Origin: Candidatus Spongiisociaceae bacterium | Lineage (GTDB): Bacteria > Actinomycetota > Acidimicrobiia > Spongiisociales > Spongiisociaceae | Length of the DNA: 64,000 nt | Direction of reading: 5' to 3' | NCBI GenBank assembly: GCA_965219685.1 | Contig: CBDCOH010000002.1 | Coordinates: forward strand, 2,048,001-2,112,000 | Program-made: the position numbers and the translations under genes | The notes under the pieces: model-generated | Database searches by the model: none | Told to the model about the DNA's origin: nothing | The model's input: only the letters and a program-made list of their open reading frames with translations | Shown: positions 1 to 64,000 of the stretch, in pieces | Layout of the letters: every line of letters begins with the position of its first letter | How positions within the stretch are numbered: the stretch's first letter is position 1

Positions 1-789
1 GACCCAGCGGACAGGCCGCCCGGTACGGCGGGCCGCCCAGCAGACCAGGACGTCCTCCGGGTACAGCTCTCCCCGCACCCCGAAACCGCCCCCCACGTGG
101 ACTTCCCGCAGGACCACCGCCGAGGTGGGGAGACCGAGCATGCGGGCTATGGCGCCCCGGTTGTAGTGAGGAACCTTGGCGGCGCCGAACATCTCCAGGG
201 TGGAGCTCGTGGCGTCGTAGCGAGCCAACGCACCGCGCGTCTCCATGGGCACGGCCGAGTGCCGGCCCACGCTCAGCTCCATCTCGACGACCACCGGACC
301 TCCGGCGAATGCGGCGGCCAGATCGCCGTAGGCCTTCTCCACCACCCCCACCTCGGTGGCCCGCGACGCGTCCAGGTACGGATCGACGACCGGTCGCAAC
401 TCCTCGATGTCGACGAACACCTGCTCGGCCGCGTCCTCGGCCAGGTAGGGATCCTCGGCCAGCACGACCGCGACCGGCTCGCCGACGTAGCGGACGTGGC
501 CGTCGGCGAGTACCGGCTGGCGGTAGCTCTCCACACCGGTGATCATCGGCATCCGGAAGTCGATCGGGGGGATATCCCCGGTATCGGCGGCCGTCCAGAC
601 GGCCTCGACGCCAGGGAGTGACAGCGCCCCGGCCGTGTCTATACCGACGATCCTGCCGTGAGCAACCGGGGAACGCACCACCCGCAGGTGGAGTTGACGG
701 GGTAACGAGAGGTCGGCGGCGAACCGGGCCGAACCGGTGAGGAGGGGGCGGTCCTCGATCCTCCTGACCGAACTCCCGACGTAGGTCAT
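1..789 (-). CDS. Xanthine dehydrogenase/CoxL-family molybdopterin large subunit (5' part; runs off window)
   Basis: Manual translation from ATG 789: MTYVGSSVRRIEDRPLLTG...VRYVGEPVAVV...GGGFGVRGELYPED; ATG overlaps the upstream stop. Confidence 0.9.
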   Translation of the reverse strand, partial: MTYVGSSVRRIEDRPLLTGSARFAADLSLPRQLHLRVVRSPVAHGRIVGIDTAGALSLPGVEAVWTAADTGDIPPIDFRMPMITGVESYRQPVLADGHVRYVGEPVAVVLAEDPYLAEDAAEQVFVDIEELRPVVDPYLDASRATEVGVVEKAYGDLAAAFAGGPVVVEMELSVGRHSAVPMETRGALARYDATSSTLEMFGAAKVPHYNRGAIARMLGLPTSAVVLREVHVGGGFGVRGELYPEDVLVCWAARRTGRPVRWV

Positions 790-1268
790 TTCCTCATTGT
801 CGTGGCGGCCTGGCGGACCGCCTTCAGGATGTTCTGGTAGCCGGTGCACCGGCAGAGGTTGGACGAGAGCACCGCGCGCAGCTCGTCGTCGCCGGGATCG
901 GGGTTCTGCTCCAGGTAGCCGACCGCCAGCATCAGGAATCCGGGGGTGCAGAAGCCGCATTGCAGTCCGTGGTTCTCCCAGAACGCCTGCTGGATGGGAT
1001 GCAGGATGTCGCCGTCGGCCAGACCCTCGACGGTACGGAGTTCCATGCCCTCGCACTGCACCGCGAACATCAGGCAGGCTCGCACCGGATCCCCGTCGGC
1101 CAGGATCGTGCAAGCGCCGCACACGCCGTGCTCGCAGCCCAGATGGGTTCCCGTGAGGCCGCAGTTGTCCCGGAGGGTGTCGGCCAGGGTACGTCGCGGC
1201 TCCACCCTTACCTCGTAGGTGCGGCCGTTCACGTCGAGCTTCACGTCGACCAACGTCCGTTCGGTCAT
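786..1268 (-). CDS. 2Fe-2S small subunit (CoxS-like)
   Basis: GCEHGVCGAC, QCGFCTPG and NLCRCTGY motifs; start MTERTL at 1268. Confidence 0.95.
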   Translation of the reverse strand: MTERTLVDVKLDVNGRTYEVRVEPRRTLADTLRDNCGLTGTHLGCEHGVCGACTILADGDPVRACLMFAVQCEGMELRTVEGLADGDILHPIQQAFWENHGLQCGFCTPGFLMLAVGYLEQNPDPGDDELRAVLSSNLCRCTGYQNILKAVRQAATTMRK

Positions 1269-3583
1269 GCGGGGATCCTCTCGTTCTTCCGGATCAGGCT
1301 GCGCAACCGGGAGGGAGTCGCCGGCGTCTCGTTGACCTCCACGCCGAGTGGCCGCAGCGCGTCGGAGATCGCGTTGATGATCGCAGCCGGGGCGCCGATG
1401 GTGCCACCCTCCCCCAGACCCTTGGCGCCGGTGATGGAGGCGTCGGACACGGTGACCAGATGGTGTGTCTCTATCTCGGGAATCTCGGCCATGGTGGGCG
1501 GGAGGTAGTCCATCAACGAGGTGGTGAGGATGTTGCCATCCTCGTCGTAGACGATCTCCTCGTACAGCGCACCCGCTATTCCCTGGGTGACTCCCCCGTG
1601 CAGTTGCCCGTCCACGATCATGGGGTTGATCAGGACACCGGCGTCCTCGACCACCACGAACCTCTCGACCGTCACCCCCCCGGTCTCGGGATCCACCTCG
1701 ACGACCGCCGCGTGGCAGGCGTTGGAGAAAGTCCCGGCCGGGTCGTAGGTGGCCACCGCGGAGAGCCCAGGTGTCACGCCGGGACCGAGACGGTGGCTGG
1801 AGTGGTACGACGACCGGGCCAGAGCCGCCACACCGATACCGGAGTCCGTACCCGAAACGCGTGCCACCCCTTCGCTGATCACTATGTCCTCGGGAGCGGC
1901 CTCCAGCTGATCCGCCGCGATCGCGGCGATCTTCGACCGGAGGATCCCGGACGCCAGCTTGGCGGCGCCCCCGGCTATGACCAGGGAACGGCTGGCGAAG
2001 GTGCCCCAACCGTATGGCGTGCGGTCGGTGTCCCCGTGGACGATGCGGACGGTCCCTGGTTCCACACCCAACTCGTCGGCGATCAGCTGGGCCAGGCTGG
2101 TGCCCAGTCCCTGACCGTGCGGGTTGGCGCCCAGCCGCGCCTCGACGTTGCCGGACGGATCCATCACCAGGTCGACGGTCTCGTAGCCGGGAGTGATGTC
2201 CATGCTGCGGGCGGCGAACGCCTCGGTGCCGTAGCCGGTCCGCTCCGAGAATACCGAGAATCCCACCCCCAGGTAGCGCCCCTCCCCAAGGGCCGCCGCC
2301 TGGCGTTGCCGGAACGCCGCCAGGTCGACGGTGTCCCGTGCGGTTTCGAGGGACTCGAGGTAGGACCCCTCGTCGTACACCAGCCCGGTGGCGGACGTGT
2401 ACGGGAACCATCCGATCAGGTTCCTGCGGCGGATCTCGGCGGGTTCGACCCCGAAGCGGGCGGCGGCGAGGTCCATGAGCCGCTCCATCGCCAGGGTGAT
2501 GACCGGACGGGAGACCCCCCGGTACGGGGCCATCGGGCACGTGTTGGTGGCGACACCCCTGGAGCGCACCCTGTAAACCCGGAAGTCGTACGGACCGGGA
2601 AGCTCCGCCAGGGCCATGAGCGGCTCGACACCGCAGGTCACCGGGAAGCAGGAATAGGCGCCCACGTTGCAGAGCAGTTCGGCGTCCACGGCAAGCAGGC
2701 GGGCATCGCCGTCGAAGGCGCCCCTCACCCGGTATTCGTGGTCTCGGCTGTGGAACCCGGCCATGAGGTTCTCCCTGCGGTCCTCCACCCAGGACACGGT
2801 GTTACGGAGCCGTCTCGCCAGCCACACCGCGACGACGTCCTCGACGGCCAGGCAGAATTTCTGCCCGAAGGCGCCGCCCACGTCGGGTACCACCACGCGG
2901 AGATCCGACTCGGGCATGCCGATGAGGTCGGCGATGATGGTGCGCACGACGTGGGGCGACTGCACCGAGGAGGTCAGGGTGACCCGGGAAGAACGCGGGT
3001 CGAAGGATGCCGTCGAACCCCTCGTCTCCAAGGGCATGGCACTCTCCCGTCGGGATCGCAGGCCGAACTCGACCACTTCGTCCGCGGCGGCGAACACCTC
3101 ATCCACCCCGTCGGTCTGGAACCTTGCATCGACCAGAAGGTTGTCGGGAACGTGGTCGTGAACGGCCGGCGCCCCGAGCCGTATCGCCTCGGAGGCGGTG
3201 GTCACGTGCTGCCAGGGCTCGATCTCCACGAAGACCTGCTCGGCAGCGTCCTCGGCCTCCTCGGGAGATCCGGCCACCACCACCGCCACCGGCTCGCCGA
3301 CGAACCGGACCCTGTCCAGAGCGAGCACCGGCTGGTCGACCGGGCGGTAGTCGTCCCGATGCAGGAGCGGGCGGACGGGGCGGACACCGGCGAGATCGGC
3401 CCCGGTGAAGACCGTGACGTGGTCCGGCGCATCGATCGACACTATCCGCCCGCTGGGCACGGGACTGCGGACGAATCTGAGAAAGGAGGCGTTGCGGGCC
3501 ACGTCGGCGGCGAACCGGCCGTCACCGGTCAGGAGGGGCGGATCCTCCAGGCGTGGCAGCGACCGTCCGATCCACGGGGTCAC
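1265..3583 (-). CDS. Molybdopterin large subunit, XDH/CoxL family
   Basis: WIGRSLPRLEDPPLLTG, DVGGAFGQK, APYRGVSRP, GAKGLGEGG; GTG 3583 overlaps the upstream stop. Confidence 0.92.
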   Translation of the reverse strand: MTPWIGRSLPRLEDPPLLTGDGRFAADVARNASFLRFVRSPVPSGRIVSIDAPDHVTVFTGADLAGVRPVRPLLHRDDYRPVDQPVLALDRVRFVGEPVAVVVAGSPEEAEDAAEQVFVEIEPWQHVTTASEAIRLGAPAVHDHVPDNLLVDARFQTDGVDEVFAAADEVVEFGLRSRRESAMPLETRGSTASFDPRSSRVTLTSSVQSPHVVRTIIADLIGMPESDLRVVVPDVGGAFGQKFCLAVEDVVAVWLARRLRNTVSWVEDRRENLMAGFHSRDHEYRVRGAFDGDARLLAVDAELLCNVGAYSCFPVTCGVEPLMALAELPGPYDFRVYRVRSRGVATNTCPMAPYRGVSRPVITLAMERLMDLAAARFGVEPAEIRRRNLIGWFPYTSATGLVYDEGSYLESLETARDTVDLAAFRQRQAAALGEGRYLGVGFSVFSERTGYGTEAFAARSMDITPGYETVDLVMDPSGNVEARLGANPHGQGLGTSLAQLIADELGVEPGTVRIVHGDTDRTPYGWGTFASRSLVIAGGAAKLASGILRSKIAAIAADQLEAAPEDIVISEGVARVSGTDSGIGVAALARSSYHSSHRLGPGVTPGLSAVATYDPAGTFSNACHAAVVEVDPETGGVTVERFVVVEDAGVLINPMIVDGQLHGGVTQGIAGALYEEIVYDEDGNILTTSLMDYLPPTMAEIPEIETHHLVTVSDASITGAKGLGEGGTIGAPAAIINAISDALRPLGVEVNETPATPSRLRSLIRKNERIPA

Positions 3584-4437
3584 CGCGCGGTCGCCTGCTC
3601 GAGCGCCCGCCTGGTCAGAGCGCGGACCAGATCTCTGCGGTACTCGGCCGATCCGTGGATGTCCTCCATGGGGTCGACCTCCTGTGCAGCCACCTCGGCG
3701 GCGGCGGCGAAGGCTTCGCTCGTGGCTGGTCCGCCGGTGAGATGATCCTCGGCTGCCGAAGCCCGCACCGGCCGGTCGCTCACCGCCCCGAGAGCGATCC
3801 GCGCCTCCGTCACCTGCCCGTTCCGCGTCTCGAGCACTGCCGCGGCCATAGCCAGGGCGAAGTCGCCGGCGCGCCGGCTGAACTGCTGGAATCCGACCTT
3901 GCTGGAAGGGACCGGCTTGGCCAGGCGGGTCTCGAGCAGCAACTCGTCGGGGCCCAGGTCGGTGGTGAACACGGTCTGGAAAAACCGTTCGGCGGGGATG
4001 GTGCGGGTACCGGCCACGCTGGCCGCCACCATCTCGGCGTCCAGCAGCATCGCGATCACGCACCATTCGGCCGCGGGGTCGGCGTGGGCCAGGCTCCCTC
4101 CGAAAGTCCCCCTCACACGGATGGGGAGATGGCCCACATGGTGCGCCGCCAGGCTGAGGAGCCTACCGAGTGGCCCACCCACCGGCGGCTTCTCGAAGGA
4201 CACGTGGCGGACCAGGGATCCGACCCGGAGAGCCCCTCCCTCGTCGGTGATGTGATCGAGTTCGCCGACCCGGTTGATGTCCACCAGCACGGCCGGGCGG
4301 GCCAGGCGGAAGTTCATGGCCGGCACCAGGCTCTGGCCGCCCGCCAAGACCTTGGCGTCGTACCCGTGCCGATCCAGGGCCGCCAGCACCTCTTCGACGG
4401 AACGCGGTTGGTGGTAGTCGAATCGGGCCGGCTTCAT
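3580..4437 (-). CDS. FAD-binding medium subunit (CoxM-like)
   Basis: MKPARFDY, LAGGQSLVP, GTFGGSLAHADPAAE, SRRAGDFA. Confidence 0.95.
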   Translation of the reverse strand: MKPARFDYHQPRSVEEVLAALDRHGYDAKVLAGGQSLVPAMNFRLARPAVLVDINRVGELDHITDEGGALRVGSLVRHVSFEKPPVGGPLGRLLSLAAHHVGHLPIRVRGTFGGSLAHADPAAEWCVIAMLLDAEMVAASVAGTRTIPAERFFQTVFTTDLGPDELLLETRLAKPVPSSKVGFQQFSRRAGDFALAMAAAVLETRNGQVTEARIALGAVSDRPVRASAAEDHLTGGPATSEAFAAAAEVAAQEVDPMEDIHGSAEYRRDLVRALTRRALEQATAR

Positions 4438-4478
4438 GCGGGCCGGAGTGTACTATCCGGGCGCCAACCCGAGGTTCC

Positions 4479-6899
4479 ATCACGTCAGAACAGCGCGTCG
4501 CGACCCGAGGCGGCATCGGGGCTTCCGTACTGCGGCACGAGGATCCGCCGCTGCTGACCGGCCGGGCCCGGTACGTCGCCGACATCCAACTCGACCGCCA
4601 GTTGACCATGTCGATAGTCCGGTCACCGGTCTCCCACGGGACGCTGGCCGGTGTCGACACCTCAGAGGCAAGAGCCCTCCCCGGGGTCGCGGCCGTCTTC
4701 ACCGCCGACGACGTGGCGCAGGACCTGGGCCACGTGCCCCGCATCCCGCCGCGGGTGTCGTTCGACGAGACTGTGCTTCCCTACCTGCAACCCGTGCTGG
4801 CTCGGGACCGGGTCCGGTACACTGGCGAGCCGCTGGCGGTGGTGCTGGCCGAGGACCGCTACGTGGCCGAGGACGCAGCCGAGCTGGTGTTCGCCGACAT
4901 CGATCAGCGCCCGGCGATGGTCGACGCTGGTCGGGAGGCCGAGCAGGGAGAGCAACTGTTCGAGACCGGGAACCTGGTCACGACGCTTCATGCCGAGTTC
5001 GGCGACGTGGAGACCGCCCTGCGCGACGCCGAGCAGGTGATCGAGGTCGAGCTGAGCATCGGCCGGCACAGCGGCGTCCCGATGGAGACCAGGGGCCTGG
5101 CGGTGGAGTTCGATCCGGGCACGGGACGCCTGACCGTCTATGGAGCCACCAAGGTACCGCACTGGAATCTCTCCACCACGGCAGAACTCCTCGGCCTCCC
5201 ACCCAGCCGGATCCGGATGCGCGAGACCGCCATCGGCGGCGGTTTCGGCGTCCGGGGAGAGTTGTACCCCGAGGATGTGCTCGCGGTGTGGGTGGCTGAT
5301 CGACTCCGGCGTTCGGTCTCCTGGGTCGAGGACCGCCGGGAACATCTGGTGGCGGCCAACCACTCGCGCGAGCAGAGGCACCGGGCCAGGATCGCGGGAG
5401 ACCGGGACGGCCGGATCGCGGCCATCACGTCGGACTTCGACATGGACGTGGGCGCCTATGCCCGGACCCACAGCATCCGTGTCGCCGACCTGACGCTGTC
5501 CATGATCCCCGGACCCTACGACCTGGACGCCTACCGGGGCTCGGCCCGGTGCGTGGTCACCAACAAGACGCCCACCGGCACCTACCGGGCACCGGGACGC
5601 TTCGAGTCCAGCTTCGTCCGCGAGCGCCTGATCGATCTGTTCGCCGCCGAGATCGGCATGGACCCGGTGGAGGTGCGCCTGCGCAACCTGATCCGGCCCG
5701 GCCAGATTCCGTATCCTCGGCCGCTGTCCTCCACCGGGGAACCGATGCTGTTCAGCGACGGCGACTTCCCTTCGATCCTGACCCGGCTGGTGGAGTCCTT
5801 CGACTGGAGGAAGGTAGAACGGCGGCGCTCCGACGGGGAGTTGGTCGGGGTGGGTCTGGCGATCTTCCTGGAGAAGTCGGGGCTCGGACCCTGGGAGACA
5901 GGTGCGGTGGAGGTCGATCCGGATGGTCTGGTACGGGTCCGCTCCGGGTGCTCCTCGGTCGGCCAGGGAATCCGGACCGTGCTGGCGCAGATCGTCGCCG
6001 ACCGGCTACAGGTCGATAACGGCGCGGTCCGGGTCGAGTTGCTGGACACCGATCGCACCCCCTACGGGACCGGTAGCTACGCAAGCCGGTCGACGGTCAC
6101 TGCGGGAAGCGCCCTCGTACAGGCTGCAGACGAGATCATCGCCCTAGCCAAGCAGGTGGCATCGGTCGATTTCGAGGTAGCCGAGGAGGATCTGGAGTAC
6201 ATCGATGGTGGGGTACAGGTGCAGGGGTCGCCCGGATTCAGGATGTCGATCTTCGAGGCCGCCGCCCGTCTCCATCCGATCACAGCCCCCCATTACGGGC
6301 GCGAGCGTCCGGGCCTGGTGGCCGAGTCGGTATTCGACGTCGAGCGGGTCGTCTACCCGTGCGGCGCCAACCTGGCGGTGGTCCGGGTGAGTCCGGACAC
6401 CGGTGAGGTCACGGTCGAGTACCTGTTGCTCCTGTACGACATCGGTCGGGCGATCAATCCGATGCTGGTGGCCGGACAGATGGAAGGTGGAGCTATCCAG
6501 GCGATCGGAGGAACCCTCTACGAGCAGTTCGCCTACGATGCCGACGGCAACCCGCAGTCGGCTTCCTTCATGGACTACCTCCTCCCGACCATGTCCGAGA
6601 CCCCCGTGATGGACACCATCATCGGGGAATCGGCCCCCACCGCCACCAACCCCCTAGGTACCAAGGGAGCGGGAGAGGGCGGCGTCCCCGGGGTGGCCGC
6701 AGCAATCGCAACCGCCATTGAACAAGCCCTGGGACAGCCCGGCCTGGTGACCGCGGTGCCCATCCTTCCCGAGACTCTGGTCGCAGGGACCCCTTCCCGG
6801 ATCAAGGGTGATTACGCGGCGGCATTTCGGGAGTGGGTCGATAGTGGTGAGGCGGCGGTACGGGAGACGGTGGTGGGCGACGGCCTCGTACCCGAGTGA
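4479..6899 (+). CDS. Molybdopterin large subunit, XDH/CoxL family (start uncertain)
   Basis: Frame extends upstream of 4602 through GIGASVLRHEDPPLLTG; GGGFGVRGELYPED, TYRAPGRFE, GTKGAGEGG. Confidence 0.88.
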   Translation: MTSEQRVATRGGIGASVLRHEDPPLLTGRARYVADIQLDRQLTMSIVRSPVSHGTLAGVDTSEARALPGVAAVFTADDVAQDLGHVPRIPPRVSFDETVLPYLQPVLARDRVRYTGEPLAVVLAEDRYVAEDAAELVFADIDQRPAMVDAGREAEQGEQLFETGNLVTTLHAEFGDVETALRDAEQVIEVELSIGRHSGVPMETRGLAVEFDPGTGRLTVYGATKVPHWNLSTTAELLGLPPSRIRMRETAIGGGFGVRGELYPEDVLAVWVADRLRRSVSWVEDRREHLVAANHSREQRHRARIAGDRDGRIAAITSDFDMDVGAYARTHSIRVADLTLSMIPGPYDLDAYRGSARCVVTNKTPTGTYRAPGRFESSFVRERLIDLFAAEIGMDPVEVRLRNLIRPGQIPYPRPLSSTGEPMLFSDGDFPSILTRLVESFDWRKVERRRSDGELVGVGLAIFLEKSGLGPWETGAVEVDPDGLVRVRSGCSSVGQGIRTVLAQIVADRLQVDNGAVRVELLDTDRTPYGTGSYASRSTVTAGSALVQAADEIIALAKQVASVDFEVAEEDLEYIDGGVQVQGSPGFRMSIFEAAARLHPITAPHYGRERPGLVAESVFDVERVVYPCGANLAVVRVSPDTGEVTVEYLLLLYDIGRAINPMLVAGQMEGGAIQAIGGTLYEQFAYDADGNPQSASFMDYLLPTMSETPVMDTIIGESAPTATNPLGTKGAGEGGVPGVAAAIATAIEQALGQPGLVTAVPILPETLVAGTPSRIKGDYAAAFREWVDSGEAAVRETVVGDGLVPE

Positions 6900-6981
6900 G
6901 ACGCTGCCGGATGCATTTCGCCAACCCCGGCCGGTAACCCACCTCAGAACCTGCTCGACTCCGGGGGTGGCAATGGTGGAG

Positions 6982-7035
6982 TTTGTCAACTATATCGGGT
7001 TGTATCTGACAAGTTTATCCGGAAAGATCTGTTAA
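6982..7035 (+). repeat. Degenerate 23-bp-period repeats in the ATPase promoter
   Basis: TGTCAA/TGACAA/TGTTAA at 6984, 7007, 7030; units 1 and 2 match at 14/23; TAGGAT -10 shortly before the ATG. Confidence 0.55.
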
Positions 7036-7055
7036 TTAGGGGTTAGGATCAGGGT

Positions 7056-8312
7056 ATGGGCCTCTTCGCGCGCCATGTCAGATCCCAGGTAGAGGATGCG
7101 CTGGATTGGGCCCGGGTAGTCATGATCCATGGGGCGCGCCAGAGCGGCAAGACCACCCTCGCCCGGATGATCGCCGAGGCCCGCGGGGGTACCTACGCGT
7201 CGATGGACGACGAAGCGCTACGAGAGAGCGTCCTGGACGACCCGGTCACCTTCCTCGCTCATCAACGATACCCCCTGGTGATCGACGAAGTTCAGCGGGG
7301 TGGCGACAGGCTCGTGTTCGCCGTGAAACGGCTCGTAGACGAAGAGAGCACGCCGGGGAGGTTCATCCTCACCGGTTCTACCAATTTCCTGACGGTGCCG
7401 AATATCAGCGAGTCCCTCGCCGGACGGGTCCAGATCTTTCGCCTGTGGCCGTTGTCGGAAGCGGAACTCGTCGGGACTCATCCGACAGAGATCGACCACT
7501 GGTTCGAAGGCGGCCTCCATCCGATCCCGGTGTCCGAACTCGACCGCGCCGACTACCTGGCGCGGGTGTGTCGGGGAGGCTATCCGGAAGCCGTCAGCCT
7601 CGACCCCGGCCGGCGGAGCCGCTGGTTCCAGGGATATGTCGAGACAGTCGTGCAGCGCGACATCGTCGCTCTCGCCGACATCCGCAAGGCCTCCGCCCTG
7701 CCACCGCTACTCAGATGGACCGCCGCACTGACCGGCACGCAGGTCAACCTTTCCGACGCTTCCAGACGATCGGGAATAAGCCGGCCGACAGTCGCCGGGT
7801 ACTTCGAGTGGCTCCAGACCGTCTTCCTCGTTCACGAGCTCCCGCCGTGGTCACGCGGCCTGGCGCCGGGGGCCGGACGGCGACCCAAGTTCTATCTCAC
7901 CGACTCGGGCCTGGCCGCGGCCCTGCTAGGTGCGGACGCCGACTCCTTGGTCTCGCCCACAGCCGCCGCGACGGGACCGCTTCTGGAGACCTTCACCGTG
8001 AGCGAGATCGCCCGGCAACTCTCCGCGTCGCCGCGGGCTGCCAGGCTCTCCCACTACCGCGACCACAAGGGCCGCGAGATCGATCTCATCCTCAGCGCAA
8101 GCAACGCCGACGTGGTAGCTGTGAAGATCAAGGCCACTACCTCGCCCCGGTCCAAGCACATGGACCACCTTCGGTGGCTGCGCAACAGACTCGACGCTGT
8201 TTCCCCGGGCGCCTTCCGCGCCGGCATCCTCTTGCACACCGGCCCCTACGCCCTCTCCATGGGCGACCGGCTCCACATACGCCCGATCGGCTGCTTGTGG
8301 TCCCCGTCCTGA
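7056..8312 (+). CDS. AAA_14 ATPase with DUF4143 C-terminal domain
   Basis: GARQSGKT Walker A, VIDEVQR, FILTGS, ESLAGR, GGYPE, KFYLTDSG, REIDLIL..AVKIK. Confidence 0.9.
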   Translation: MGLFARHVRSQVEDALDWARVVMIHGARQSGKTTLARMIAEARGGTYASMDDEALRESVLDDPVTFLAHQRYPLVIDEVQRGGDRLVFAVKRLVDEESTPGRFILTGSTNFLTVPNISESLAGRVQIFRLWPLSEAELVGTHPTEIDHWFEGGLHPIPVSELDRADYLARVCRGGYPEAVSLDPGRRSRWFQGYVETVVQRDIVALADIRKASALPPLLRWTAALTGTQVNLSDASRRSGISRPTVAGYFEWLQTVFLVHELPPWSRGLAPGAGRRPKFYLTDSGLAAALLGADADSLVSPTAAATGPLLETFTVSEIARQLSASPRAARLSHYRDHKGREIDLILSASNADVVAVKIKATTSPRSKHMDHLRWLRNRLDAVSPGAFRAGILLHTGPYALSMGDRLHIRPIGCLWSPS

Positions 8313-8418
8313 GGCGCCGCGGACTACCGCTGGGGAACCCACCTCATCCATCAACCAGCCTCGCAGAGAGAGACCATGATCGGCTGGGTGGCGTAGAGAA
8401 GGGGATTGCCGGTTGTCC

Positions 8419-9393
8419 TCAACCAGGGAGGATTTCCTCCGCCGTCCCGCGCAGAATCCTCCGGGTTGAATCCACTCCCAGACCTGCCTGCCGGCAGGCT
8501 TGCTCGATGTAACCGACCGGGCGGTCCAGGCTCATCGGGAACGGCGCGTCGGTTCCGGCCGCGATCCGGTCGGGACCGATCGACTCCATCATGAAGATCA
8601 GGGCCCGGGGGTCATGGAGCAGGGTGTCGTAGTAGAAACACCGCAGGATCGAGTCCGGATGATCGACGGCCCGGTCGAATCCGGGTGCGTGCCGCGACGC
8701 GTGTACGGCCCGGCCTGCCAGGTAGGGCAAGGTCCCGCCTCCGTGGGCCAGAAGGATCCTCAGTCCGGGCCAGTTCGCGAAGACCCCGCTGAAGTAGAGA
8801 CGTAAGGCAGCCAGGGTGGTCTCGAAGGGGTTGCCGCAGACATTCCCGAGGAAGTGCGCCTTCATACGACTACCGCCCATCACCCGATGGGGATGGATGA
8901 AGATGAGCACGCTCAGCGACTCGGCCGCCTCCCACAGCGGTTCCAGGCCACCCGCGTCGAGGTCCGTACCTCCGATTTGGGTCGGTACGGCGGCCCCGAC
9001 GAATCCGAGTTGCTCTACGCAACGACGCAGTTCGGAGGCTGCCAGGTCGCCGTCGGTCACCGGGAGAGCAGCCAGGGCTCTGAATCCTGGAAGGCCATCC
9101 AGATCCCGGGCCGTGGCGTCGTTCATGGCCCGACACCAACTCGCCGCGTCTTGGCCGGGGAGGTCGTCGCCGGCCACGTCCATCCAGGGCGACACGACCT
9201 GGAGGTCGATGTTGCGTTCTGCATTCCACCGCGTCCGGGCAGCCAGGTCCGTGAGGGCCGGCGGAACCGGGCGGGACGGACCGGATGGGAAGTCCAGGAT
9301 CCGACTCTCCAGGCTGAACCCCACCGGGAGCAGACCCTCCGACGCCGCAACCGGTAGCGACGGCGGCAGGTAGTGGGCGTGGACATCGATCAA
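8419..9393 (-). CDS. Amidohydrolase_2 (ACMSD-like decarboxylase/hydrolase)
   Basis: IDVHAH, FIHP, AHGGG, GTDAPF. Confidence 0.85.
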   Translation of the reverse strand: MIDVHAHYLPPSLPVAASEGLLPVGFSLESRILDFPSGPSRPVPPALTDLAARTRWNAERNIDLQVVSPWMDVAGDDLPGQDAASWCRAMNDATARDLDGLPGFRALAALPVTDGDLAASELRRCVEQLGFVGAAVPTQIGGTDLDAGGLEPLWEAAESLSVLIFIHPHRVMGGSRMKAHFLGNVCGNPFETTLAALRLYFSGVFANWPGLRILLAHGGGTLPYLAGRAVHASRHAPGFDRAVDHPDSILRCFYYDTLLHDPRALIFMMESIGPDRIAAGTDAPFPMSLDRPVGYIEQACRQAGLGVDSTRRILRGTAEEILPG

Positions 9394-9411
9394 CGGAGCG
9401 TCCCCGGTCCG

Positions 9412-11013
9412 TCAGCCGGCCGACACATCTCGCCAGGCCACCTCTCCCCCCACGATGGTCACCGAGGGTCCCATCCCCGCCATCTCGTCGGGCGGGAGCG
9501 GGCGCGGATCACGCGGGAAGACCGTGAAGTCGGCGAGGTACCCGGGGGCGATCCGGCCCCGCTCGTGCGAGAGGCCGTCCGCCTCGGCCGGCCACCTGGT
9601 CATCATGGCGATCACCTCATCGAACCCGATCGCCTCGTGTGGCCCCCACACGTCGCCCCAGGCATCGACTCGAGCGGTGGCCGTGGCAGCAGCCGCCATC
9701 GGCGAGGCGTCGGGTATCACCGGGGTGTCCGAGCTGTGTACCGGCTTGAGACCGGCGTCCAGCCAGCTACGGAGCGGGTACATGATCGCCAGCCGTTCCT
9801 CCCCCATCGCGGCCAGGAAGTCCGGAGCCCGCAGGCGCAGGAAGGCCAGCTGAGGTACGGGGACGATCCTCCCGATGCGCATCGCCTCGACAGCGGTGTC
9901 CGAAGTCAGGCAGCAGTGCTCGATCCGGTGGGAACGGAGGCCACCGGCAGCCGGATGCCTGCTGAGTACCCCCGCGACGGTCTCCACCGCGGCGTCGCCG
10001 ATGGCGTGGACGCACATCTGCCAGCCCAGCACCGCCCCCCTGCGAACCGCCTCCTCCAGTTCCGCCTCGCCGGCGTGCATGGTTCCGCAGGTGCCGGTGT
10101 CCGAGTACGGCTCGGACATGGCAGCGCTCCGCGGCCCGAAGGCGCCGTCCGAGAACACCTTCGCCCCTCCTATCCGGAAGTAGGGTTCGCCGACCCCCGG
10201 GCGTAGCCCGAGGTCACCCGCCGCGTCCAGCAACTCGGCCCGCATCATCGACGTGAACCTGAGCCGCAGGGCCCGGCGCTCGCTCATGCGCAGGAAGGCT
10301 GCGATCTCCTCCCCCATCCGGGACATGGTGAGCGGTGCTGCGTTCGTCACGTATGTAAAGCCCAGCGAAAGGAAGTAGTCGGTTGCGACCTCGATGGCCT
10401 GTTCGTCCTCCGAGTCGGACCAGGGAGGGATAACCGGATCGAGCAGACTTCTGGCACCGTCGAGCAGTTCGCCGGTCGGCCTCCCGTGCCTGTCCCGGAC
10501 GATCTCACCGTCGGGCGGGTCGGGTGTATCCGGGCCTATACCCGCCGCCGCCAGCGTCGCGTGGTTGGCAACCCGGCGATGGAAGTCGAAACTGTCGAGC
10601 ACGACACACCGTCCGTCGGGCAGGTCGAGTTCGGCGGCTGTCGGGGCTCGCCCCTCGGCGAGCGACGCGGGGTCGTAGCCGCGGCCCTTGATCCAGCGAC
10701 CCGCCGGGAGCCGCAGGTGGGCCGCTCCAACCAGCCCGACGATCTCCGCCACCGACGACACGTCGGAGGGCCAGCAAGGAACGCCCATGCGGGACCGGCC
10801 GTAGTTGACGGCATGCACATGGCTGTCCGCCAGCCCGGGGAAGACCGTCCCCCCGCCGAGATCGACCGTCTCGGCATCGGGGGCAACCGAATCCCGGACC
10901 TCCCGGTAGTCACCCGCCAAACGCACCCTCTGACCACTGACGGCGACCGCCTCGGTCGGGCGGTCGCCGTCAGTTACGAAAGATGCGTTTGTCAGTACTC
11001 GGTCAGGCCTCAA
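9412..11013 (-). CDS. Amidohydrolase_3 (YtcJ/NfdA-like)
   Basis: PGLADSHVH, KVFSDG, HAIGD, RIEH, SSDTP, GRIAPGYLADF. Confidence 0.88.
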   Translation of the reverse strand: MRPDRVLTNASFVTDGDRPTEAVAVSGQRVRLAGDYREVRDSVAPDAETVDLGGGTVFPGLADSHVHAVNYGRSRMGVPCWPSDVSSVAEIVGLVGAAHLRLPAGRWIKGRGYDPASLAEGRAPTAAELDLPDGRCVVLDSFDFHRRVANHATLAAAGIGPDTPDPPDGEIVRDRHGRPTGELLDGARSLLDPVIPPWSDSEDEQAIEVATDYFLSLGFTYVTNAAPLTMSRMGEEIAAFLRMSERRALRLRFTSMMRAELLDAAGDLGLRPGVGEPYFRIGGAKVFSDGAFGPRSAAMSEPYSDTGTCGTMHAGEAELEEAVRRGAVLGWQMCVHAIGDAAVETVAGVLSRHPAAGGLRSHRIEHCCLTSDTAVEAMRIGRIVPVPQLAFLRLRAPDFLAAMGEERLAIMYPLRSWLDAGLKPVHSSDTPVIPDASPMAAAATATARVDAWGDVWGPHEAIGFDEVIAMMTRWPAEADGLSHERGRIAPGYLADFTVFPRDPRPLPPDEMAGMGPSVTIVGGEVAWRDVSAG

Positions 11014-12087
11014 TCAGCAGTCGGTGTCCAGGTCGTTGGCCTCGTCGACGATCGCCTGCTGGTCGAAGTCGTTGATCTCGTCGAGCAGGTCGTCTATGAC
11101 GTACTCGCCCATGTCGATCTGCTCGGAGATCACACCGCCCTGGATGAATATGTTCACGTAGGTGTTCCACCCGGCCGCGTCGAGGAAGCCGAACACGTAG
11201 TCGCCACCCTCCTGCGGAGCGGTGGTGATCTCGATGACCGCTGCCAGACCGGCCCGTCCTTCGGCATCATCGGTGAACTCTTCGGGAATGAGTTCCTTGA
11301 GCACGCACACCGCGCCGTCGATGTTGGCATAGGCAACCAACTGGCCCTTGGCCGTGGCACGGCCGAGACCGATCAGGAGCTCGTCGTCATCCTTGAAGTC
11401 CTCGGCGGCCAGAAGCCCCTCGGCCGGAAGGGTGTTGAGCGATGCAGGCGCGATCGATACCGTGTCGAGACCCGCCGCGTTCATTGAGGCGATGTCCGAC
11501 TTGGCGGATGAGTAGGCGTCGATCCGTTCGTCGTCGAGTGCCGCCTTGACGCTAGGAGCATTGGTCCCCACCTCAATGATCTCGACGTCGGAGTCCGGGT
11601 CCAGTCCTGCTTCGACCAGCAACGCCCGGACCAACGGAACCTCTCCGCCGGCCAACTCCGAGATGCCGATCCTCAGTCCGGCCAGACCACCGATGTTCGT
11701 GATCGACGATCCGGCTGGCACGACCACGTCGAACACCTCACCGTAGGCGTACGTGAAGAACGGGTAGAGACCCGCACCGGCCTCGATAGCCGGCAGCATC
11801 GCCCCGGGAACACCCATTCCCGCCTCGGCGTTGTTGGCGGCCAGGATCTGGGCTACATCGGATGATCCGCCCGTTCCCTGGAGGCTCACGTTGAGACCCT
11901 CGTCCTCGTAATACCCGAGACCTACCGCGATCCAGTAGCCATAACCAAAGCCACTCGTCGTCGACAGGGCGAGATTCACATCCCGGAGTTCCTCGTCCTC
12001 AGCGCACGCCGCCCCGATCATCGCCAGTACGACGGCAAGCGCCAGCATGAGCGACCAGGGCCGTGCCAAGCGGGTAGTTGGTTTCAT
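11014..12087 (-). CDS. ABC substrate-binding lipoprotein, NMT1/THI5-like
   Basis: Signal peptide with lipobox GAAC; GYYEDEGLNV; acidic; beside permease and ATPase. Confidence 0.85.
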   Translation of the reverse strand: MKPTTRLARPWSLMLALAVVLAMIGAACAEDEELRDVNLALSTTSGFGYGYWIAVGLGYYEDEGLNVSLQGTGGSSDVAQILAANNAEAGMGVPGAMLPAIEAGAGLYPFFTYAYGEVFDVVVPAGSSITNIGGLAGLRIGISELAGGEVPLVRALLVEAGLDPDSDVEIIEVGTNAPSVKAALDDERIDAYSSAKSDIASMNAAGLDTVSIAPASLNTLPAEGLLAAEDFKDDDELLIGLGRATAKGQLVAYANIDGAVCVLKELIPEEFTDDAEGRAGLAAVIEITTAPQEGGDYVFGFLDAAGWNTYVNIFIQGGVISEQIDMGEYVIDDLLDEINDFDQQAIVDEANDLDTDC

Positions 12088-12223
12088 AGGTTCCTCCTTG
12101 TCTCGGTGAGCGCCGTGCTCACAACGATTCTATCGGGTGGTTTGCCTGCCGAATGATCAGCCGGGTTTTCTGCTTGCCGGCGGCGCATGACGCCGCCACT
12201 CCACCCACAGACCACCCGGCGGG

Positions 12224-13069
12224 CTAGTCGACATCCACGTGCCAGAAGAGAAGGTTCCGCTCCAGCCGGGCGGCCAGCAGGAACAGCGCCAGACCTATGA
12301 GTGCCAGCATCAGAAGGTACGCGAATACATCGTCGCTTCGAAACTGGAAAGCCGCCGTCTCGATCAAGTGGCCGGCCCCCTCGTTGGTGGCGGTCAACTC
12401 GCCCACTATGGCGCCGATCAGTGCGAAGGTGAGAGCCGCCTTGAGCCCGGCGAAGACGGTGGGGACGGAACTGGGAAGCCGCAGATGGCGGAAGGTCTGC
12501 CACCGGGTAGCCCTGAGCGATCTCATGAGCAGTCCCGCGTTCTCGTCGATGACGGTCAGCCCGGTGATGGTGTTGATCAGGACCGGGAAAAAGCAGATGG
12601 TCGCCGCCAGCGCGATCTTCGAGGCGATACCGAAAGCGAACCAGGCGATGAAGACGGGTGCCAGGGCCACCCGGGGTGTCGACTGGAACAGGATGATCAC
12701 CGGGTAGAAGGCTTTTCTGAACGTCGGCACCAACGCTACGTAGGTTCCCAGGAGGAACCCACCACCCGCTCCCAGGACGAAGCCGATCGCCGTCTCCTGG
12801 AAGGTCACCCAGAAGTGCCACAAGACGAAGGGAGTGGTGATGGCCTGGAAGAACGCCGGGATTATCTCGGATGGTTTGGACAGCACGATCTCCGGCCAGA
12901 AGGACGGATCCAGCCAGCTGAGAAACTCCCAGATAAGGCAGAAACCGACCACCACCGAGCCGGTGAGCAGGATCTGAGTACTCATCCTGCGGAATCGGGA
13001 GTCGGGGCTGGACTCGGGCAGAGGTTCCACTCCGATCGCACCGGCGTCAGACATGGTGTCGGTGTCCAT
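12224..13069 (-). CDS. ABC permease (TauC/SsuC type)
   Basis: TM helices; PRVALAP, GAIVGE. Confidence 0.9.
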   Translation of the reverse strand: MDTDTMSDAGAIGVEPLPESSPDSRFRRMSTQILLTGSVVVGFCLIWEFLSWLDPSFWPEIVLSKPSEIIPAFFQAITTPFVLWHFWVTFQETAIGFVLGAGGGFLLGTYVALVPTFRKAFYPVIILFQSTPRVALAPVFIAWFAFGIASKIALAATICFFPVLINTITGLTVIDENAGLLMRSLRATRWQTFRHLRLPSSVPTVFAGLKAALTFALIGAIVGELTATNEGAGHLIETAAFQFRSDDVFAYLLMLALIGLALFLLAARLERNLLFWHVDVD

Positions 13070-13087
13070 TCGGAACTCCTTCCCTCC

Positions 13088-13879
13088 CTAGAAGAGACCC
13101 AGCACTTCGCGGATGTAGTTGACGGTCTCGGTGAACTCCGGCAACCGGCGGGAGCCCGGGACTCGCGGCCTGGGAAGGTCCACTTCGACCACATCCAGGA
13201 TGCGGCCCGGTTTCGTCCCCATGACCGCCACCCGGTCCGACAGGAACACAGCCTCCCTGATGTTGTGGGTCACGAACACCATCGTCTTGTGCTCATGCTC
13301 CGCGATCCTCGCCAACTCGGTGTTCAGGTGTTCCCTGGTGAACTCGTCCAAGGCGCCGAACGGTTCGTCCAACAACATGAGGTCCGGTTCCGAGACCAGC
13401 AGCCTGCACAGGGCCACGCGTTGCTGCATGCCACCGGACAGCTCGCGGGGGTAGTGCTGTTCGAAGCCTTCGAGGCGGACCAACTCGATCACGTCCGCGA
13501 TCCGTTGTTCCCCGTCCTGCCCCATCGTGCCGGTGATCTCGAGCGGCAGCGAGATGTTGCGTATCACGTTGCGCCAAGGGAAGAGGGTCGAGGTCTGGAA
13601 CATCAGACCGATCTCCTCCCGAGGCTCAACGATGGCGTCCCGCCCGAGGTACACGCTTCCCGACGTGGGGATCAAGAGACCGGCGATGATCTTGAGAAGC
13701 GTCGACTTGCCACACCCGGACGGCCCCACAAGCGTGAGGAACTCGCCCTTCCTCACCTTTAGCGACACGTTCTGCAACGCTACCAAGGGCTCCCCGTTCT
13801 TCTCGAAGACCTGGGTTATGCGGTCTATCGTGAGCGATGATCCACTACTTGGAGTCCGGGAGGCGGAACCTGTAGACAC
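13088..13879 (-). CDS. ABC ATP-binding protein (TauB/SsuB type); start approximate
   Basis: GPSGCGKST, LSGGMQQR, LLDEPFGALD. Confidence 0.9.
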   Translation of the reverse strand: MSTGSASRTPSSGSSLTIDRITQVFEKNGEPLVALQNVSLKVRKGEFLTLVGPSGCGKSTLLKIIAGLLIPTSGSVYLGRDAIVEPREEIGLMFQTSTLFPWRNVIRNISLPLEITGTMGQDGEQRIADVIELVRLEGFEQHYPRELSGGMQQRVALCRLLVSEPDLMLLDEPFGALDEFTREHLNTELARIAEHEHKTMVFVTHNIREAVFLSDRVAVMGTKPGRILDVVEVDLPRPRVPGSRRLPEFTETVNYIREVLGLF

Positions 13880-14060
13880 TGTCTCCCGAACCTCCCTGTC
13901 GCGCCGCTTGCGTTGCGGGCTGATCGTAGACGCAACCGTGGCAGCCGGAAAAACGCACTCCGCCCCCGGAGGATTGCCGCCGTATATCGGGGAGGATGGT
14001 CGCATCGGGATGTGGAGAACGTCATCGGCGGCGCATAAAGCGGCCACTACTCTCCCGTGG

Positions 14061-15119
14061 ATGGCGGACACCTCTCTGCGGCAGGCTCCCGGCATGATGG
14101 CTGCGGAACTCACCGGCGAGCGGACCCTGCGGCTGGCGCGCCGACCACTGCCCGAACCTCCGAGCGGCTGGGTCGTCGTCCGGGTCGCCGCCGCCGGGGT
14201 CTGCGGGACGGAACTCCATTTCCTCGAAGGCCTCCTCGACCCGAGGGGGGAAACGCGGGTGCTGGGACACGAAGTGGCGGGGACCGTGTGCGATCCGGCG
14301 ACCGGTCCCGGGGTTCGGGGCGAACGGGCGGCCGTTTACAACGTGCTCAATTGCCGGGCCTGCCGCTACTGTCGTTCGAATCGGGACCGCCTGTGCGAAC
14401 GCTCCAACGGCATGATCGGCTTTACCGTGGACGGAGGCTTCGCCGAATACGTGGCGGTACCGGAGGCGAACCTCGTCCCGCTTCCCGAGACGGTCACCTT
14501 CGAGGCCGGGGCGGTGCTGGCCTGCAGCGGGATGACCGCGGTTCACGCCGTCCGCCTGGCCGGAATCCGGATCGGAGACCCCGTGGTGGTGAACGGCGTC
14601 GGAGGGGTCGGTCTGATGCTCATCCAGGTGGCGGCTCTGGCCGGCGCGGCCGTCCTCGCGGTGGCGGACGACCCCGCCAAGCTGGATCTGGCAGAGAACC
14701 TCGGTGCGCGGGCAGGGCTCCTGATCGACCATCCGCAAGGTTACGAGGACATGGACCGGCAAGCCCGCGGGTCACTGGGCCGTGCACCGGACGTGTTCTT
14801 CGAGACAGTCGGGACGAGAGAGACGATGCACGCCGGGTTCCGATGCCTCGCACCGGGCGGCTCCTTCGTCCAGATCGGATACACGAGCCAGCCCCTGGAC
14901 ATCCACCCGGGAGCCCTGATCAGGAACGAACTCCGTATCCTGACCTCGGCCGCCGGCTCCAAGAACGACCTCGAGACGGCCATCTCACTGGCGGCACAGG
15001 GTCAACTGGAGGTCGTTGTCGCGAACCGGACCGACCTGAACGGGCTTTCGGACGCCATCCAGGGCCTACGAGACCGCCGGGTCTTAGGCAGGAACGTCAT
15101 CCGGTGCGAATCGGGGTAA
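14061..15119 (+). CDS. Zinc-binding alcohol dehydrogenase (MDR)
   Basis: GVCGTE, GHE, CRACRYC..C, GVGGVG. Confidence 0.9.
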   Translation: MADTSLRQAPGMMAAELTGERTLRLARRPLPEPPSGWVVVRVAAAGVCGTELHFLEGLLDPRGETRVLGHEVAGTVCDPATGPGVRGERAAVYNVLNCRACRYCRSNRDRLCERSNGMIGFTVDGGFAEYVAVPEANLVPLPETVTFEAGAVLACSGMTAVHAVRLAGIRIGDPVVVNGVGGVGLMLIQVAALAGAAVLAVADDPAKLDLAENLGARAGLLIDHPQGYEDMDRQARGSLGRAPDVFFETVGTRETMHAGFRCLAPGGSFVQIGYTSQPLDIHPGALIRNELRILTSAAGSKNDLETAISLAAQGQLEVVVANRTDLNGLSDAIQGLRDRRVLGRNVIRCESG

Positions 15120-15171
15120 CGCCGGTTCGTATCGGCGACGTTCCGAAACGGCGCCGACCGGATGCCATGTC

Positions 15172-15480
15172 CTAGAAGGCTGCGGCAGCGGCTGGCGGTT
15201 GATAGCGTTCTACGTTGATTTGGTCTTCGTTCAGGCGTGCCTGGGCGAGGTCGTAGTTCGTCTGGAGACGCATCCAGAACTCGGCGTTGGACCATCCGAT
15301 CTTCTCAAAGCGGATTGCCATTTCCGGTGAGATTCCGCCGCGGCCATTGATGACACGAGAGAGTGTCGGGCGTGTGACACCGAGGAGGCGGGCTGCTTCG
15401 GTGACAGTGAGACCTGCGGCCGCGATGCAGTCTTGTTTGATGGTGCCGCCGGGATGTGGTGGGTCATTCATCATGGACAT
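15172..15480 (-). CDS. higA: HigA antitoxin (XRE HTH)
   Basis: PPHPG, HTH, ISPEMAIR, FWMRLQTNYDL. Confidence 0.9.
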   Translation of the reverse strand: MSMMNDPPHPGGTIKQDCIAAAGLTVTEAARLLGVTRPTLSRVINGRGGISPEMAIRFEKIGWSNAEFWMRLQTNYDLAQARLNEDQINVERYQPPAAAAAF

Positions 15481-15494
15481 CGATGTTTTCGCTC

Positions 15495-15731
15495 CTAGTG
15501 GTAGTCGGTTAGGTCTACGTCGTAGACGTGGACTCTTTCCATCCGGAAGGTGATCCGCCAGTTGGCAGAGATCCTGATGCTCCAGAATCCTTCCAGGTTG
15601 CCGCCGAGTGGGTGGACCCGGCATCCGGGGATGTCGAGGTCTGAGGGTTTGGTTGCCGCCTGGAGGGTGGCGATTACCCGGGCGATCTGATCAGAGTAGG
15701 TAGCGTTAACCTGGCGGTAATTGGTCAGCAA
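15495..15731 (-). pseudogene. higB: HigB toxin, apparently 5'-truncated
   Basis: HPLGGNLEGFWSIRISANWRITF..DYH present; typical MIxSF..KGL N-terminus absent, ahcY-like stop directly upstream. Confidence 0.7.
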
Positions 15732-15753
15732 CGAGTGACCGCGACGGGACTGC

Positions 15754-16926
15754 TCAACCGGCCGGGACCTGCCCCATGGATCTGAGCATGGCGGTGGCAA
15801 TCTGATCGTTGATCAGCCGGGGCACCGGTTGGGGACCCGGTCGGAACTCGCTACCAGGAGTTGCCAGAGCCGCCAGCGACCGGGCCTGGAGGGCGAGACC
15901 GAGATCCATGGCCTCTATCGGGTTGCCGATGCCACCGACCGCCGCCAGATTGACGATGCGTCCCCTGGCCAGCACGAACACCGTCCGGCCCCCGGGCAGT
16001 TCGTGAGAGTGCAGCGATGGGGCGACCAGCTTTCCAGGAGCCACACCCTCCAACCGTCGCACATCGATCTCGGCGTCCGTGTGGCCGGCGTTGGCCAGCA
16101 CCACTCCGTCCGGCATCACCTCGATCAATTCGTAACCCACCACCCGCTCTCGCCCGGTAGCGGTTATCACCACGTCAGCGCTTCGGGCTGCCCTGGCGGC
16201 GCCGGTCACATCGAAACCGTCCATAGCGGCCTCGAGCGCCTTGATGGGATCTGTATCCACCACGGTTACGTCAGCACCCCGGCGGCAGGCATAGAGGGCG
16301 ATGCCGCGGCCACACCAGCCGTATCCGAACACAGCCACTCGCTTCTTGTGCAGCGACATGTTGGTGGTCCTCACGATCGCGTCCACCACTGATTCGCCAA
16401 CGCCGTGCTTGTTTTCGACGATCGACTTCAGCGGGCTGTCGTTGATCACGATGACCGGGAACTCCACCGCCCCGGCCAAGCCTTCCCGCAGCCGGAAGGC
16501 CCCCGAAGTGGTCTCCTCGGTGGCGCCGATCGGCGACTGGCCGGCGCATATGCAAGCTTCGATCAACTCGGCCCCGTTGTCCAGCACCAGGTCTGGGCCG
16601 GCGGCGGCGATCTGGCTGAGATGAGCTCGGACCGCGGCCTTGCCGTCACCGGGGCGGTCAAGCACCACGCAACCCCGATCGGCCAGCGCTTCGGCAGTGC
16701 CGAACTGAGTGGTGCCCTCGTTGCCCATAGCCACTATCCGAGCACCTGCCGTGAGCAGCCCCTCGATCAGTACCGCCGTCTTCGGCTCCAAGTGGAGACG
16801 AAAGCCGATCGTCAGCCCGTCGAACACCCGCCGCTCCGCGAGCTCGGACAGCGCCTCCGTCAGCACAGGCATGCGCCGCCTGGTCCAAGCGATCCGACCT
16901 TCGGCGATTTCCCGCTCACTCACCAC
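15754..16926 (-). CDS. Adenosylhomocysteinase-family protein, divergent
   Basis: HLEPKTA, EETTSG, GYGWCGRG, NAGH, GRIVNL. Confidence 0.85.
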   Translation of the reverse strand: MVSEREIAEGRIAWTRRRMPVLTEALSELAERRVFDGLTIGFRLHLEPKTAVLIEGLLTAGARIVAMGNEGTTQFGTAEALADRGCVVLDRPGDGKAAVRAHLSQIAAAGPDLVLDNGAELIEACICAGQSPIGATEETTSGAFRLREGLAGAVEFPVIVINDSPLKSIVENKHGVGESVVDAIVRTTNMSLHKKRVAVFGYGWCGRGIALYACRRGADVTVVDTDPIKALEAAMDGFDVTGAARAARSADVVITATGRERVVGYELIEVMPDGVVLANAGHTDAEIDVRRLEGVAPGKLVAPSLHSHELPGGRTVFVLARGRIVNLAAVGGIGNPIEAMDLGLALQARSLAALATPGSEFRPGPQPVPRLINDQIATAMLRSMGQVPAG

Positions 16927-16949
16927 CTACACCGCTCCGCCTAGACGTC

Positions 16950-17882
16950 TCAAGCGGCCCGGTGACCCCGGCGGGCGCGATGCATCGAGCGGATGCGCTC
17001 CGCACTACGATGCACCAGGAGGGGCACAATACGGTTCGGGTACTCCACGTCCATGAACAGACTGTCTGCGGACAGAGTCTTGTGCTCCTGCCGAGGCTTG
17101 CGAGGCCCGCTTAGTCGCGGTTCTGACCTCTCCAAGACTTTCCAGATGTCGAAGTCCGGTCCGTACTCTGGGGTGAGGGCATCCCATATGTGGCTGAGTT
17201 GCCGGTCGAGGTCGTCGGTGGGCTCCGAGACGTGTTCGCGGAAGAATCTGGCGACTCTTCCCTTGTCCTGGTCCATCGAGATCGGCTCGAATGTGTCGGG
17301 ATGGACCATGTGGAGAAGCGCATTGCGCTTCATGCAGGCGGAATCCATAGGGACTCCCCACAGCATCTCCTTTGAATCTCCAGGGGTCACTGAGCAGGTT
17401 CTGGCGGTGCCCGTCGCTCTGCATCTTCCAACGTTGAGCGAAGCGGATGAGGAACCGGGTCGCCCGAAACTGCTGGCGAGTGGTGAGGTACCAGTCGAAG
17501 CCATCCAGCGCCGCCTCCAGTGTATGGGTAGGGTCACCGGTCGCGACGACCAGCTCAACACCTGCTCGAGTCGGCTTTCCTTGGTCGTGTTCCCCATTCC
17601 CCGCTTGCCGACTGCCAGGAAGTGGACGTACATTATCTCGGCCATCAGTTGGACCACGCCGTCGTCCGCACCGTCGAGTTGTCTCTCTAGCTTGATCTGG
17701 AAGGTATCGCTACCCTCATCTGCTCCCTCCACAAATCGCCGGCGGATCTCATCGATCCACCGTCGTGACCAGATCTGCTTCCCAGATGTGAGCAGCGAAT
17801 CGTCGCTCTCCAGAGCAGCTTCGACCCATGCTTGCGCCGCCGCATACAAAGGTTCGTACCGGCTACCTTGAAGTTTGGGCAT
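16950..17882 (-). pseudogene. McrB-like restriction GTPase N-terminal region, frameshifted and truncated
   Basis: DDSLLT..IW, F..KLERQL, QLMAE, ALLHMVHPDTFEPI; garbled middle; ends at ADSLFMD..IVPLL without GPPGTGKT. Confidence 0.6.
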
Positions 17883-17995
17883 CCCCTACCCCTCGGTCGA
17901 GTCTGTGGTCCGCCGTCGACGGGCCTATTGGAACACCGTCGGCATCAATTGTACGAAGCGCCTGTGACATGCCCCCCAGACGGAGCGACGGCTCC

Positions 17996-19279
17996 TCAGG
18001 CTCCCAGCATTGCCAGTGGAACAACCGCCACGCCGTCAGGACGCTCGTAGCAGTACCTTCCACCGGTGATCACCACCAACCGAGCGATGCCTGCAGCCCG
18101 TTGCTCGGCGACACGATCTCGAAGCTTGAGCAACGCCTGGGCTGCCGAATCGATGGCGGAGGCGGAACCCAACTTCACTTCTGCGGCGATCCATCGACCG
18201 TCAGCGGTTTCGACCACCGCGTCGGCTTCGAGACCGTAGGTGTCCCGGTAGTGGTATACGGAAGCGTCGGTCGCCTGGGCGTAGATGCGCAGATCGCGGA
18301 CCGCCATGGACTCGAACAGGAAGCCGAATGCGTTCAGGTCATCGAGATATCGCTGCGGGCCCGCACCGGAAGCGGCGGCCGCCAGGGACGGATCCACGAG
18401 GTGGCGCTTGGGAGAGCGGATCAGGCCGGCCCGTGACCTGAGGTGCGTGTTCCAGGCGGGCAGATCCTCCACCACGAACAGACGAGTGAGCACGTCCAGG
18501 TACGTCTTCACCGTGGTGCGGTTCAAAGGGACTTCGCCTCCCGTCTCGGCTGCGAGCTTCCGGAGACCGGCGGTAGTGGAGACGTTACGGGCCAGCGACC
18601 GTATCAGGCGCATCACTCCTGTGGGGCTGCGGCGGATGCCGTCCACCGCCGAGACGTCCACCCGGCAGATGTCGTCCAGGTAGTCGCGGGTGAAGCGCCG
18701 AGCCTCCGCCATCGGTGTGTCGACGAGTTGGGGCCACCCACCGCGGCAGGCCGCCTCGACAAGCTCCGGAACCTCCACTCCCGACTCGCCGGGAGAGATC
18801 GCCCGGCCGTCCAGCATCTCCCGGAGTGAGACCTCGCCTGTGGACAGTCCCGTTTCCCGGAGCGACATGGGACGCATGCGCACCCGGCTGATACGGCCGG
18901 CGCCCGAATGGCGGGTCAACTCGTCTGCGGGAACGGCGGAACCCGTGAGTATGAACTGACCTGGGCGACCGCGACGGTCGCAGACAGCCCTCACCAGGTG
19001 CCAGAGTTCGGGGACCCGCTGCCATTCGTCCAGCAGGCGGGGGGTGGCACCGTCCAGCAGGAGTCCCGGAAGATGGGGAGCGATCTCCCAGAGGTCAGGG
19101 CGCTCCTCCAGGAATATCTCGCTCCGGGCGAAGTGTTGTCCCGTCCACGTCTTGCCACAGGCCTTAGGACCTTCTACCAGTACGGCTCGCGCCGAACGCA
19201 GAGCGATCGGTACTTCCGCATCCACGACCCGATCGAGGTAGATGCGCTCAGGAGTTGTGGGGCTTGGAGTTGAGAGCAA
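17996..19279 (-). CDS. AAA ATPase with DUF4143 domain
   Basis: GPKACGKT, LLDEWQ, FILTGS, HSGAGR, GGWP, EADAVV..AAEVK. Confidence 0.9.
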   Translation of the reverse strand: MLSTPSPTTPERIYLDRVVDAEVPIALRSARAVLVEGPKACGKTWTGQHFARSEIFLEERPDLWEIAPHLPGLLLDGATPRLLDEWQRVPELWHLVRAVCDRRGRPGQFILTGSAVPADELTRHSGAGRISRVRMRPMSLRETGLSTGEVSLREMLDGRAISPGESGVEVPELVEAACRGGWPQLVDTPMAEARRFTRDYLDDICRVDVSAVDGIRRSPTGVMRLIRSLARNVSTTAGLRKLAAETGGEVPLNRTTVKTYLDVLTRLFVVEDLPAWNTHLRSRAGLIRSPKRHLVDPSLAAAASGAGPQRYLDDLNAFGFLFESMAVRDLRIYAQATDASVYHYRDTYGLEADAVVETADGRWIAAEVKLGSASAIDSAAQALLKLRDRVAEQRAAGIARLVVITGGRYCYERPDGVAVVPLAMLGA

Positions 19280-19310
19280 CGGCTGCCTCGTATTGCCGGG
19301 GGATCTGAGC

Positions 19311-19410
19311 CATCCTACAGTTTTCCGGCCTTTATCCTACAGTTTTCCGGTGCTCCATCCTACACTTTTCAGGTATCTCATCCTACGATAATCAGGCATC
19401 TCAGCCTACC
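19311..19410. repeat. Five tandem 22-23 bp repeats upstream of the DUF4143 ATPase
   Basis: ATCCTAC at 19312, 19334, 19357, 19380 and AGCCTAC at 19403; first two units share ATCCTACAGTTTTCCGG. Confidence 0.9.
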
Positions 19411-19521
19411 GATCTTATAGGCAGCAAGTTCCCGGGACCCGGACCACTCCTTGGCCGTGGTCTCTACAACGGAAGGATGGGCTCGCACCGGACCATCGGG
19501 TCTCGGCGCGAACGCCGGGAT

Positions 19522-19899
19522 TCAGGAAGGGACTACCGCCACCAAGTCTATCTCGACCATGATGCCGAGCAGGTTGCTGCCGACCGTGGTACGGACGGGC
19601 TTGGGATCTCCGAACCGTCGCTCGTAGACGCTGTTGAAGGCCGCGAAGTCGCCCAGGTCCTGGAGGTGGACCGTTGCCTTGACCGCGTGGTCGAGGCTGG
19701 TACCGGCCGCCTCCAGAACGGCACTGAGATTGTTGATGGTCAGTTCCGTCTGCTCTTCGATGGTGTCGCCGACGATCTGCCCTGTGTCCGGATCAAGCGG
19801 ACCCATTCCAGCTGTGAACACGAGGTTGCCGACCCGAATACCTTGCGAATAGGGCCCCATCGGCGGGGCCGACGAGTCACTGCGGATTTCTTCTTTCAT
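19522..19899 (-). CDS. ridA: RidA/YjgF family imine deaminase
   Basis: GPYSQG, FNSVY, PVRTTV, VEIDLVA. Confidence 0.88.
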   Translation of the reverse strand: MKEEIRSDSSAPPMGPYSQGIRVGNLVFTAGMGPLDPDTGQIVGDTIEEQTELTINNLSAVLEAAGTSLDHAVKATVHLQDLGDFAAFNSVYERRFGDPKPVRTTVGSNLLGIMVEIDLVAVVPS

Positions 19900-19999
19900 A
19901 TCGCTTCCATCACTCCCGGATGCTAGCTATCTGCGATCTGCTTCGGCTCGCCCGGCACGCGCGCCCCGGCGCCTCTGCACCGAGCGAGCTTTCGCGACA

Positions 20000-20392
20000 C
20001 TAGTCCCGAGGACCGACAGATCGGATACCGAGCGCTCGGGAAGCCTCCGCCAGACGCTGGTCATAGGTGACGACCGCTTCGAGTTCATCGCCCAACTCCA
20101 GGGCCGCGGCCAGGTGCAGGGCGTCGAGGCTGCGGAGTGTCACGGGCTCGAGCATGGCAGCCCGCTCGCACAGCGCGGTTGACAGTCTCAGCAATGTCAG
20201 GGAGTCGAGCAGTGCTCTCGCCTGGGGCATCTGCTTCGGATCGACCCGTCGGGTTACCCGCAGTAATTCGGTCCTCAGGAGGTCACTGGACACCACCTGG
20301 GCAGCGGTTGCAGCCCACCACGTGCCCATCGCGGTCGACTGCCGCTCGGCAAAGAGGAGCTTCACCGCTGCGGAAGTGTCGAGGTAGAACAC
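20000..20392 (-). CDS. vapC: VapC PIN toxin
   Basis: YLDTSA, LRSLDALHLA, TYDQRL. Confidence 0.92.
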   Translation of the reverse strand: MFYLDTSAAVKLLFAERQSTAMGTWWAATAAQVVSSDLLRTELLRVTRRVDPKQMPQARALLDSLTLLRLSTALCERAAMLEPVTLRSLDALHLAAALELGDELEAVVTYDQRLAEASRALGIRSVGPRD

Positions 20393-20394
20393 GG

Positions 20395-20670
20395 TCAGTA
20401 CCGCTCGGCCTCCCGCATGTCCCCCAATACCTCCGACGCCCCCGGCCGGTCCGGTTGAACCCGAACCGGGCTTGGTAGGTCGCCAGGAGTACGAAGCGGC
20501 GGCCTTGCCAATCCCGAGGCGATCAGAGCCTCGATCCGGCTCGTCTCAAGTGGCACCATGCGGGCAACCGGCCGGCCACGATCCGTAATCGTTACTGGCT
20601 CGCCAGCCGCCACCCTCCTGACCACGGCCGATGCGTTCTGTTTCAGCGCACGTATCCCTAGCTCCACCAT
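20395..20670 (-). CDS. vapB: Phd/YefM-family antitoxin
   Basis: GIRALKQNAS, ITDRGRPVA. Confidence 0.9.
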   Translation of the reverse strand: MVELGIRALKQNASAVVRRVAAGEPVTITDRGRPVARMVPLETSRIEALIASGLARPPLRTPGDLPSPVRVQPDRPGASEVLGDMREAERY

Positions 20671-20689
20671 GTTCTACAATGTAGCACAT
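20669..20689 (-). promoter_or_regulatory. Palindromic TA operator over a leaderless promoter
   Basis: ATGTTCTACA-A-TGTAGCACAT inverted repeat overlapping TACATT -10 and the ATG. Confidence 0.65.
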
Positions 20690-20745
20690 CACGGGCGTCT
20701 GTACGCAGGGCCACGAAGCGATGCGTACGCTCGGACATCGTCCGG

Positions 20746-22272
20746 TCAGTGGAGAGGGCCCGTTACGGCCCCGACCGCCTCTACCAGAGCTTCCTCCTTG
20801 AGGAGTTCCTCGGCTGCCCCGAGCTCCGGTGACAGGATACGATCGGGACCTGGTCCCGGCACGCGGCTTCGCAACAGCTCCACAGCCGCCGCGGTGCCGG
20901 CCGCCGGATCCAGGGGTGCGCGGAGTTCCACGGCCCTTGCGGCGGTGACCCACTCGATTGCCAGGATCCGGCGTAGGTTGTCGATCACCAGGCGGAGTTT
21001 GCGGGCCGCGGACCAGCCCATCGAGACGTGATCCTCCTGCATGGCGGAGGTCGGGTAGGAGTCGACCGAGGCGGGGACGGCCAGTCGACGGTTCTCGGCG
21101 CACATGGCGGCCGCGGTGTACTGGCCGATCATGAGACCGCTGTCGACCCCCGGATCGCCCGCGAGGAAGGGCGGCAGACCGTGCGAGCGGTTGTGATCGA
21201 GGAGGCGGTCGAGGCGTCGCTCGGCGATGGCCCCGACCTCGGCCAGTGCGATCGCCAGGTAGTCGGCCGCCAAGGCGACGGGCGCACCGTGGAAGTTGCC
21301 GCACGATTCGACCCTTCCGTCGGGCAGGACCATCGGGTTGTCGATCGCCGATGCCAGTTCCCGGTCGGCCACGCCCGCCACGAACTCGAGGGTGTCCCGG
21401 GCCGCCCCGTGGACCTGGGGTGTGCACCGGATCGAGTACGCGTCCTGAACCCGCAGGTCGCCTTGGCGGTGGCTGGCGACGATCGGAGAGCCCGCGAGCA
21501 TGGCCCGGAGATTGGAGGCGCTGCGCGCCTGGCCCGGATGGGGCCTCAAAGCCTGAAGGTCGGCCGCGTAGGCCCGGTCGGTGGCGAGGAGCCCCTCGAC
21601 GCTGATGGCCGCCACGATGTCGGCGACTTTGAGCAGGTAGGAGGCGTCATGAACCGCCAGGCACAGCATGCCCAGTATCCCGTCCGTACCGTTGGTCAGG
21701 GCCAGGCCCTCCTTCTCGGCCAGCACCACCGGCTCGATTCCCCTCCTCGCCAGGACCCCGGCAGCCTGCTCCGGGCCTTCGTCGGTGACCACCTCGCCCT
21801 CACCGATGAGGGCCAGGCCTACATGTGCCAGCGGGGCAAGATCGCCGCTGGCGCCCAGCGAGCCATGCTCCGGGACCCGGGGCACGATCCCGGCGTTCAG
21901 GAGACGGATGAGTCCCTCGGCTACCAGCGGCCGGGCTCCGGAGAAGCCGAGCGCCAGGGTACGCGCCCGGAGGAACATCATCGCCCGTACTACTTCGGGC
22001 GCCACGTCCGGACCCATCCCGGCGGCGTGGGAGCGGATCATCGAGCGCTGCAGGTCGGCCCTCCGGTCGGTCGGGATCGTGGTCGTCGCCAGAGCGCCGA
22101 AACCGGTCGTTATCCCGTATGCCGGTGCACCCTCGGAGAGTTGCTCGACGATGGAGCGGGCAGCCCTCATGCGCTCCGTTGCCGCATCGGCGAGCAGCAC
22201 CGTCTCACCGTGGCGGGCAACGCCGACCACATCCGGGATCGTCACTCCCGGACCCTCGAGCAACACGCTCAT
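20746..22272 (-). CDS. hutH: Histidine ammonia-lyase
   Basis: YGITTGFG, RSH, GASGDLAPL (MIO), QDAYSIRC, GNFHG, QEDHVSMG. Confidence 0.96.
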   Translation of the reverse strand: MSVLLEGPGVTIPDVVGVARHGETVLLADAATERMRAARSIVEQLSEGAPAYGITTGFGALATTTIPTDRRADLQRSMIRSHAAGMGPDVAPEVVRAMMFLRARTLALGFSGARPLVAEGLIRLLNAGIVPRVPEHGSLGASGDLAPLAHVGLALIGEGEVVTDEGPEQAAGVLARRGIEPVVLAEKEGLALTNGTDGILGMLCLAVHDASYLLKVADIVAAISVEGLLATDRAYAADLQALRPHPGQARSASNLRAMLAGSPIVASHRQGDLRVQDAYSIRCTPQVHGAARDTLEFVAGVADRELASAIDNPMVLPDGRVESCGNFHGAPVALAADYLAIALAEVGAIAERRLDRLLDHNRSHGLPPFLAGDPGVDSGLMIGQYTAAAMCAENRRLAVPASVDSYPTSAMQEDHVSMGWSAARKLRLVIDNLRRILAIEWVTAARAVELRAPLDPAAGTAAAVELLRSRVPGPGPDRILSPELGAAEELLKEEALVEAVGAVTGPLH

Positions 22273-22982
22273 CCCATCCCCCTCCCGGGGGACAGCGCCT
22301 GGGAGGTCTTGACGGCCGCATCCACCACGGCCTCGGCGCTCACGCGCAGCCGCCTCCCCACCAACCGCTCGGCAGGTCCCAGGACCGAGAACGCCCCCAC
22401 GATTCCCGCCGTCCCGTAGACGGGTGCAACGACCGCGGTCACATCAGGTTCGATGGCCCCCGTGTTGAAGAACGGGCTGGGGGGAGAACCGGGGCTCCCC
22501 GATTCGCTCGTGAGGGCGTCGCCCACTGCGGTACCGGCGATCGGCACCGACCTGCCGACCCATCCGACATGGCGGATGGCGCGGCTGCTCTCCACGGTCG
22601 CGATATAGACCGCCTCGCTCCCGTCCCTGACCGCCAGATAGGCGGACTCTTCGGTCACATCGGCCAGCCACTGGAGAGCCGGTTGGGCCGCCGCGGTGAG
22701 CCGGGCGTACGGGCCTGTATGGAAAGCGGCCAGGGCGAGCCGCACGAAGCTCGGTCCCACCGAGTACCTGCCGAAATCGTCCCGGACCAGGTAACCGCGG
22801 CCGGTCAGGACCCGTAGGTGGCGTAGCGCCGTGCTGACCGGTATCCCCGTGGCGGCAGCCGCGTCGGACAGGCCGATCCCACCCTCGGTCACCACCGTAT
22901 CGAGAAGGCTCAGGACCCTCCCCGCCGAGCGCGAAGCATGAAGCGGCGACCCGGACCCGCCTGCGGATCGAGTACTGCTCAC
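22269..22982 (-). CDS. IclR-family regulator
   Basis: N-terminal HTH; TEESAYLAV, TAVG effector domain. Confidence 0.88.
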   Translation of the reverse strand: MSSTRSAGGSGSPLHASRSAGRVLSLLDTVVTEGGIGLSDAAAATGIPVSTALRHLRVLTGRGYLVRDDFGRYSVGPSFVRLALAAFHTGPYARLTAAAQPALQWLADVTEESAYLAVRDGSEAVYIATVESSRAIRHVGWVGRSVPIAGTAVGDALTSESGSPGSPPSPFFNTGAIEPDVTAVVAPVYGTAGIVGAFSVLGPAERLVGRRLRVSAEAVVDAAVKTSQALSPGRGMG

Positions 22983-23014
22983 AGTGCGTCGATCAGATGT
23001 CTGGTTCGTCTGCG

Positions 23015-23073
23015 TTTCATATTCTGAAAAGCCATTCTAGTTGTTGACAGACTAGAGCCTACTCCACTAATCT
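23015..23073. promoter_or_regulatory. IclR-type operator and hutU promoter
   Basis: TTTCA-N5-TGAAA palindrome at 23015-23029; TTGACA(23044)-N18-TAATCT. Confidence 0.6.
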
Positions 23074-23129
23074 TCAAGCAGTATTTCGCCCCTGCCTATT
23101 TCCATCCGCGTCGATCTGTGAGGTCTCCG

Positions 23130-24821
23130 ATGACCGCTAAGCGCCAAGAGAGTTCAGGTGCACCTCCGGGGGGCGTGCGCGCCCCGGTCGGCACCTCGTT
23201 GACCTGCCTCGGATGGCCACAGGAGGCGGCCTTCCGGATGTTGCAGAACAACCTCGATCGCGAGGTCGCCGAAAGGCCCGACGACCTGGTGGTGTACGGC
23301 GGCACCGGACGGGCCGCCCGGTCGTGGGACGCATACCACGCGATGATCCGGACGCTCACGACACTCGCCCGCGACGAGACGATGCTCGTCCAGTCGGGCA
23401 AACCCGTCGGCGTCCTCCGCACCCATGAGTGGGCGCCGCGGGTGCTGCTCGCCAACTCCAACCTGGTGCCGGACTGGGCCGACTGGGACGAGTTCAGGCG
23501 CCTCGAACACCTCGGCTTGACGATGTACGGACAGATGACAGCCGGCTCATGGATCTACATCGGGACCCAGGGCATCCTGCAGGGCACCTACGAGTGCTTC
23601 GCCGCCATCGCTCGCAAGCGGTTCGGCGGGTCCCTGGCCGGAACCCTCACCGTAACGTCGGGGCTGGGAGGCATGGGCGGCGCCCAGCCCCTGGCGATAA
23701 CCATGAACGACGGGGTCGCCCTGTGCATCGAGGTGGATCCCGACCGGGTTGACCGCCGTCTCGCGACCCGCTACCTCGACGTGGTCGCCGACGACTACGC
23801 GGACGCTATCCGGCGTTGCTCCGAGGCGGTGGCCGCCCGACGGCCCCTGTCGGTGGGTCTGGTCGGCAACGCGGCCGACCTGGTGCCGCGTCTCCTGGAC
23901 GACGGGGTACCCGCCGACATAGTGACCGACCAGACCCCCGCTCACGATCCGCTGAGCTATGTCCCGGACGGCCTGTCCACGGACGAGGCCGACGAGTTGC
24001 GCACCAAGAAGCCCGACGAGTACATCGTCCGCTCCCGAGCCGCCATGGTCGCCCACGTGGAGGCCATGGTCGGGTTCCTGGACGCCGGAGCAGAGGTGTT
24101 CGACTACGGGAACAGCTTGCGGGCCGAAGCCGAACTCGGCGGGTATGACCGGGCCTTCGCCTATCCCGGATTCCTGCCCGCATATATCCGTCCGTTGTTC
24201 TGCGAGGGCAAGGGACCGTTCCGCTGGGTGGCGCTGTCCGGAGATCCCGCCGACATAGCGGCGACCGACCGGGCGGTCCTCGATGAGTTCCCCGACGACG
24301 AAGGGCTCCGGCGTTGGATCACCCTGGCCGGGGAACGGGTCGCCTTCCAGGGTCTTCCCGCCCGGATCTGCTGGCTGGGCTACGGCGAGCGTCACCGGCT
24401 GGGGCTGCGGTTCAACGACATGGTCCGCACCGGGGAACTGAAGGCACCGATCGTGATCGGGCGCGACCATCTCGACTCCGGGTCCGTGGCCTCACCGTAC
24501 CGGGAGACCGAGGACATGGCGGACGGCAGCGACGCCATCGCCGACTGGCCCCTTCTCAACGCAATGGTCAACACCTCCTCCGGGGCATCTTGGGTCAGCA
24601 TCCACCACGGAGGCGGGGTCGGCATCGGCCGGTCCATCCATGCCGGGCAGGTGTGCCTGGCCGACGGAACCGACCTCGGTGCCCAGAAGCTGGAACGCGT
24701 CCTGCTCAACGATCCGGCCACCGGCGTCATCAGGCATGTCGACGCCGGTTACGAACTCGCCGGTCGGGTTGCCGCCGACCGGGGGGTGCGCGTTCCGATG
24801 GCAGAAGTGGACCCCCGTTAG
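23130..24821 (+). CDS. hutU: Urocanate hydratase
   Basis: [44 protein letters not shown]. Confidence 0.97.
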
Positions 24822-26362
24822 TGGCCGGGCGGCGCCGCCGGGGCGGGCGCCGCGCCCGCATCGCAGAGCGCGGCCCCTCAAACCCTCAGCGCCCCTTCCG
24901 CCAGCCCCGTCTCCCCTGGCACCCGGTGTCCGCCATCACCGACGACCGGCTCGAAGCCATCCATGAGGCGTCCCTGCGGGTCCTTCGCGACGTCGGCATG
25001 GATATGCTGCACCACGAGGCCAGGACGATCCTCCGCCGGGAAGGCGCAGATGTCGATCCCGACTCTGCCCGGGTGCGGTTCGACCCCGAGATGGTCACCG
25101 AACTCGTCGGCTGCGCGCCCGACGAGTTCACCCTGCATGCTCGCAATCCCTCGCATCACATCCACCTGGGCGGCCGCTCCGTTGCGTTTACGGCGGTGGC
25201 CAGTCCTCCCAACGTCTCCGGCCTGGGCCGAGGCCGGCGCAGCGGTAACCGGGAAGACTTCCGACAACTCGTTCGCCTGAGCCAGCACCTGAACGTCGTC
25301 CACCTGCACGGTGGGTACCCGGTGGAACCCACCGACATCCATCCATCCGTCCGTCACCTCCACGCCACCCTCGACCTACTCACCCTCAGCGACAAGGCCA
25401 TCCATACCTACAGCCTCGGACGGCAGCGGACTCTGGACACCATCGAGATGGCCCGAATAGCCCGCGGGATAAGCCACGAAGACCTGGACACCCAGCCTTC
25501 GATCTACACGATCGTCAACACGTCGTCGCCGCTGCGCCTCGACACCCCCATGATCGAGGGGATCCTCGAACTGTCGGCCCGCAACCAGCCGGTTGTGATA
25601 ACCCCGTTCACGTTGGCGGGTGCGATGGCTCCGGTGACGATCGCCGGGGCCCTCGTACAGCAGAACGCCGAGGCCCTGGCCGGGATCGCGCTAACCCAAG
25701 CCGTGCGCCGCGGGGCACCCGTGGGCTACGGCGGGTTCACCTCCAACGTCGACATGCAGTCCGGCGCGCCCGCCTTCGGCACCCCCGAGTACCTGCAGGC
25801 TGCGCTCATCGGCGGCCAACTGGCACGGCGCTACCGCCTTCCTTACCGGTCGTCGAATGCCAACGCTTCCAACGCCGTGGACCTCCAGGCCACCTACGAG
25901 AGCATGTTCTCGCTCTGGGGCGCGGTGATGGGCGGCGCCAACCTGGTGCTTCATGCGGCGGGATGGCTCGAAGGGGGGCTGCGCGCCTCCTTCGAGAAGA
26001 TGGTTCTCGACGCCGAGATGCTGCAGATGATCTGTGCTGCGCTCGAGCCGCCGGTGGTCGACGAGGGCTCCCTGGCGGTCGACGCGATCGCGGACGTGGG
26101 TCCGGGCGGCCACTTCTTCGGTACCGCCCATACGCAGGCCCGCTACCGGGAAGCCTTCCACACGCCGCTCCTGTCCGACTGGAGCAACTTCGAGACATGG
26201 GCCGAGGCAGGACGGCCCGACCCGGGCCAGCGAACCGTGTCCCTCGCCAGGGAGTTCCTGGACTCCTACCGGCCGCCTCCCATGGACCCCGCCATCCGCG
26301 AGGAACTCGAGGAGTTCGTCGCCCGCCGGGTCGGCGAGGGCGGCATAGCCACCGACTACTGA
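24821..26362 (+). CDS. MttB-superfamily (non-pyrrolysine) methyltransferase
   Basis: NTSSPLRLD, TPFTLAGAMAPVT, SNVDMQSGAPAFGTPE, HAAGWLEGGL, GPGGHFFG. Confidence 0.92.
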   Translation: MAGRRRRGGRRARIAERGPSNPQRPFRQPRLPWHPVSAITDDRLEAIHEASLRVLRDVGMDMLHHEARTILRREGADVDPDSARVRFDPEMVTELVGCAPDEFTLHARNPSHHIHLGGRSVAFTAVASPPNVSGLGRGRRSGNREDFRQLVRLSQHLNVVHLHGGYPVEPTDIHPSVRHLHATLDLLTLSDKAIHTYSLGRQRTLDTIEMARIARGISHEDLDTQPSIYTIVNTSSPLRLDTPMIEGILELSARNQPVVITPFTLAGAMAPVTIAGALVQQNAEALAGIALTQAVRRGAPVGYGGFTSNVDMQSGAPAFGTPEYLQAALIGGQLARRYRLPYRSSNANASNAVDLQATYESMFSLWGAVMGGANLVLHAAGWLEGGLRASFEKMVLDAEMLQMICAALEPPVVDEGSLAVDAIADVGPGGHFFGTAHTQARYREAFHTPLLSDWSNFETWAEAGRPDPGQRTVSLAREFLDSYRPPPMDPAIREELEEFVARRVGEGGIATDY

Positions 26363-26372
26363 GAGGAGTGGA

Positions 26373-27050
26373 GTGAAACCCGTTCGCTACCGTCCCGTCC
26401 GGCTTCGCGTCGACGAGGATCCCGCCGGCCATCCGTGCGCCGATCTCCGCCACTACGAAGCCGATCTAACCGTGCTCAACAACGTGCTCCGGGATCTGCG
26501 AGCACTCCTCCGCCAAGCCGTGACGGCCAGGACGGTTCTCCATCCCTACCAGATGGTGTCCTGGCAGGAGGATGGACTGCAGCGCAGGATCGTCATATGC
26601 GATCCGGCGGCCCTGCTGAAGGACGCGGACGTGTTGATCGTCGGATTCCTCGGGAACAGGCGGTCGACCGAGGAGGCCAAACTGGTTGACGAGTTCGACT
26701 TCGACGTGATCTCCGAGTTCCGGCAGTACCCGGGAATACTCAGCTACAGCTCCACGGAACTGATCCCCAACCAGTGGGCGAACCTGGTGGTCCACCAGGA
26801 GGTATCGGACCGGGAAGCCTGGCGCCACAGTGCGGTCCACATAGAAGCGGCTGAGGAACTGTCCCCCAGGGTCTTCCACAGCGTCCGCATCCACAACGGA
26901 CGGCTGCTCGGAGGTCCGATCAGTGACGCCAGAGTGACAGTCGAGGTCACCAAGTACTGGGATTACGACGCGGATCCGATGTGGCACGCCATCCGGACCC
27001 TCCCGGGAGGCATCACGACCGCCGCGCACCCCCGGTGGGGTCCCCGATGA
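26373..27050 (+). CDS. Hypothetical protein (possible ferredoxin-like/ABM fold)
   Basis: 225 aa, GGAG RBS, ATGA overlap with def; WANLVV..W..S.VH pattern. Confidence 0.7.
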   Translation: MKPVRYRPVRLRVDEDPAGHPCADLRHYEADLTVLNNVLRDLRALLRQAVTARTVLHPYQMVSWQEDGLQRRIVICDPAALLKDADVLIVGFLGNRRSTEEAKLVDEFDFDVISEFRQYPGILSYSSTELIPNQWANLVVHQEVSDREAWRHSAVHIEAAEELSPRVFHSVRIHNGRLLGGPISDARVTVEVTKYWDYDADPMWHAIRTLPGGITTAAHPRWGPR

Positions 27051-27616
27051 CGGTTCGCCCGATACTCTCCGTCGGCAACCCGACGTTGCGGGTGCGGGCA
27101 ACGGAAGTACCACGCGAGGATATTGGGTCCCAGGCCGTCCAGGACCTGATCGACGACCTGATCGACACCATGCGGCATGCCAATGGCTCCGGGATCGCCG
27201 CCAACCAGGTAGGCGAGACCGTCCGGATCATGGTGATGGAGGTGGACCGGAACCCCCGTTACCCCTACAAGCCGCCGATTCCCCTGACGGTGGCCATCAA
27301 TCCCCGGTTCGAACCGCTCGGCGAAGAGACGGTGATCATCAACGAAGGATGCCTCTCGGTCCCGTTGCGGGGGGAGCTGGAGCGCTGGGTCAACCTCCGG
27401 GTCCGCTACACCGACCGGTCCGGGATCGACCACGAGCAGGTGCTTCGCGGTCTCACCGCCGGCACCTGGCAACACGAGTGCGATCACCTGGACGGGACCC
27501 TGGTGGTCGACCGGATCGATTCGACCACGCTGGCGACATGGGACGAGTTCGACGTCCACCACCGCGATGCCTTCGTCGAGCGGATAACCCGCTTCGTCGC
27601 GGAGGTGGGCTCGTGA
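27047..27616 (+). CDS. def: Peptide deformylase homolog
   Basis: GSGIAANQ, EGCLS, QHECDH. Confidence 0.93.
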   Translation: MTVRPILSVGNPTLRVRATEVPREDIGSQAVQDLIDDLIDTMRHANGSGIAANQVGETVRIMVMEVDRNPRYPYKPPIPLTVAINPRFEPLGEETVIINEGCLSVPLRGELERWVNLRVRYTDRSGIDHEQVLRGLTAGTWQHECDHLDGTLVVDRIDSTTLATWDEFDVHHRDAFVERITRFVAEVGS

Positions 27617-28980
27617 CCAGCTGGTACTGGTGCGAGCTGGCGTGGCTCGGCGGTGATCGGGCCACCCGCGGCGTCGTCATCGAGGTCGAAGGCGACCGCA
27701 TGGCCTCGGTCACCTCAGGGCACGTCGCCCCTCCCCCCGATGCCGTCGCGCTGGCGGGACTCACGATCCCGGCCCTGGCCAACGCCCACAGCCACGCGTT
27801 CCACAGGGCGCTGCGGGGCCGTACCCAGGGCGGGAGGGGAACCTTCTGGACGTGGCGCGAGCTCATGTACGGGGTGGCGTCGAACCTGGACCCGGAGAAC
27901 TACTACCGGCTCGCCCGGGCGACCTTCGCCGAGATGGCGCTGGCCGGAGTGGGGGTGGTCGGCGAGTTCCACTACGTCCACCACCGGCCCGGAGGGGATC
28001 CGTACGACGATCCGAACGCCATCGCGATGAGCCTGGCAACCGCCGCCAGGGACGCCGGGATCCGCCTGACCCTGCTCGACACGCTGTACCTGCATGGAGG
28101 GTTCGCCCCCGGCTCCGCAACCGGGTACGCCCCGCCCACCGCCGAGCAGGCCCGCTTCACGGACGGATCCGCCGAGGCCTGGACCCGGCGCGTGGAGAGC
28201 TTGGCGCTGGCGGCGCCGGGTCCTCTCACGAAGGTGGGCGCGGCGGTTCACTCGGTGCGGGCGGCGGACCCGGCGTCGATCTCGGTCGCGGCCGGATGGG
28301 CCGGCCGGAACGGGTTACCGCTCCACGTTCATGTCTCGGAGCAGCCGGCCGAGAACGAAGCCTGCCTGGAGGTCCACGGCCGGACCCCGACCGCGGTGCT
28401 GGCCGGCGCGGGCGCGCTCGGCCCGGATACCACCCTGATCCATGCGACTCACCTCTCCGATGCTGATCTGGCCACGATCGGCGGAGCAGGGGCACTTTGC
28501 TGTATCTGTCCCACCACGGAGCGGGACCTGGCCGACGGCATCTCCCCCACCGGAGAGCTGGTCCGGACCGGGGCGGCCCTGTGCGTGGGATCGGACTCCC
28601 ACGCCGTCATCGACATCCTGGAAGAGGCTCGCGCCGTGGAGCTGGGCCAGCGGGTCCTGACCAACCGGAGGGGGACCCACCCGCCCGGAACGCTCGCCGC
28701 CATCGCCACCGCCAACGGATACCGGTCACTCGGTTGGAAACAGGGAGGCGTCATCCAGCCGGGATCCCTCGCCGATTTCACCAGCGTGGGCCTGGACTCT
28801 GTGCGACTCGCCGGGATCGATACGGACAATGCCTTGGCCGCGGTGATGTTCGCGGCCTCCGGCACCGACGTGCACAGCCTCGTCGTCGGGGGCAGGCCGG
28901 TAGTTGTCGACGGCGCCCATGTCTCGATCGACGTGGCGGGCGAACTCGGCTCGGCGATCGCCAAGGTGGTGACGGCGTGA
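27613..28980 (+). CDS. hutF: Formimidoylglutamate deiminase
   Basis: [41 protein letters not shown]. Confidence 0.94.
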
Positions 28981-30176
28981 CGGTGGTGGTCGACAACATC
29001 GGTGAGCTGGTAACCAATTCCCCCGAACTCGGGGCGGGGCCGCTGGGGATCGTCGAGAACGCGTCGGTCGTGATCGCCGGCGGCGTCGTGGTCGCGATCG
29101 AACCCGCGGGGGCGATCGCAGACGAGCGCCTCGACGTGGGGGGTAGGTGCGTCCTGCCCGGCTTCGTGGACTCCCACACCCACCTGGTCTTCGCAGGTGA
29201 CCGGGCGGAGGAGTTCACCCGCCGCATGGCCGGTGAGCACTACGACGGCGGCGGGATCAGAGTGACTACCGAGGCCACCCGTTCAGCAGGTCCGGAAGCC
29301 TTGCGGGCGGGACTGGCCCGGCGCCTCGAGGAAGTCCGGCGCGCCGGCACCACAACCGTGGAGATCAAGTCGGGGTACGGGCTGTCGGTCGAGTCCGAGG
29401 CAGAGACCACCTCCCTGGCGGCCGAGGTGACCGCCGAGACCACCTTCATGGGCGCCCATGTGGTCCCGACCGAGTACCTGGGCAGGACCGACGACTACGT
29501 CGACCTGGTGCGCGGACCGATGCTCGAAGCCGCTCGACCCCACGTTCGCTGGATCGACGCCTTCTGCGAGCAGGGGGCGTTCGACGCCGACCAGTCGAGG
29601 GCGGTGCTCGAGGCAGGTCGTGAAGCAGGCCTGGGTCTACGCCTCCACGCCAACCAGCTCGACCACGGGCCCGGGGTGCAGCTGGGCGTGGAGATGGGTT
29701 GCGCGTCCGTCGACCACTGCACCTACCTGTCCGACGGCGACATCGAGGCCCTGGCAGGGAGCGACACCGTGGCGACCTTCCTGCCCGCGGCGGACTTCTC
29801 CACGCGCCAGCCCTACCCCGACGCCCGCCGCGCCATCGACGCCGGAGTCACCGTGGCGATCGCCTCCAACTGCAATCCGGGATCGAGCTACACCACCTCC
29901 ATCTCGTTCTGCATCGCGCTTGCCGTGCGTGACATGAACATGACCATCGACGAGGCGATCGCCGCCGCGACCACCGGCGGGGCGACGACGCTGCGGAGAA
30001 CCGATGTCGGGCGGCTCGTTCCCGGCGGTCCGGCTCACCTCGCCGTCCTCGACGCGCCGAGCCGGCACCACCTCGCCTACCGGCCGGGTGTGCCGCTGAT
30101 CTGGCGGACACTCGGCTCCGACTACGTACGACCATCCACCGAGCAAAGAACCCGAAGGAGAAAGGCACGCCCATGA
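28977..30176 (+). CDS. hutI: Imidazolonepropionase
   Basis: [37 protein letters not shown]. Confidence 0.95.
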
Positions 30177-31630
30177 ACCTCCCCAACCCAACCGGACACA
30201 ACCAGTGGTACCCGTTCGCCAACCGCCCCCTGCCTCCCGAGGTCGACGGCTGCGCGGTCAACCCGGCGGCGATACCGGTCTTCGATTCCATGCCCCTGCC
30301 GCGCAGCGCCCGCTTCGTGGTGGTCGGAGCCGGTGTCCATGGCCTATCGAGTGCCTACCACCTGGCCATGTATCTCGAGCGATCGGGCATGGGCAAGGGC
30401 AGCGACGTGGTGCTGATCGACAAGCAGGGCCCGGGCGCCGGCGCCACGGGCCTGGCCTGCGGATGCGTGCGCAACCTCTACATGACCAACCCGCTGCACG
30501 CCATCCTGCGCGCCAGCGTGGAAGTGTGGGAGTCCGATCCCGTGAACTTCGGATTCCAGCAGGTCGGCTACGTATCGGTCGGCGAAGCGAACCAGTATGA
30601 GGACTACATCGAACTCCACGCCTCCCAGGCGGCCAGCGGATACCCGTCAGACCTCTACACGGGATCGGACGCGCACGCCTTCCTGACCAAGCTGTGGCCC
30701 GACTTCAAGACCGAGAACTGCGACGTGGTGCTCCACGAGCACCGCTCCGGATACGCCGGTACGCACATCGCCGTGTGGGGCCTCGACCAGAAGTGCCGCC
30801 AGTGGGGCGTGCAGCGTGTCTACGGGACCACGGTCACCGGCTACGAGCGGGACGCGGCGGGCTCCGTCACCGCGGTCGAGACCGACCACGGATCGATCTC
30901 CTGCGACCACGTGGTCGTCGGCGCCGGGGCGTGGACACCCCAGCATTGGGAGTGGCTCGGGGGACCGTCACACCTCGACGTTCTCTACCCCGACGGTCAC
31001 GTCGAGGAGCAGATGGACATGTGGACCTACTGGCGCCTCCTCGAAGGCGAAGTCATCCTTCCCGAGGGCGTGGACTTCCGGACCGCCCAGTACCGGGACT
31101 CGCCTGTCCTGCACGTGGAGCTCCTGGACACGCCGGTCTACGGCGAGGACGGGACGATGATCAAGGACCACACCTACGTGTACACGCGCTACGCGGCCGA
31201 GCGGGTGGGCGCTCCCGGCCTCCAGGGCGGGACGATCCCCATCAAGATAGGACCCCGAGCGGAGGTCGAGCCCTACGGCCACCTCAACGACCTCTACCAG
31301 GCGGAAGAATGGTTCGCCGACTACTACTGCTCCGCCCTGGGCATGCTCTTCAAGCGGCTCGAGAACCTGAGGCCCTACTTCAAAGACCGCCGGAACGGTG
31401 GGATCGGCGCGTTCACGCCCGACAACGTGCCCGTGTTCGACCATCTGGCCGACAACGCATGGGTGATCGCCGACTCCAACCACGGTTTCAAGATGATCGG
31501 CGTCGGCAAGCTGACCGCTCAGATGCTCGTCTACGGAGAGAAGCCCGACGAGTTGAAGCCGTTCACGCTCGACCGGTACCGCACCGGCAGCACGTTCGGG
31601 GACCGGAACTCGAACAGCCCGTGGGTATAG
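30173..31630 (+). CDS. FAD-dependent oxidoreductase, N-methylglutamate dehydrogenase A / SoxB-like
   Basis: [47 protein letters not shown]. Confidence 0.8.
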
Positions 31631-31828
31631 GAAGGTACTGAGAGACCCCTTGCGAGAGGGTTCGCGCGGAAGTCGCCCGCCCGCAGGCCAGGTCGTGTCC
31701 GGTGAGAGAACCCCGCAGGTCTCGTGTCCCGGTACCCTCTTGGGGTGGTCGGCAACCCTACGGCGAGAGCAGGTCCATCGGTGAGGTAGGCCGGACTGCC
31801 GGACCGCGAGCAGGAGGGGTGGTACTCC

Positions 31829-32635
31829 TTGAACACCCAACCCGATGCACCTGTAAGGGCTGCAACCTACCTGGGCGAGAACAGCCTGCCCATCATGGAC
31901 GATCTGGTTCAGTACCTGTCAGTGGCGACCGGCATCGATGTGGTCGTCGATCCCGCAGCAGCCAGAAGTACGGCCGAGGCATGCCGGCAGGCCCCCAAGC
32001 TGGATCTCGTGTGGATGTGCGGGTACCCGACCGCGTTTCTCATCTCGACGGGCCGGACAACCCACGAGGTCGTAGCCGCGCCCGTCTTCGCCGGATACAG
32101 GCAGCCTGTCTACCACTCGGTGATCATCACCCGGGTGGACGGTCCCTCGTCTCTCCATGTCGCGCTGGAAACAAGGCTGGCGGTGAACGAGCTCGAGTCC
32201 TGGTCCGGGTTTCTGGGGCTCAAAGCCCATGTCGAACGGTCTTTCCCCGGTGCCTGGTTCGCCGATCAGGCAGTCACCGGTTCGCATCGGGCCTCGATCC
32301 AGGCTGTGGCGGATCAGGTGTGTGACGTCGCGGCCATCGACGTCACGATCTGGGAGCACCTACTGGCGACGGAACCGGCGGCAGCCACAGACCTCCGTGT
32401 CGTCGACCGAACCGTAGACTGGCCGGCGCCACCCTTCAGCATCGCTTCGCACCTCGACCCCACGGTGCGAGAGTGCCTCACCGCGGCCCTAACCGCGGTC
32501 GGACCGGCAGACGTACCGTTGCTCGACGGCGTCGCACCGGCCGACTGCGATATCTACCGGGAGGTGATGCTTGCCCGATCAGGTATGGCTCCGAGTTCGT
32601 TGATCCTCCAAGCGCGAGACGCTGACCGGAAGTGA
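31829..32635 (+). CDS. PhnD-like substrate-binding fold protein, no signal peptide
   Basis: WMCGYP, YHSVII, SWSG, TGSHRASI, DVAAID. Confidence 0.75.
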   Translation: MNTQPDAPVRAATYLGENSLPIMDDLVQYLSVATGIDVVVDPAAARSTAEACRQAPKLDLVWMCGYPTAFLISTGRTTHEVVAAPVFAGYRQPVYHSVIITRVDGPSSLHVALETRLAVNELESWSGFLGLKAHVERSFPGAWFADQAVTGSHRASIQAVADQVCDVAAIDVTIWEHLLATEPAAATDLRVVDRTVDWPAPPFSIASHLDPTVRECLTAALTAVGPADVPLLDGVAPADCDIYREVMLARSGMAPSSLILQARDADRK

Positions 32636-32687
32636 TGGCTATTGTCGTCGCTCCGCTGATGGTCGAGACCGGAACATCGCACTCTCG

Positions 32688-34262
32688 CTACGGATCGGTG
32701 GTCGGTTCGATACGCACGGGACGGCGGACTTTCTTCCCGTTCAACATCGTTCCGATCGGGGTGTAGCGGACCAGGAACTGATAGCTCAGCAGGAGAAACG
32801 CTGTGACCACCACGGAGATCATCAGAAACTTGGCCTCCGCCGGCACGTCCCAGTCCCGCACGATCGCCTGCGCGAGCACCACCACCGGGAGGTGGGCGAG
32901 GTACATCCAGTACGAGGAGTCGGAGAGGTAGCGGACGCCCCGACGTTCCCCGGGAATCAACACCCGGAACAACCCGATCAGGCCGAGGCACATCCCCCAT
33001 GCGTAGGCCACCTGGAGGACCGACGCCACCGGCCAGGAGAAGAGCTCCGGCTCGAAAGTGACGGCGAGCCCGGCCGGTAGAACGACCACGAAGGAGACGG
33101 GCAGGAAGAGCCACCACGGTCTCCCGACCGTGTCGACCAACTCCGTGCCGCTACGGCCACGGCGCCGGTACATGAGAGCCCCGAACGCGAAGAACGTGGT
33201 GTAGTAGACCAGGACGTGGGGTAGCGGGACGAAACCGTCCGACGTGTCGGGTCCGAAGACGGGATAGGCGCCGCCTCCGCCCATGGACAGCTGCGGGACG
33301 ATCGTAAGGGGGATCATCGACCACATGACCCACCGCGGCCACCTCGCCTGCCGGCTGGCTTGGGCAGTCCGGCGCTCCGCCACCCAGGCCACCAAAGCGA
33401 AGCCTGCCACGAGCCACAGGAGGAACCAGAGGAACCAGAGGTGATAGAAACGTTGGATGGAGGACAGGTCCAGCCCGTCGGCCGCGTCGTTGTCCTCCTC
33501 CCGGTCGGCGGCGCCGGCTCCCCAACCCGGGACCTCCGCCCACTCCATCCCTTCGGGCAGTGGTTCCCCACCCCCGTAGGAGACCAGCAGGTCGGCAGCC
33601 TCCCCATGGCCGAAGTGGAAAGCCACCCCGAGGGGCGTCTCACCTTCCGAGGCGGTGGCCACCGGCGCCGGCTCGGCACCGCGCGCGAGCAGCAACTCCA
33701 CCATCCCGGTGTCCCCCGTGAAGGCCGCGGCGTGGAGTAGCGTCCAACCGCCCGGATCGCTGCGGAGGTCGACGTCGAATCCCCGGTCGAGCAGCTGCTC
33801 CACCCCCGCCACATCTGCGGTGAAGACCTTCCCCCAGATGTCATCGTCGGCGACCTGCGGTGCAGGCGCGGACTCCACCGCCCAGTCACCGACGAAGGTG
33901 GTCAGCGGAACGATCGTGAGCAGCCCGACCAATAGCGGGAGGGCAACCCGCCGCAGCCGATGGCTGAGCAGCGCGCCGAGACCGCGGCGTCGCCACAGAA
34001 GGGCGGTGAAGAACCCGCTCATCAGGAAGAACACCGGCATCCGGAAACCGTGGACAGCCCAAAGGAACTCGTCGAACAGCCCGTCGAGACTCGACGTGCG
34101 GTCCTGCACCCACCAAGGCGCCGGGAAGAATGCCAGGGAGGTATGGAGGCCGATACCGAGCAGCATGGCGAACCCCCGCAGAGCGTCGAGGTCGTACCGG
34201 CGACGCTCCACGGACCTGATGTCCGGGGATGGCGGTTCCAACGAAGTCAAGGGAGTAGGCAC
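32688..34262 (-). CDS. Acyltransferase_3 (OpgC/MdoC-like) with ankyrin-repeat insert
   Basis: DLDALR, FRMPVFFLMSGFF, HLWFL, SYWMYLAH; GWTLLHAAA and GETPLGVA ankyrin motifs. Confidence 0.85.
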   Translation of the reverse strand: MPTPLTSLEPPSPDIRSVERRRYDLDALRGFAMLLGIGLHTSLAFFPAPWWVQDRTSSLDGLFDEFLWAVHGFRMPVFFLMSGFFTALLWRRRGLGALLSHRLRRVALPLLVGLLTIVPLTTFVGDWAVESAPAPQVADDDIWGKVFTADVAGVEQLLDRGFDVDLRSDPGGWTLLHAAAFTGDTGMVELLLARGAEPAPVATASEGETPLGVAFHFGHGEAADLLVSYGGGEPLPEGMEWAEVPGWGAGAADREEDNDAADGLDLSSIQRFYHLWFLWFLLWLVAGFALVAWVAERRTAQASRQARWPRWVMWSMIPLTIVPQLSMGGGGAYPVFGPDTSDGFVPLPHVLVYYTTFFAFGALMYRRRGRSGTELVDTVGRPWWLFLPVSFVVVLPAGLAVTFEPELFSWPVASVLQVAYAWGMCLGLIGLFRVLIPGERRGVRYLSDSSYWMYLAHLPVVVLAQAIVRDWDVPAEAKFLMISVVVTAFLLLSYQFLVRYTPIGTMLNGKKVRRPVRIEPTTDP

Positions 34263-34419
34263 ACAGTCACCGCCGCGGAGACTACCGAACCTCCAGGGAC
34301 AGCCGACCGAGGATCAGCCAGCCGGTCGTGACAACCCACCGGCCCATGGTTTGCTGGAATCGGGTCAGTCGTGGGGAAACATGCGAGTAACTCCGACGGA
34401 TGGTTGTAGTGGCAAGCTC

Positions 34420-34650
34420 ACCGCCCTCAGATCGCGAAAACCACCGCCGCGGGTCCCCGCTCCGGGCCCACCCCCGCCACCACCCTTCCTGGGTTCTGGG
34501 CACGCCCATCTCGCCCTTTGAAGGCCAAGGTTCCGGTTCGTGATCCCTCGGGCGGCTGAATGACGTCGGGTTCGAGCCGCGCAGGTGTTTGCTACACCCA
34601 TACTGCAACAGGGAGGCGACGGACTCAACCCCTTCGCTCCGAATAGTTTT
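34420..34650 (-). repeat. Degenerate copy of the DUF222-gene 5' module
   Basis: Colinear blocks shared with 44230-44470 and 53443-53590. Confidence 0.55.
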
Positions 34651-34766
34651 CGCGCAGTTTCGCCTGGGCAACCGTTCCTTCCGACACCGCTGCCACCAAC
34701 ACCAATCCGCGTCGGGGTCCCAGTCGACACGACCACCTTGGCAGTTGCTCGGTACGTGTTCCGGGG

Positions 34767-35123
34767 TCAATTCCCGCGAGCGAGATCCAACACCAAGGCA
34801 ATGCCCCCCTCGACCATGCGCATCGTTCCGGCATCCAGTCTCCCGACCGATTCGGAGAGCGCGGTTTTGTTGAGCGTGGCAACCTGTGAAACGTTCACTA
34901 CGGAATCTCTCGCCAGGCCAGAGGTCCCACGCTGAATGAGAACATTCCCCGGCGCCGCGGCCAACCGCAGGTTCGAGGTGATGGCCACACAAACCACCGT
35001 CGCGATCCGACTCCTGTTGAAGCGGTCGCTCGATACGACCAGAATGGGCCGCCGATAACCCGGCTCGGAACCTACAGGATCGCGGAGCGTCGCCCAGCAT
35101 ATTTCGCCGCGCTGGATCACCAA
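34767..35123 (-). CDS. mazF: MazF/PemK toxin
   Basis: QRGEI.W, GSEPGYRRP, ITSN, DSVVNVSQ. Confidence 0.93.
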   Translation of the reverse strand: MVIQRGEICWATLRDPVGSEPGYRRPILVVSSDRFNRSRIATVVCVAITSNLRLAAAPGNVLIQRGTSGLARDSVVNVSQVATLNKTALSESVGRLDAGTMRMVEGGIALVLDLARGN

Positions 35124-35350
35124 GGATCGGATAGAGCTTGTCGCTGCAACTCGAGGAACTCAGGAGAGACCTCTGACGGCTCATCCGAGTACAAGGCGTC
35201 GAGGCGGGCCGTAACCTGTTCGGAGTCCTCGCGAGCCAGCAGACCCTCCAAAGCCTCGGCGTACAAACTCGACCGTGAACACCGGCGCCGTTCCGCCAGC
35301 CGTTCGGCCGCTTCGAATACAGCGTCGGGAATGGAGACCGCTACCTTCAT
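35117..35350 (-). CDS. RHH antitoxin (ChpI/MazE-like)
   Basis: MKVAVSIPD, SRSSLYAEAL; overlaps mazF. Confidence 0.85.
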   Translation of the reverse strand: MKVAVSIPDAVFEAAERLAERRRCSRSSLYAEALEGLLAREDSEQVTARLDALYSDEPSEVSPEFLELQRQALSDPW

Positions 35351-35356
35351 CTCCCG

Positions 35357-35376
35357 GAGTATAACCGAGTATGACC
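35357..35376 (-). promoter_or_regulatory. TA operator direct repeat / leaderless -10
   Basis: GAGTATAACC-GAGTATGACC; TATACT on the minus strand just before the ATG. Confidence 0.6.
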
Positions 35377-35420
35377 ACTATCAACGAGGCCACATCCCAC
35401 GATGGGCCGACCGAGATGAG

Positions 35421-37256
35421 CTAACCCCACAATCTCGATCTCAGACCCGAGGCGCGCTGGACCGATCTCTGTATCGCCAGACGGATGACCGGTTCCTCGC
35501 CGACGACCGTGACCCGGCGGGAAGCCCTGGTGACCGCGGTGTAGAGGAGTTCCCGGGTGAGGAGGCGCGAGCTCTCCGACGGCAGGGAGACGACCACTTC
35601 GCCGAACTGGGAGCCCTGGCTCTTGTGGATGGTCAGGGCATGGACCGTGGTGTGATCACCCAGGTAGCCGGGCGGGAAGACTCGCAGGCCACCCCGTTCG
35701 AATACCACCCGCAGACCGCCGGCGGTCCGTACGACCACACCTATGTCTCCGTTGTAGAGACCGAGGTTGTAGTCGTTGGCGGTGATCATCAAGGGCCGTC
35801 CGGGATACCACTCCCCCCCGTACCTCAGACCGGGGAAGCGCTCGTCGAGGGCGTCCTCGATGTCGCGGCGCCACTGCTCGACGCTGCCCGGACCCTCGCG
35901 ATGGGCACAAAGCACCGCCAGAGCGCCCAGTCGGGCGAGAGCAGCCTCCTCGTTTCCAGGTTGAGAGGCGGTCTCCACCAGCCGGACCCGTTGGTCGAGT
36001 ACTCGCCCCGTCAAGTCCCGGAAGGCGCCGCCCGACCGGTTCCTCACCCATTGCAGAGCATCCGGGTCCGGGTCGAGAAGGGCGACGGCCCGGTCGGGAA
36101 CACCGTCCCGCACCGCCCCGGCGAAGTCGGCGATCGAGCCCTGCTCCTCGAACCGGTGGACACGCTCCAGGACCACCACCCGGCCCGCTATGGAAGCGGG
36201 AGCCCCGCTCTCCCCCCTCGCTGGCGAGTCGGCGGCGGGACCCACGATGTCGGATAGGACCGTACCGGCCTCGATCGACTCCAGTTGGTAGGGATCGCCG
36301 GCCAGCACCAGAGATGCACCGTCCCTGACGGCCGCCATCAACTTGGCGGCCAAGGGCAGGGAGACCATCGACATCTCGTCCACGATGACCACATCGTGAG
36401 GAAGCGGGTTCCGTTCGTGATGGGCGAACCGGCTTCTCTCCCGCGAGAACCCGAGCAGGCGGTGGATGGTGCTGTTCTCAACCGAACCGAGCCGCTCCGC
36501 CACGATCCTGCTGTCCGTATGAGCGGCGTGCTCCTCGACCACCTCCTTGAGCCGGGCTGCGGCCTTGCCGGTGGGAGCGCAGAGAGCCACCCTCGGGAAG
36601 CTCCCTCGAAGGTGGGCCAGCGCCTCGAGCATCTTGGCCACGGTGTAGGTCTTGCCGGTGCCCGGACCGCCCGCGATCACCGTCAGCTTCCCGGCCAGAG
36701 CCCCGGCGGCCGCGGCATGCTGGAGGTTCGGCCCGCCTTCCGCAAGGGGCGGTAGGAGGTGATCAAGCGCTGCCCGGACCTCCCGCGCGAGGTCGGTAGC
36801 CGGAGCCCGGGCCCGGGCTTCGATCAGGTCGAACAAGCGTTGCTCGTAGCGAAAGTAGCGCTCCAGGTAAAGGCGACCGTCAACGTGTACGAGGGGTTCG
36901 TCGCCCCTGCCGTCGCCGACCATGGGGCTGTCGCGGACGGCCGATGGCCACTCGACGGGATCGGGCCAGGGAAGCCCCTCGACCACCTCCGGAGGTTGAC
37001 CCTCGACCACCAGGGCTTCGCGCTGGTTTGCGACATCTATGCAAACGTGCCCGAACCGCGTGCCCCGAACCGCCAGCGCAGCTGCCAGGAGGACCTTCTC
37101 GTCGGTCTCGGCCCACAGGCGGGCTACGGCCGTTGCCGCGTGGACATCGAGGGGCGACAGTGCACCACCGTCGTTGAAGCGGGCCAGCAAACCGGAGGCA
37201 TCGACCACGATCCGGGGTCCGGCGGTGGCGGCTCCGATGCGTGGCGTTGCGGTCAC
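35421..37256 (-). CDS. recD: Exonuclease V alpha subunit
   Basis: LYLERY, GGPGTGKT, VDEMSM, TIHKSQGSQF, ELLYTAVTRA. Confidence 0.95.
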   Translation of the reverse strand: MTATPRIGAATAGPRIVVDASGLLARFNDGGALSPLDVHAATAVARLWAETDEKVLLAAALAVRGTRFGHVCIDVANQREALVVEGQPPEVVEGLPWPDPVEWPSAVRDSPMVGDGRGDEPLVHVDGRLYLERYFRYEQRLFDLIEARARAPATDLAREVRAALDHLLPPLAEGGPNLQHAAAAGALAGKLTVIAGGPGTGKTYTVAKMLEALAHLRGSFPRVALCAPTGKAAARLKEVVEEHAAHTDSRIVAERLGSVENSTIHRLLGFSRERSRFAHHERNPLPHDVVIVDEMSMVSLPLAAKLMAAVRDGASLVLAGDPYQLESIEAGTVLSDIVGPAADSPARGESGAPASIAGRVVVLERVHRFEEQGSIADFAGAVRDGVPDRAVALLDPDPDALQWVRNRSGGAFRDLTGRVLDQRVRLVETASQPGNEEAALARLGALAVLCAHREGPGSVEQWRRDIEDALDERFPGLRYGGEWYPGRPLMITANDYNLGLYNGDIGVVVRTAGGLRVVFERGGLRVFPPGYLGDHTTVHALTIHKSQGSQFGEVVVSLPSESSRLLTRELLYTAVTRASRRVTVVGEEPVIRLAIQRSVQRASGLRSRLWG

Positions 37257-40200
37257 GACCGGTGTCCCGCGAACAGATCGCTGACGGCGACGATCGTACG
37301 AGTCGGCGGGGACCACCTCGCTACGCCGCACCGCTCGCCCCGCACGACCGGGGTGGCCGGACCGATCATCCCCCGGACGAACAGGTAGACGGATCCGCCC
37401 AGATGCAGGGAAGGGTCGTATCCGTCCAGGCGCCATTGCAGGTACCGGTGTAGTGCAACCTGGTAGAGCAATGCCTGGAGCACGTAGTTGCCATGGTGCA
37501 TGGCGGCGACGAGCGGCTCCGGTCCGTAATCAGCCGCATCCGGAACCTCGCCGAGGACGGGAAGGGTGTTGGACTTGAAGTCCATGACCACGTAGCGGTC
37601 CCCGCCGCGTCCGGGCATGACGGTGACCAGGTCGATCCCTCCGGCCAGGAAGCCGCGGAACCGACTGGATGCCAGGTCGCCCAAGCGAGCGAAGTACCCG
37701 AGGTGGGGGTCGTCCCGGGGCAGGTGGTCGAGCACGACCCGGGCGATGTCTTGCAAGGCGATGGTCGGGGCCGAGGTGCGGAGCGCCAACTCGAAGTCCA
37801 GTTCCTTGAGAGTCCGTCTCGGGTCCAGGTCACGCAATGTGGGAGCATCGTCGCCGGCTCCGAGGGGAGTGTCCATCGCGGCGGCCAGAGCGTTCACGAA
37901 TGCATCGACTTCGAAGTCCCACGACGAGTGGCGGGTCAGCCGGCCCAGCTCGGATCGGATCGCGCCGCCCAGATCGGGCGCGTCGAAAGGCACGCTCTGC
38001 AAGACCTCATGCACCAGCGACCCGAAACGCGGCCCGCGGGGTAGTTGCTCCATCAGCAGCCCGCCACCCTCCCCGGCCGGTTGCCCGTCGTCCTGAGGTT
38101 CATCGACCCGGTCCGGGTCTTCCTTCGTGTCGGTCTCCCCGCCGAGGGGACGGTCGGGCGAGAGCGACGAGAAGGAGACCCGCCGCCAGAAGTAGTCGAG
38201 GGGCCGATCGAGGCGGGCGCGCTCCAACTTGGCGGGACCCGTGTCCTCCCCCGGGAAACGCACCACGGGCCGGGGCTCGGCGACGATGGTCTGGTCGATG
38301 GTCCCTCCCGACGATTCCACGAGCCTCTCGATACCTCGGTCCGGGTCGCCGCCGCGGGCGAGAAGCTGGTGCAGCTTGGTCCTGGCCGAAAACTGGGTGT
38401 TGGCTACCCACCACACGACCAGCCGATGCCTGGCCCTGGTGAGCGCCACGTACAGCAACCGGCCCTCCTCGGCGGCTTCCTCGGACATGGCGATCTCCTT
38501 GTGCGAGTCGAAGCCGGGTGACGTGGGACCTCCCACATCGATGAGACGCCCCCTTGGCTCCCCCGGCGGGCCGGGTTCGGGATCGTGGAAGATGGGCAGC
38601 CTGGGGGTGATCCGGGGCATATCCCACAGGTACGGGACCATCACCACCGGGTATTCGAGACCCTTGGCCGCATGGATCGTCAGTACCTGGACGGCGGCCG
38701 CGTCGGTATCCAAGCGCCGCTGGCGTGATTCGGCATCCTCGACGTTGTTCCTGTCGTTGCGGACCGCCTCGTCGATAGCCGCTTCGATCCACACGACCAG
38801 CGACCCGATCCGGCCACCCCGCCAGGCTGAGTGCATCTCCTCGGCGATGTGGCTCAGGTCGGTCAGCTCCCTCTCACCATCGGATCGGGCGAGGATCCGA
38901 GCAGTCAGACCGGTGCTCCGGTCGATGTCGGAAAACATGGTCGGCACCCCGTGGTCGTGCAGCAGCGCCTGCCACCTCAGGAACCGCTGCCGTAGAGCGA
39001 GGATCGCGTCCTCCCGGAGGTCCGCGAGACGGCCGGGAGTCATGCCGTACAGGACGGTCGTGGCCGCGATGCGCAGGTAACCGGCCCGGCTGGGTCTCTC
39101 CACCGCCAGCAGGAATCGGCGCCACTGCTCGGCCGCGTTGGTGTCGAACACGCTTCCGGTTCTGGCCACCACCGACGGCACCGCGCTGACCATGAGTTCC
39201 TCCCGGATCGTGGCGACCTGGCGGCCCGTTCGGCACAGCACAGCGATGTCACCCGGTCCGATCGGCCGCGAGCCGCCCCCGTCGTTGATGAGGACCCCCG
39301 ACGTAAGGAGCCGGACCGTCTCGGAAGCCAGGTCCGCCGCGACCGCTCTCCTTGCCTCCCCGACGTAAAAGAACGGTTTGTACTGGTAGCGCCGGAGGGG
39401 AAAGTCGTCGGAGATGCGACGGATCTCCAGCGGAGGACCGGTCCCGGAGATGCGACTCTGCCGGTTGCGTCCGGCCGGCTGCAAAGGGCGGTGTCCGATA
39501 CGGTCGTCGCCGAAGGTGGAACCGGCCAGGATCGTGTCGATGGCAGCCACCAAGGGTCCGTCGCTGCGCCAGTTGGTTTCCAGGGTGCGGTGGGTGGCGG
39601 CGCGGTCCGCCGCCGATAGGTAGGACTCGATGTCCGCACCCCGGAACGCGTAGATCGATTGCTTGGGGTCTCCTATCACGACCAGCCGCGACTCGTCGAA
39701 AACCGCCCTGAGGATCTGCCATTGGATGGGGTCGGTGTCCTGAGCCTCGTCGACGAGAGCGATGGAGTAACGCCGCCTGAGAAGCTCGCGGGCTCCGTCC
39801 CCTATCCGTGGCTCGATCAACGCGTCGCGGGCCTCCACCAAGGTCTCGTCGAACGTGACCCTTCCCTCCGCCCTTAGCCGCCGGGAGAGCAGGAGCCTCA
39901 TTTCGCCCGCCATCTCAGCCCGCAGCCTCGCCACACCCTCGACGGTGGAGGCGTCCGGAACTATCCGGACATCCGGGGTAGCGACGACCGCCTTGCCGAT
40001 GCCGGCCAGATCGTCCTGGGTGACCGTCCCGTCCACGCCGGCCGGGCCGGGCCCCGCGAATAGCCTCACCACCAAATCGCCGGCCGCCCGTCGCACCACC
40101 AGTTCGTCGATCTCGCCGGGCTCCAGGTCGCCGGGCAGGCGGGAGCGGAATCCGAGTTTCTGCAGCAGCCGGCCGGCGAAGCCATGGATGGTGAATATCT

Positions 40201-40558
40201 GGGCCCGGTCGAACTGGGTCAGGGCTGTGTCAAGCCGCTCGGCTTGGCGTGCCTGCCGGCGGGAGGACGACTGGAGGAGGAACCGCATGTGGTCGTCGGT
40301 CGTCGCCCCGACCCGGTCACCGCGCAGGGCGCGGAGCGAGACGACCATCCGGCGCCTGATCCGGTCTTTGAGTTCGGCGGTGGCGGCACGGGTGAAGGTG
40401 ACCACCAGGATGCGGTCGAGGGGGATGCCTTCCCCGGCCACCAGCCGGGTGACGGCGGCAGCGATCGTGAAGGTCTTCCCGGTGCCGGCGCTGGCCTCGA
40501 TGATGGTGCCGCCCGCTCCGATGGGCGCGTGGGGGTCGTAGGTGGCGACCTCGGTCAT
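37253..40558 (-). CDS. recB: Exonuclease V beta subunit
   Basis: EASAGTGKT, DEAQDTD, GDPKQSIY, YVALTRA, nuclease GGIDL..DFKSN. Confidence 0.95.
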   Translation of the reverse strand: MTEVATYDPHAPIGAGGTIIEASAGTGKTFTIAAAVTRLVAGEGIPLDRILVVTFTRAATAELKDRIRRRMVVSLRALRGDRVGATTDDHMRFLLQSSSRRQARQAERLDTALTQFDRAQIFTIHGFAGRLLQKLGFRSRLPGDLEPGEIDELVVRRAAGDLVVRLFAGPGPAGVDGTVTQDDLAGIGKAVVATPDVRIVPDASTVEGVARLRAEMAGEMRLLLSRRLRAEGRVTFDETLVEARDALIEPRIGDGARELLRRRYSIALVDEAQDTDPIQWQILRAVFDESRLVVIGDPKQSIYAFRGADIESYLSAADRAATHRTLETNWRSDGPLVAAIDTILAGSTFGDDRIGHRPLQPAGRNRQSRISGTGPPLEIRRISDDFPLRRYQYKPFFYVGEARRAVAADLASETVRLLTSGVLINDGGGSRPIGPGDIAVLCRTGRQVATIREELMVSAVPSVVARTGSVFDTNAAEQWRRFLLAVERPSRAGYLRIAATTVLYGMTPGRLADLREDAILALRQRFLRWQALLHDHGVPTMFSDIDRSTGLTARILARSDGERELTDLSHIAEEMHSAWRGGRIGSLVVWIEAAIDEAVRNDRNNVEDAESRQRRLDTDAAAVQVLTIHAAKGLEYPVVMVPYLWDMPRITPRLPIFHDPEPGPPGEPRGRLIDVGGPTSPGFDSHKEIAMSEEAAEEGRLLYVALTRARHRLVVWWVANTQFSARTKLHQLLARGGDPDRGIERLVESSGGTIDQTIVAEPRPVVRFPGEDTGPAKLERARLDRPLDYFWRRVSFSSLSPDRPLGGETDTKEDPDRVDEPQDDGQPAGEGGGLLMEQLPRGPRFGSLVHEVLQSVPFDAPDLGGAIRSELGRLTRHSSWDFEVDAFVNALAAAMDTPLGAGDDAPTLRDLDPRRTLKELDFELALRTSAPTIALQDIARVVLDHLPRDDPHLGYFARLGDLASSRFRGFLAGGIDLVTVMPGRGGDRYVVMDFKSNTLPVLGEVPDAADYGPEPLVAAMHHGNYVLQALLYQVALHRYLQWRLDGYDPSLHLGGSVYLFVRGMIGPATPVVRGERCGVARWSPPTRTIVAVSDLFAGHRS

Positions 40559-43500
40559 ACCGACTTCTCCACCAGGAGCGGGAGGATCGGTCCCCACAGC
40601 TTCCGGGCGCGATCCGGGAAGGGACTCCGCTCCAGGGCGGATATCGTCGCCAAGTCCGGGAACAGGAACTCGTTGGCCGGATCCTTGGCCTCCGGGGAGA
40701 ACCGGTCCGTCTCCCACGCCTGCCCGGCGACCTTCCTGGCCACATCGCGGTGGCTGCCGATCTTCCGCTGCCAGACGAATGAGGTCTCGCAGGGCAGCGG
40801 GATGGGCGAGGTGAGGCCCTCGACGTACAGGTCGACGAGGCCGGACAGCAGACGCTCCGCCTGCCTGCGGCGGCGCGCCACGTCACCACGGATCGGCCCG
40901 ATTCGCACGCTCCAGAGCTTGTCGCCGCGCAGGTGACGACCGAGCAGCAGTCCCTGCCAGGGGTGATCCGGGTCCAGCGCGGTCAGGAAGACCACCTGGA
41001 GGAAGGCTCTCAGGCGTTGCTTGCCCTTGAGTCGCGACGGGGTGACCACGTCGATGCGGGCGCTACCGGGATCGGCGCTGACCGTTCCCTCGATCATGTG
41101 GTCCCCCACCCGGACCACGCCGCTGTGCTGCTCGTAGCGCGCCGGGTCGTACCCGACGGCTCGGGCCGCCTCCCACAGGTCGGTAGCCCTTTGCCGGGCC
41201 CTCTCCAGCCCCGGCAGGCCGAGGTTGCCGGGCGGGACGGTATCTCCGGCGCGTTCGTGAGCTTCGAGCGATTCGATGGAGTGTCCGGCCAGCAACCCGG
41301 CAAGAAGCCGGTTGGTGACCTTCCATTCGCTCAGGGGATCGAGCACCGTGGGCATGGTGTCGTCGGGTATCTCGCCGCGGGCGGGGATGACGAAGCCGAG
41401 CCGCCGGCGGAGGAACGAGCGGGCCGGATGTTCCAGGAAGCTTCCGAGGTCGTCGAGTCGGATCTGCGAGAAGATGTCGTCCACGGGGGGCGGCAGGGGG
41501 AGCCGGGCCGACTCCGGGACGGTGCGATGCTGGATGGCGAGGGCTCCGTCGAACTGAATGGGATCGAAGCCCCAGGGTCCGTCCACGCCGCGCTCTCCCG
41601 CCACGAAGTTGGTCTCGCTGAAGGGCTGGAGCGGGTGACGGGTCTCGAGACGTTCCAGTCCCGCCAGGCCGACCATGTCGCCGAGCACGTCTCTCAACTC
41701 AGCGATCGGCACGGCTGGCGGGTACTCGGCGTTGGTCAACTCGTCACGTCCCGAGTACGTGACGATCAGGTGATCCCCGGCCGCCATGACCGCGTCCAGC
41801 AGGAGCTGGCGGTCCTCGGCGCCCCGATCCGAGTCACCGATGATCTCGTTGTCCACCAGCAGATCGTCACCGTCGACGCGGCCGCTGCGCGGGAAACGAC
41901 TGTCATCCATGCCCAGCAGGCACACCACCCGGTACGGCACCGAACGCATCGGGACCAGGGTGCAGACCGTTATGTCCCCGGTCCGGAAATGCAACGGGCT
42001 GGGCGTGTCCCGGGTCCAGTCCCCCACCACGATCCGGGCTTCGGCGGGGCCGATCAGGGGATCGTCGGGACCGGCGCCCTCGCTCGGGAAGCTCTCCTCC
42101 AGGAGACGCTCCAGCTGTCCCCACTGCCACTGGTCGTCCCAGCCCGGAGCCGCGAGGAGCCGCACCGCGCCGGCAATGGCCGTTCCCCAGGCGGAGTGCG
42201 GCTTGGGTTCGCCCAGCAGTGCCCGCACCGCAACGATCCGGTCGAGAATCTGGGCCAGCAGTCCGATCGGCAAGGCCTCCTGGCCTTCGGCCCCGTCGAG
42301 GGGCGCGATCGAACCGACGACCCGTACGCCGCTGTCCGAGTAGAAGACCCCGGCCAGGGCCCGGTCCAGCCCTCTGCGCCATGTGTGGTCATCGCCGCTA
42401 CCTGCATTCCAGAGGGAGCGGTGTTCCCCGTCGAGCCCCCACCGCACGTTGGTGTCCTCGATCACGGCGGAAATCGCGTCGGCGGTCTCCTCGTCGAACC
42501 CGAACAGTCGCCGGACGACCGGCATCGCCACCAACTCGCGGACCGTACCCGCCTCGAGGCGGGACCCCGCCAGATCCAAGACGGTGGCTGCGAACCTGAC
42601 CAGCGGGTTCGTGGCCGCCGGGGCCCGGTCGGCGATGCGCAGCCGGAGGTCGGGGAGAGCATCATCGGCAACCGGCTGGTCGGCCTGGTCGGCGTGGTCG
42701 CCAGGCGGGACGGAGTCGGGGAAGTCGACCTCCCGGAGAAAGGTCGCCTCCAGGAGAGGGGCGAAGGTGGCCAGATCGGGGGTCATGACCACAATGTCGC
42801 GGGGCTCCAGCGTGGTGTCCGCTGCGAGGACGTGCAGGATGGCATCCCTGAGCACCTCGACCTGGCGGCGGGGGCCGTAGCAGACATGGATCTGGACCGA
42901 CCGGTCGCCCCTCCGCGCCTCGGCTGGGCGGCCCGACCTGGCGGGCGGGGTGTTGGAGCGGATGTCCTGCTGGAGTCTCTCCAGCACGGTCGGCTCTGCT
43001 CGCTCGGATCCGGTCGCGGATGGCTCACCCGTATGGTCGCGAGCGGCCAGCACCGTCTGGAGCTCGCGGCTTTCCCGGGCCCACGACCGAAGGAACGGGT
43101 GGCGCGGAACGTTCGCAGTTGGGTCGGAGACCCTCGCGTGGCGGGTACCGGTCGGCGAGCCGCCGAGCAGGGCCGCCGTATCCCGCCACAGGACCGGGGA
43201 CGGATGCAGGAGGTAGAGGTGAACATCGTGGCGGGCGGATACAGCTTCGAGCACCTCCAGATCGACGGGATCGGCCGCGGTCAGCCCGTACACGGAGAGC
43301 CGATCAGGGAGGCACAGGTCGACCTCGCCACGGCGGACCGGCTCCAGCGCTGCCGGTAGCAACTCCGCCAGACTCGGCACACCGATGCGATCCCGGACCA
43401 AGCTCCACACGCGCGGTTGCCAGAGGTCGGCGTCCGGCAGGGCCGTACCGTCGGCCGCCACGTTCCGGCCCTCCCGCCAGGCTCGCACCATCTCGGGCCG

Positions 43501-43959
43501 GCGCCGCGCGTAACGGGTGAACAGCCCCGAGATCTTGCGGGCCGCCCTAAGGCGCTGGCCGTTGCCGAGCGCGTCGATGCCACGGCCGGCATCCACGAAA
43601 CGGGCGAGCAGCCACATCCAGGACTCGTGCAGATGATCATCCAGCACCGAGACCACACTGCGGGTCAGGGCGTTTCCTTCCCAGGCTTCCAGGGCGGAGG
43701 CGAGCTCGGGAAGGGAGAGCAGCACCTCCCTGACGAGGCGACGCGGGGAGGGGAACTCGACGTTGGCGCACACCCCGTCCCCTGAGGTCCTGTCGGCCAG
43801 TTCGGAAGCGATGCGCTGCGTGAGCCAGCGCTCGATCCCGCGCGTCGGCACGGCCACCAGTTCCGGCGCGAAGGGGTCGGCTGGAGGCGAAGCCAGCATC
43901 TCGCACAGCTTGCCCACCAACTCGTCGGGATGCGACCCGACGTGGATCAGCAGCGCCAC
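40555..43959 (-). CDS. recC: Exonuclease V gamma subunit
   Basis: DPFAPELVAVP, RQVEVLRD, TLVPMRSVP, HPLQPFS; AGGAG RBS before GTG 43959. Confidence 0.95.
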   Translation of the reverse strand: MALLIHVGSHPDELVGKLCEMLASPPADPFAPELVAVPTRGIERWLTQRIASELADRTSGDGVCANVEFPSPRRLVREVLLSLPELASALEAWEGNALTRSVVSVLDDHLHESWMWLLARFVDAGRGIDALGNGQRLRAARKISGLFTRYARRRPEMVRAWREGRNVAADGTALPDADLWQPRVWSLVRDRIGVPSLAELLPAALEPVRRGEVDLCLPDRLSVYGLTAADPVDLEVLEAVSARHDVHLYLLHPSPVLWRDTAALLGGSPTGTRHARVSDPTANVPRHPFLRSWARESRELQTVLAARDHTGEPSATGSERAEPTVLERLQQDIRSNTPPARSGRPAEARRGDRSVQIHVCYGPRRQVEVLRDAILHVLAADTTLEPRDIVVMTPDLATFAPLLEATFLREVDFPDSVPPGDHADQADQPVADDALPDLRLRIADRAPAATNPLVRFAATVLDLAGSRLEAGTVRELVAMPVVRRLFGFDEETADAISAVIEDTNVRWGLDGEHRSLWNAGSGDDHTWRRGLDRALAGVFYSDSGVRVVGSIAPLDGAEGQEALPIGLLAQILDRIVAVRALLGEPKPHSAWGTAIAGAVRLLAAPGWDDQWQWGQLERLLEESFPSEGAGPDDPLIGPAEARIVVGDWTRDTPSPLHFRTGDITVCTLVPMRSVPYRVVCLLGMDDSRFPRSGRVDGDDLLVDNEIIGDSDRGAEDRQLLLDAVMAAGDHLIVTYSGRDELTNAEYPPAVPIAELRDVLGDMVGLAGLERLETRHPLQPFSETNFVAGERGVDGPWGFDPIQFDGALAIQHRTVPESARLPLPPPVDDIFSQIRLDDLGSFLEHPARSFLRRRLGFVIPARGEIPDDTMPTVLDPLSEWKVTNRLLAGLLAGHSIESLEAHERAGDTVPPGNLGLPGLERARQRATDLWEAARAVGYDPARYEQHSGVVRVGDHMIEGTVSADPGSARIDVVTPSRLKGKQRLRAFLQVVFLTALDPDHPWQGLLLGRHLRGDKLWSVRIGPIRGDVARRRRQAERLLSGLVDLYVEGLTSPIPLPCETSFVWQRKIGSHRDVARKVAGQAWETDRFSPEAKDPANEFLFPDLATISALERSPFPDRARKLWGPILPLLVEKSV

Positions 43960-44097
43960 GAGGTCTCCTGAGGACGGCAACGGTCCACGGGCAGCCGCGC
44001 CTCGCCCGATCGAGTCAGTTCGTGAACCCGGCGCAACTCGATCCCGCATTCAGGCAGCGTGCCGACGCACCGGGGAGATAAGTCCTCCACAAAGGCG

Positions 44098-44119
44098 AAC
44101 TTATCACCCGGCACCGACA
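44098..44119 (-). promoter_or_regulatory. PafBC (RecA-NDp) DNA-damage promoter for recCBD
   Basis: Minus strand TGTCGG-TGCCGGGTGA-TAAGTT matches TGTCGG-N10-TA-N3-T. Confidence 0.75.
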
Positions 44120-44229
44120 TTACGCGATCATCGACAGTCCTCCCCCAGAGTACCGGGTCTTTGGTTCGCCGTGTCACCGCGCGGTGTAGTCCCACGATCG
44201 GCACACCCGACCGCCGACGGCAACCGCGG

Positions 44230-44470
44230 CGAACGAGGCTTCGCAACGAGGGGGTTGTCAGTGTCACAGTCCCGTCGCATACTGGTACACAGTCGTAAAC
44301 ACCACCGGTCCGTTTACGGTACCGATCGGGCCGAGGCTGGGATCATGTTGTCGGAGCAGACCCATTTCACGGGGTTGGCGGGACGCGTTCGGAGACTTCG
44401 GAGGTGGCGGCTGGGGGTGGGCCCGCACCATGGGTCCGGTGGGACGTTTTTCGCGTTCTCGGTCTGCTGG
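44230..44470 (+). repeat. Degenerate copy of the DUF222-gene 5' module
   Basis: GGGGTTGTCAGTGTCACA (44251) vs GGGGTTGACACTGTCACA (53454), plus blocks shared with 34420-34650. Confidence 0.6.
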
Positions 44471-44583
44471 GGCTGCCCTGCGGGATGGTGGCACGGTCCG
44501 CGGACGTATCACGAATACCGGAGTCAGGACCCTGGGACATCGTGATCCGGGTCCCGGCAGGTCTCCTCTTGACCGCCGCCCGG

Positions 44584-46044
44584 CTAACCGCTGCCCGGGA
44601 CGACCTTCACAGGCTCGGGCATCCGCGCCAGCGAGCGCTCGACAACGGCATCGGCGAGGCCGGCGAATATGCGCTTGTGGATGGGCCACAGCGCGTACCA
44701 ATAGAGCAGTCCCAGAACACCCGCCGGGTGGAAGTGGGCCGCGGTGACGATGCGGGATCCATCCGTTTCGGGCAGCACCTCGAACTCGAGGGCCGCGGTG
44801 CCGGGCAGACGCATCTCCGCCAGGAGGGTGAGGCGGCGGCCCGGCTCGACCGCCACCACCCGCCAGAAATCGAGCGCATCGCCCACCCGCAGTTCGTTGG
44901 GATGGCGGCGACCCCGGCGCCGGCCTACTCCCCCGACCATGCGGTCCACGACGCCCCGCAGGTTCCACAGCGGGTTGGCGTAGTACCAGCCGTTGGTCCC
45001 TCCGATCGACGACACGACCTCCCACACCGTCTCCGGCTCCGCCTCGCATCTCCGTTCGACACGCTCGCCGCGGCTGTAGAAGGAGACATCCGGGCGATGG
45101 TCCCGCATCGCGAACGAGCCTTCCGTCCAGCGCGCGGGCATCTCGGTGTCGCGCTCGGCCTCCAGGGCCGCCCGGACCGCATCTTCGTAGGTGTGGAGGG
45201 TGAGCGGGATCGAGGCGGCGAGGTCGGCGTCCGGGTCGACGACCAGGTCATGCTTGAGACCGTCTATCAGCGGCCGGGCGACGCTCGTGGGCACGGCGGT
45301 GACCAGGTTCAACCAGTAGGACGAGAGGCGCGGGGTGAGGACGGGTACCCGGATGATCAGGAGCCGCTTGCCGATCACTCGCGCGAAGCTGGAGAGCATG
45401 TCCCGGTAACGGACCGTCTCCGGCCCGCCGACGTCGTAGATGCCACCCGCCGAGGCGTCGGTCTCCGGAAGCCGGACGAGGTATTCGACCAGGTCATCGA
45501 GCGCGATCGGCTGGGTCAACGAATCGACCCAACGGGGAGTCACCATCACCGGCAGGTGGTACACGAGATCGCGGATGACCTCGAAGGCGGCAGAGCCGGG
45601 CCCCACCACGATCCCGGCCCGGATCTCGGTCACCGGCACGGGTCCCGACCACAGCACCTCACCGGTCTCCCGCCGGGAGTCCAGATGCAACGAGGCCGCC
45701 TCCTTCGGTTGCAGCCCGCCCAGGTAGATGATACGACCCACCCCGGCACGGGCCGCTACATCCCGGACATGGGTCGCCGCCCGGCGGTCCAGGTCCGGGA
45801 AGTCCTTGCCCGCTGCCATCGAGTGGATCAGGTAGTAGACGACGTCGATACCCTCGAAATGCCCCATCAGCGACTCGGGATCGAGAGCGTCGGCACGAAC
45901 CGTCTCGACCCCCACCCACCCGCGGGCGTCGAGGGTCTCCCGCCGGCGTCCGGCGGCACGGACCTCGTGTCCCCGCTCGACGAGCCGCGGTATCAGATGG
46001 CTCCCCACGTAGCCGGAGGCGCCGAGGACCAGCACCTTTGCCAC
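44584..46044 (-). CDS. NAD(P)-binding SDR + DUF2867 protein (YbjT-like)
   Basis: GASGYVG, YYLIHSM, IGGTNGWYY, DFWRV, AEMRLPG. Confidence 0.88.
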   Translation of the reverse strand: MAKVLVLGASGYVGSHLIPRLVERGHEVRAAGRRRETLDARGWVGVETVRADALDPESLMGHFEGIDVVYYLIHSMAAGKDFPDLDRRAATHVRDVAARAGVGRIIYLGGLQPKEAASLHLDSRRETGEVLWSGPVPVTEIRAGIVVGPGSAAFEVIRDLVYHLPVMVTPRWVDSLTQPIALDDLVEYLVRLPETDASAGGIYDVGGPETVRYRDMLSSFARVIGKRLLIIRVPVLTPRLSSYWLNLVTAVPTSVARPLIDGLKHDLVVDPDADLAASIPLTLHTYEDAVRAALEAERDTEMPARWTEGSFAMRDHRPDVSFYSRGERVERRCEAEPETVWEVVSSIGGTNGWYYANPLWNLRGVVDRMVGGVGRRRGRRHPNELRVGDALDFWRVVAVEPGRRLTLLAEMRLPGTAALEFEVLPETDGSRIVTAAHFHPAGVLGLLYWYALWPIHKRIFAGLADAVVERSLARMPEPVKVVPGSG

Positions 46045-46250
46045 CGGAACCTCCTTGCCCTGGTCGAGGACGGTTGCTATGCCACCCCGTCGGTGGTCAC
46101 GCAAAGTTTATGGCTCCGCCAGCCGTACGTAGACACATGTGTCGGTTGCCGGTCTACGCCACCACGCTGGACAGGGCCGACCAGACCGTTCCAGTCGACA
46201 ACCGAATGTCAGGCCCCCCGGGGTTCTCGCGCTTGCAGGTCAGAGGCGGT

Positions 46251-46853
46251 CTATGCGCGACTCTCTCGCCTGACGGGTCGGGTGGATCTCCATGAACTTC
46301 TCGCCGAACCGTCGAGCAGGGATGCCTCCTCGTAGACAGGATCCGACCAGTCCCGGAACGCCTCCACGGCCTCGGTGCGCTGCGTTGTACCGTCGCCGCG
46401 GATATGGGTGACCGCGATCCCCCGGCCGTACAGGACCCGGGTGATCAGCAGGAAGCGATGGCAGCCGGCCGGATCCTCCTCGCTGCACATGATCGCTACC
46501 CGCGACCGCTTCGCGTGGCGGGTCAGCCGGGCCATGCCGGACTCGAACACGGGGCTCTGCGCCATCCGTCCGTAGAGCACATGCCCCTCGGAGTCGTAGA
46601 ACTCGTCCCCTTTGGGCTTCCCGCCGAGTGTCTCTCCCATGAAGAGGTATCCGATGCAGGCCGAGTGCAAGTCCCCTCGAAGGGGATGACGGTTGAACTG
46701 GGGGTTGAACCGTGAGAAGGGCGAACTTCGCACATCCACCACCCTGTCGACGCCGTACAACCGGACAACGTCTATGAAGCGCTCGATCGGATGGGTCGAG
46801 TGTCCGACGGACCAGAGCCGGGGACCGCGGACCAGGACCGGATCAGCATTCAT
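46251..46853 (-). CDS. DUF488 family protein
   Basis: SVGHST, VDVRSSP, MCSE.DP..CHR. Confidence 0.88.
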   Translation of the reverse strand: MNADPVLVRGPRLWSVGHSTHPIERFIDVVRLYGVDRVVDVRSSPFSRFNPQFNRHPLRGDLHSACIGYLFMGETLGGKPKGDEFYDSEGHVLYGRMAQSPVFESGMARLTRHAKRSRVAIMCSEEDPAGCHRFLLITRVLYGRGIAVTHIRGDGTTQRTEAVEAFRDWSDPVYEEASLLDGSARSSWRSTRPVRRESRA

Positions 46854-46979
46854 TGCGCTTCAACCGCCATACCCCACATGTACGGATGACCGGCCCACTC
46901 GCAAGCGGACTACCGATTCGGTCCAGGAGCTCACTTACCCTTAGGCCGGTCGTGAGCTTCGAGTTTGGACATCGCGCAA

Positions 46980-47207
46980 TCATCCAGACCGCCGCGAGTC
47001 ACCCCTTCGCTGCGCCCTAATCCAACTCGCTGGGTCATCATCCCACGCGTGGCCAGCATCCAAGAGCGCTCCCAAGGATGCTTCGATATCGTGCCATCGA
47101 CACTCTGTATCGAGATCTTGGCCGATCATCACCACCCCGGCTCCCAGCCCGTCGGCTTCGTCGGGTGTGGCCTCGAAGTCTTTTGGAGGCTGGCGTCTAC
47201 TGCGCAT
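46980..47207 (-). pseudogene. Possible antitoxin C-terminal remnant
   Basis: [14 protein letters not shown] resembles actinobacterial antitoxin tails from memory; N-terminus unconvincing. Confidence 0.3.
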
Positions 47208-47269
47208 CGAAGCAGACTACCGGCCCTGATACAGTGACTTCCGGAGTTCATCGACCAGGAGAGAACGAC

Positions 47270-48913
<1,644 letters not shown>

Positions 48914-48964
48914 CCCGGCAGGCGCGTACACCGCGACGGATACCCGCCACTCGATGGAGTCCCT

Positions 48965-50587
48965 CTAGAGTCGGCGAATAGGCGCAACACTGAGTTGGAC
49001 ACCGCTTCCAGCCAACGACATGTCTAGTCGTGTGAGTGTTACCTTGGTGAAGGAAAACAGATCATCTCCTGTAATTGGCCTAGCGCGTGCCATGGCTAGA
49101 ACAACCGAGGTAGGTCTGTCAGGTATCCAATCCACAGATCCACCTGCTTGTACTACGACCTTCCGTAGTTTAGTTCGTGCCTCCTTGTCATAGCGGAGGG
49201 CATCAGTTGCAACTACAGCTTGCGCGATTAAGTGGCTAGCCAGTGAAGATCGTTTCACATGCTTAATATGTATCAAATCACCTGTCGAGGTCACTACGTC
49301 ACACGCCTCAAATCCTCTAGGATGCTGTGTAGTCCGAAGGAAACGTCCATCGAGCATAACACCACCGATGATCGGTGCTACCATCTCATTATAAGCACGT
49401 TCGTTGGGCCACTTAGATGTGTCCCACTCGGGCAGGCTCACGGAGGGTGTTCGAGCAAATAGGGACTTAATCTGTCCGTCCATTTGGCCAGCATAGTCAG
49501 TATCCATAGCATACCAATAGGAGTTGAAAAAGCAGTATCTTACCGAGTCCTTCTCTATTTCGTAGAAGAGCCAGTTGATGAGAGGTATCTCACCACTCAT
49601 AGGTTCTTCACCATCACTATCACGATATAACCGTATCCTTAGTGTTTTGGCAGCGGAGAGGGGGTAGTCTGGATTCTTATCGATGATAAAGGTGACAAGT
49701 TCTTCAAGGGTCGGCAGATCATCCCCAACAATTCCACCACGAACACCCGTTCCTATCAGTTTGTATGATGATGGAGTTCCGTTATCGCTCATATGTTCAT
49801 GTGGCCAGCCCATAGCGAGTTTGTCTTGGCTCCTCGTCACCAGCGACGCTTCGAGCTTAGACTCAAGGTCCGCTATCGTCCGCTTGTCTTTTACACGAAC
49901 GAATTGTTCAAGTGCTAGGAGTTCCGGCTTGGGGTCAAGTAGGAGCGTCCTTGTAATGGCGTTTAGGTCTTCGACGAGGGTATCTGGTGTTCGACCAAGC
50001 GGTAGACTGAGCGAGTCGGCTGCATGAACTCGGACCCGTCCACTACCGAGAGTCAGCCCACTGACCTCGGCCGCCCCACTGATTCGTGTCACGACCTCAC
50101 CGAAACCTCCCATACCAAAGGACCCGAGAGTTGTACCCGCCGGGATTGATGATCGGTCCGTCCGAGCCCGATGGTCTAGTTCGGATCTGGTTAGCGACTG
50201 TATAGACTCTGGTGTTGCAGTTCGTGTCGCGAATCGCATTCCGAAACCGGGATCTATGAACCCCCGGTCAAGGAGGTGAAATCCCATACCATAAGCCAGT
50301 GCCCACGCTTGACCGTGACCATCCTCGATTATTAGAAGTGCCGCCGGATAGGCACTGCTCAGATGGACATCCGTACCCGTGAGCGACGCCAACCGAGAGG
50401 ACCATGGTACCTTGCGCCTCCGCATCGTACCCATCACTAGTAGGCCATCCTGTCCACCAACTGTTACCGACTGGGCTGAAAAGCCGCCTTCCGATAGGTA
50501 CTTGGGCAGCACTACCTGGATCAGATTAGAGATTCCTCGCAACCGGTAGATCGTTGTCCGGGCAGATGGTGATGGCTTTTTGGACAT
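48965..50587 (-). CDS. DUF6119/TIGR04141-like protein, putative nuclease; low GC
   Basis: YGMGFHLL..PGFGMRF N-terminus; ERAYNE, FEACD..LIHIK..SHLIAQ C-terminus. Confidence 0.75.
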   Translation of the reverse strand: MSKKPSPSARTTIYRLRGISNLIQVVLPKYLSEGGFSAQSVTVGGQDGLLVMGTMRRRKVPWSSRLASLTGTDVHLSSAYPAALLIIEDGHGQAWALAYGMGFHLLDRGFIDPGFGMRFATRTATPESIQSLTRSELDHRARTDRSSIPAGTTLGSFGMGGFGEVVTRISGAAEVSGLTLGSGRVRVHAADSLSLPLGRTPDTLVEDLNAITRTLLLDPKPELLALEQFVRVKDKRTIADLESKLEASLVTRSQDKLAMGWPHEHMSDNGTPSSYKLIGTGVRGGIVGDDLPTLEELVTFIIDKNPDYPLSAAKTLRIRLYRDSDGEEPMSGEIPLINWLFYEIEKDSVRYCFFNSYWYAMDTDYAGQMDGQIKSLFARTPSVSLPEWDTSKWPNERAYNEMVAPIIGGVMLDGRFLRTTQHPRGFEACDVVTSTGDLIHIKHVKRSSLASHLIAQAVVATDALRYDKEARTKLRKVVVQAGGSVDWIPDRPTSVVLAMARARPITGDDLFSFTKVTLTRLDMSLAGSGVQLSVAPIRRL

Positions 50588-50733
50588 ATCAGACAGCTTG
50601 AGGCATGGGACAGCGGACCTGAACTGCCTTCACTGTAACATACACATGTGTAATTCACAAAGGGAAGTAGTACGGCGTCTGACTCTGGAGTTCGCTGGAT
50701 GCGAGGAGTTACGCGGCCGCCGAGGCAACCAGG

Positions 50734-50911
50734 CGAGGACATCAGGGACTCCTGCTGGGGTCGTATCGCGCACCTCAAGGTCCCGACCTACGTGAAGTTC
50801 GTCGACGGCTTCCCGATGACCGTCACCGGCAAGATTCGCAAGGTGGAGATGCGGGAGATCTCCATTGGCGAGCTAGGTCTGGAGGCCGCCGCCCGTATCG
50901 AGTCCGCCTAG
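50734..50911 (+). pseudogene. Displaced 3' fragment of the acyl-CoA synthetase (right repeat copy)
   Basis: [41 protein letters not shown]...SA*. Confidence 0.9.
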
Positions 50912-52041
50912 CAGCACACCGTATCCGGCGGTGCCAAGCCGACCCCTGTAGGAAGGTCGTCCACCGTCTTGCTGTGCCGGTCGAGCTTGCGGAAGAAGTC
51001 TCGGTAGACCGCATCCCGGTCGATGTCGGTTGCTTCGCTCATCAGCGGCCGATCGGGAAGGTGCCGCCACACGAGGTTGTCGTCGAGGGCGGGGGTCGGT
51101 ACGAACATGGTGGGCACCCAGGTCGGGTCGATCAACCATGCGAAGTTGATGAAGTCCCAGCACACCCAGGACTGACCCGGGAAGGGCTCGACAAGTCGCT
51201 GAGCCCGTAGCCGGTTGTTGCGATAGAGGTAGTGGAGGTAGTTGCCGATCTCCCCGCGTCCGTTGACCCAACGTTCCGACTCGGGCAGGGACATCACGAG
51301 TTGCTCGCCGATGTAGTACCCCGGCAGGTACAGGAGGGGTACGCCCGAGTTGAACAGCAGGCGGGAGGCGTGCTGGTCCTGCACCAGGTTCATGGAGGGA
51401 GAGTTGCTGAACCTCACGAAGGTCGGGTATGCAGACGTCCAGGACACCACCATCCTGGTGATGATCTCCGGTTCCATCAGCAAGGCCGCAGCGATGTTGG
51501 TGACTGCCCCGATCGCCACCACATGGAGGAGCCGGTCGTCGTCCGCCATGGCGGCTTCGATGATCCGGCGGGCGCCCTCGCTGTCCACGATGTCGTCGGG
51601 CGACTCCATGAACCGCGCCGCGCCGCGGAACGCCACTCCCTCGGATGACATGCCGAGCCATCCCATGAGGGTGCCGATCTCATCGAAGGACATCTCCATC
51701 CCTTCGGCCACGGTCTCGAACTCAACATCCTCGGGGTCGATGCCGGCCGCCCTCAGCCTGTGCACCCACGCCGCGATGTCGTCGACCTCGGCAGCGGTCG
51801 AGTGGTCAACATTCGCCCGGGCAGCAGCCAGGAGCGGCTCCCTGAAATAGGCGCGAGAGAACGGCGCGGCCACGATCGCTTCTATGTCAAGCCGGTCAGG
51901 CGACAGCAACCCCCACGTTATGGCGAACTGATCATCCACCTCGTTGGCCGCATCCGTGTCTATGACAACCCGGACCCGGCCGGGCTGCGGTGACAGCATC
52001 TCCTTGCGTCGCTCGTCGCTGATATTCGGGAACCTCGTCAT
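50908..52041 (-). CDS. Nucleoside hydrolase family protein
   Basis: IDTDAANEVDDQFA, IGAVTNIA, WD motif. Confidence 0.85.
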   Translation of the reverse strand: MTRFPNISDERRKEMLSPQPGRVRVVIDTDAANEVDDQFAITWGLLSPDRLDIEAIVAAPFSRAYFREPLLAAARANVDHSTAAEVDDIAAWVHRLRAAGIDPEDVEFETVAEGMEMSFDEIGTLMGWLGMSSEGVAFRGAARFMESPDDIVDSEGARRIIEAAMADDDRLLHVVAIGAVTNIAAALLMEPEIITRMVVSWTSAYPTFVRFSNSPSMNLVQDQHASRLLFNSGVPLLYLPGYYIGEQLVMSLPESERWVNGRGEIGNYLHYLYRNNRLRAQRLVEPFPGQSWVCWDFINFAWLIDPTWVPTMFVPTPALDDNLVWRHLPDRPLMSEATDIDRDAVYRDFFRKLDRHSKTVDDLPTGVGLAPPDTVCC

Positions 52042-52087
52042 GCGTACCCCCAGATGCCTTCCCGGTCGCCGCTCTTGGACGCCAGTC

Positions 52088-53164
52088 TCACCGTATCCGC
52101 TCGGCGATGGCGGTTCCGACCTCGTCGGTGCTGTTGGTCCCGCCCATGTCGCGGGTGCCCACCTCGCCTTCGGAAAGCACATCGGCGATCGCGACGCCTA
52201 CCGCGTCGGCCGCGTCGTGCTCGCCTAGGTGGTCCAGCATCATGCGAACCGCTTCGATCGACGCGATCGGGTTCACGCGCCGCTGACCAGTGTACTTTGG
52301 AGCGGAGCCGTGGATCGGCTCGAACATCGACGGGAACCGGTGCTCCGGGTCGATGTTGCCGCCGGCGGCGAACCCCATGCCTCCCTGGAGCATCGCCCCG
52401 AGGTCGGTGATGATGTCTCCGAACAGGTTGGAGGCCACCACCACGTCGAACCACTCCGGGTTCTTCACCATCCACATCGACAAAGCGTCCACCAGCGCCA
52501 TGTCCGTCTCCACATCGGGAAAGTCGGCGGCCACCTCGTCGAACACCGTGTCCCAGAACACCATCGAGTAGTTAAGGGCGTTGGACTTGGTGCAGTTGGT
52601 TACACGTCCGACCGGCGCCTCGGAACCCAGCTTGGAACGCTGCCGAGCCAACTCGAACGAGTACCGCATCACCCGCTCGCATCCCTTGTGGGTGAACACC
52701 GCGGTCTGCAACGCCACCGCGTCGGGCGTTCCCGCCTTGAAGATCCCGCCCTGGGCTGCGTACTCCCCCTCGGTGTTCTCCCGCACCACCACCATGTCCA
52801 GAGTCTCACGCGTAGCGGTCCGGATCGGTGTGCCGACCCCCGGATACAGCCGGATGGGACGCAGGTTCACGTACTGGTCGAACCCACGCCGGACGCCCAA
52901 TATCAACTCCAGCGAAAGGTGGTCGGGCATCTTGGACACGTCCCCCACCGACCCGAGGAAGATCGCATCGAACGCGGCCAGTGTGTCCAGGTAGTCGTCC
53001 GGCATCATCTTCCCGTCGGCCAGCCAACGATCGCATCCCCAATCGAACCACTCAGTCTCCACCTCGAAGCCGTGGCCACGGGCGGCCGCGACGAGGGCCC
53101 GCTCCGCCTCCTCCGACACCTCCGGTCCGACACCGTCCGCCGGGATGAAAGCTATCCGATACAC
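52088..53164 (-). CDS. Tartrate/D-malate/isopropylmalate dehydrogenase family
   Basis: DGVGPEV, FDQYVNLRP, RENTEGEY, NLFGDI, FEPIHGSAP. Confidence 0.9.
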   Translation of the reverse strand: MYRIAFIPADGVGPEVSEEAERALVAAARGHGFEVETEWFDWGCDRWLADGKMMPDDYLDTLAAFDAIFLGSVGDVSKMPDHLSLELILGVRRGFDQYVNLRPIRLYPGVGTPIRTATRETLDMVVVRENTEGEYAAQGGIFKAGTPDAVALQTAVFTHKGCERVMRYSFELARQRSKLGSEAPVGRVTNCTKSNALNYSMVFWDTVFDEVAADFPDVETDMALVDALSMWMVKNPEWFDVVVASNLFGDIITDLGAMLQGGMGFAAGGNIDPEHRFPSMFEPIHGSAPKYTGQRRVNPIASIEAVRMMLDHLGEHDAADAVGVAIADVLSEGEVGTRDMGGTNSTDEVGTAIAERIR

Positions 53165-53453
53165 GCCAAAGACCCCTTGCTCGCCATCACCCGCGGCACC
53201 GTAACACCGCCTGATGCAGCGGCTCAAACCGTCGACCTAGGCGGGAGGGATGGCAACCTGATCAGGTTAAGGCCTGGGAGAGACAGTCGCTGAGGCAAAG
53301 CCTATGTCTCCGCTCGACTGTCGGCGATCATCAAGCGTTCACGTCATCCCCGCCCACCGGATGGATCATCTAGTACCTCTTTGACTGAGGGTCCGGGTGT
53401 GGCTGGCAGACCGGCTGCCGTCTACTGTTCGATCAGAGTGTTTTCGATATATA

Positions 53454-53515
53454 GGGGTTGACACTGTCACACAGGATTGATACAACTTAGGGCATGGATA
53501 ACGAACACGCGTTCG
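53454..53515 (+). promoter_or_regulatory. Leaderless promoter with LexA (SOS) box
   Basis: TTGACA-N17-TACAAC then ATG 53494; perfect CGAAC-ACGC-GTTCG at 53502-53515. Confidence 0.75.
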
Positions 53516-54780
53516 CTAATATCCGCCAGCCCGCTGCTGCAGGCGGCACCCGACGGATCTCAGCCGATCGGTCGGGTCATATTGTGGACTCCCGCATCGT
53601 TGCTTCGCTTGCGGAGTTGGAACAGGTCCGCATCCTGCCGATGTCGCAGCACCACGCAGACCGGACGCTCGGAGTGCTGAGCCGGATCCAATCGGTAGCC
53701 GCATCACTGATGTGCGACGTGACAGAGATGCTGGCAGCCACCGACTCCGAAGCGGACCCCGCCGAGGCACTGCGGCAGGGAGCGAGGATACCCACCCGCG
53801 AGTCCAAGCGGATGGCCAAGATGGCAAAGCAACTCTCGGACATGCCCAAGGTCAAAGAACGGTTCGCCACCGGCGACATCACCCCCGATCACGTCAAGGC
53901 TCTGGCCAACGCCGCCGCGAAAGTCGGCCCCGAAGCGGTGGACACCGACGAGACCCTGCTCGAAGCCGCCGACGAGATGCTCCCGGACACCTTCAACCGC
54001 CACGCCCGCAAATGGTCCGATGAGAAGCTGATCAAACGGGGCCTTGATCCGCTCGAGCGTCAGCGGCGGGCCCGTGAAGCCAAGATGTGGGTCGAGAAGG
54101 ACACCGGCCTCGGGGTGGTGATGGCGAAGCTCCCCCGACCCCAGTTCGAACAGGTCCGCCAAGCGATCGACAACCACTACCTGCACCATCTCCGCCAGGA
54201 CGGCGCCGACGAGCGCGATCCTGACAAGGTACGCACCCCCAAGCAGCGACTCGCCGACGTTGTCTTCGAGCTGTTCACCAACCGCTCGGCGTTAACCGGC
54301 GAGTTCCTTTCCGAGCAGGTCGGGATCAAGGCCAAAGCCTCCACCCAGCTCATCATCGCCGCTGAGGCGGGAGTGATAGACGGAACCAACCCCGGCGGCA
54401 AGGTCGAGATCATCGGAGTAGGCCCGGTCCCCCGCCAGATACTTCAGACGCTCACCCCTGATACCGAACTCGCCGGCATGCTCTTCGACCGGAAGGGCCG
54501 CCCCCTGTGGCTAGGCCGAAACCAACGACTCGGCAACGCCGCCCAACGCCTGGCGGTGGCCGTCCGGGACGGCGGCTGCTTCGAATGCGGCGCACCCATG
54601 CACAGATGCGAACTCCACCACATCCAGGAGTGGCACCGCGACCGAGGACTCACTGACATCGACAACCTCGTCGCCGTCTGCCGCAGACACCACAAATGGC
54701 TCGAGTCCAACGACCTCGTAGTACGCCGAACCCCCACCGGCTATCAAACACACCCCCGCTCCGGGCCGGATCCTCCATGA
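53494..54780 (+). CDS. DUF222 + HNH endonuclease (REP13E12-like)
   Basis: RTPKQRLAD, PLWLGR, RDGGCFECG, ELHHIQEW..G.TDIDNL..VCRRHH. Confidence 0.9.
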   Translation: MDNEHAFANIRQPAAAGGTRRISADRSGHIVDSRIVASLAELEQVRILPMSQHHADRTLGVLSRIQSVAASLMCDVTEMLAATDSEADPAEALRQGARIPTRESKRMAKMAKQLSDMPKVKERFATGDITPDHVKALANAAAKVGPEAVDTDETLLEAADEMLPDTFNRHARKWSDEKLIKRGLDPLERQRRAREAKMWVEKDTGLGVVMAKLPRPQFEQVRQAIDNHYLHHLRQDGADERDPDKVRTPKQRLADVVFELFTNRSALTGEFLSEQVGIKAKASTQLIIAAEAGVIDGTNPGGKVEIIGVGPVPRQILQTLTPDTELAGMLFDRKGRPLWLGRNQRLGNAAQRLAVAVRDGGCFECGAPMHRCELHHIQEWHRDRGLTDIDNLVAVCRRHHKWLESNDLVVRRTPTGYQTHPRSGPDPP

Positions 54781-54858
54781 TCCACCCGACGAGCCCAAAG
54801 GCCCCACCTGCCGAGGACCGGGCACTGCAACCTGTGCGTGAACACAAACACAGAGAAG

Positions 54859-54880
54859 CCAGGAGCCGCGCAACTCCTGG
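54859..54880 (+). terminator. Hairpin after the HNH gene
   Basis: CCAGGAG-N8-CTCCTGG, no U-tract. Confidence 0.4.
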
Positions 54881-54896
54881 GTACGATTGGATGATC

Positions 54897-56129
54897 ATGT
54901 CGACCGACGCCGGATACCTCCCCCGACTCAAGTCTCGCGAAGGCTACGTCGATCACCTGGAGGGCTTCACGACCGCTGAGAACGGGGAGTCCGACGGAGG
55001 TCGACCAATGCGCACGCGAATCAAGACCTACATGCTTGAGACAGCGCGCTATGGCCATGCCGTCCCAGATCTTGACAGTGCCTTTCCGAGCGAGGCTCAC
55101 CTCCATCGGTTAGATGACACCCTCTACCGCGTCGAAGATGCTCCGAACGGAAACCGGGTCGTAGGACTAGTCGAGTCCCTCGGCGACGGTCGTCACCCAG
55201 TCCTCTACACCACGCTGCCAGTAGCCGAGAGTGATAGATGGGTTCGTCGCGTCGTTGACAATAACCCCTGGCTGGACCGCCTATGGCTGTCGTCGCCGAT
55301 CCTGTTCGAACTCTGGAAGTACGTGCAACGCAGCACTGCAAGTGATCGCTACGTACGTCTCGGCTTCGAACATGAAGCTTGGTATGAGGCACCCTCTGAC
55401 TTCGACCCAATCGAGGAGGACGTAGAAGCGGAGGACACATCTGACGAGGACGAAGGATTGCCGCTCAGCCGGATCGAACGCCGCCGATCCAAGGTCACGG
55501 TCACCGAAAGACTTGCGCTGCTCAATACCCAGTTACAACAGCTAATTGATCTGTACGACCCTCTTCATTCGCTTGTTCAGTTGCAGCTCCCTGCTGCGGA
55601 ACGCGGGGGACACCGCCTCTACTACGACGGACGGGCCACGAACTGGAGCGATTCGTTCCTTGATCACCGAGCAACCGTCAGTCTGGTTGTGAGGCTTTAC
55701 CGAGCTGTCACCACGCGGGCAGAGGATCGGCTCTGGGTGGACACAACTCAAGTCGGCGAGTCTGGCTTCTCAGTGAGCGGGGCACCGCTGACGATCCGGT
55801 TCAGTGAACAGCTAAGCGAGGCGACATTTGAGCGATTCGTCGACTTGGCCCTTAGGAGGCGAACCAGCCGTTTCCGGATCGGTGGCTATGTGACTCAGCG
55901 GGGACCCACCAAAGTGCACGTGGCCGGTATCGATCGCCACCTGTGGCAGCCTTTCCTGCTTGAGGCCACCAGCCGTCAACTGCTCGGAGTCCTTCCACAA
56001 GGAACCTGCGGTAACACGATCCACCGGCTAGTGACGAATGTCCAGCGGTATCTGGATCCGAAGGTGGATGTCTGGCTCGGCAGCGAGAAGTACGAAGTCG
56101 CCGTAGCAGAGTCCATGAACGCGGCGTGA
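54897..56129 (+). CDS. Hypothetical protein, gene 1 of a putative defence pair
   Basis: About 410 aa; acidic loop; C-terminal GTCGNTIHRLVTNVQRYLDP; GTGA overlap with the next gene. Confidence 0.75.
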   Translation: MSTDAGYLPRLKSREGYVDHLEGFTTAENGESDGGRPMRTRIKTYMLETARYGHAVPDLDSAFPSEAHLHRLDDTLYRVEDAPNGNRVVGLVESLGDGRHPVLYTTLPVAESDRWVRRVVDNNPWLDRLWLSSPILFELWKYVQRSTASDRYVRLGFEHEAWYEAPSDFDPIEEDVEAEDTSDEDEGLPLSRIERRRSKVTVTERLALLNTQLQQLIDLYDPLHSLVQLQLPAAERGGHRLYYDGRATNWSDSFLDHRATVSLVVRLYRAVTTRAEDRLWVDTTQVGESGFSVSGAPLTIRFSEQLSEATFERFVDLALRRRTSRFRIGGYVTQRGPTKVHVAGIDRHLWQPFLLEATSRQLLGVLPQGTCGNTIHRLVTNVQRYLDPKVDVWLGSEKYEVAVAESMNAA

Positions 56130-57190
56130 CAACGGAAGCCGATCTTCTCTCGGATCAGGTCTTCCAGCTCAACACGTTCCTCTGGGCACTTGAGGACCTC
56201 CCCGCACCGGGCGAGATTCGACCGGTGCTTCGGAATGCCGGCTACTACCTTGTCGCCGTCGGACGCCGAGTGCTAGTGCCAGCTGAGGACTCGGTTGTAG
56301 CCGCGCTCGAACGACTTACCGGTTCGCCTGATCGGTCTCCATGTCGGCCAGACCTATGGCTAAAGCACAAGGAACACCCAGTGCAGCCGATCGTTGAACT
56401 CAAGGCACATGGATTCTCGCCGGGTTCTTCGAACAAGCGGCAGGCGGTGAAGTTGCTCTTATCTGCCTTCGACCTTGCCGCCTCTCTTGGAGAGCAGACC
56501 GAGCGTCGTGGCCATGTGCTCTATGGAACCGTCGCAACCGATGCGGAGAGCCAGGAGACGACGCTGAAGGAACTCGCAGATGAAGTGAGGGCCACGGGTC
56601 TCCCGGCAGCACCCACCGCAGTGGTTGGACTTTTTTTGGGACACGAAGGCGTAGCGATGTCCAGTCCCACACCATCCGACCTGCCTGGGCCCGCCGCAGA
56701 AGCTCTTGCTGCTCCTGCGATCGTCCTCCAGAGGGATGGTGATAACGACTTGCAACCCCTCTATTTCGTCCCTTGGATTCCAGATATCGAAGATAGCCAG
56801 GATCCTGCCCTGCATGCCGACGGGCTTCGAGAGTTGACAGCCCGCGTACTGATACAAGTGATGGGCCACATCGGTCGGGCCCGTGTCCCGACCACACTTG
56901 CGCTGAGCGGAACCCAACTGCTCAGCAACGCTACCTTCCGCGTGTTCGATCGCTGGCACGAGGAGAACCGGAAGCAGTTCAGCGAAGCGGCCGCCAAGAT
57001 CGTCGAACGTGCGCTCAGGTCCCACGTCCAGGTCCGTCGTCATGGTGGTGACCGGCTTGAGATCGACCTGCCTAGCAAAGAGATCACGGACAAGGCCATC
57101 AGGCGCCTTGAACAGGCCGACCCCGCTGATCCGAAGAAGAACCTCGAGGCAGCGACACAAGAGCACCCGACGCTCTTCGACGACTTCTAG
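56126..57190 (+). CDS. Hypothetical protein with PD-(D/E)xK-like motif
   Basis: RPDLWL...IVELKAHGF. Confidence 0.7.
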   Translation: MTTEADLLSDQVFQLNTFLWALEDLPAPGEIRPVLRNAGYYLVAVGRRVLVPAEDSVVAALERLTGSPDRSPCRPDLWLKHKEHPVQPIVELKAHGFSPGSSNKRQAVKLLLSAFDLAASLGEQTERRGHVLYGTVATDAESQETTLKELADEVRATGLPAAPTAVVGLFLGHEGVAMSSPTPSDLPGPAAEALAAPAIVLQRDGDNDLQPLYFVPWIPDIEDSQDPALHADGLRELTARVLIQVMGHIGRARVPTTLALSGTQLLSNATFRVFDRWHEENRKQFSEAAAKIVERALRSHVQVRRHGGDRLEIDLPSKEITDKAIRRLEQADPADPKKNLEAATQEHPTLFDDF

Positions 57191-57477
57191 ACGGTCGGAC
57201 CGTGCCTGTGTCGCTCCCGGAGCTCTGCGATGACGTCGGTCACCGGTCGGACCTTCCCGGTCTCGACTTCGCGGTTTCCGAGGGCAAGAACTTTGAGCAA
57301 GGCAAGTGTCTCCTGCATCTGCTCGTAGCTGTCGATGTCCTGGATAACCACCTTGGCCTCGCCGTTCTGGGTGATGATCAACGGTTCTCCCTGATCATCG
57401 AGTGTTCGTACGATCTCGCCGGCATGAGCCTTGAGATAACTGATCGACTTGATCCGGTGGGACACTCTCTTGGCCAT
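57187..57477 (-). CDS. Phd/YefM antitoxin, orphan
   Basis: IKSISYLKAHA, IITQNGEAKVV; no toxin downstream. Confidence 0.88.
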   Translation of the reverse strand: MAKRVSHRIKSISYLKAHAGEIVRTLDDQGEPLIITQNGEAKVVIQDIDSYEQMQETLALLKVLALGNREVETGKVRPVTDVIAELRERHRHGPTV

Positions 57478-57589
57478 CTCCTCTCCGGACCGAACATATT
57501 CATAGGCCGGTCAGGAATCTCCGTCGCTCTGCCCAAACTATCCTAGGTACCCTTCGAATCAATCAAGACTTTGTAGTACTTTGTCTTTC

Positions 57590-57874
57590 ATGAACATGAA
57601 TCGTGAGACCGATCCGTCGACCGAAGAGGTAGACAAGGTCTACTGCATCCGGGTGACAAGGGGCAACGGTCAGATGGATCCACAGCTCGCTGCCGCAATG
57701 CAGGAGGTCCACGAGGCGAGGCTCCGGGACCCGAACAGTTGGGACAACAACCCGGACAAGCAGCGAGAGGCGTTAGAAGGTCTCGGCAAGCTGCTCGCCG
57801 AGTGGCAGGAGGAGAACGGCGCCTTCACGGAAGAAGAACTCGCGAGAGCCCGGGCGAGCATGTACGGACCGTGA
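57590..57874 (+). CDS. Putative antitoxin, copy 1
   Basis: LLAEWQEENGAFTEEELARAR; GTGA overlap with the PIN gene. Confidence 0.7.
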   Translation: MNMNRETDPSTEEVDKVYCIRVTRGNGQMDPQLAAAMQEVHEARLRDPNSWDNNPDKQREALEGLGKLLAEWQEENGAFTEEELARARASMYGP

Positions 57875-58266
57875 GTATCGTGCTCGACGCCGGAGCCCTG
57901 ATCGCGCTCGACCGTGGCAACCGGGAGGTCTGGTCACGCCTCCAAACCGCCTTCTAGGACGGCGATCGCGTTCGGGTCCCCGCCGGGGTGATCGGCCAGG
58001 CTTGGCGGAAACCCAGCCGGCAGGTACTCCTTTCGCGAGCCCTGAAACAGTGTGACGAGATCCCCTTGGATGGTTCGACGGCGCGAACGTCGGGATGGCT
58101 ATGCGGCCCAACGGACACCGCAGACGTGATCGATGCCTCGGTAGCCCTTGTCGTGTCGTACGCCTTGGATCGAGACGCTGAGGTAGTGCTTCTCACATCG
58201 GACACAGAAGATCTCCAAAACCTCCTCGCTGCTCTGGACGCCGTTCCCCGGATCGTCAAGGTCTGA
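57871..58266 (+). pseudogene. PIN toxin with an in-frame TAG
   Basis: VLDAGALIALDR..TAF*DGDRVRVPAGVIGQAWR..DVIDASV..LTSD; TAG at 57955-57957. Confidence 0.85.
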
Positions 58267-58522
58267 ACCGCTCGAGCGTCACAGACCAGGAACGACCCTG
58301 CCGTCAACACGGCATTACCCCCGGAGGACTGGGACAACGTACATGGGACGTGGACATGTGCATCCATAGCGTGCTACCACGCGCCGCTGCGTTCAGGCGT
58401 CGCCGCCCATCTGAGAGCCCATTAAGCGGACTACCGGTACAGGCAGATCGCCATCCTGCTCGACTTGGGGTTCAGAGACCCGATCCACTAGACCGGTTGC
58501 GTACCCGTCACTGAAGGTCTGA

Positions 58523-59797
58523 ATGCCAACTTTCTCCAATTCTGGCAGTTCCAGACCCGCCCGGCGGTTTCTCGGCTGGCGGATCGCGGGGTTGGCCACT
58601 ATCACGGGAGCGATGACCGGTCCCGGCCAGACGATCGGGGTGTCCGTGTCGATCGACCCGTTGATCGCGGCGTTGGGACTCAGCCGGCCTCAGGTATCGG
58701 CGGCCTATCTCATCGGTACGCTCGCCGGCGCCGTTCTCCTTCTACCGGTCGGCGGTTGGATCGACCGGGTCGGCGCCCGGCGGGCCATGAGGTCGATCGG
58801 GGTAGCGTTCGGAATCGGCCTGGTCGTCATGGCGGGCGTTCAGGGCTTCGTCACCTTGGCGATCGGATTCACCCTCATCCGCTGGCTGGGCCAGGGTTCA
58901 TTGTCGCTGGTGAGTTCGGTGGCCATCGCTCACTGGTTCGAACGCCGCCGTGGACTGGTGTTCGGGGTGACGACCCCCGCTATCAGCGCCCTGATGAGCC
59001 TCACCCCGCTGATCCTGGGACTGGCCGTTGCAACCTACGGCCTGCGCGTATCGTGGCTTCTAGCTGCGGCCGCGGTCTGGATCGTCGTAGTGCCGATCGG
59101 GCACTTCGGCATCGTCGACCGCCCCTCCGACGTCGGCCAGTTACCCGACGGCGATGACATCCCGGCCTCTGTCGCCTTGGCAGGCATCGCAGCCACCCGC
59201 ACCTCCTCGACTCGGGGTCAAGCCATCACCCAACCCAGGTTCGTCCTGATGTCCTGCGTCCTCGCCACCACCGCAATGGTGGGAACCGGGCTCAACTTCC
59301 ACCAGATCTCGATCCTGGGCGGAGCCGGCCTGTCGGCGACCGAAGCCGCAGCCATGTTCGTGCCCCAGGTGTTCGGGACCATCGCTGCCGGGCTAGCTGT
59401 GGGGGCGCTCGCTGATCGACTCCCTGCCCGGGTGCTGCTGATCGCCTCGATGGTTCTCCTGACCTGCGCCCTGGCCATGGTCGGGAGTCTGGAGCCGAGC
59501 TGGCAAGTGTTCGTCTACGTGGTTCTCGTCGGCGCTGCCAGCGGGTCCCAGTTCCCGCTGGTCCCGACAATATTGCCCCGGTGGTTCGGCCTCGGGCACA
59601 TCGGCGGGATCCAAGGCATCTCCATGCTGATCATGGTCGGCGCTTCGGCCGTCGGACCAGTGACCCTGGCCCTGCTCGCCGAGGGCGGAGGGGGATATCC
59701 CGCGGCGGCCTGGTGGCTTGTCTCCTTGCCCCTGGTCGCAGGCCTAGGCGCCCTTTGGATCACCGAGCCAGCTTCCAGGTCACGCTCCCGGGCCTGA
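58523..59797 (+). CDS. MFS transporter
   Basis: GPGQT, G.WIDRVGAR, WFERRRG, about 12 hydrophobic helices. Confidence 0.9.
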   Translation: MPTFSNSGSSRPARRFLGWRIAGLATITGAMTGPGQTIGVSVSIDPLIAALGLSRPQVSAAYLIGTLAGAVLLLPVGGWIDRVGARRAMRSIGVAFGIGLVVMAGVQGFVTLAIGFTLIRWLGQGSLSLVSSVAIAHWFERRRGLVFGVTTPAISALMSLTPLILGLAVATYGLRVSWLLAAAAVWIVVVPIGHFGIVDRPSDVGQLPDGDDIPASVALAGIAATRTSSTRGQAITQPRFVLMSCVLATTAMVGTGLNFHQISILGGAGLSATEAAAMFVPQVFGTIAAGLAVGALADRLPARVLLIASMVLLTCALAMVGSLEPSWQVFVYVVLVGAASGSQFPLVPTILPRWFGLGHIGGIQGISMLIMVGASAVGPVTLALLAEGGGGYPAAAWWLVSLPLVAGLGALWITEPASRSRSRA

Positions 59798-59873
59798 CCA
59801 TTCCCGGTCCCGGTAACAGCGCTGATCCTAGAACCCTCTTGAACAGATCGATGGATTAGGTTACTCTGATGGT

Positions 59874-60173
59874 ATGAACACGAGACAAGCTGGAACTGAC
59901 GAACCGGACGGAGTGCCAGGAAGACTGCGCTGCATCGTGGTTACCCCATCCGGGAGAGAGATGGATCCGCAGCTGGCCGCCGCATTGCAGGAGTCCGGGG
60001 AGAGATTCGCCAAGGATCCGGACAGTTGGCACAACAACCCCGAGAAGAAGCGCAAGGCTCTTGAGGGTCTCGGCAGAGTGCTTGCCGAGTGGGAAGCCGA
60101 GAACGGCGCCTTCACCGAGGAAGAGATGGCCCGCGCCCGAGCTCTCATATACGGTGACGACGTACGTTCTTGA
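59874..60173 (+). CDS. Putative antitoxin, copy 2
   Basis: Paralog of 57590-57874 (MDPQLAAA, DP.SW.NNP.K, ENGAFTEEE). Confidence 0.7.
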   Translation: MNTRQAGTDEPDGVPGRLRCIVVTPSGREMDPQLAAALQESGERFAKDPDSWHNNPEKKRKALEGLGRVLAEWEAENGAFTEEEMARARALIYGDDVRS

Positions 60174-60192
60174 CGCCGGAGCGCTGATCGCA
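60154..60192 (+). pseudogene. PIN toxin N-terminal stub
   Basis: VTTYVLDAGALIA, then homology stops at the convergent gene's stop codon. Confidence 0.7.
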
Positions 60193-61425
60193 TCAGGAGA
60201 GGTCGGTGGTGCTTACCAGGTCGCCCTTGATCGCGTCCTCCGCAGCGGCTTGGACACGGCGGATGGCCCGTTCGATGACTTCGGGGCTGCCGCCGAACGG
60301 TAGGCGGAGGTAGCACCCCTCCTGCATGTCCCCACCGGCGAAGGACGCTCCGGGAACTGTGGGCACGCCGTATCGGGCCAGCAGGTGGCGGCAGAACTCC
60401 TCCTCCCCCACACCCAGCCGGCTGAAGTTCAGGTAGTAGAAAGTCGCTCCCTGCGGGACGACGGTCGAGATCAGATCCGACCCCTCGATGCGTCTCCGGA
60501 TGAGGTCACGGTTGTCGAGGAGGCTTTGCATTCCATTCTTGATCCAGTCCTGGGGACCGACCAGTGCCGCCCACGCCATCGCCTGGGAAGCGGGGTTGCC
60601 GGTCAGCGTCGCCCACTCGAAGGCCTTGGCCACGGGACCGACCAGTTCCTCATGGCCCGCTGCGTAGCCGATGCGCCCCGCCCGCAGCCCGTAGCACTTG
60701 GTGAAACTGTGGATGGTCAGCGTGCGCCGGGCCATGCCGGGAAGGGAAGCGATGCTGATGTGCACGTTGCCGTCGTAGACGAATCTCTCGTAGGCCTCGT
60801 CGGAGATGACGAGGAGGTCGTGGGACTCGGCGAGGCGGGCGATCTCCTGTAGTTCCTGCATGGTGTAGACCACGCCGGTGGGGTTGCCCGGGTTGATGAG
60901 GAGCAGGGCCTTGGTGCGGTCGGTCACGGCGGCTCGAAGCCGGTCGACATCGACGTGGTAGCCATCCTCCTCCCTGCAGAGAACGACCCGGGGCTCGCCT
61001 CCGTAGAAGCTGATTAGGTAGTGGACAAAGAAGCCCGGTCCGAGCATCACGACCTCGTCGCCTGGCTCGACGTAGGCCTGCAGGGTGCAGGCCACTGCCT
61101 GCATGGCCCCGTTGGTGACGACGATGCCGGACCCGGGGTCGACCGAGACATCGTTGTCACGGGACAGCTTCTCGGAGATGGCCTCACGGAGCCGGGCCTC
61201 ACCGCGTGAGTGTGGCCTCCGGTCGGAGGCCAGGGCGACCGCTCCCGCCTCCACGACGTGAGCGGGCAGAGGGTCGGTGATGCCCCCGGCGAGGCTGATC
61301 ACGTCCACGCCCCGTCTCTTCGCCACCGCGGCGATGTCCTGCGCCCATATCGTGCTGGGCACTCTCGGGGTCGCGCCCGTGGCCGCGGAGATCCGCTGCG
61401 GCGCGGGCGGGCTCCCGTCAGGCAT
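60193..61425 (-). CDS. PLP-dependent aminotransferase class I/II
   Basis: VTNGA, NPGNPTG, SDEAYE, SFTKCYGLRAGRIG. Confidence 0.92.
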   Translation of the reverse strand: MPDGSPPAPQRISAATGATPRVPSTIWAQDIAAVAKRRGVDVISLAGGITDPLPAHVVEAGAVALASDRRPHSRGEARLREAISEKLSRDNDVSVDPGSGIVVTNGAMQAVACTLQAYVEPGDEVVMLGPGFFVHYLISFYGGEPRVVLCREEDGYHVDVDRLRAAVTDRTKALLLINPGNPTGVVYTMQELQEIARLAESHDLLVISDEAYERFVYDGNVHISIASLPGMARRTLTIHSFTKCYGLRAGRIGYAAGHEELVGPVAKAFEWATLTGNPASQAMAWAALVGPQDWIKNGMQSLLDNRDLIRRRIEGSDLISTVVPQGATFYYLNFSRLGVGEEEFCRHLLARYGVPTVPGASFAGGDMQEGCYLRLPFGGSPEVIERAIRRVQAAAEDAIKGDLVSTTDLS

Positions 61426-63181
61426 GCGGGCGAGGTCCTGCGGACGACCGGTCCTCCGGTGAGATCCCGGTGAAGCCGTACACGGTGCGGGCATGCTCCT
61501 CGGTGATCTTCCCCTCCTCCAGATCATGAGCGATCAGGTCGGCGGATCGGTGCATCGGTACGCCTACCCCTCCGCCTCCGGCCGTCACGTGCCGGAGCAC
61601 GTCACCGTGCTTGATGTCCCTGGTGAACTTGGTGGGCAGCAACGTCTCGTCCGGGCGGCCGGGATTGAGGATGTTCAGGGACGGGTGGCCGGGCAGGCCA
61701 TGGTCGAGACCGTACGGGGGATGGTCCCGCCGGTCCGACCGTATCGAGAGGACCCCCCAGTCTCCCAGGAAGCGGAGTTGGCGGGCGATGGAGAGGCATC
61801 CGCGGTTGGCGCCGGGGCCACCGGTGTCGGGCAGGAACGAGTACTCGTCGACGATGATCTCGTAGTCCCGTTCGATCTGCTCGACGGGGACGTTGGCGAG
61901 GTTTGCACCTATCGGGCTGATGGCGTCGACGCCGTCCTGCGTCTGGCGTCCTCCCCAGCCTCCGCAGACGAAGTCGACGAACACATGGGACACGCCGTCG
62001 GGATCGACCGTCCCGATCGAGATCATCGTCGGTCCACCCTCGCCGGCCGCGAAGCAACGCTCGGGGACGGCCTTGTGGAGGGCTCCGATAACCGCGTCGA
62101 TGACCCGGAAGCCTGTGAGCCCGCGCGCGGCGCGGGGCGCCGGCCGCCTCGGGTTGAGGATGCTCCCCTCCGGAACGGTCACGGTGATGGCCCGGTAGAG
62201 CCCGTCGTTGTTGAGGATCTCGGTCTTGGGGGTCACGCACAGGAAGGCTGCGTAGACGGAGGCCCTCGTGAAGGAAGTGGTCGCGTTCAGCGCCGACATC
62301 ACCTGGCCTCCCGTCCCTTCGAAGTCGACGTGCAGGCGATCACCCTTGATGTCGACTGTGGCACTGATCCGGATGGGTCCGGATCCGAAACCGTCATCGT
62401 CGATGTAGTCGTCGAACGAGTAGGTCCCGTCCGGCAGGCGGGCGATCTCCGCCCGGACGATCCCCTCGGTGTATTCGAGGATGTCGTCGAATGTCGCTAG
62501 GAGCACGTCGCGGCCGTGTTCGCCGACGAGTTTGCGCAGGCCCCGCTCGCCCACGTTGATTGAGGACAGCTGCGCCCGGATGTCGCCCATCACGATGGCC
62601 GGAAGCCTGACGTTCTTAGCGATGATCGAGGACAGGGTCTGGTTCTCGACCCCTGCCTCGTAGAGCTTGAGGATCGGGATCTGGAGGCCCTCCGCGTATA
62701 TCTCACGGGAGTCGACGGCGTTGCTCCCCGCCACGCGTCCTCCCATGTCCGCATGGTGAGCGATGCAGCCCACCCAACCCAGTATCTCCCCCTCCACGAA
62801 CACCGCCTTGAACATGAAGATGTCGGGCAGGTGCATGCCGCCTTCGTCGGGATCGTTGAGGACGAAGACGTCGCCGTCCGAGATGGAGCCGGCGTGACGC
62901 TCCATGATCTGGCTCAACGCGTCCGGCATCGCTCCGAGGTGCAGCGGGATGGCCAGACCCTGGGCCACGACCCGGCCGTGAGGGTCGAACACGGCGGTGG
63001 AGAAGTCCAGGCTGTCCCGCACTACTTGAGAGTGGGCCGTTCTCACGACCACCACCGCCATCTCGTTGGCCAGCGACGTGAGGCCGTTGCTGATGACCTC
63101 CCGGGTGATCGGGTCCACCTCGACGCTCCCGGCGGTCTCGGTCGCTCCGGTCCGTTCGCCTACCGTCACCATCCGCCTCAC
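61418..63181 (-). CDS. Hydantoinase B/oxoprolinase family
   Basis: DFSTA, HLGAM, NDP..GGMHLPD, HHADMGG, TAGGGG. Confidence 0.92.
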   Translation of the reverse strand: MRRMVTVGERTGATETAGSVEVDPITREVISNGLTSLANEMAVVVVRTAHSQVVRDSLDFSTAVFDPHGRVVAQGLAIPLHLGAMPDALSQIMERHAGSISDGDVFVLNDPDEGGMHLPDIFMFKAVFVEGEILGWVGCIAHHADMGGRVAGSNAVDSREIYAEGLQIPILKLYEAGVENQTLSSIIAKNVRLPAIVMGDIRAQLSSINVGERGLRKLVGEHGRDVLLATFDDILEYTEGIVRAEIARLPDGTYSFDDYIDDDGFGSGPIRISATVDIKGDRLHVDFEGTGGQVMSALNATTSFTRASVYAAFLCVTPKTEILNNDGLYRAITVTVPEGSILNPRRPAPRAARGLTGFRVIDAVIGALHKAVPERCFAAGEGGPTMISIGTVDPDGVSHVFVDFVCGGWGGRQTQDGVDAISPIGANLANVPVEQIERDYEIIVDEYSFLPDTGGPGANRGCLSIARQLRFLGDWGVLSIRSDRRDHPPYGLDHGLPGHPSLNILNPGRPDETLLPTKFTRDIKHGDVLRHVTAGGGGVGVPMHRSADLIAHDLEEGKITEEHARTVYGFTGISPEDRSSAGPRPHA

Positions 63182-64000
63182 CTCCCCGCTCGTATGACGA
63201 GGTTGCCCACTTCGTCGCGCCTGACCGCGAAGCGCGGCGGCACCACCGTGGTGGCATCCATGTCCTCCACGATCATCGGTCCGTCTACTTCGTCCACCGG
63301 GACGGAAGGGCGCGACACGACAGGGGTGGGCAGGACACCGTCTCGCTTGCCGAAGAAGGCGAGGCGGCTTCCGCCGGTCGTGCCGTCACCATCGGCTTGC
63401 ATGGAGAAGATGTGGTCGGCTTTGGGTGTGCGCACCGTTGCCCGCAACCTCACGCTGATCAGCTGCACGGGCTCGGCCGGGGTCGAATGCCCGTAGGTGA
63501 GCTCGTGGGCCAGGTGGAAATCCTGGCCGGCGTTGTGAATGTCGCCCTCATCGAGGACCCGGTCTCCGGGTACGGGGACCGAGAGTTCATGGGCCTGTCC
63601 CCGGTAGCGCTGGTCCACGAACCGCTCCAGGCTGAGATCGGTGAGCGGCAGCCCGGCGTTCACGACGAATCCCCTCGCCCGCTCCTCCAGTTGCTCGAAC
63701 AGGAGGGAAACGACCTCACTGTCCGGATCGTTGGGAAGCTCGTAGCTGGCCACGTAGTCGTGTCTCAGGTCCGCCACCTGCAGTCCGATGGCGCAGAACA
63801 GGCCGGGACTGGCCGGAACCACGACCCGTTCGACCTCGAAGTGCCGCGCGATCAGAGCCGCGTGCATGGGACCAGCCCCTCCGAAGGCGACCAGCATGAA
63901 GTTGCGCGGATCCCTTCCCCGCTCGACCGACACACCCCGGATCGCCTGGCTCATGTTGGTGTTGGCCAGCCGGTGGATGCCGTAGGCGGCCTCTAGCCGC
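63178..64000 (-). CDS. Hydantoinase A/oxoprolinase family (3' part)
   Basis: GRDPR, AFGGAGPMHA, RYRGQAHEL, TTVVPP. Confidence 0.9.
   Translation of the reverse strand, partial: RLEAAYGIHRLANTNMSQAIRGVSVERGRDPRNFMLVAFGGAGPMHAALIARHFEVERVVVPASPGLFCAIGLQVADLRHDYVASYELPNDPDSEVVSLLFEQLEERARGFVVNAGLPLTDLSLERFVDQRYRGQAHELSVPVPGDRVLDEGDIHNAGQDFHLAHELTYGHSTPAEPVQLISVRLRATVRTPKADHIFSMQADGDGTTGGSRLAFFGKRDGVLPTPVVSRPSVPVDEVDGPMIVEDMDATTVVPPRFAVRRDEVGNLVIRAGR

Follow-up and report, generated by a model that had tools for sequence, protein, structure and literature searches.

A histidine-utilisation operon with added methyltransferase and flavoprotein genes in host-associated Acidimicrobiia, and its possible role in histidine betaine demethylation

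We analysed a 64 000 nt stretch (the window) of a Candidatus Spongiisociaceae bacterium assembly (GCA_965219685.1, contig CBDCOH010000002.1). The host is a sponge- or coral-associated actinobacterium whose sole histidine-breakdown operon has an mttB gene, a flavoenzyme gene and genes for two uncharacterised proteins built in. Pfam and NCBIfam profile searches confirmed all nine genes where an earlier note had placed them, in the order iclR-hutH divergent from hutU-mttB-unk-def-hutF-hutI-dao, with the mttB start corrected from 24818 to 24821. Downstream of dao, after 198 nt, comes a tenth conserved gene. The features are as follows.

20746..22272, minus strand: hutH, histidine ammonia-lyase, 508 aa (TIGR01225 643 bits, cut-off 539)
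22269..22982, minus strand: IclR-family regulator, 237 aa (PF09339 and PF01614)
22983..23129, no strand: divergent intergenic region between iclR-hutH and hutU (by position)
23130..24821, plus strand: hutU, urocanate hydratase (TIGR01228 882.5 bits, cut-off 375)
24821..26362, plus strand: MttB-superfamily (MtgB-like) non-pyrrolysine quaternary-amine methyltransferase, 513 aa (PF06253 636.6 bits)
26373..27050, plus strand: unk, uncharacterised, 225 aa, double ferredoxin-like (ABM-type) fold (predicted structure)
27047..27616, plus strand: def, peptide-deformylase-family paralogue, 189 aa (PF01327 138.7 bits)
27613..28980, plus strand: hutF, formimidoylglutamate deiminase, 455 aa (NF006681 577 bits, cut-off 362)
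28977..30176, plus strand: hutI, imidazolonepropionase, 399 aa (TIGR01224 334.7 bits, cut-off 298)
30173..31630, plus strand: dao, DAO-family FAD flavoprotein, 485 aa (PF01266, predicted fold)
31829..32635, plus strand: binding-protein-fold gene, ~268 aa (PF12974, Pfam 94 bits)

Reading the junctions bore out the description of an operon with overlapping genes and one 10-bp gap, divergent from iclR-hutH. Five of the hutU-to-dao junctions overlap: the hutU stop (TAG) and mttB start (GTG) share 1 nt, and unk/def, def/hutF, hutF/hutI and hutI/dao overlap by 4 nt (ATGA or GTGA). The remaining junction, mttB-unk, is a 10-nt gap containing a GAGGAG-like site. On the minus strand the iclR stop and hutH start overlap as ATGA. 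The hutU frame is open from a GTG at 23118, and GAGG precedes the ATG at 23130, which is the more likely start. From its position, region 22983-23129 is presumed to hold the promoter and operator for iclR-hutH and hutU; a sigma-70 consensus scan of 20400-33000 returned no site, and the intergenic region between iclR and hutU had no Rfam match.

The locus is the genome's only histidine-utilisation operon, with a core of hutH plus hutU-def-hutF-hutI. HutH, HutU, HutI and HutF each scored above NCBIfam equivalog cut-offs (HutF also with TIGR02022, 441 bits, cut-off 413) and each is single-copy in the genome; HutU fell below the cut-offs of the NCBIfam thiourocanate hydratase models. HutH retains the MIO-forming Ala-Ser-Gly triad (residues 141-143), and the alignment columns of the triad, Tyr52 and His82 are intact. 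Within the clade carrying the expanded operon, clade-specific fixed changes numbered zero in HutH, one in HutU, zero in Def, two in HutF and two in HutI, the last also having a short clade-specific insertion close to its C-terminus; none was seen at known catalytic residues of the Hut enzymes. IclR-like genes stand beside hutH in 4/40 other Acidimicrobiia hut loci, and also in locus L137.

The def gene is not among the additions: it is a regular component of hut operons in the Acidimicrobiia, adjoining hutF, hutU or hutI in 27 of 40 hutF loci. Its product carries the motifs GSGIAANQ, EGCLS and QHECDH and does not reach the TIGR00079 cut-off of 104 (score 94.7), and a second def elsewhere in the genome is 37 % identical to it. 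No HutG (PF05013 FGase) was found in the genome, which is estimated to be 96.7 % complete. Given its linkage to hut and a genome without HutG, Def probably stands in for HutG as the N-formylglutamate deformylase; it would carry out the last step of the Hut route, from N-formylglutamate to glutamate and formate.

Using the MttB protein as query, we recovered 80 genome loci and 80 metagenome contigs, and the same gene order was present in seven of the former (seven other species-level genomes) and four of the latter. HutF identity in these order-sharing loci drops to 53-57 %, and the coupled junctions are maintained across eight species-level genomes; the arrangement exceeds chance. The earlier note would have taken missing linkage to hut in relatives as a refutation, and the neighbourhoods go half way towards it: hut linkage is confined to one narrow clade and is absent from the 73 and 76 other MttB-subfamily loci. 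Relative to the baseline hutU-def-hutF-hutI, mttB-unk is an insertion that separates hutU from def, and dao, with the binding-protein-fold gene, is an addition after hutI. Among the 12 flavoprotein-positive genomes of the class sample, 11 carry the MttB subfamily and 10 carry Unk, and the flavoprotein adjoins Unk in three loci and another MttB in one. The two insertion positions, this co-occurrence and the occasional adjacency together argue that the additions form one functional toolkit. MttB and hutF lie no more than 13 kb apart in 5 of the 24 class genomes that have both, spanning four genera and three families, which suggests that their proximity is commoner than expected by chance. The hut operon and an MttB-dimethylglycine-oxidase cluster are 3-9 kb apart in genomes G055 and G131 and adjacent in G288, so that a neutral fusion of adjacent clusters is conceivable.

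The operon MttB falls below TIGR02369 (314, cut-off 525), and its PDB matches were 4yyc (1e-103) and MtgB (9yce, 3.6e-92). Its Arg344 and His379 align with Arg312 and His348 of MtgB, which bind the betaine carboxylate (PMC13080624). The gene is the genome's sole orthologue of its subfamily, and the hut-linked copy is the only one in six genomes. Elsewhere the context of this subfamily is choline and glycine-betaine catabolism: dimethylglycine-oxidase genes lie beside it in 60/73 genome loci and 47/76 metagenome loci, and its non-hut neighbours comprise dimethylglycine-oxidase, sarcosine-oxidase and betaine-aldehyde-dehydrogenase clusters (60, 41, 35 and 33 of 73 loci). A dimethylglycine-oxidase orthologue occurs in none of the seven hut-linked loci, compared with those 60 of 73. 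In the organism's own genome and in G303 the best matches reached 44 % and 36 %, and no close orthologue was found; G301 and G305 retain a 62-71 % orthologue elsewhere in the genome. Six fixed replacements mark the hut-linked MttB clade, among them F408A, at a position where 151 of 153 other subfamily rows have an aromatic residue. The replacement D135G also occurs in three MttB genes adjoining dimethylglycine oxidase and is therefore no specificity switch, and the stem branch of the clade is not long in the tree. The earlier note had remarked that the window lacks a corrinoid protein; this is no obstacle, because two pairs of B12-binding and pterin-binding genes are encoded elsewhere in the genome and aerobic MtgB functions with unlinked MtgC and MtgD (PMC12478193).

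PF01266 covers only residues 48-259 of the flavoprotein. The structural model (pLDDT 87) had 3ada_B as its best Foldseek match (E 2.6e-27, TM 0.84, 19 % identity). The N-terminal part of the protein contains a GxGxxG motif for FAD binding, and an HGFK-like motif stands towards the C-terminus. Of the proposal that it is MgdA-like, the SoxB-like fold of N-methyl-amino-acid oxidases survives but the family membership does not. SoxB/MgdA identity was rejected: the protein reaches 63.5 bits with the soxB model TIGR01373, whose cut-off is 529, and genes for subunits resembling SoxA, SoxD or SoxG do not adjoin dao; the name 'methylglutamate dehydrogenase subunit A' that one source gives to some homologues is automatic. 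Homologues across phyla are 63-91 % identical, and the flavoprotein, whose modelled fold is that of sarcosine oxidase beta subunit and dimethylglycine oxidase, belongs to a separate, very conserved family. Where it lies outside hut, its neighbours include Zn-dependent alcohol-dehydrogenase-family and formate dehydrogenase genes, a setting that would suit the disposal of formaldehyde. A SoxB-type gene (470-500 bits, slightly below the model cut-off) was already present in each of the five other flavoprotein-positive genomes tested; the flavoprotein therefore does not simply stand in for sarcosine oxidase.

Unk had no family match in Pfam or NCBIfam, and its 244 homologues are all unnamed. Foldseek searches with its AlphaFold2 model (pLDDT 90.3) matched ABM-fold proteins (best E 5e-4), and in other genomes Unk accompanies both the MttB subfamily and the flavoprotein. 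The binding-protein-fold product most resembles the sensor or binding proteins AioX, ArrX and PtxB (E 7.7e-14); as no hydrophobic N-terminus or signal peptide was seen in the translation after the upstream stop, it is predicted to be cytoplasmic. Its gene is present in all nine hut-linked loci that reach that far, and absent from 40 other hut loci and 12 other flavoprotein loci. We infer the roles of both genes, and every substrate named below.

Our best reading, held tentatively, is that the added genes form a module that N-alpha-demethylates histidine betaine (hercynine) to histidine: a two-stage N-demethylation module built into the hut operon of one narrow clade of marine host-associated Acidimicrobiia. 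The MtgB-like enzyme would take a carboxylate-bearing quaternary amine as its substrate and transfer one of the methyl groups to a corrinoid protein whose gene lies elsewhere, and from there the methyl would pass to tetrahydrofolate. The SoxB-fold flavoprotein would then oxidise the remaining N-methyl group or groups, releasing formaldehyde. Hercynine (N-alpha-trimethylhistidine) or a close analogue would in this way pass through di- and mono-methylhistidine to histidine, to be degraded by the unchanged Hut enzymes, with no trimethylamine released. One flavoprotein is required here to remove two methyl groups. The kept MtgB Arg/His pair and the N-methyl-amino-acid oxidase fold make the chemistry compatible with demethylation, and the lack of dimethylglycine oxidase, the usual downstream partner, from hut-linked loci, the clade's own MttB signature, the corrinoid and pterin-binding machinery in the genome, the maintained arrangement and the MttB-hut proximity all favour this reading. 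Histidine betaine is a recognised bacterial substrate (bioRxiv 10.1101/2025.08.13.670108), and PMC8779493 reports a hercynine derivative in a sponge; hercynine is a plausible substrate in the host habitat. The operon contains no importer. EgtD was not found in the genome, so hercynine would have to be taken from outside the cell. If this reading is right, the operon may represent an undescribed way of stripping methyl groups from histidine betaine.

Several of these observations count against hercynine, namely the glycine-betaine context of the MttB subfamily, the unremarkable stem branch, the shared D135G, the dimethylglycine oxidase kept by G301 and G305, the flavoprotein's presence in genomes without detected hutU or hutF, the two methyl groups left to one flavoprotein, the operon without an importer and the genome without detected EgtD. 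The subfamily context, the stem branch, the retained dimethylglycine oxidase and the flavoprotein's distribution also support an explanation that we consider nearly as likely, a fusion of unrelated neighbouring catabolic clusters. The MtgB-like enzyme would still demethylate glycine betaine or another non-histidine betaine, and the flavoprotein and ABM-fold protein would serve that pathway, rearranged and merely co-transcribed with hut. The pre-existing neighbours in G055, G131 and G288 and the six genomes in which the hut-linked MttB is the only orthologue fit such a composite. It is harder to reconcile with entry of the betaine genes at two separate positions, translational coupling maintained over deep divergence, and MttB-hut proximity recurring in three families. 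It would also place glycine-betaine demethylation under hut promoter control, with the canonical next enzyme never in the operon and no close orthologue of it found in at least two genomes, and the five tested genomes already equipped with a SoxB-type gene speak against it too.

In the Hut route the pros nitrogen of the imidazole ends up as the glutamate nitrogen, and the earlier note had proposed on this chemically sound basis that HutH, HutU, HutI, HutF and the deformylase convert N-pi-methylhistidine into N-methylglutamate, which an MgdA-like flavoprotein then demethylates. Apart from that chemistry, only the SoxB-like fold and the automatic label speak for this route, which we regard as very improbable. 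The flavoprotein failed the soxB model and has no partner genes; two genomes with no detected hutU or hutF carry orthologues 86-87 % identical to it, a distribution that does not fit a Hut-derived N-methylglutamate substrate; the Hut enzymes are essentially unchanged; and the quaternary-amine methyltransferase would be left without a role. The earlier interpretation is supported in part, for the operon, the MttB residues and the flavoprotein fold. We give equally little credence to a different betaine sharing the Hut end product, such as glutamate betaine yielding glutamate, with genes grouped by product. The retained carboxylate-binding residues, a fold suited to N-methyl amino acids generally and flavoprotein genes in genomes where Hut was not found would agree with it, but grouping of operons by common product is rare.

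The five-step Hut pathway, as in Pseudomonas, comprises HutH, HutU, HutI, HutF and HutG. The locus resembles it in its four equivalog-level, single-copy enzymes, and differs in having a peptide-deformylase paralogue where HutG was not found, as well as four extra genes. Compared with peptide deformylase, the operon Def matches PF01327 and keeps all three metal and catalytic motifs, but it is a second, hut-tied copy with N-formylglutamate rather than nascent peptides as its proposed substrate. The flavoprotein shares its fold with the heterotetrameric sarcosine oxidase beta subunit (TM 0.84 to 3ada_B) and monomeric sarcosine oxidases (TM 0.75-0.80). It differs from the sarcosine oxidase, MgdA and dimethylglycine oxidase group in its 15-21 % identity and in standing without partner subunits or a folate-binding domain, and from SoxB in being about 80 residues longer and far below the model cut-off. 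MtgB is known from Desulfitobacterium hafniense (PDB 2qne, 9yce; PMC13080624), and aerobic MtgB/MtgC/MtgD form the glycine betaine methyltransferase system of Ruegeria pomeroyi (PMC12478193). The operon MttB belongs to the same PF06253 family, aligns with MtgB over residues 38-508 and keeps the Arg312/His348 equivalents, and as in Ruegeria the genes for the corrinoid and pterin-binding partners lie apart from that of the methyltransferase. In contrast, Ala128 and Gly387 stand where MtgB has the aromatic pair Tyr97 and Phe356, a feature of the whole subfamily, and the gene lies within hut, not beside dimethylglycine oxidase, with six clade-specific replacements. Histidine betaine trimethylammonia-lyase of Shewanella woodyi and ergothionase are described in bioRxiv 10.1101/2025.08.13.670108 as HAL homologues without the MIO cofactor that release trimethylamine. 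Both they and the proposed module would channel a histidine betaine into urocanate and histidine metabolism, but the HutH described here keeps its Ala-Ser-Gly triad, and the module would act by stepwise demethylation, yielding no trimethylamine.

Gene calling by frame composition and ORF listing, with naming against Pfam and NCBIfam, identified ten genes in the region:

20746–22272, minus strand, hutH, with a stop/start overlap (ATGA) with the IclR gene
22269–22982, minus strand, IclR-type regulator
23130–24821, plus strand, hutU
24821–26362, plus strand, MttB-superfamily gene (mttB)
26373–27050, plus strand, 225-aa gene without family (unk)
27047–27616, plus strand, peptide-deformylase paralogue (def)
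27613–28980, plus strand, hutF
28977–30176, plus strand, hutI
30173–31630, plus strand, DAO-family flavoprotein gene (dao)
31829–32635, plus strand, PF12974 binding-protein-fold gene (pbp), 198 nt after dao

Of the plus-strand junctions, hutU/mttB overlapped by 1 nt, four more overlapped by 4 nt each, and one was a 10-nt gap. Gene calls, family matches and junctions together confirmed the nine-gene expanded hut locus described in the earlier note. An Rfam scan of 19000–34000 was empty, giving no sign of a cobalamin or other riboswitch, and a scan for consensus promoters and terminators gave 0 promoter-like and 2 terminator-like sites, not above shuffled sequence. DNA runs holding at least a quarter of the sampled words of the stretch bore the habitat labels sponge, coral and marine metagenome. 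Elsewhere in the window, a DUF4143/AAA_14 ATPase gene and a PIN-domain gene lay just upstream of hutH (17996–20392), with a homologous DUF4143 ATPase near the MttB cluster of another locus (L060). A membrane acyltransferase gene (Acyl_transf_3; 32688–34241, minus strand) carried ankyrin repeats inserted at residues ~146–223, a eukaryote-like repeat in a bacterium that appears host-associated. Further along were a RecBCD-type trio (35421–43959, minus strand; RecD-like 589 aa, RecB-like 1101 aa and RecC-like 1134 aa) and a dip in G+C to 0.57 at 48000–50000, against 0.64–0.70 in the flanks.

The Hut enzymes themselves all passed their NCBIfam equivalog cut-offs (score/cut-off: HutH 643/539, HutU 882.5/375, HutI 334.7/298, HutF 577/362), and HutU did not reach the cut-offs set for the thiourocanate hydratase models. 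In the alignment columns checked, HutH retained the Ala-Ser-Gly triad at 141–143 as well as Tyr52 and His82, a Tyr and His that contact substrate according to the available part of bioRxiv 10.1101/2025.08.13.670108. Fixed changes specific to the expanded-operon clade numbered 0 in HutH, 1 in HutU, 0 in Def, 2 in HutF and 2 in HutI, the last of which also had a short insertion close to the C-terminus that was specific to the clade. Judged by these profiles and residues, the hut operon would be ordinary apart from the putative demethylation genes added to it.

Comparison with the class Acidimicrobiia, sampled as an even set of 300 other genomes plus that of the window (301 in total), indicated that the def gene is not one of the additions. 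HutF was found in 42 of the 301, and 27 of the 40 hutF loci fetched contained a deformylase paralogue 50–65% identical to that of the window; every one of the 27 adjoined hutF, hutU or hutI, and the gene order took at least three forms. The second def in the window genome was only 37% identical to the operon copy. The latter matched PF01327 at 138.7 bits, and its translation contained GSGIAANQ, EGCLS and QHECDH, the three deformylase catalytic motifs. No match to the FGase-family HutG (PF05013) was found in the window genome (4.42 Mb, estimated 96.7% complete), where hutU and hutH were single copies. FGase was present in 3 of 10 other hutF-bearing class genomes, never adjoining hut genes, and its occurrence (2 of 5 genomes in which a def-like gene lay near hutF, 1 of 5 in which none did) followed no clean complementary pattern. 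Given its frequency at hutF loci, its direct adjacency to hut genes, the lack of an FGase HutG match and the three retained motifs, we conclude that def is part of the core Hut pathway in this class, where its most likely role is to hydrolyse the N-formylglutamate that HutF produces. We found no publication tying a peptide-deformylase homologue to hut. The predicted substitution for HutG is the most solid new proposal of this analysis and, whatever the substrate of the added genes, offers a testable non-orthologous HutG replacement across a whole bacterial class. With def counted in the baseline operon, the real additions are mttB–unk between hutU and def, and dao and pbp after hutI.

To assess conservation of the arrangement, the MttB protein served as query against species-representative genomes, with 10 kb taken either side of each locus. 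The order hutU-mttB-unk-def-hutF-hutI-dao-pbp was kept in 7 of 80 genome loci (L004–L010; MttB identity 71–89%), and 4 of 80 MttB loci on metagenome contigs (L145–L148) were also hut-linked, some of these contigs being near-identical to MAG loci and hence not independent. One of them, L148 (609–3553), was a variant in which hutF directly followed unk, with no def between. The linkage of mttB and dao to hut held within one narrow clade but not in the other 73 genome loci of the subfamily (60–67% MttB identity), where hutU, hutF, hutI, def and dao were all missing from the stretch taken. Among the 300 sampled class genomes the arrangement occurred in only one (G182, which holds L005). HutF identity across hut-linked loci fell to 53–57%, from which we conclude that the expanded operon is old within its clade yet taxonomically narrow.

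The terminal flavoprotein had been described as MgdA-like, an assignment that we could not uphold. Its PF01266 match was confined to the first half of the protein, the soxB model TIGR01373 scored 63.5 bits (cut-off 529.45) over residues 48–251 only, and its neighbours were hutI and the binding-protein-fold gene, with no alpha, gamma or delta subunit genes adjacent; the SoxB- and SoxA-like genes of the window genome lay far from the operon. What it shares with SoxB is the fold: the nearest match to the structural model (pLDDT 87) was 3ada_B, the beta subunit of heterotetrameric sarcosine oxidase (E 2.6e-27, TM 0.84, 19% identity), followed by proline dehydrogenase beta, dimethylglycine oxidase/dehydrogenase and monomeric sarcosine oxidase at 15–21% identity. 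These profile scores place the flavoprotein outside the SoxB/MgdA family, and the modelled fold predicts that it acts like an N-methyl or secondary-amine oxidase. The idea that it stands in for sarcosine oxidase was rejected, as a SoxB-type gene was present in 5 of 5 other flavoprotein-positive genomes tested. The N-methylproline demethylase HpbA is described as flavin-dependent in the available part of PMC3950512, where no evidence of a common family with the flavoprotein was found.

Homologues of the flavoprotein were strikingly conserved, at 63–91% identity among the matches listed (at least 120), some of them named as Gammaproteobacteria, Alphaproteobacteria or other Pseudomonadota; on these matches, the family spans phyla and has no assigned substrate. 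It was present in 12 of 301 class genomes. Outside the hut clade it adjoined the unknown protein at three loci and another MttB at one, with other neighbours comprising enolase-superfamily racemase-like, Rieske oxygenase, small rhodanese, Zn-dependent alcohol-dehydrogenase-family, formate dehydrogenase, sarcosine-oxidase subunit and electron-transfer flavoprotein genes. Rhodanese-domain genes of 121–124 aa stood just upstream of the homologue in three loci (L087:8837-9202, L091:7659-8024 and L092:8621-8995), each with Zn-dependent alcohol-dehydrogenase-family and/or formate dehydrogenase genes nearby, which hints at a possible sulfur or formaldehyde link for the family. Copies 86–87% identical (L085 and L086) came from two genomes in which neither hutU nor hutF was found, and these branched between the two hut-linked groups in the tree.

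The unknown protein had no Pfam match, its 244 homologues were all unnamed, and ESM Atlas look-ups returned only unnamed or generic clusters. Its model (pLDDT 90.3) showed a double ferredoxin-like fold of ABM type, with weak Foldseek matches (best E 5e-4; TM to target 0.69–0.76 over ~97 residues). It was found in 19 of 301 class genomes, including 10 of the 12 with the flavoprotein, and each of the 11 genomes where it matched strongly (E < 1e-40) carried the MttB subfamily; complex prediction with MttB returned 'no answer' (median score 0.10). The binding-protein-fold gene, whose translation had no apparent signal peptide, most closely resembled the binding proteins AioX, ArrX and PtxB, had no adjoining transporter genes and, among the loci compared, occurred only in expanded hut operons.

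MttB matched PF06253 over its full length (636.6 bits, profile positions 1–499 of 500). Identity as a pyrrolysine trimethylamine methyltransferase was ruled out, as it scored 314 against TIGR02369, below the cut-off of 525, and its frame was open throughout with no in-frame amber or other stop codon; the pyrrolysine position of 7xcl aligned with Ala348. The closest solved relatives were the glycine betaine methyltransferase MtgB and 4yyc (E 1e-103), whose annotation is putative trimethylamine methyltransferase. The 73 non-hut genome loci, which are glycine-betaine and choline clusters, included genes for a dimethylglycine-oxidase-like protein (60), SoxA (41), SoxB (35) and betaine-aldehyde dehydrogenase (33); a dimethylglycine-oxidase gene was likewise present in 47 of 76 non-hut metagenome loci. 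In a maximum-likelihood tree the hut-linked MttBs formed one clade (support 99) on a stem not longer than those of other lineages. No second copy of the hut-linked subfamily was found in the window genome or five relatives, where paralogues were only 37–39% or 27–28% identical. Six positions were fixed differently in the clade (D135G, N205T, M326L, A356L, V363M and F408A). D135G was rejected as a specificity switch, as Gly also occurred in three MttB genes beside dimethylglycine oxidase. Residue 408 was aromatic in 151 of 153 non-hut-linked rows, and the two exceptions (Met or Ile) were loci with MttB a few kb from a hut operon (L137 and L138).

The caveat in the earlier note that the window holds no corrinoid protein stands as an observation, with no gene for such a protein or for a methyl-tetrahydrofolate methyltransferase within the window, but paired B12-binding and Pterin_bind genes were found elsewhere in the genome (C2:457261/458770 and C2:4282009/4284682). 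Aerobic MtgB works with unlinked MtgC and MtgD, according to the available part of PMC12478193. With these pairs and this precedent, the missing gene would be no obstacle to MttB, with either pair as its candidate partner. A large betaine island outside the window (C2:412000-465000) contained two further MttB paralogues with a dimethylglycine-oxidase-like gene close to each, as well as OpuAC binding proteins and paired corrinoid and pterin-binding genes; outside it the genome had two sets of sarcosine-oxidase genes and a pair of creatinase-like genes.

The MttB subfamily and hutF co-occurred in 24 class genomes and lay within ≤13 kb in five, those of the window, G182, G055, G131 and G288, representing four genera and three families. 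An MttB–dimethylglycine-oxidase pair was 3–9 kb from hutH in G055 (L137) and G131 (L138), and MttB was 90 bp upstream of hutF in G288 (L124). Such proximity may reflect a recurring functional tie or an ancestral neighbourhood enabling neutral fusion. The hut-linked loci had no dimethylglycine-oxidase orthologue; in the window genome the best match reached only 44% and in the genome G303 36%, and the genomes G301 and G305 kept an orthologue (62–71%) outside those loci. Nine MttB-subfamily loci from Chloroflexota or metagenomes (L017, L027, L028, L032, L047, L048, L069, L080 and L181) carried a HAL homologue 32–39% identical to HutH but without the Ala-Ser-Gly MIO triad, in which the catalytic Tyr (9/9) and imidazole-binding His (8/9) were retained. 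In the one such locus annotated (L027:1826-3274, minus strand), it adjoined an OpuAC-type betaine ABC importer ~7–8 kb from MttB. These homologues may be ergothionase- or histidine-betaine-lyase-like enzymes.

Taken together, the data support a putative two-stage demethylation module built into an otherwise ordinary hut operon, in which MttB as a quaternary-amine methyltransferase would remove a methyl group and the flavoprotein, forming formaldehyde, would remove a remaining N-methyl. The earlier interpretation was partly supported overall. Hercynine (histidine betaine, N-alpha-trimethylhistidine) is the simplest substrate fitting the location, being glycine betaine plus an imidazolylmethyl group and yielding histidine on full N-alpha demethylation, and we put it forward tentatively, at somewhat below even chances, as the substrate of the module. 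Histidine betaine is a recognised bacterial substrate, via a trimethylamine-releasing lyase, in the available part of bioRxiv 10.1101/2025.08.13.670108, and the portion of PMC8779493 available reports a sponge source for a hercynine derivative. The whole proposal, a cobalamin-dependent and trimethylamine-free route from hercynine to histidine (an MtgB-like enzyme and a new SoxB-fold flavoprotein family) inside a hut operon, plus deformylation of N-formylglutamate by the def paralogue in Acidimicrobiia, is held a shade more cautiously.

Close behind comes the reading that betaine genes merged with hut without any shared substrate, which is slightly less probable than hercynine and draws on the orthology of MttB to glycine-betaine-cluster genes, the unremarkable branch length of its hut-linked clade, the flavoprotein in genomes that yielded no Hut match, and the hut and MttB clusters that are neighbours in other lineages. 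The earlier proposal that N-pi-methylhistidine passes through Hut to N-methylglutamate is now very improbable: all Hut enzymes would need to accept methylated intermediates, yet they carry only 0–2 clade-specific changes, and the flavoprotein would need a substrate arising from Hut alone, yet copies exist where hutU and hutF were not found. Hercynine demethylation ranks narrowly ahead of the merged-operon explanation and is the most interesting prediction.

Fungi, cyanobacteria and marine invertebrate holobionts commonly contain histidine betaine and ergothioneine. The bacterial histidine betaine routes that we found in the literature release trimethylamine, and no publication was found joining MttB-family enzymes to hercynine or describing this expanded hut operon. 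If the hercynine reading is true, demethylation would send methyl groups to one-carbon metabolism rather than trimethylamine, and MttB-superfamily enzymes would gain a new substrate class. In MtgB, according to the available part of PMC13080624, the carboxylate is bound by Arg312 and His348 and the quaternary amine is held by Tyr97 and Phe356, an aromatic pair that other betaine methyltransferases in the superfamily do not conserve. The carboxylate-binding residues correspond to Arg344 and His379 of MttB, which do not vary in any of the 13 hut-linked or 153 other rows, whereas the aromatic pair is replaced by Ala128 and Gly387, positions that are non-aromatic across the whole subfamily.
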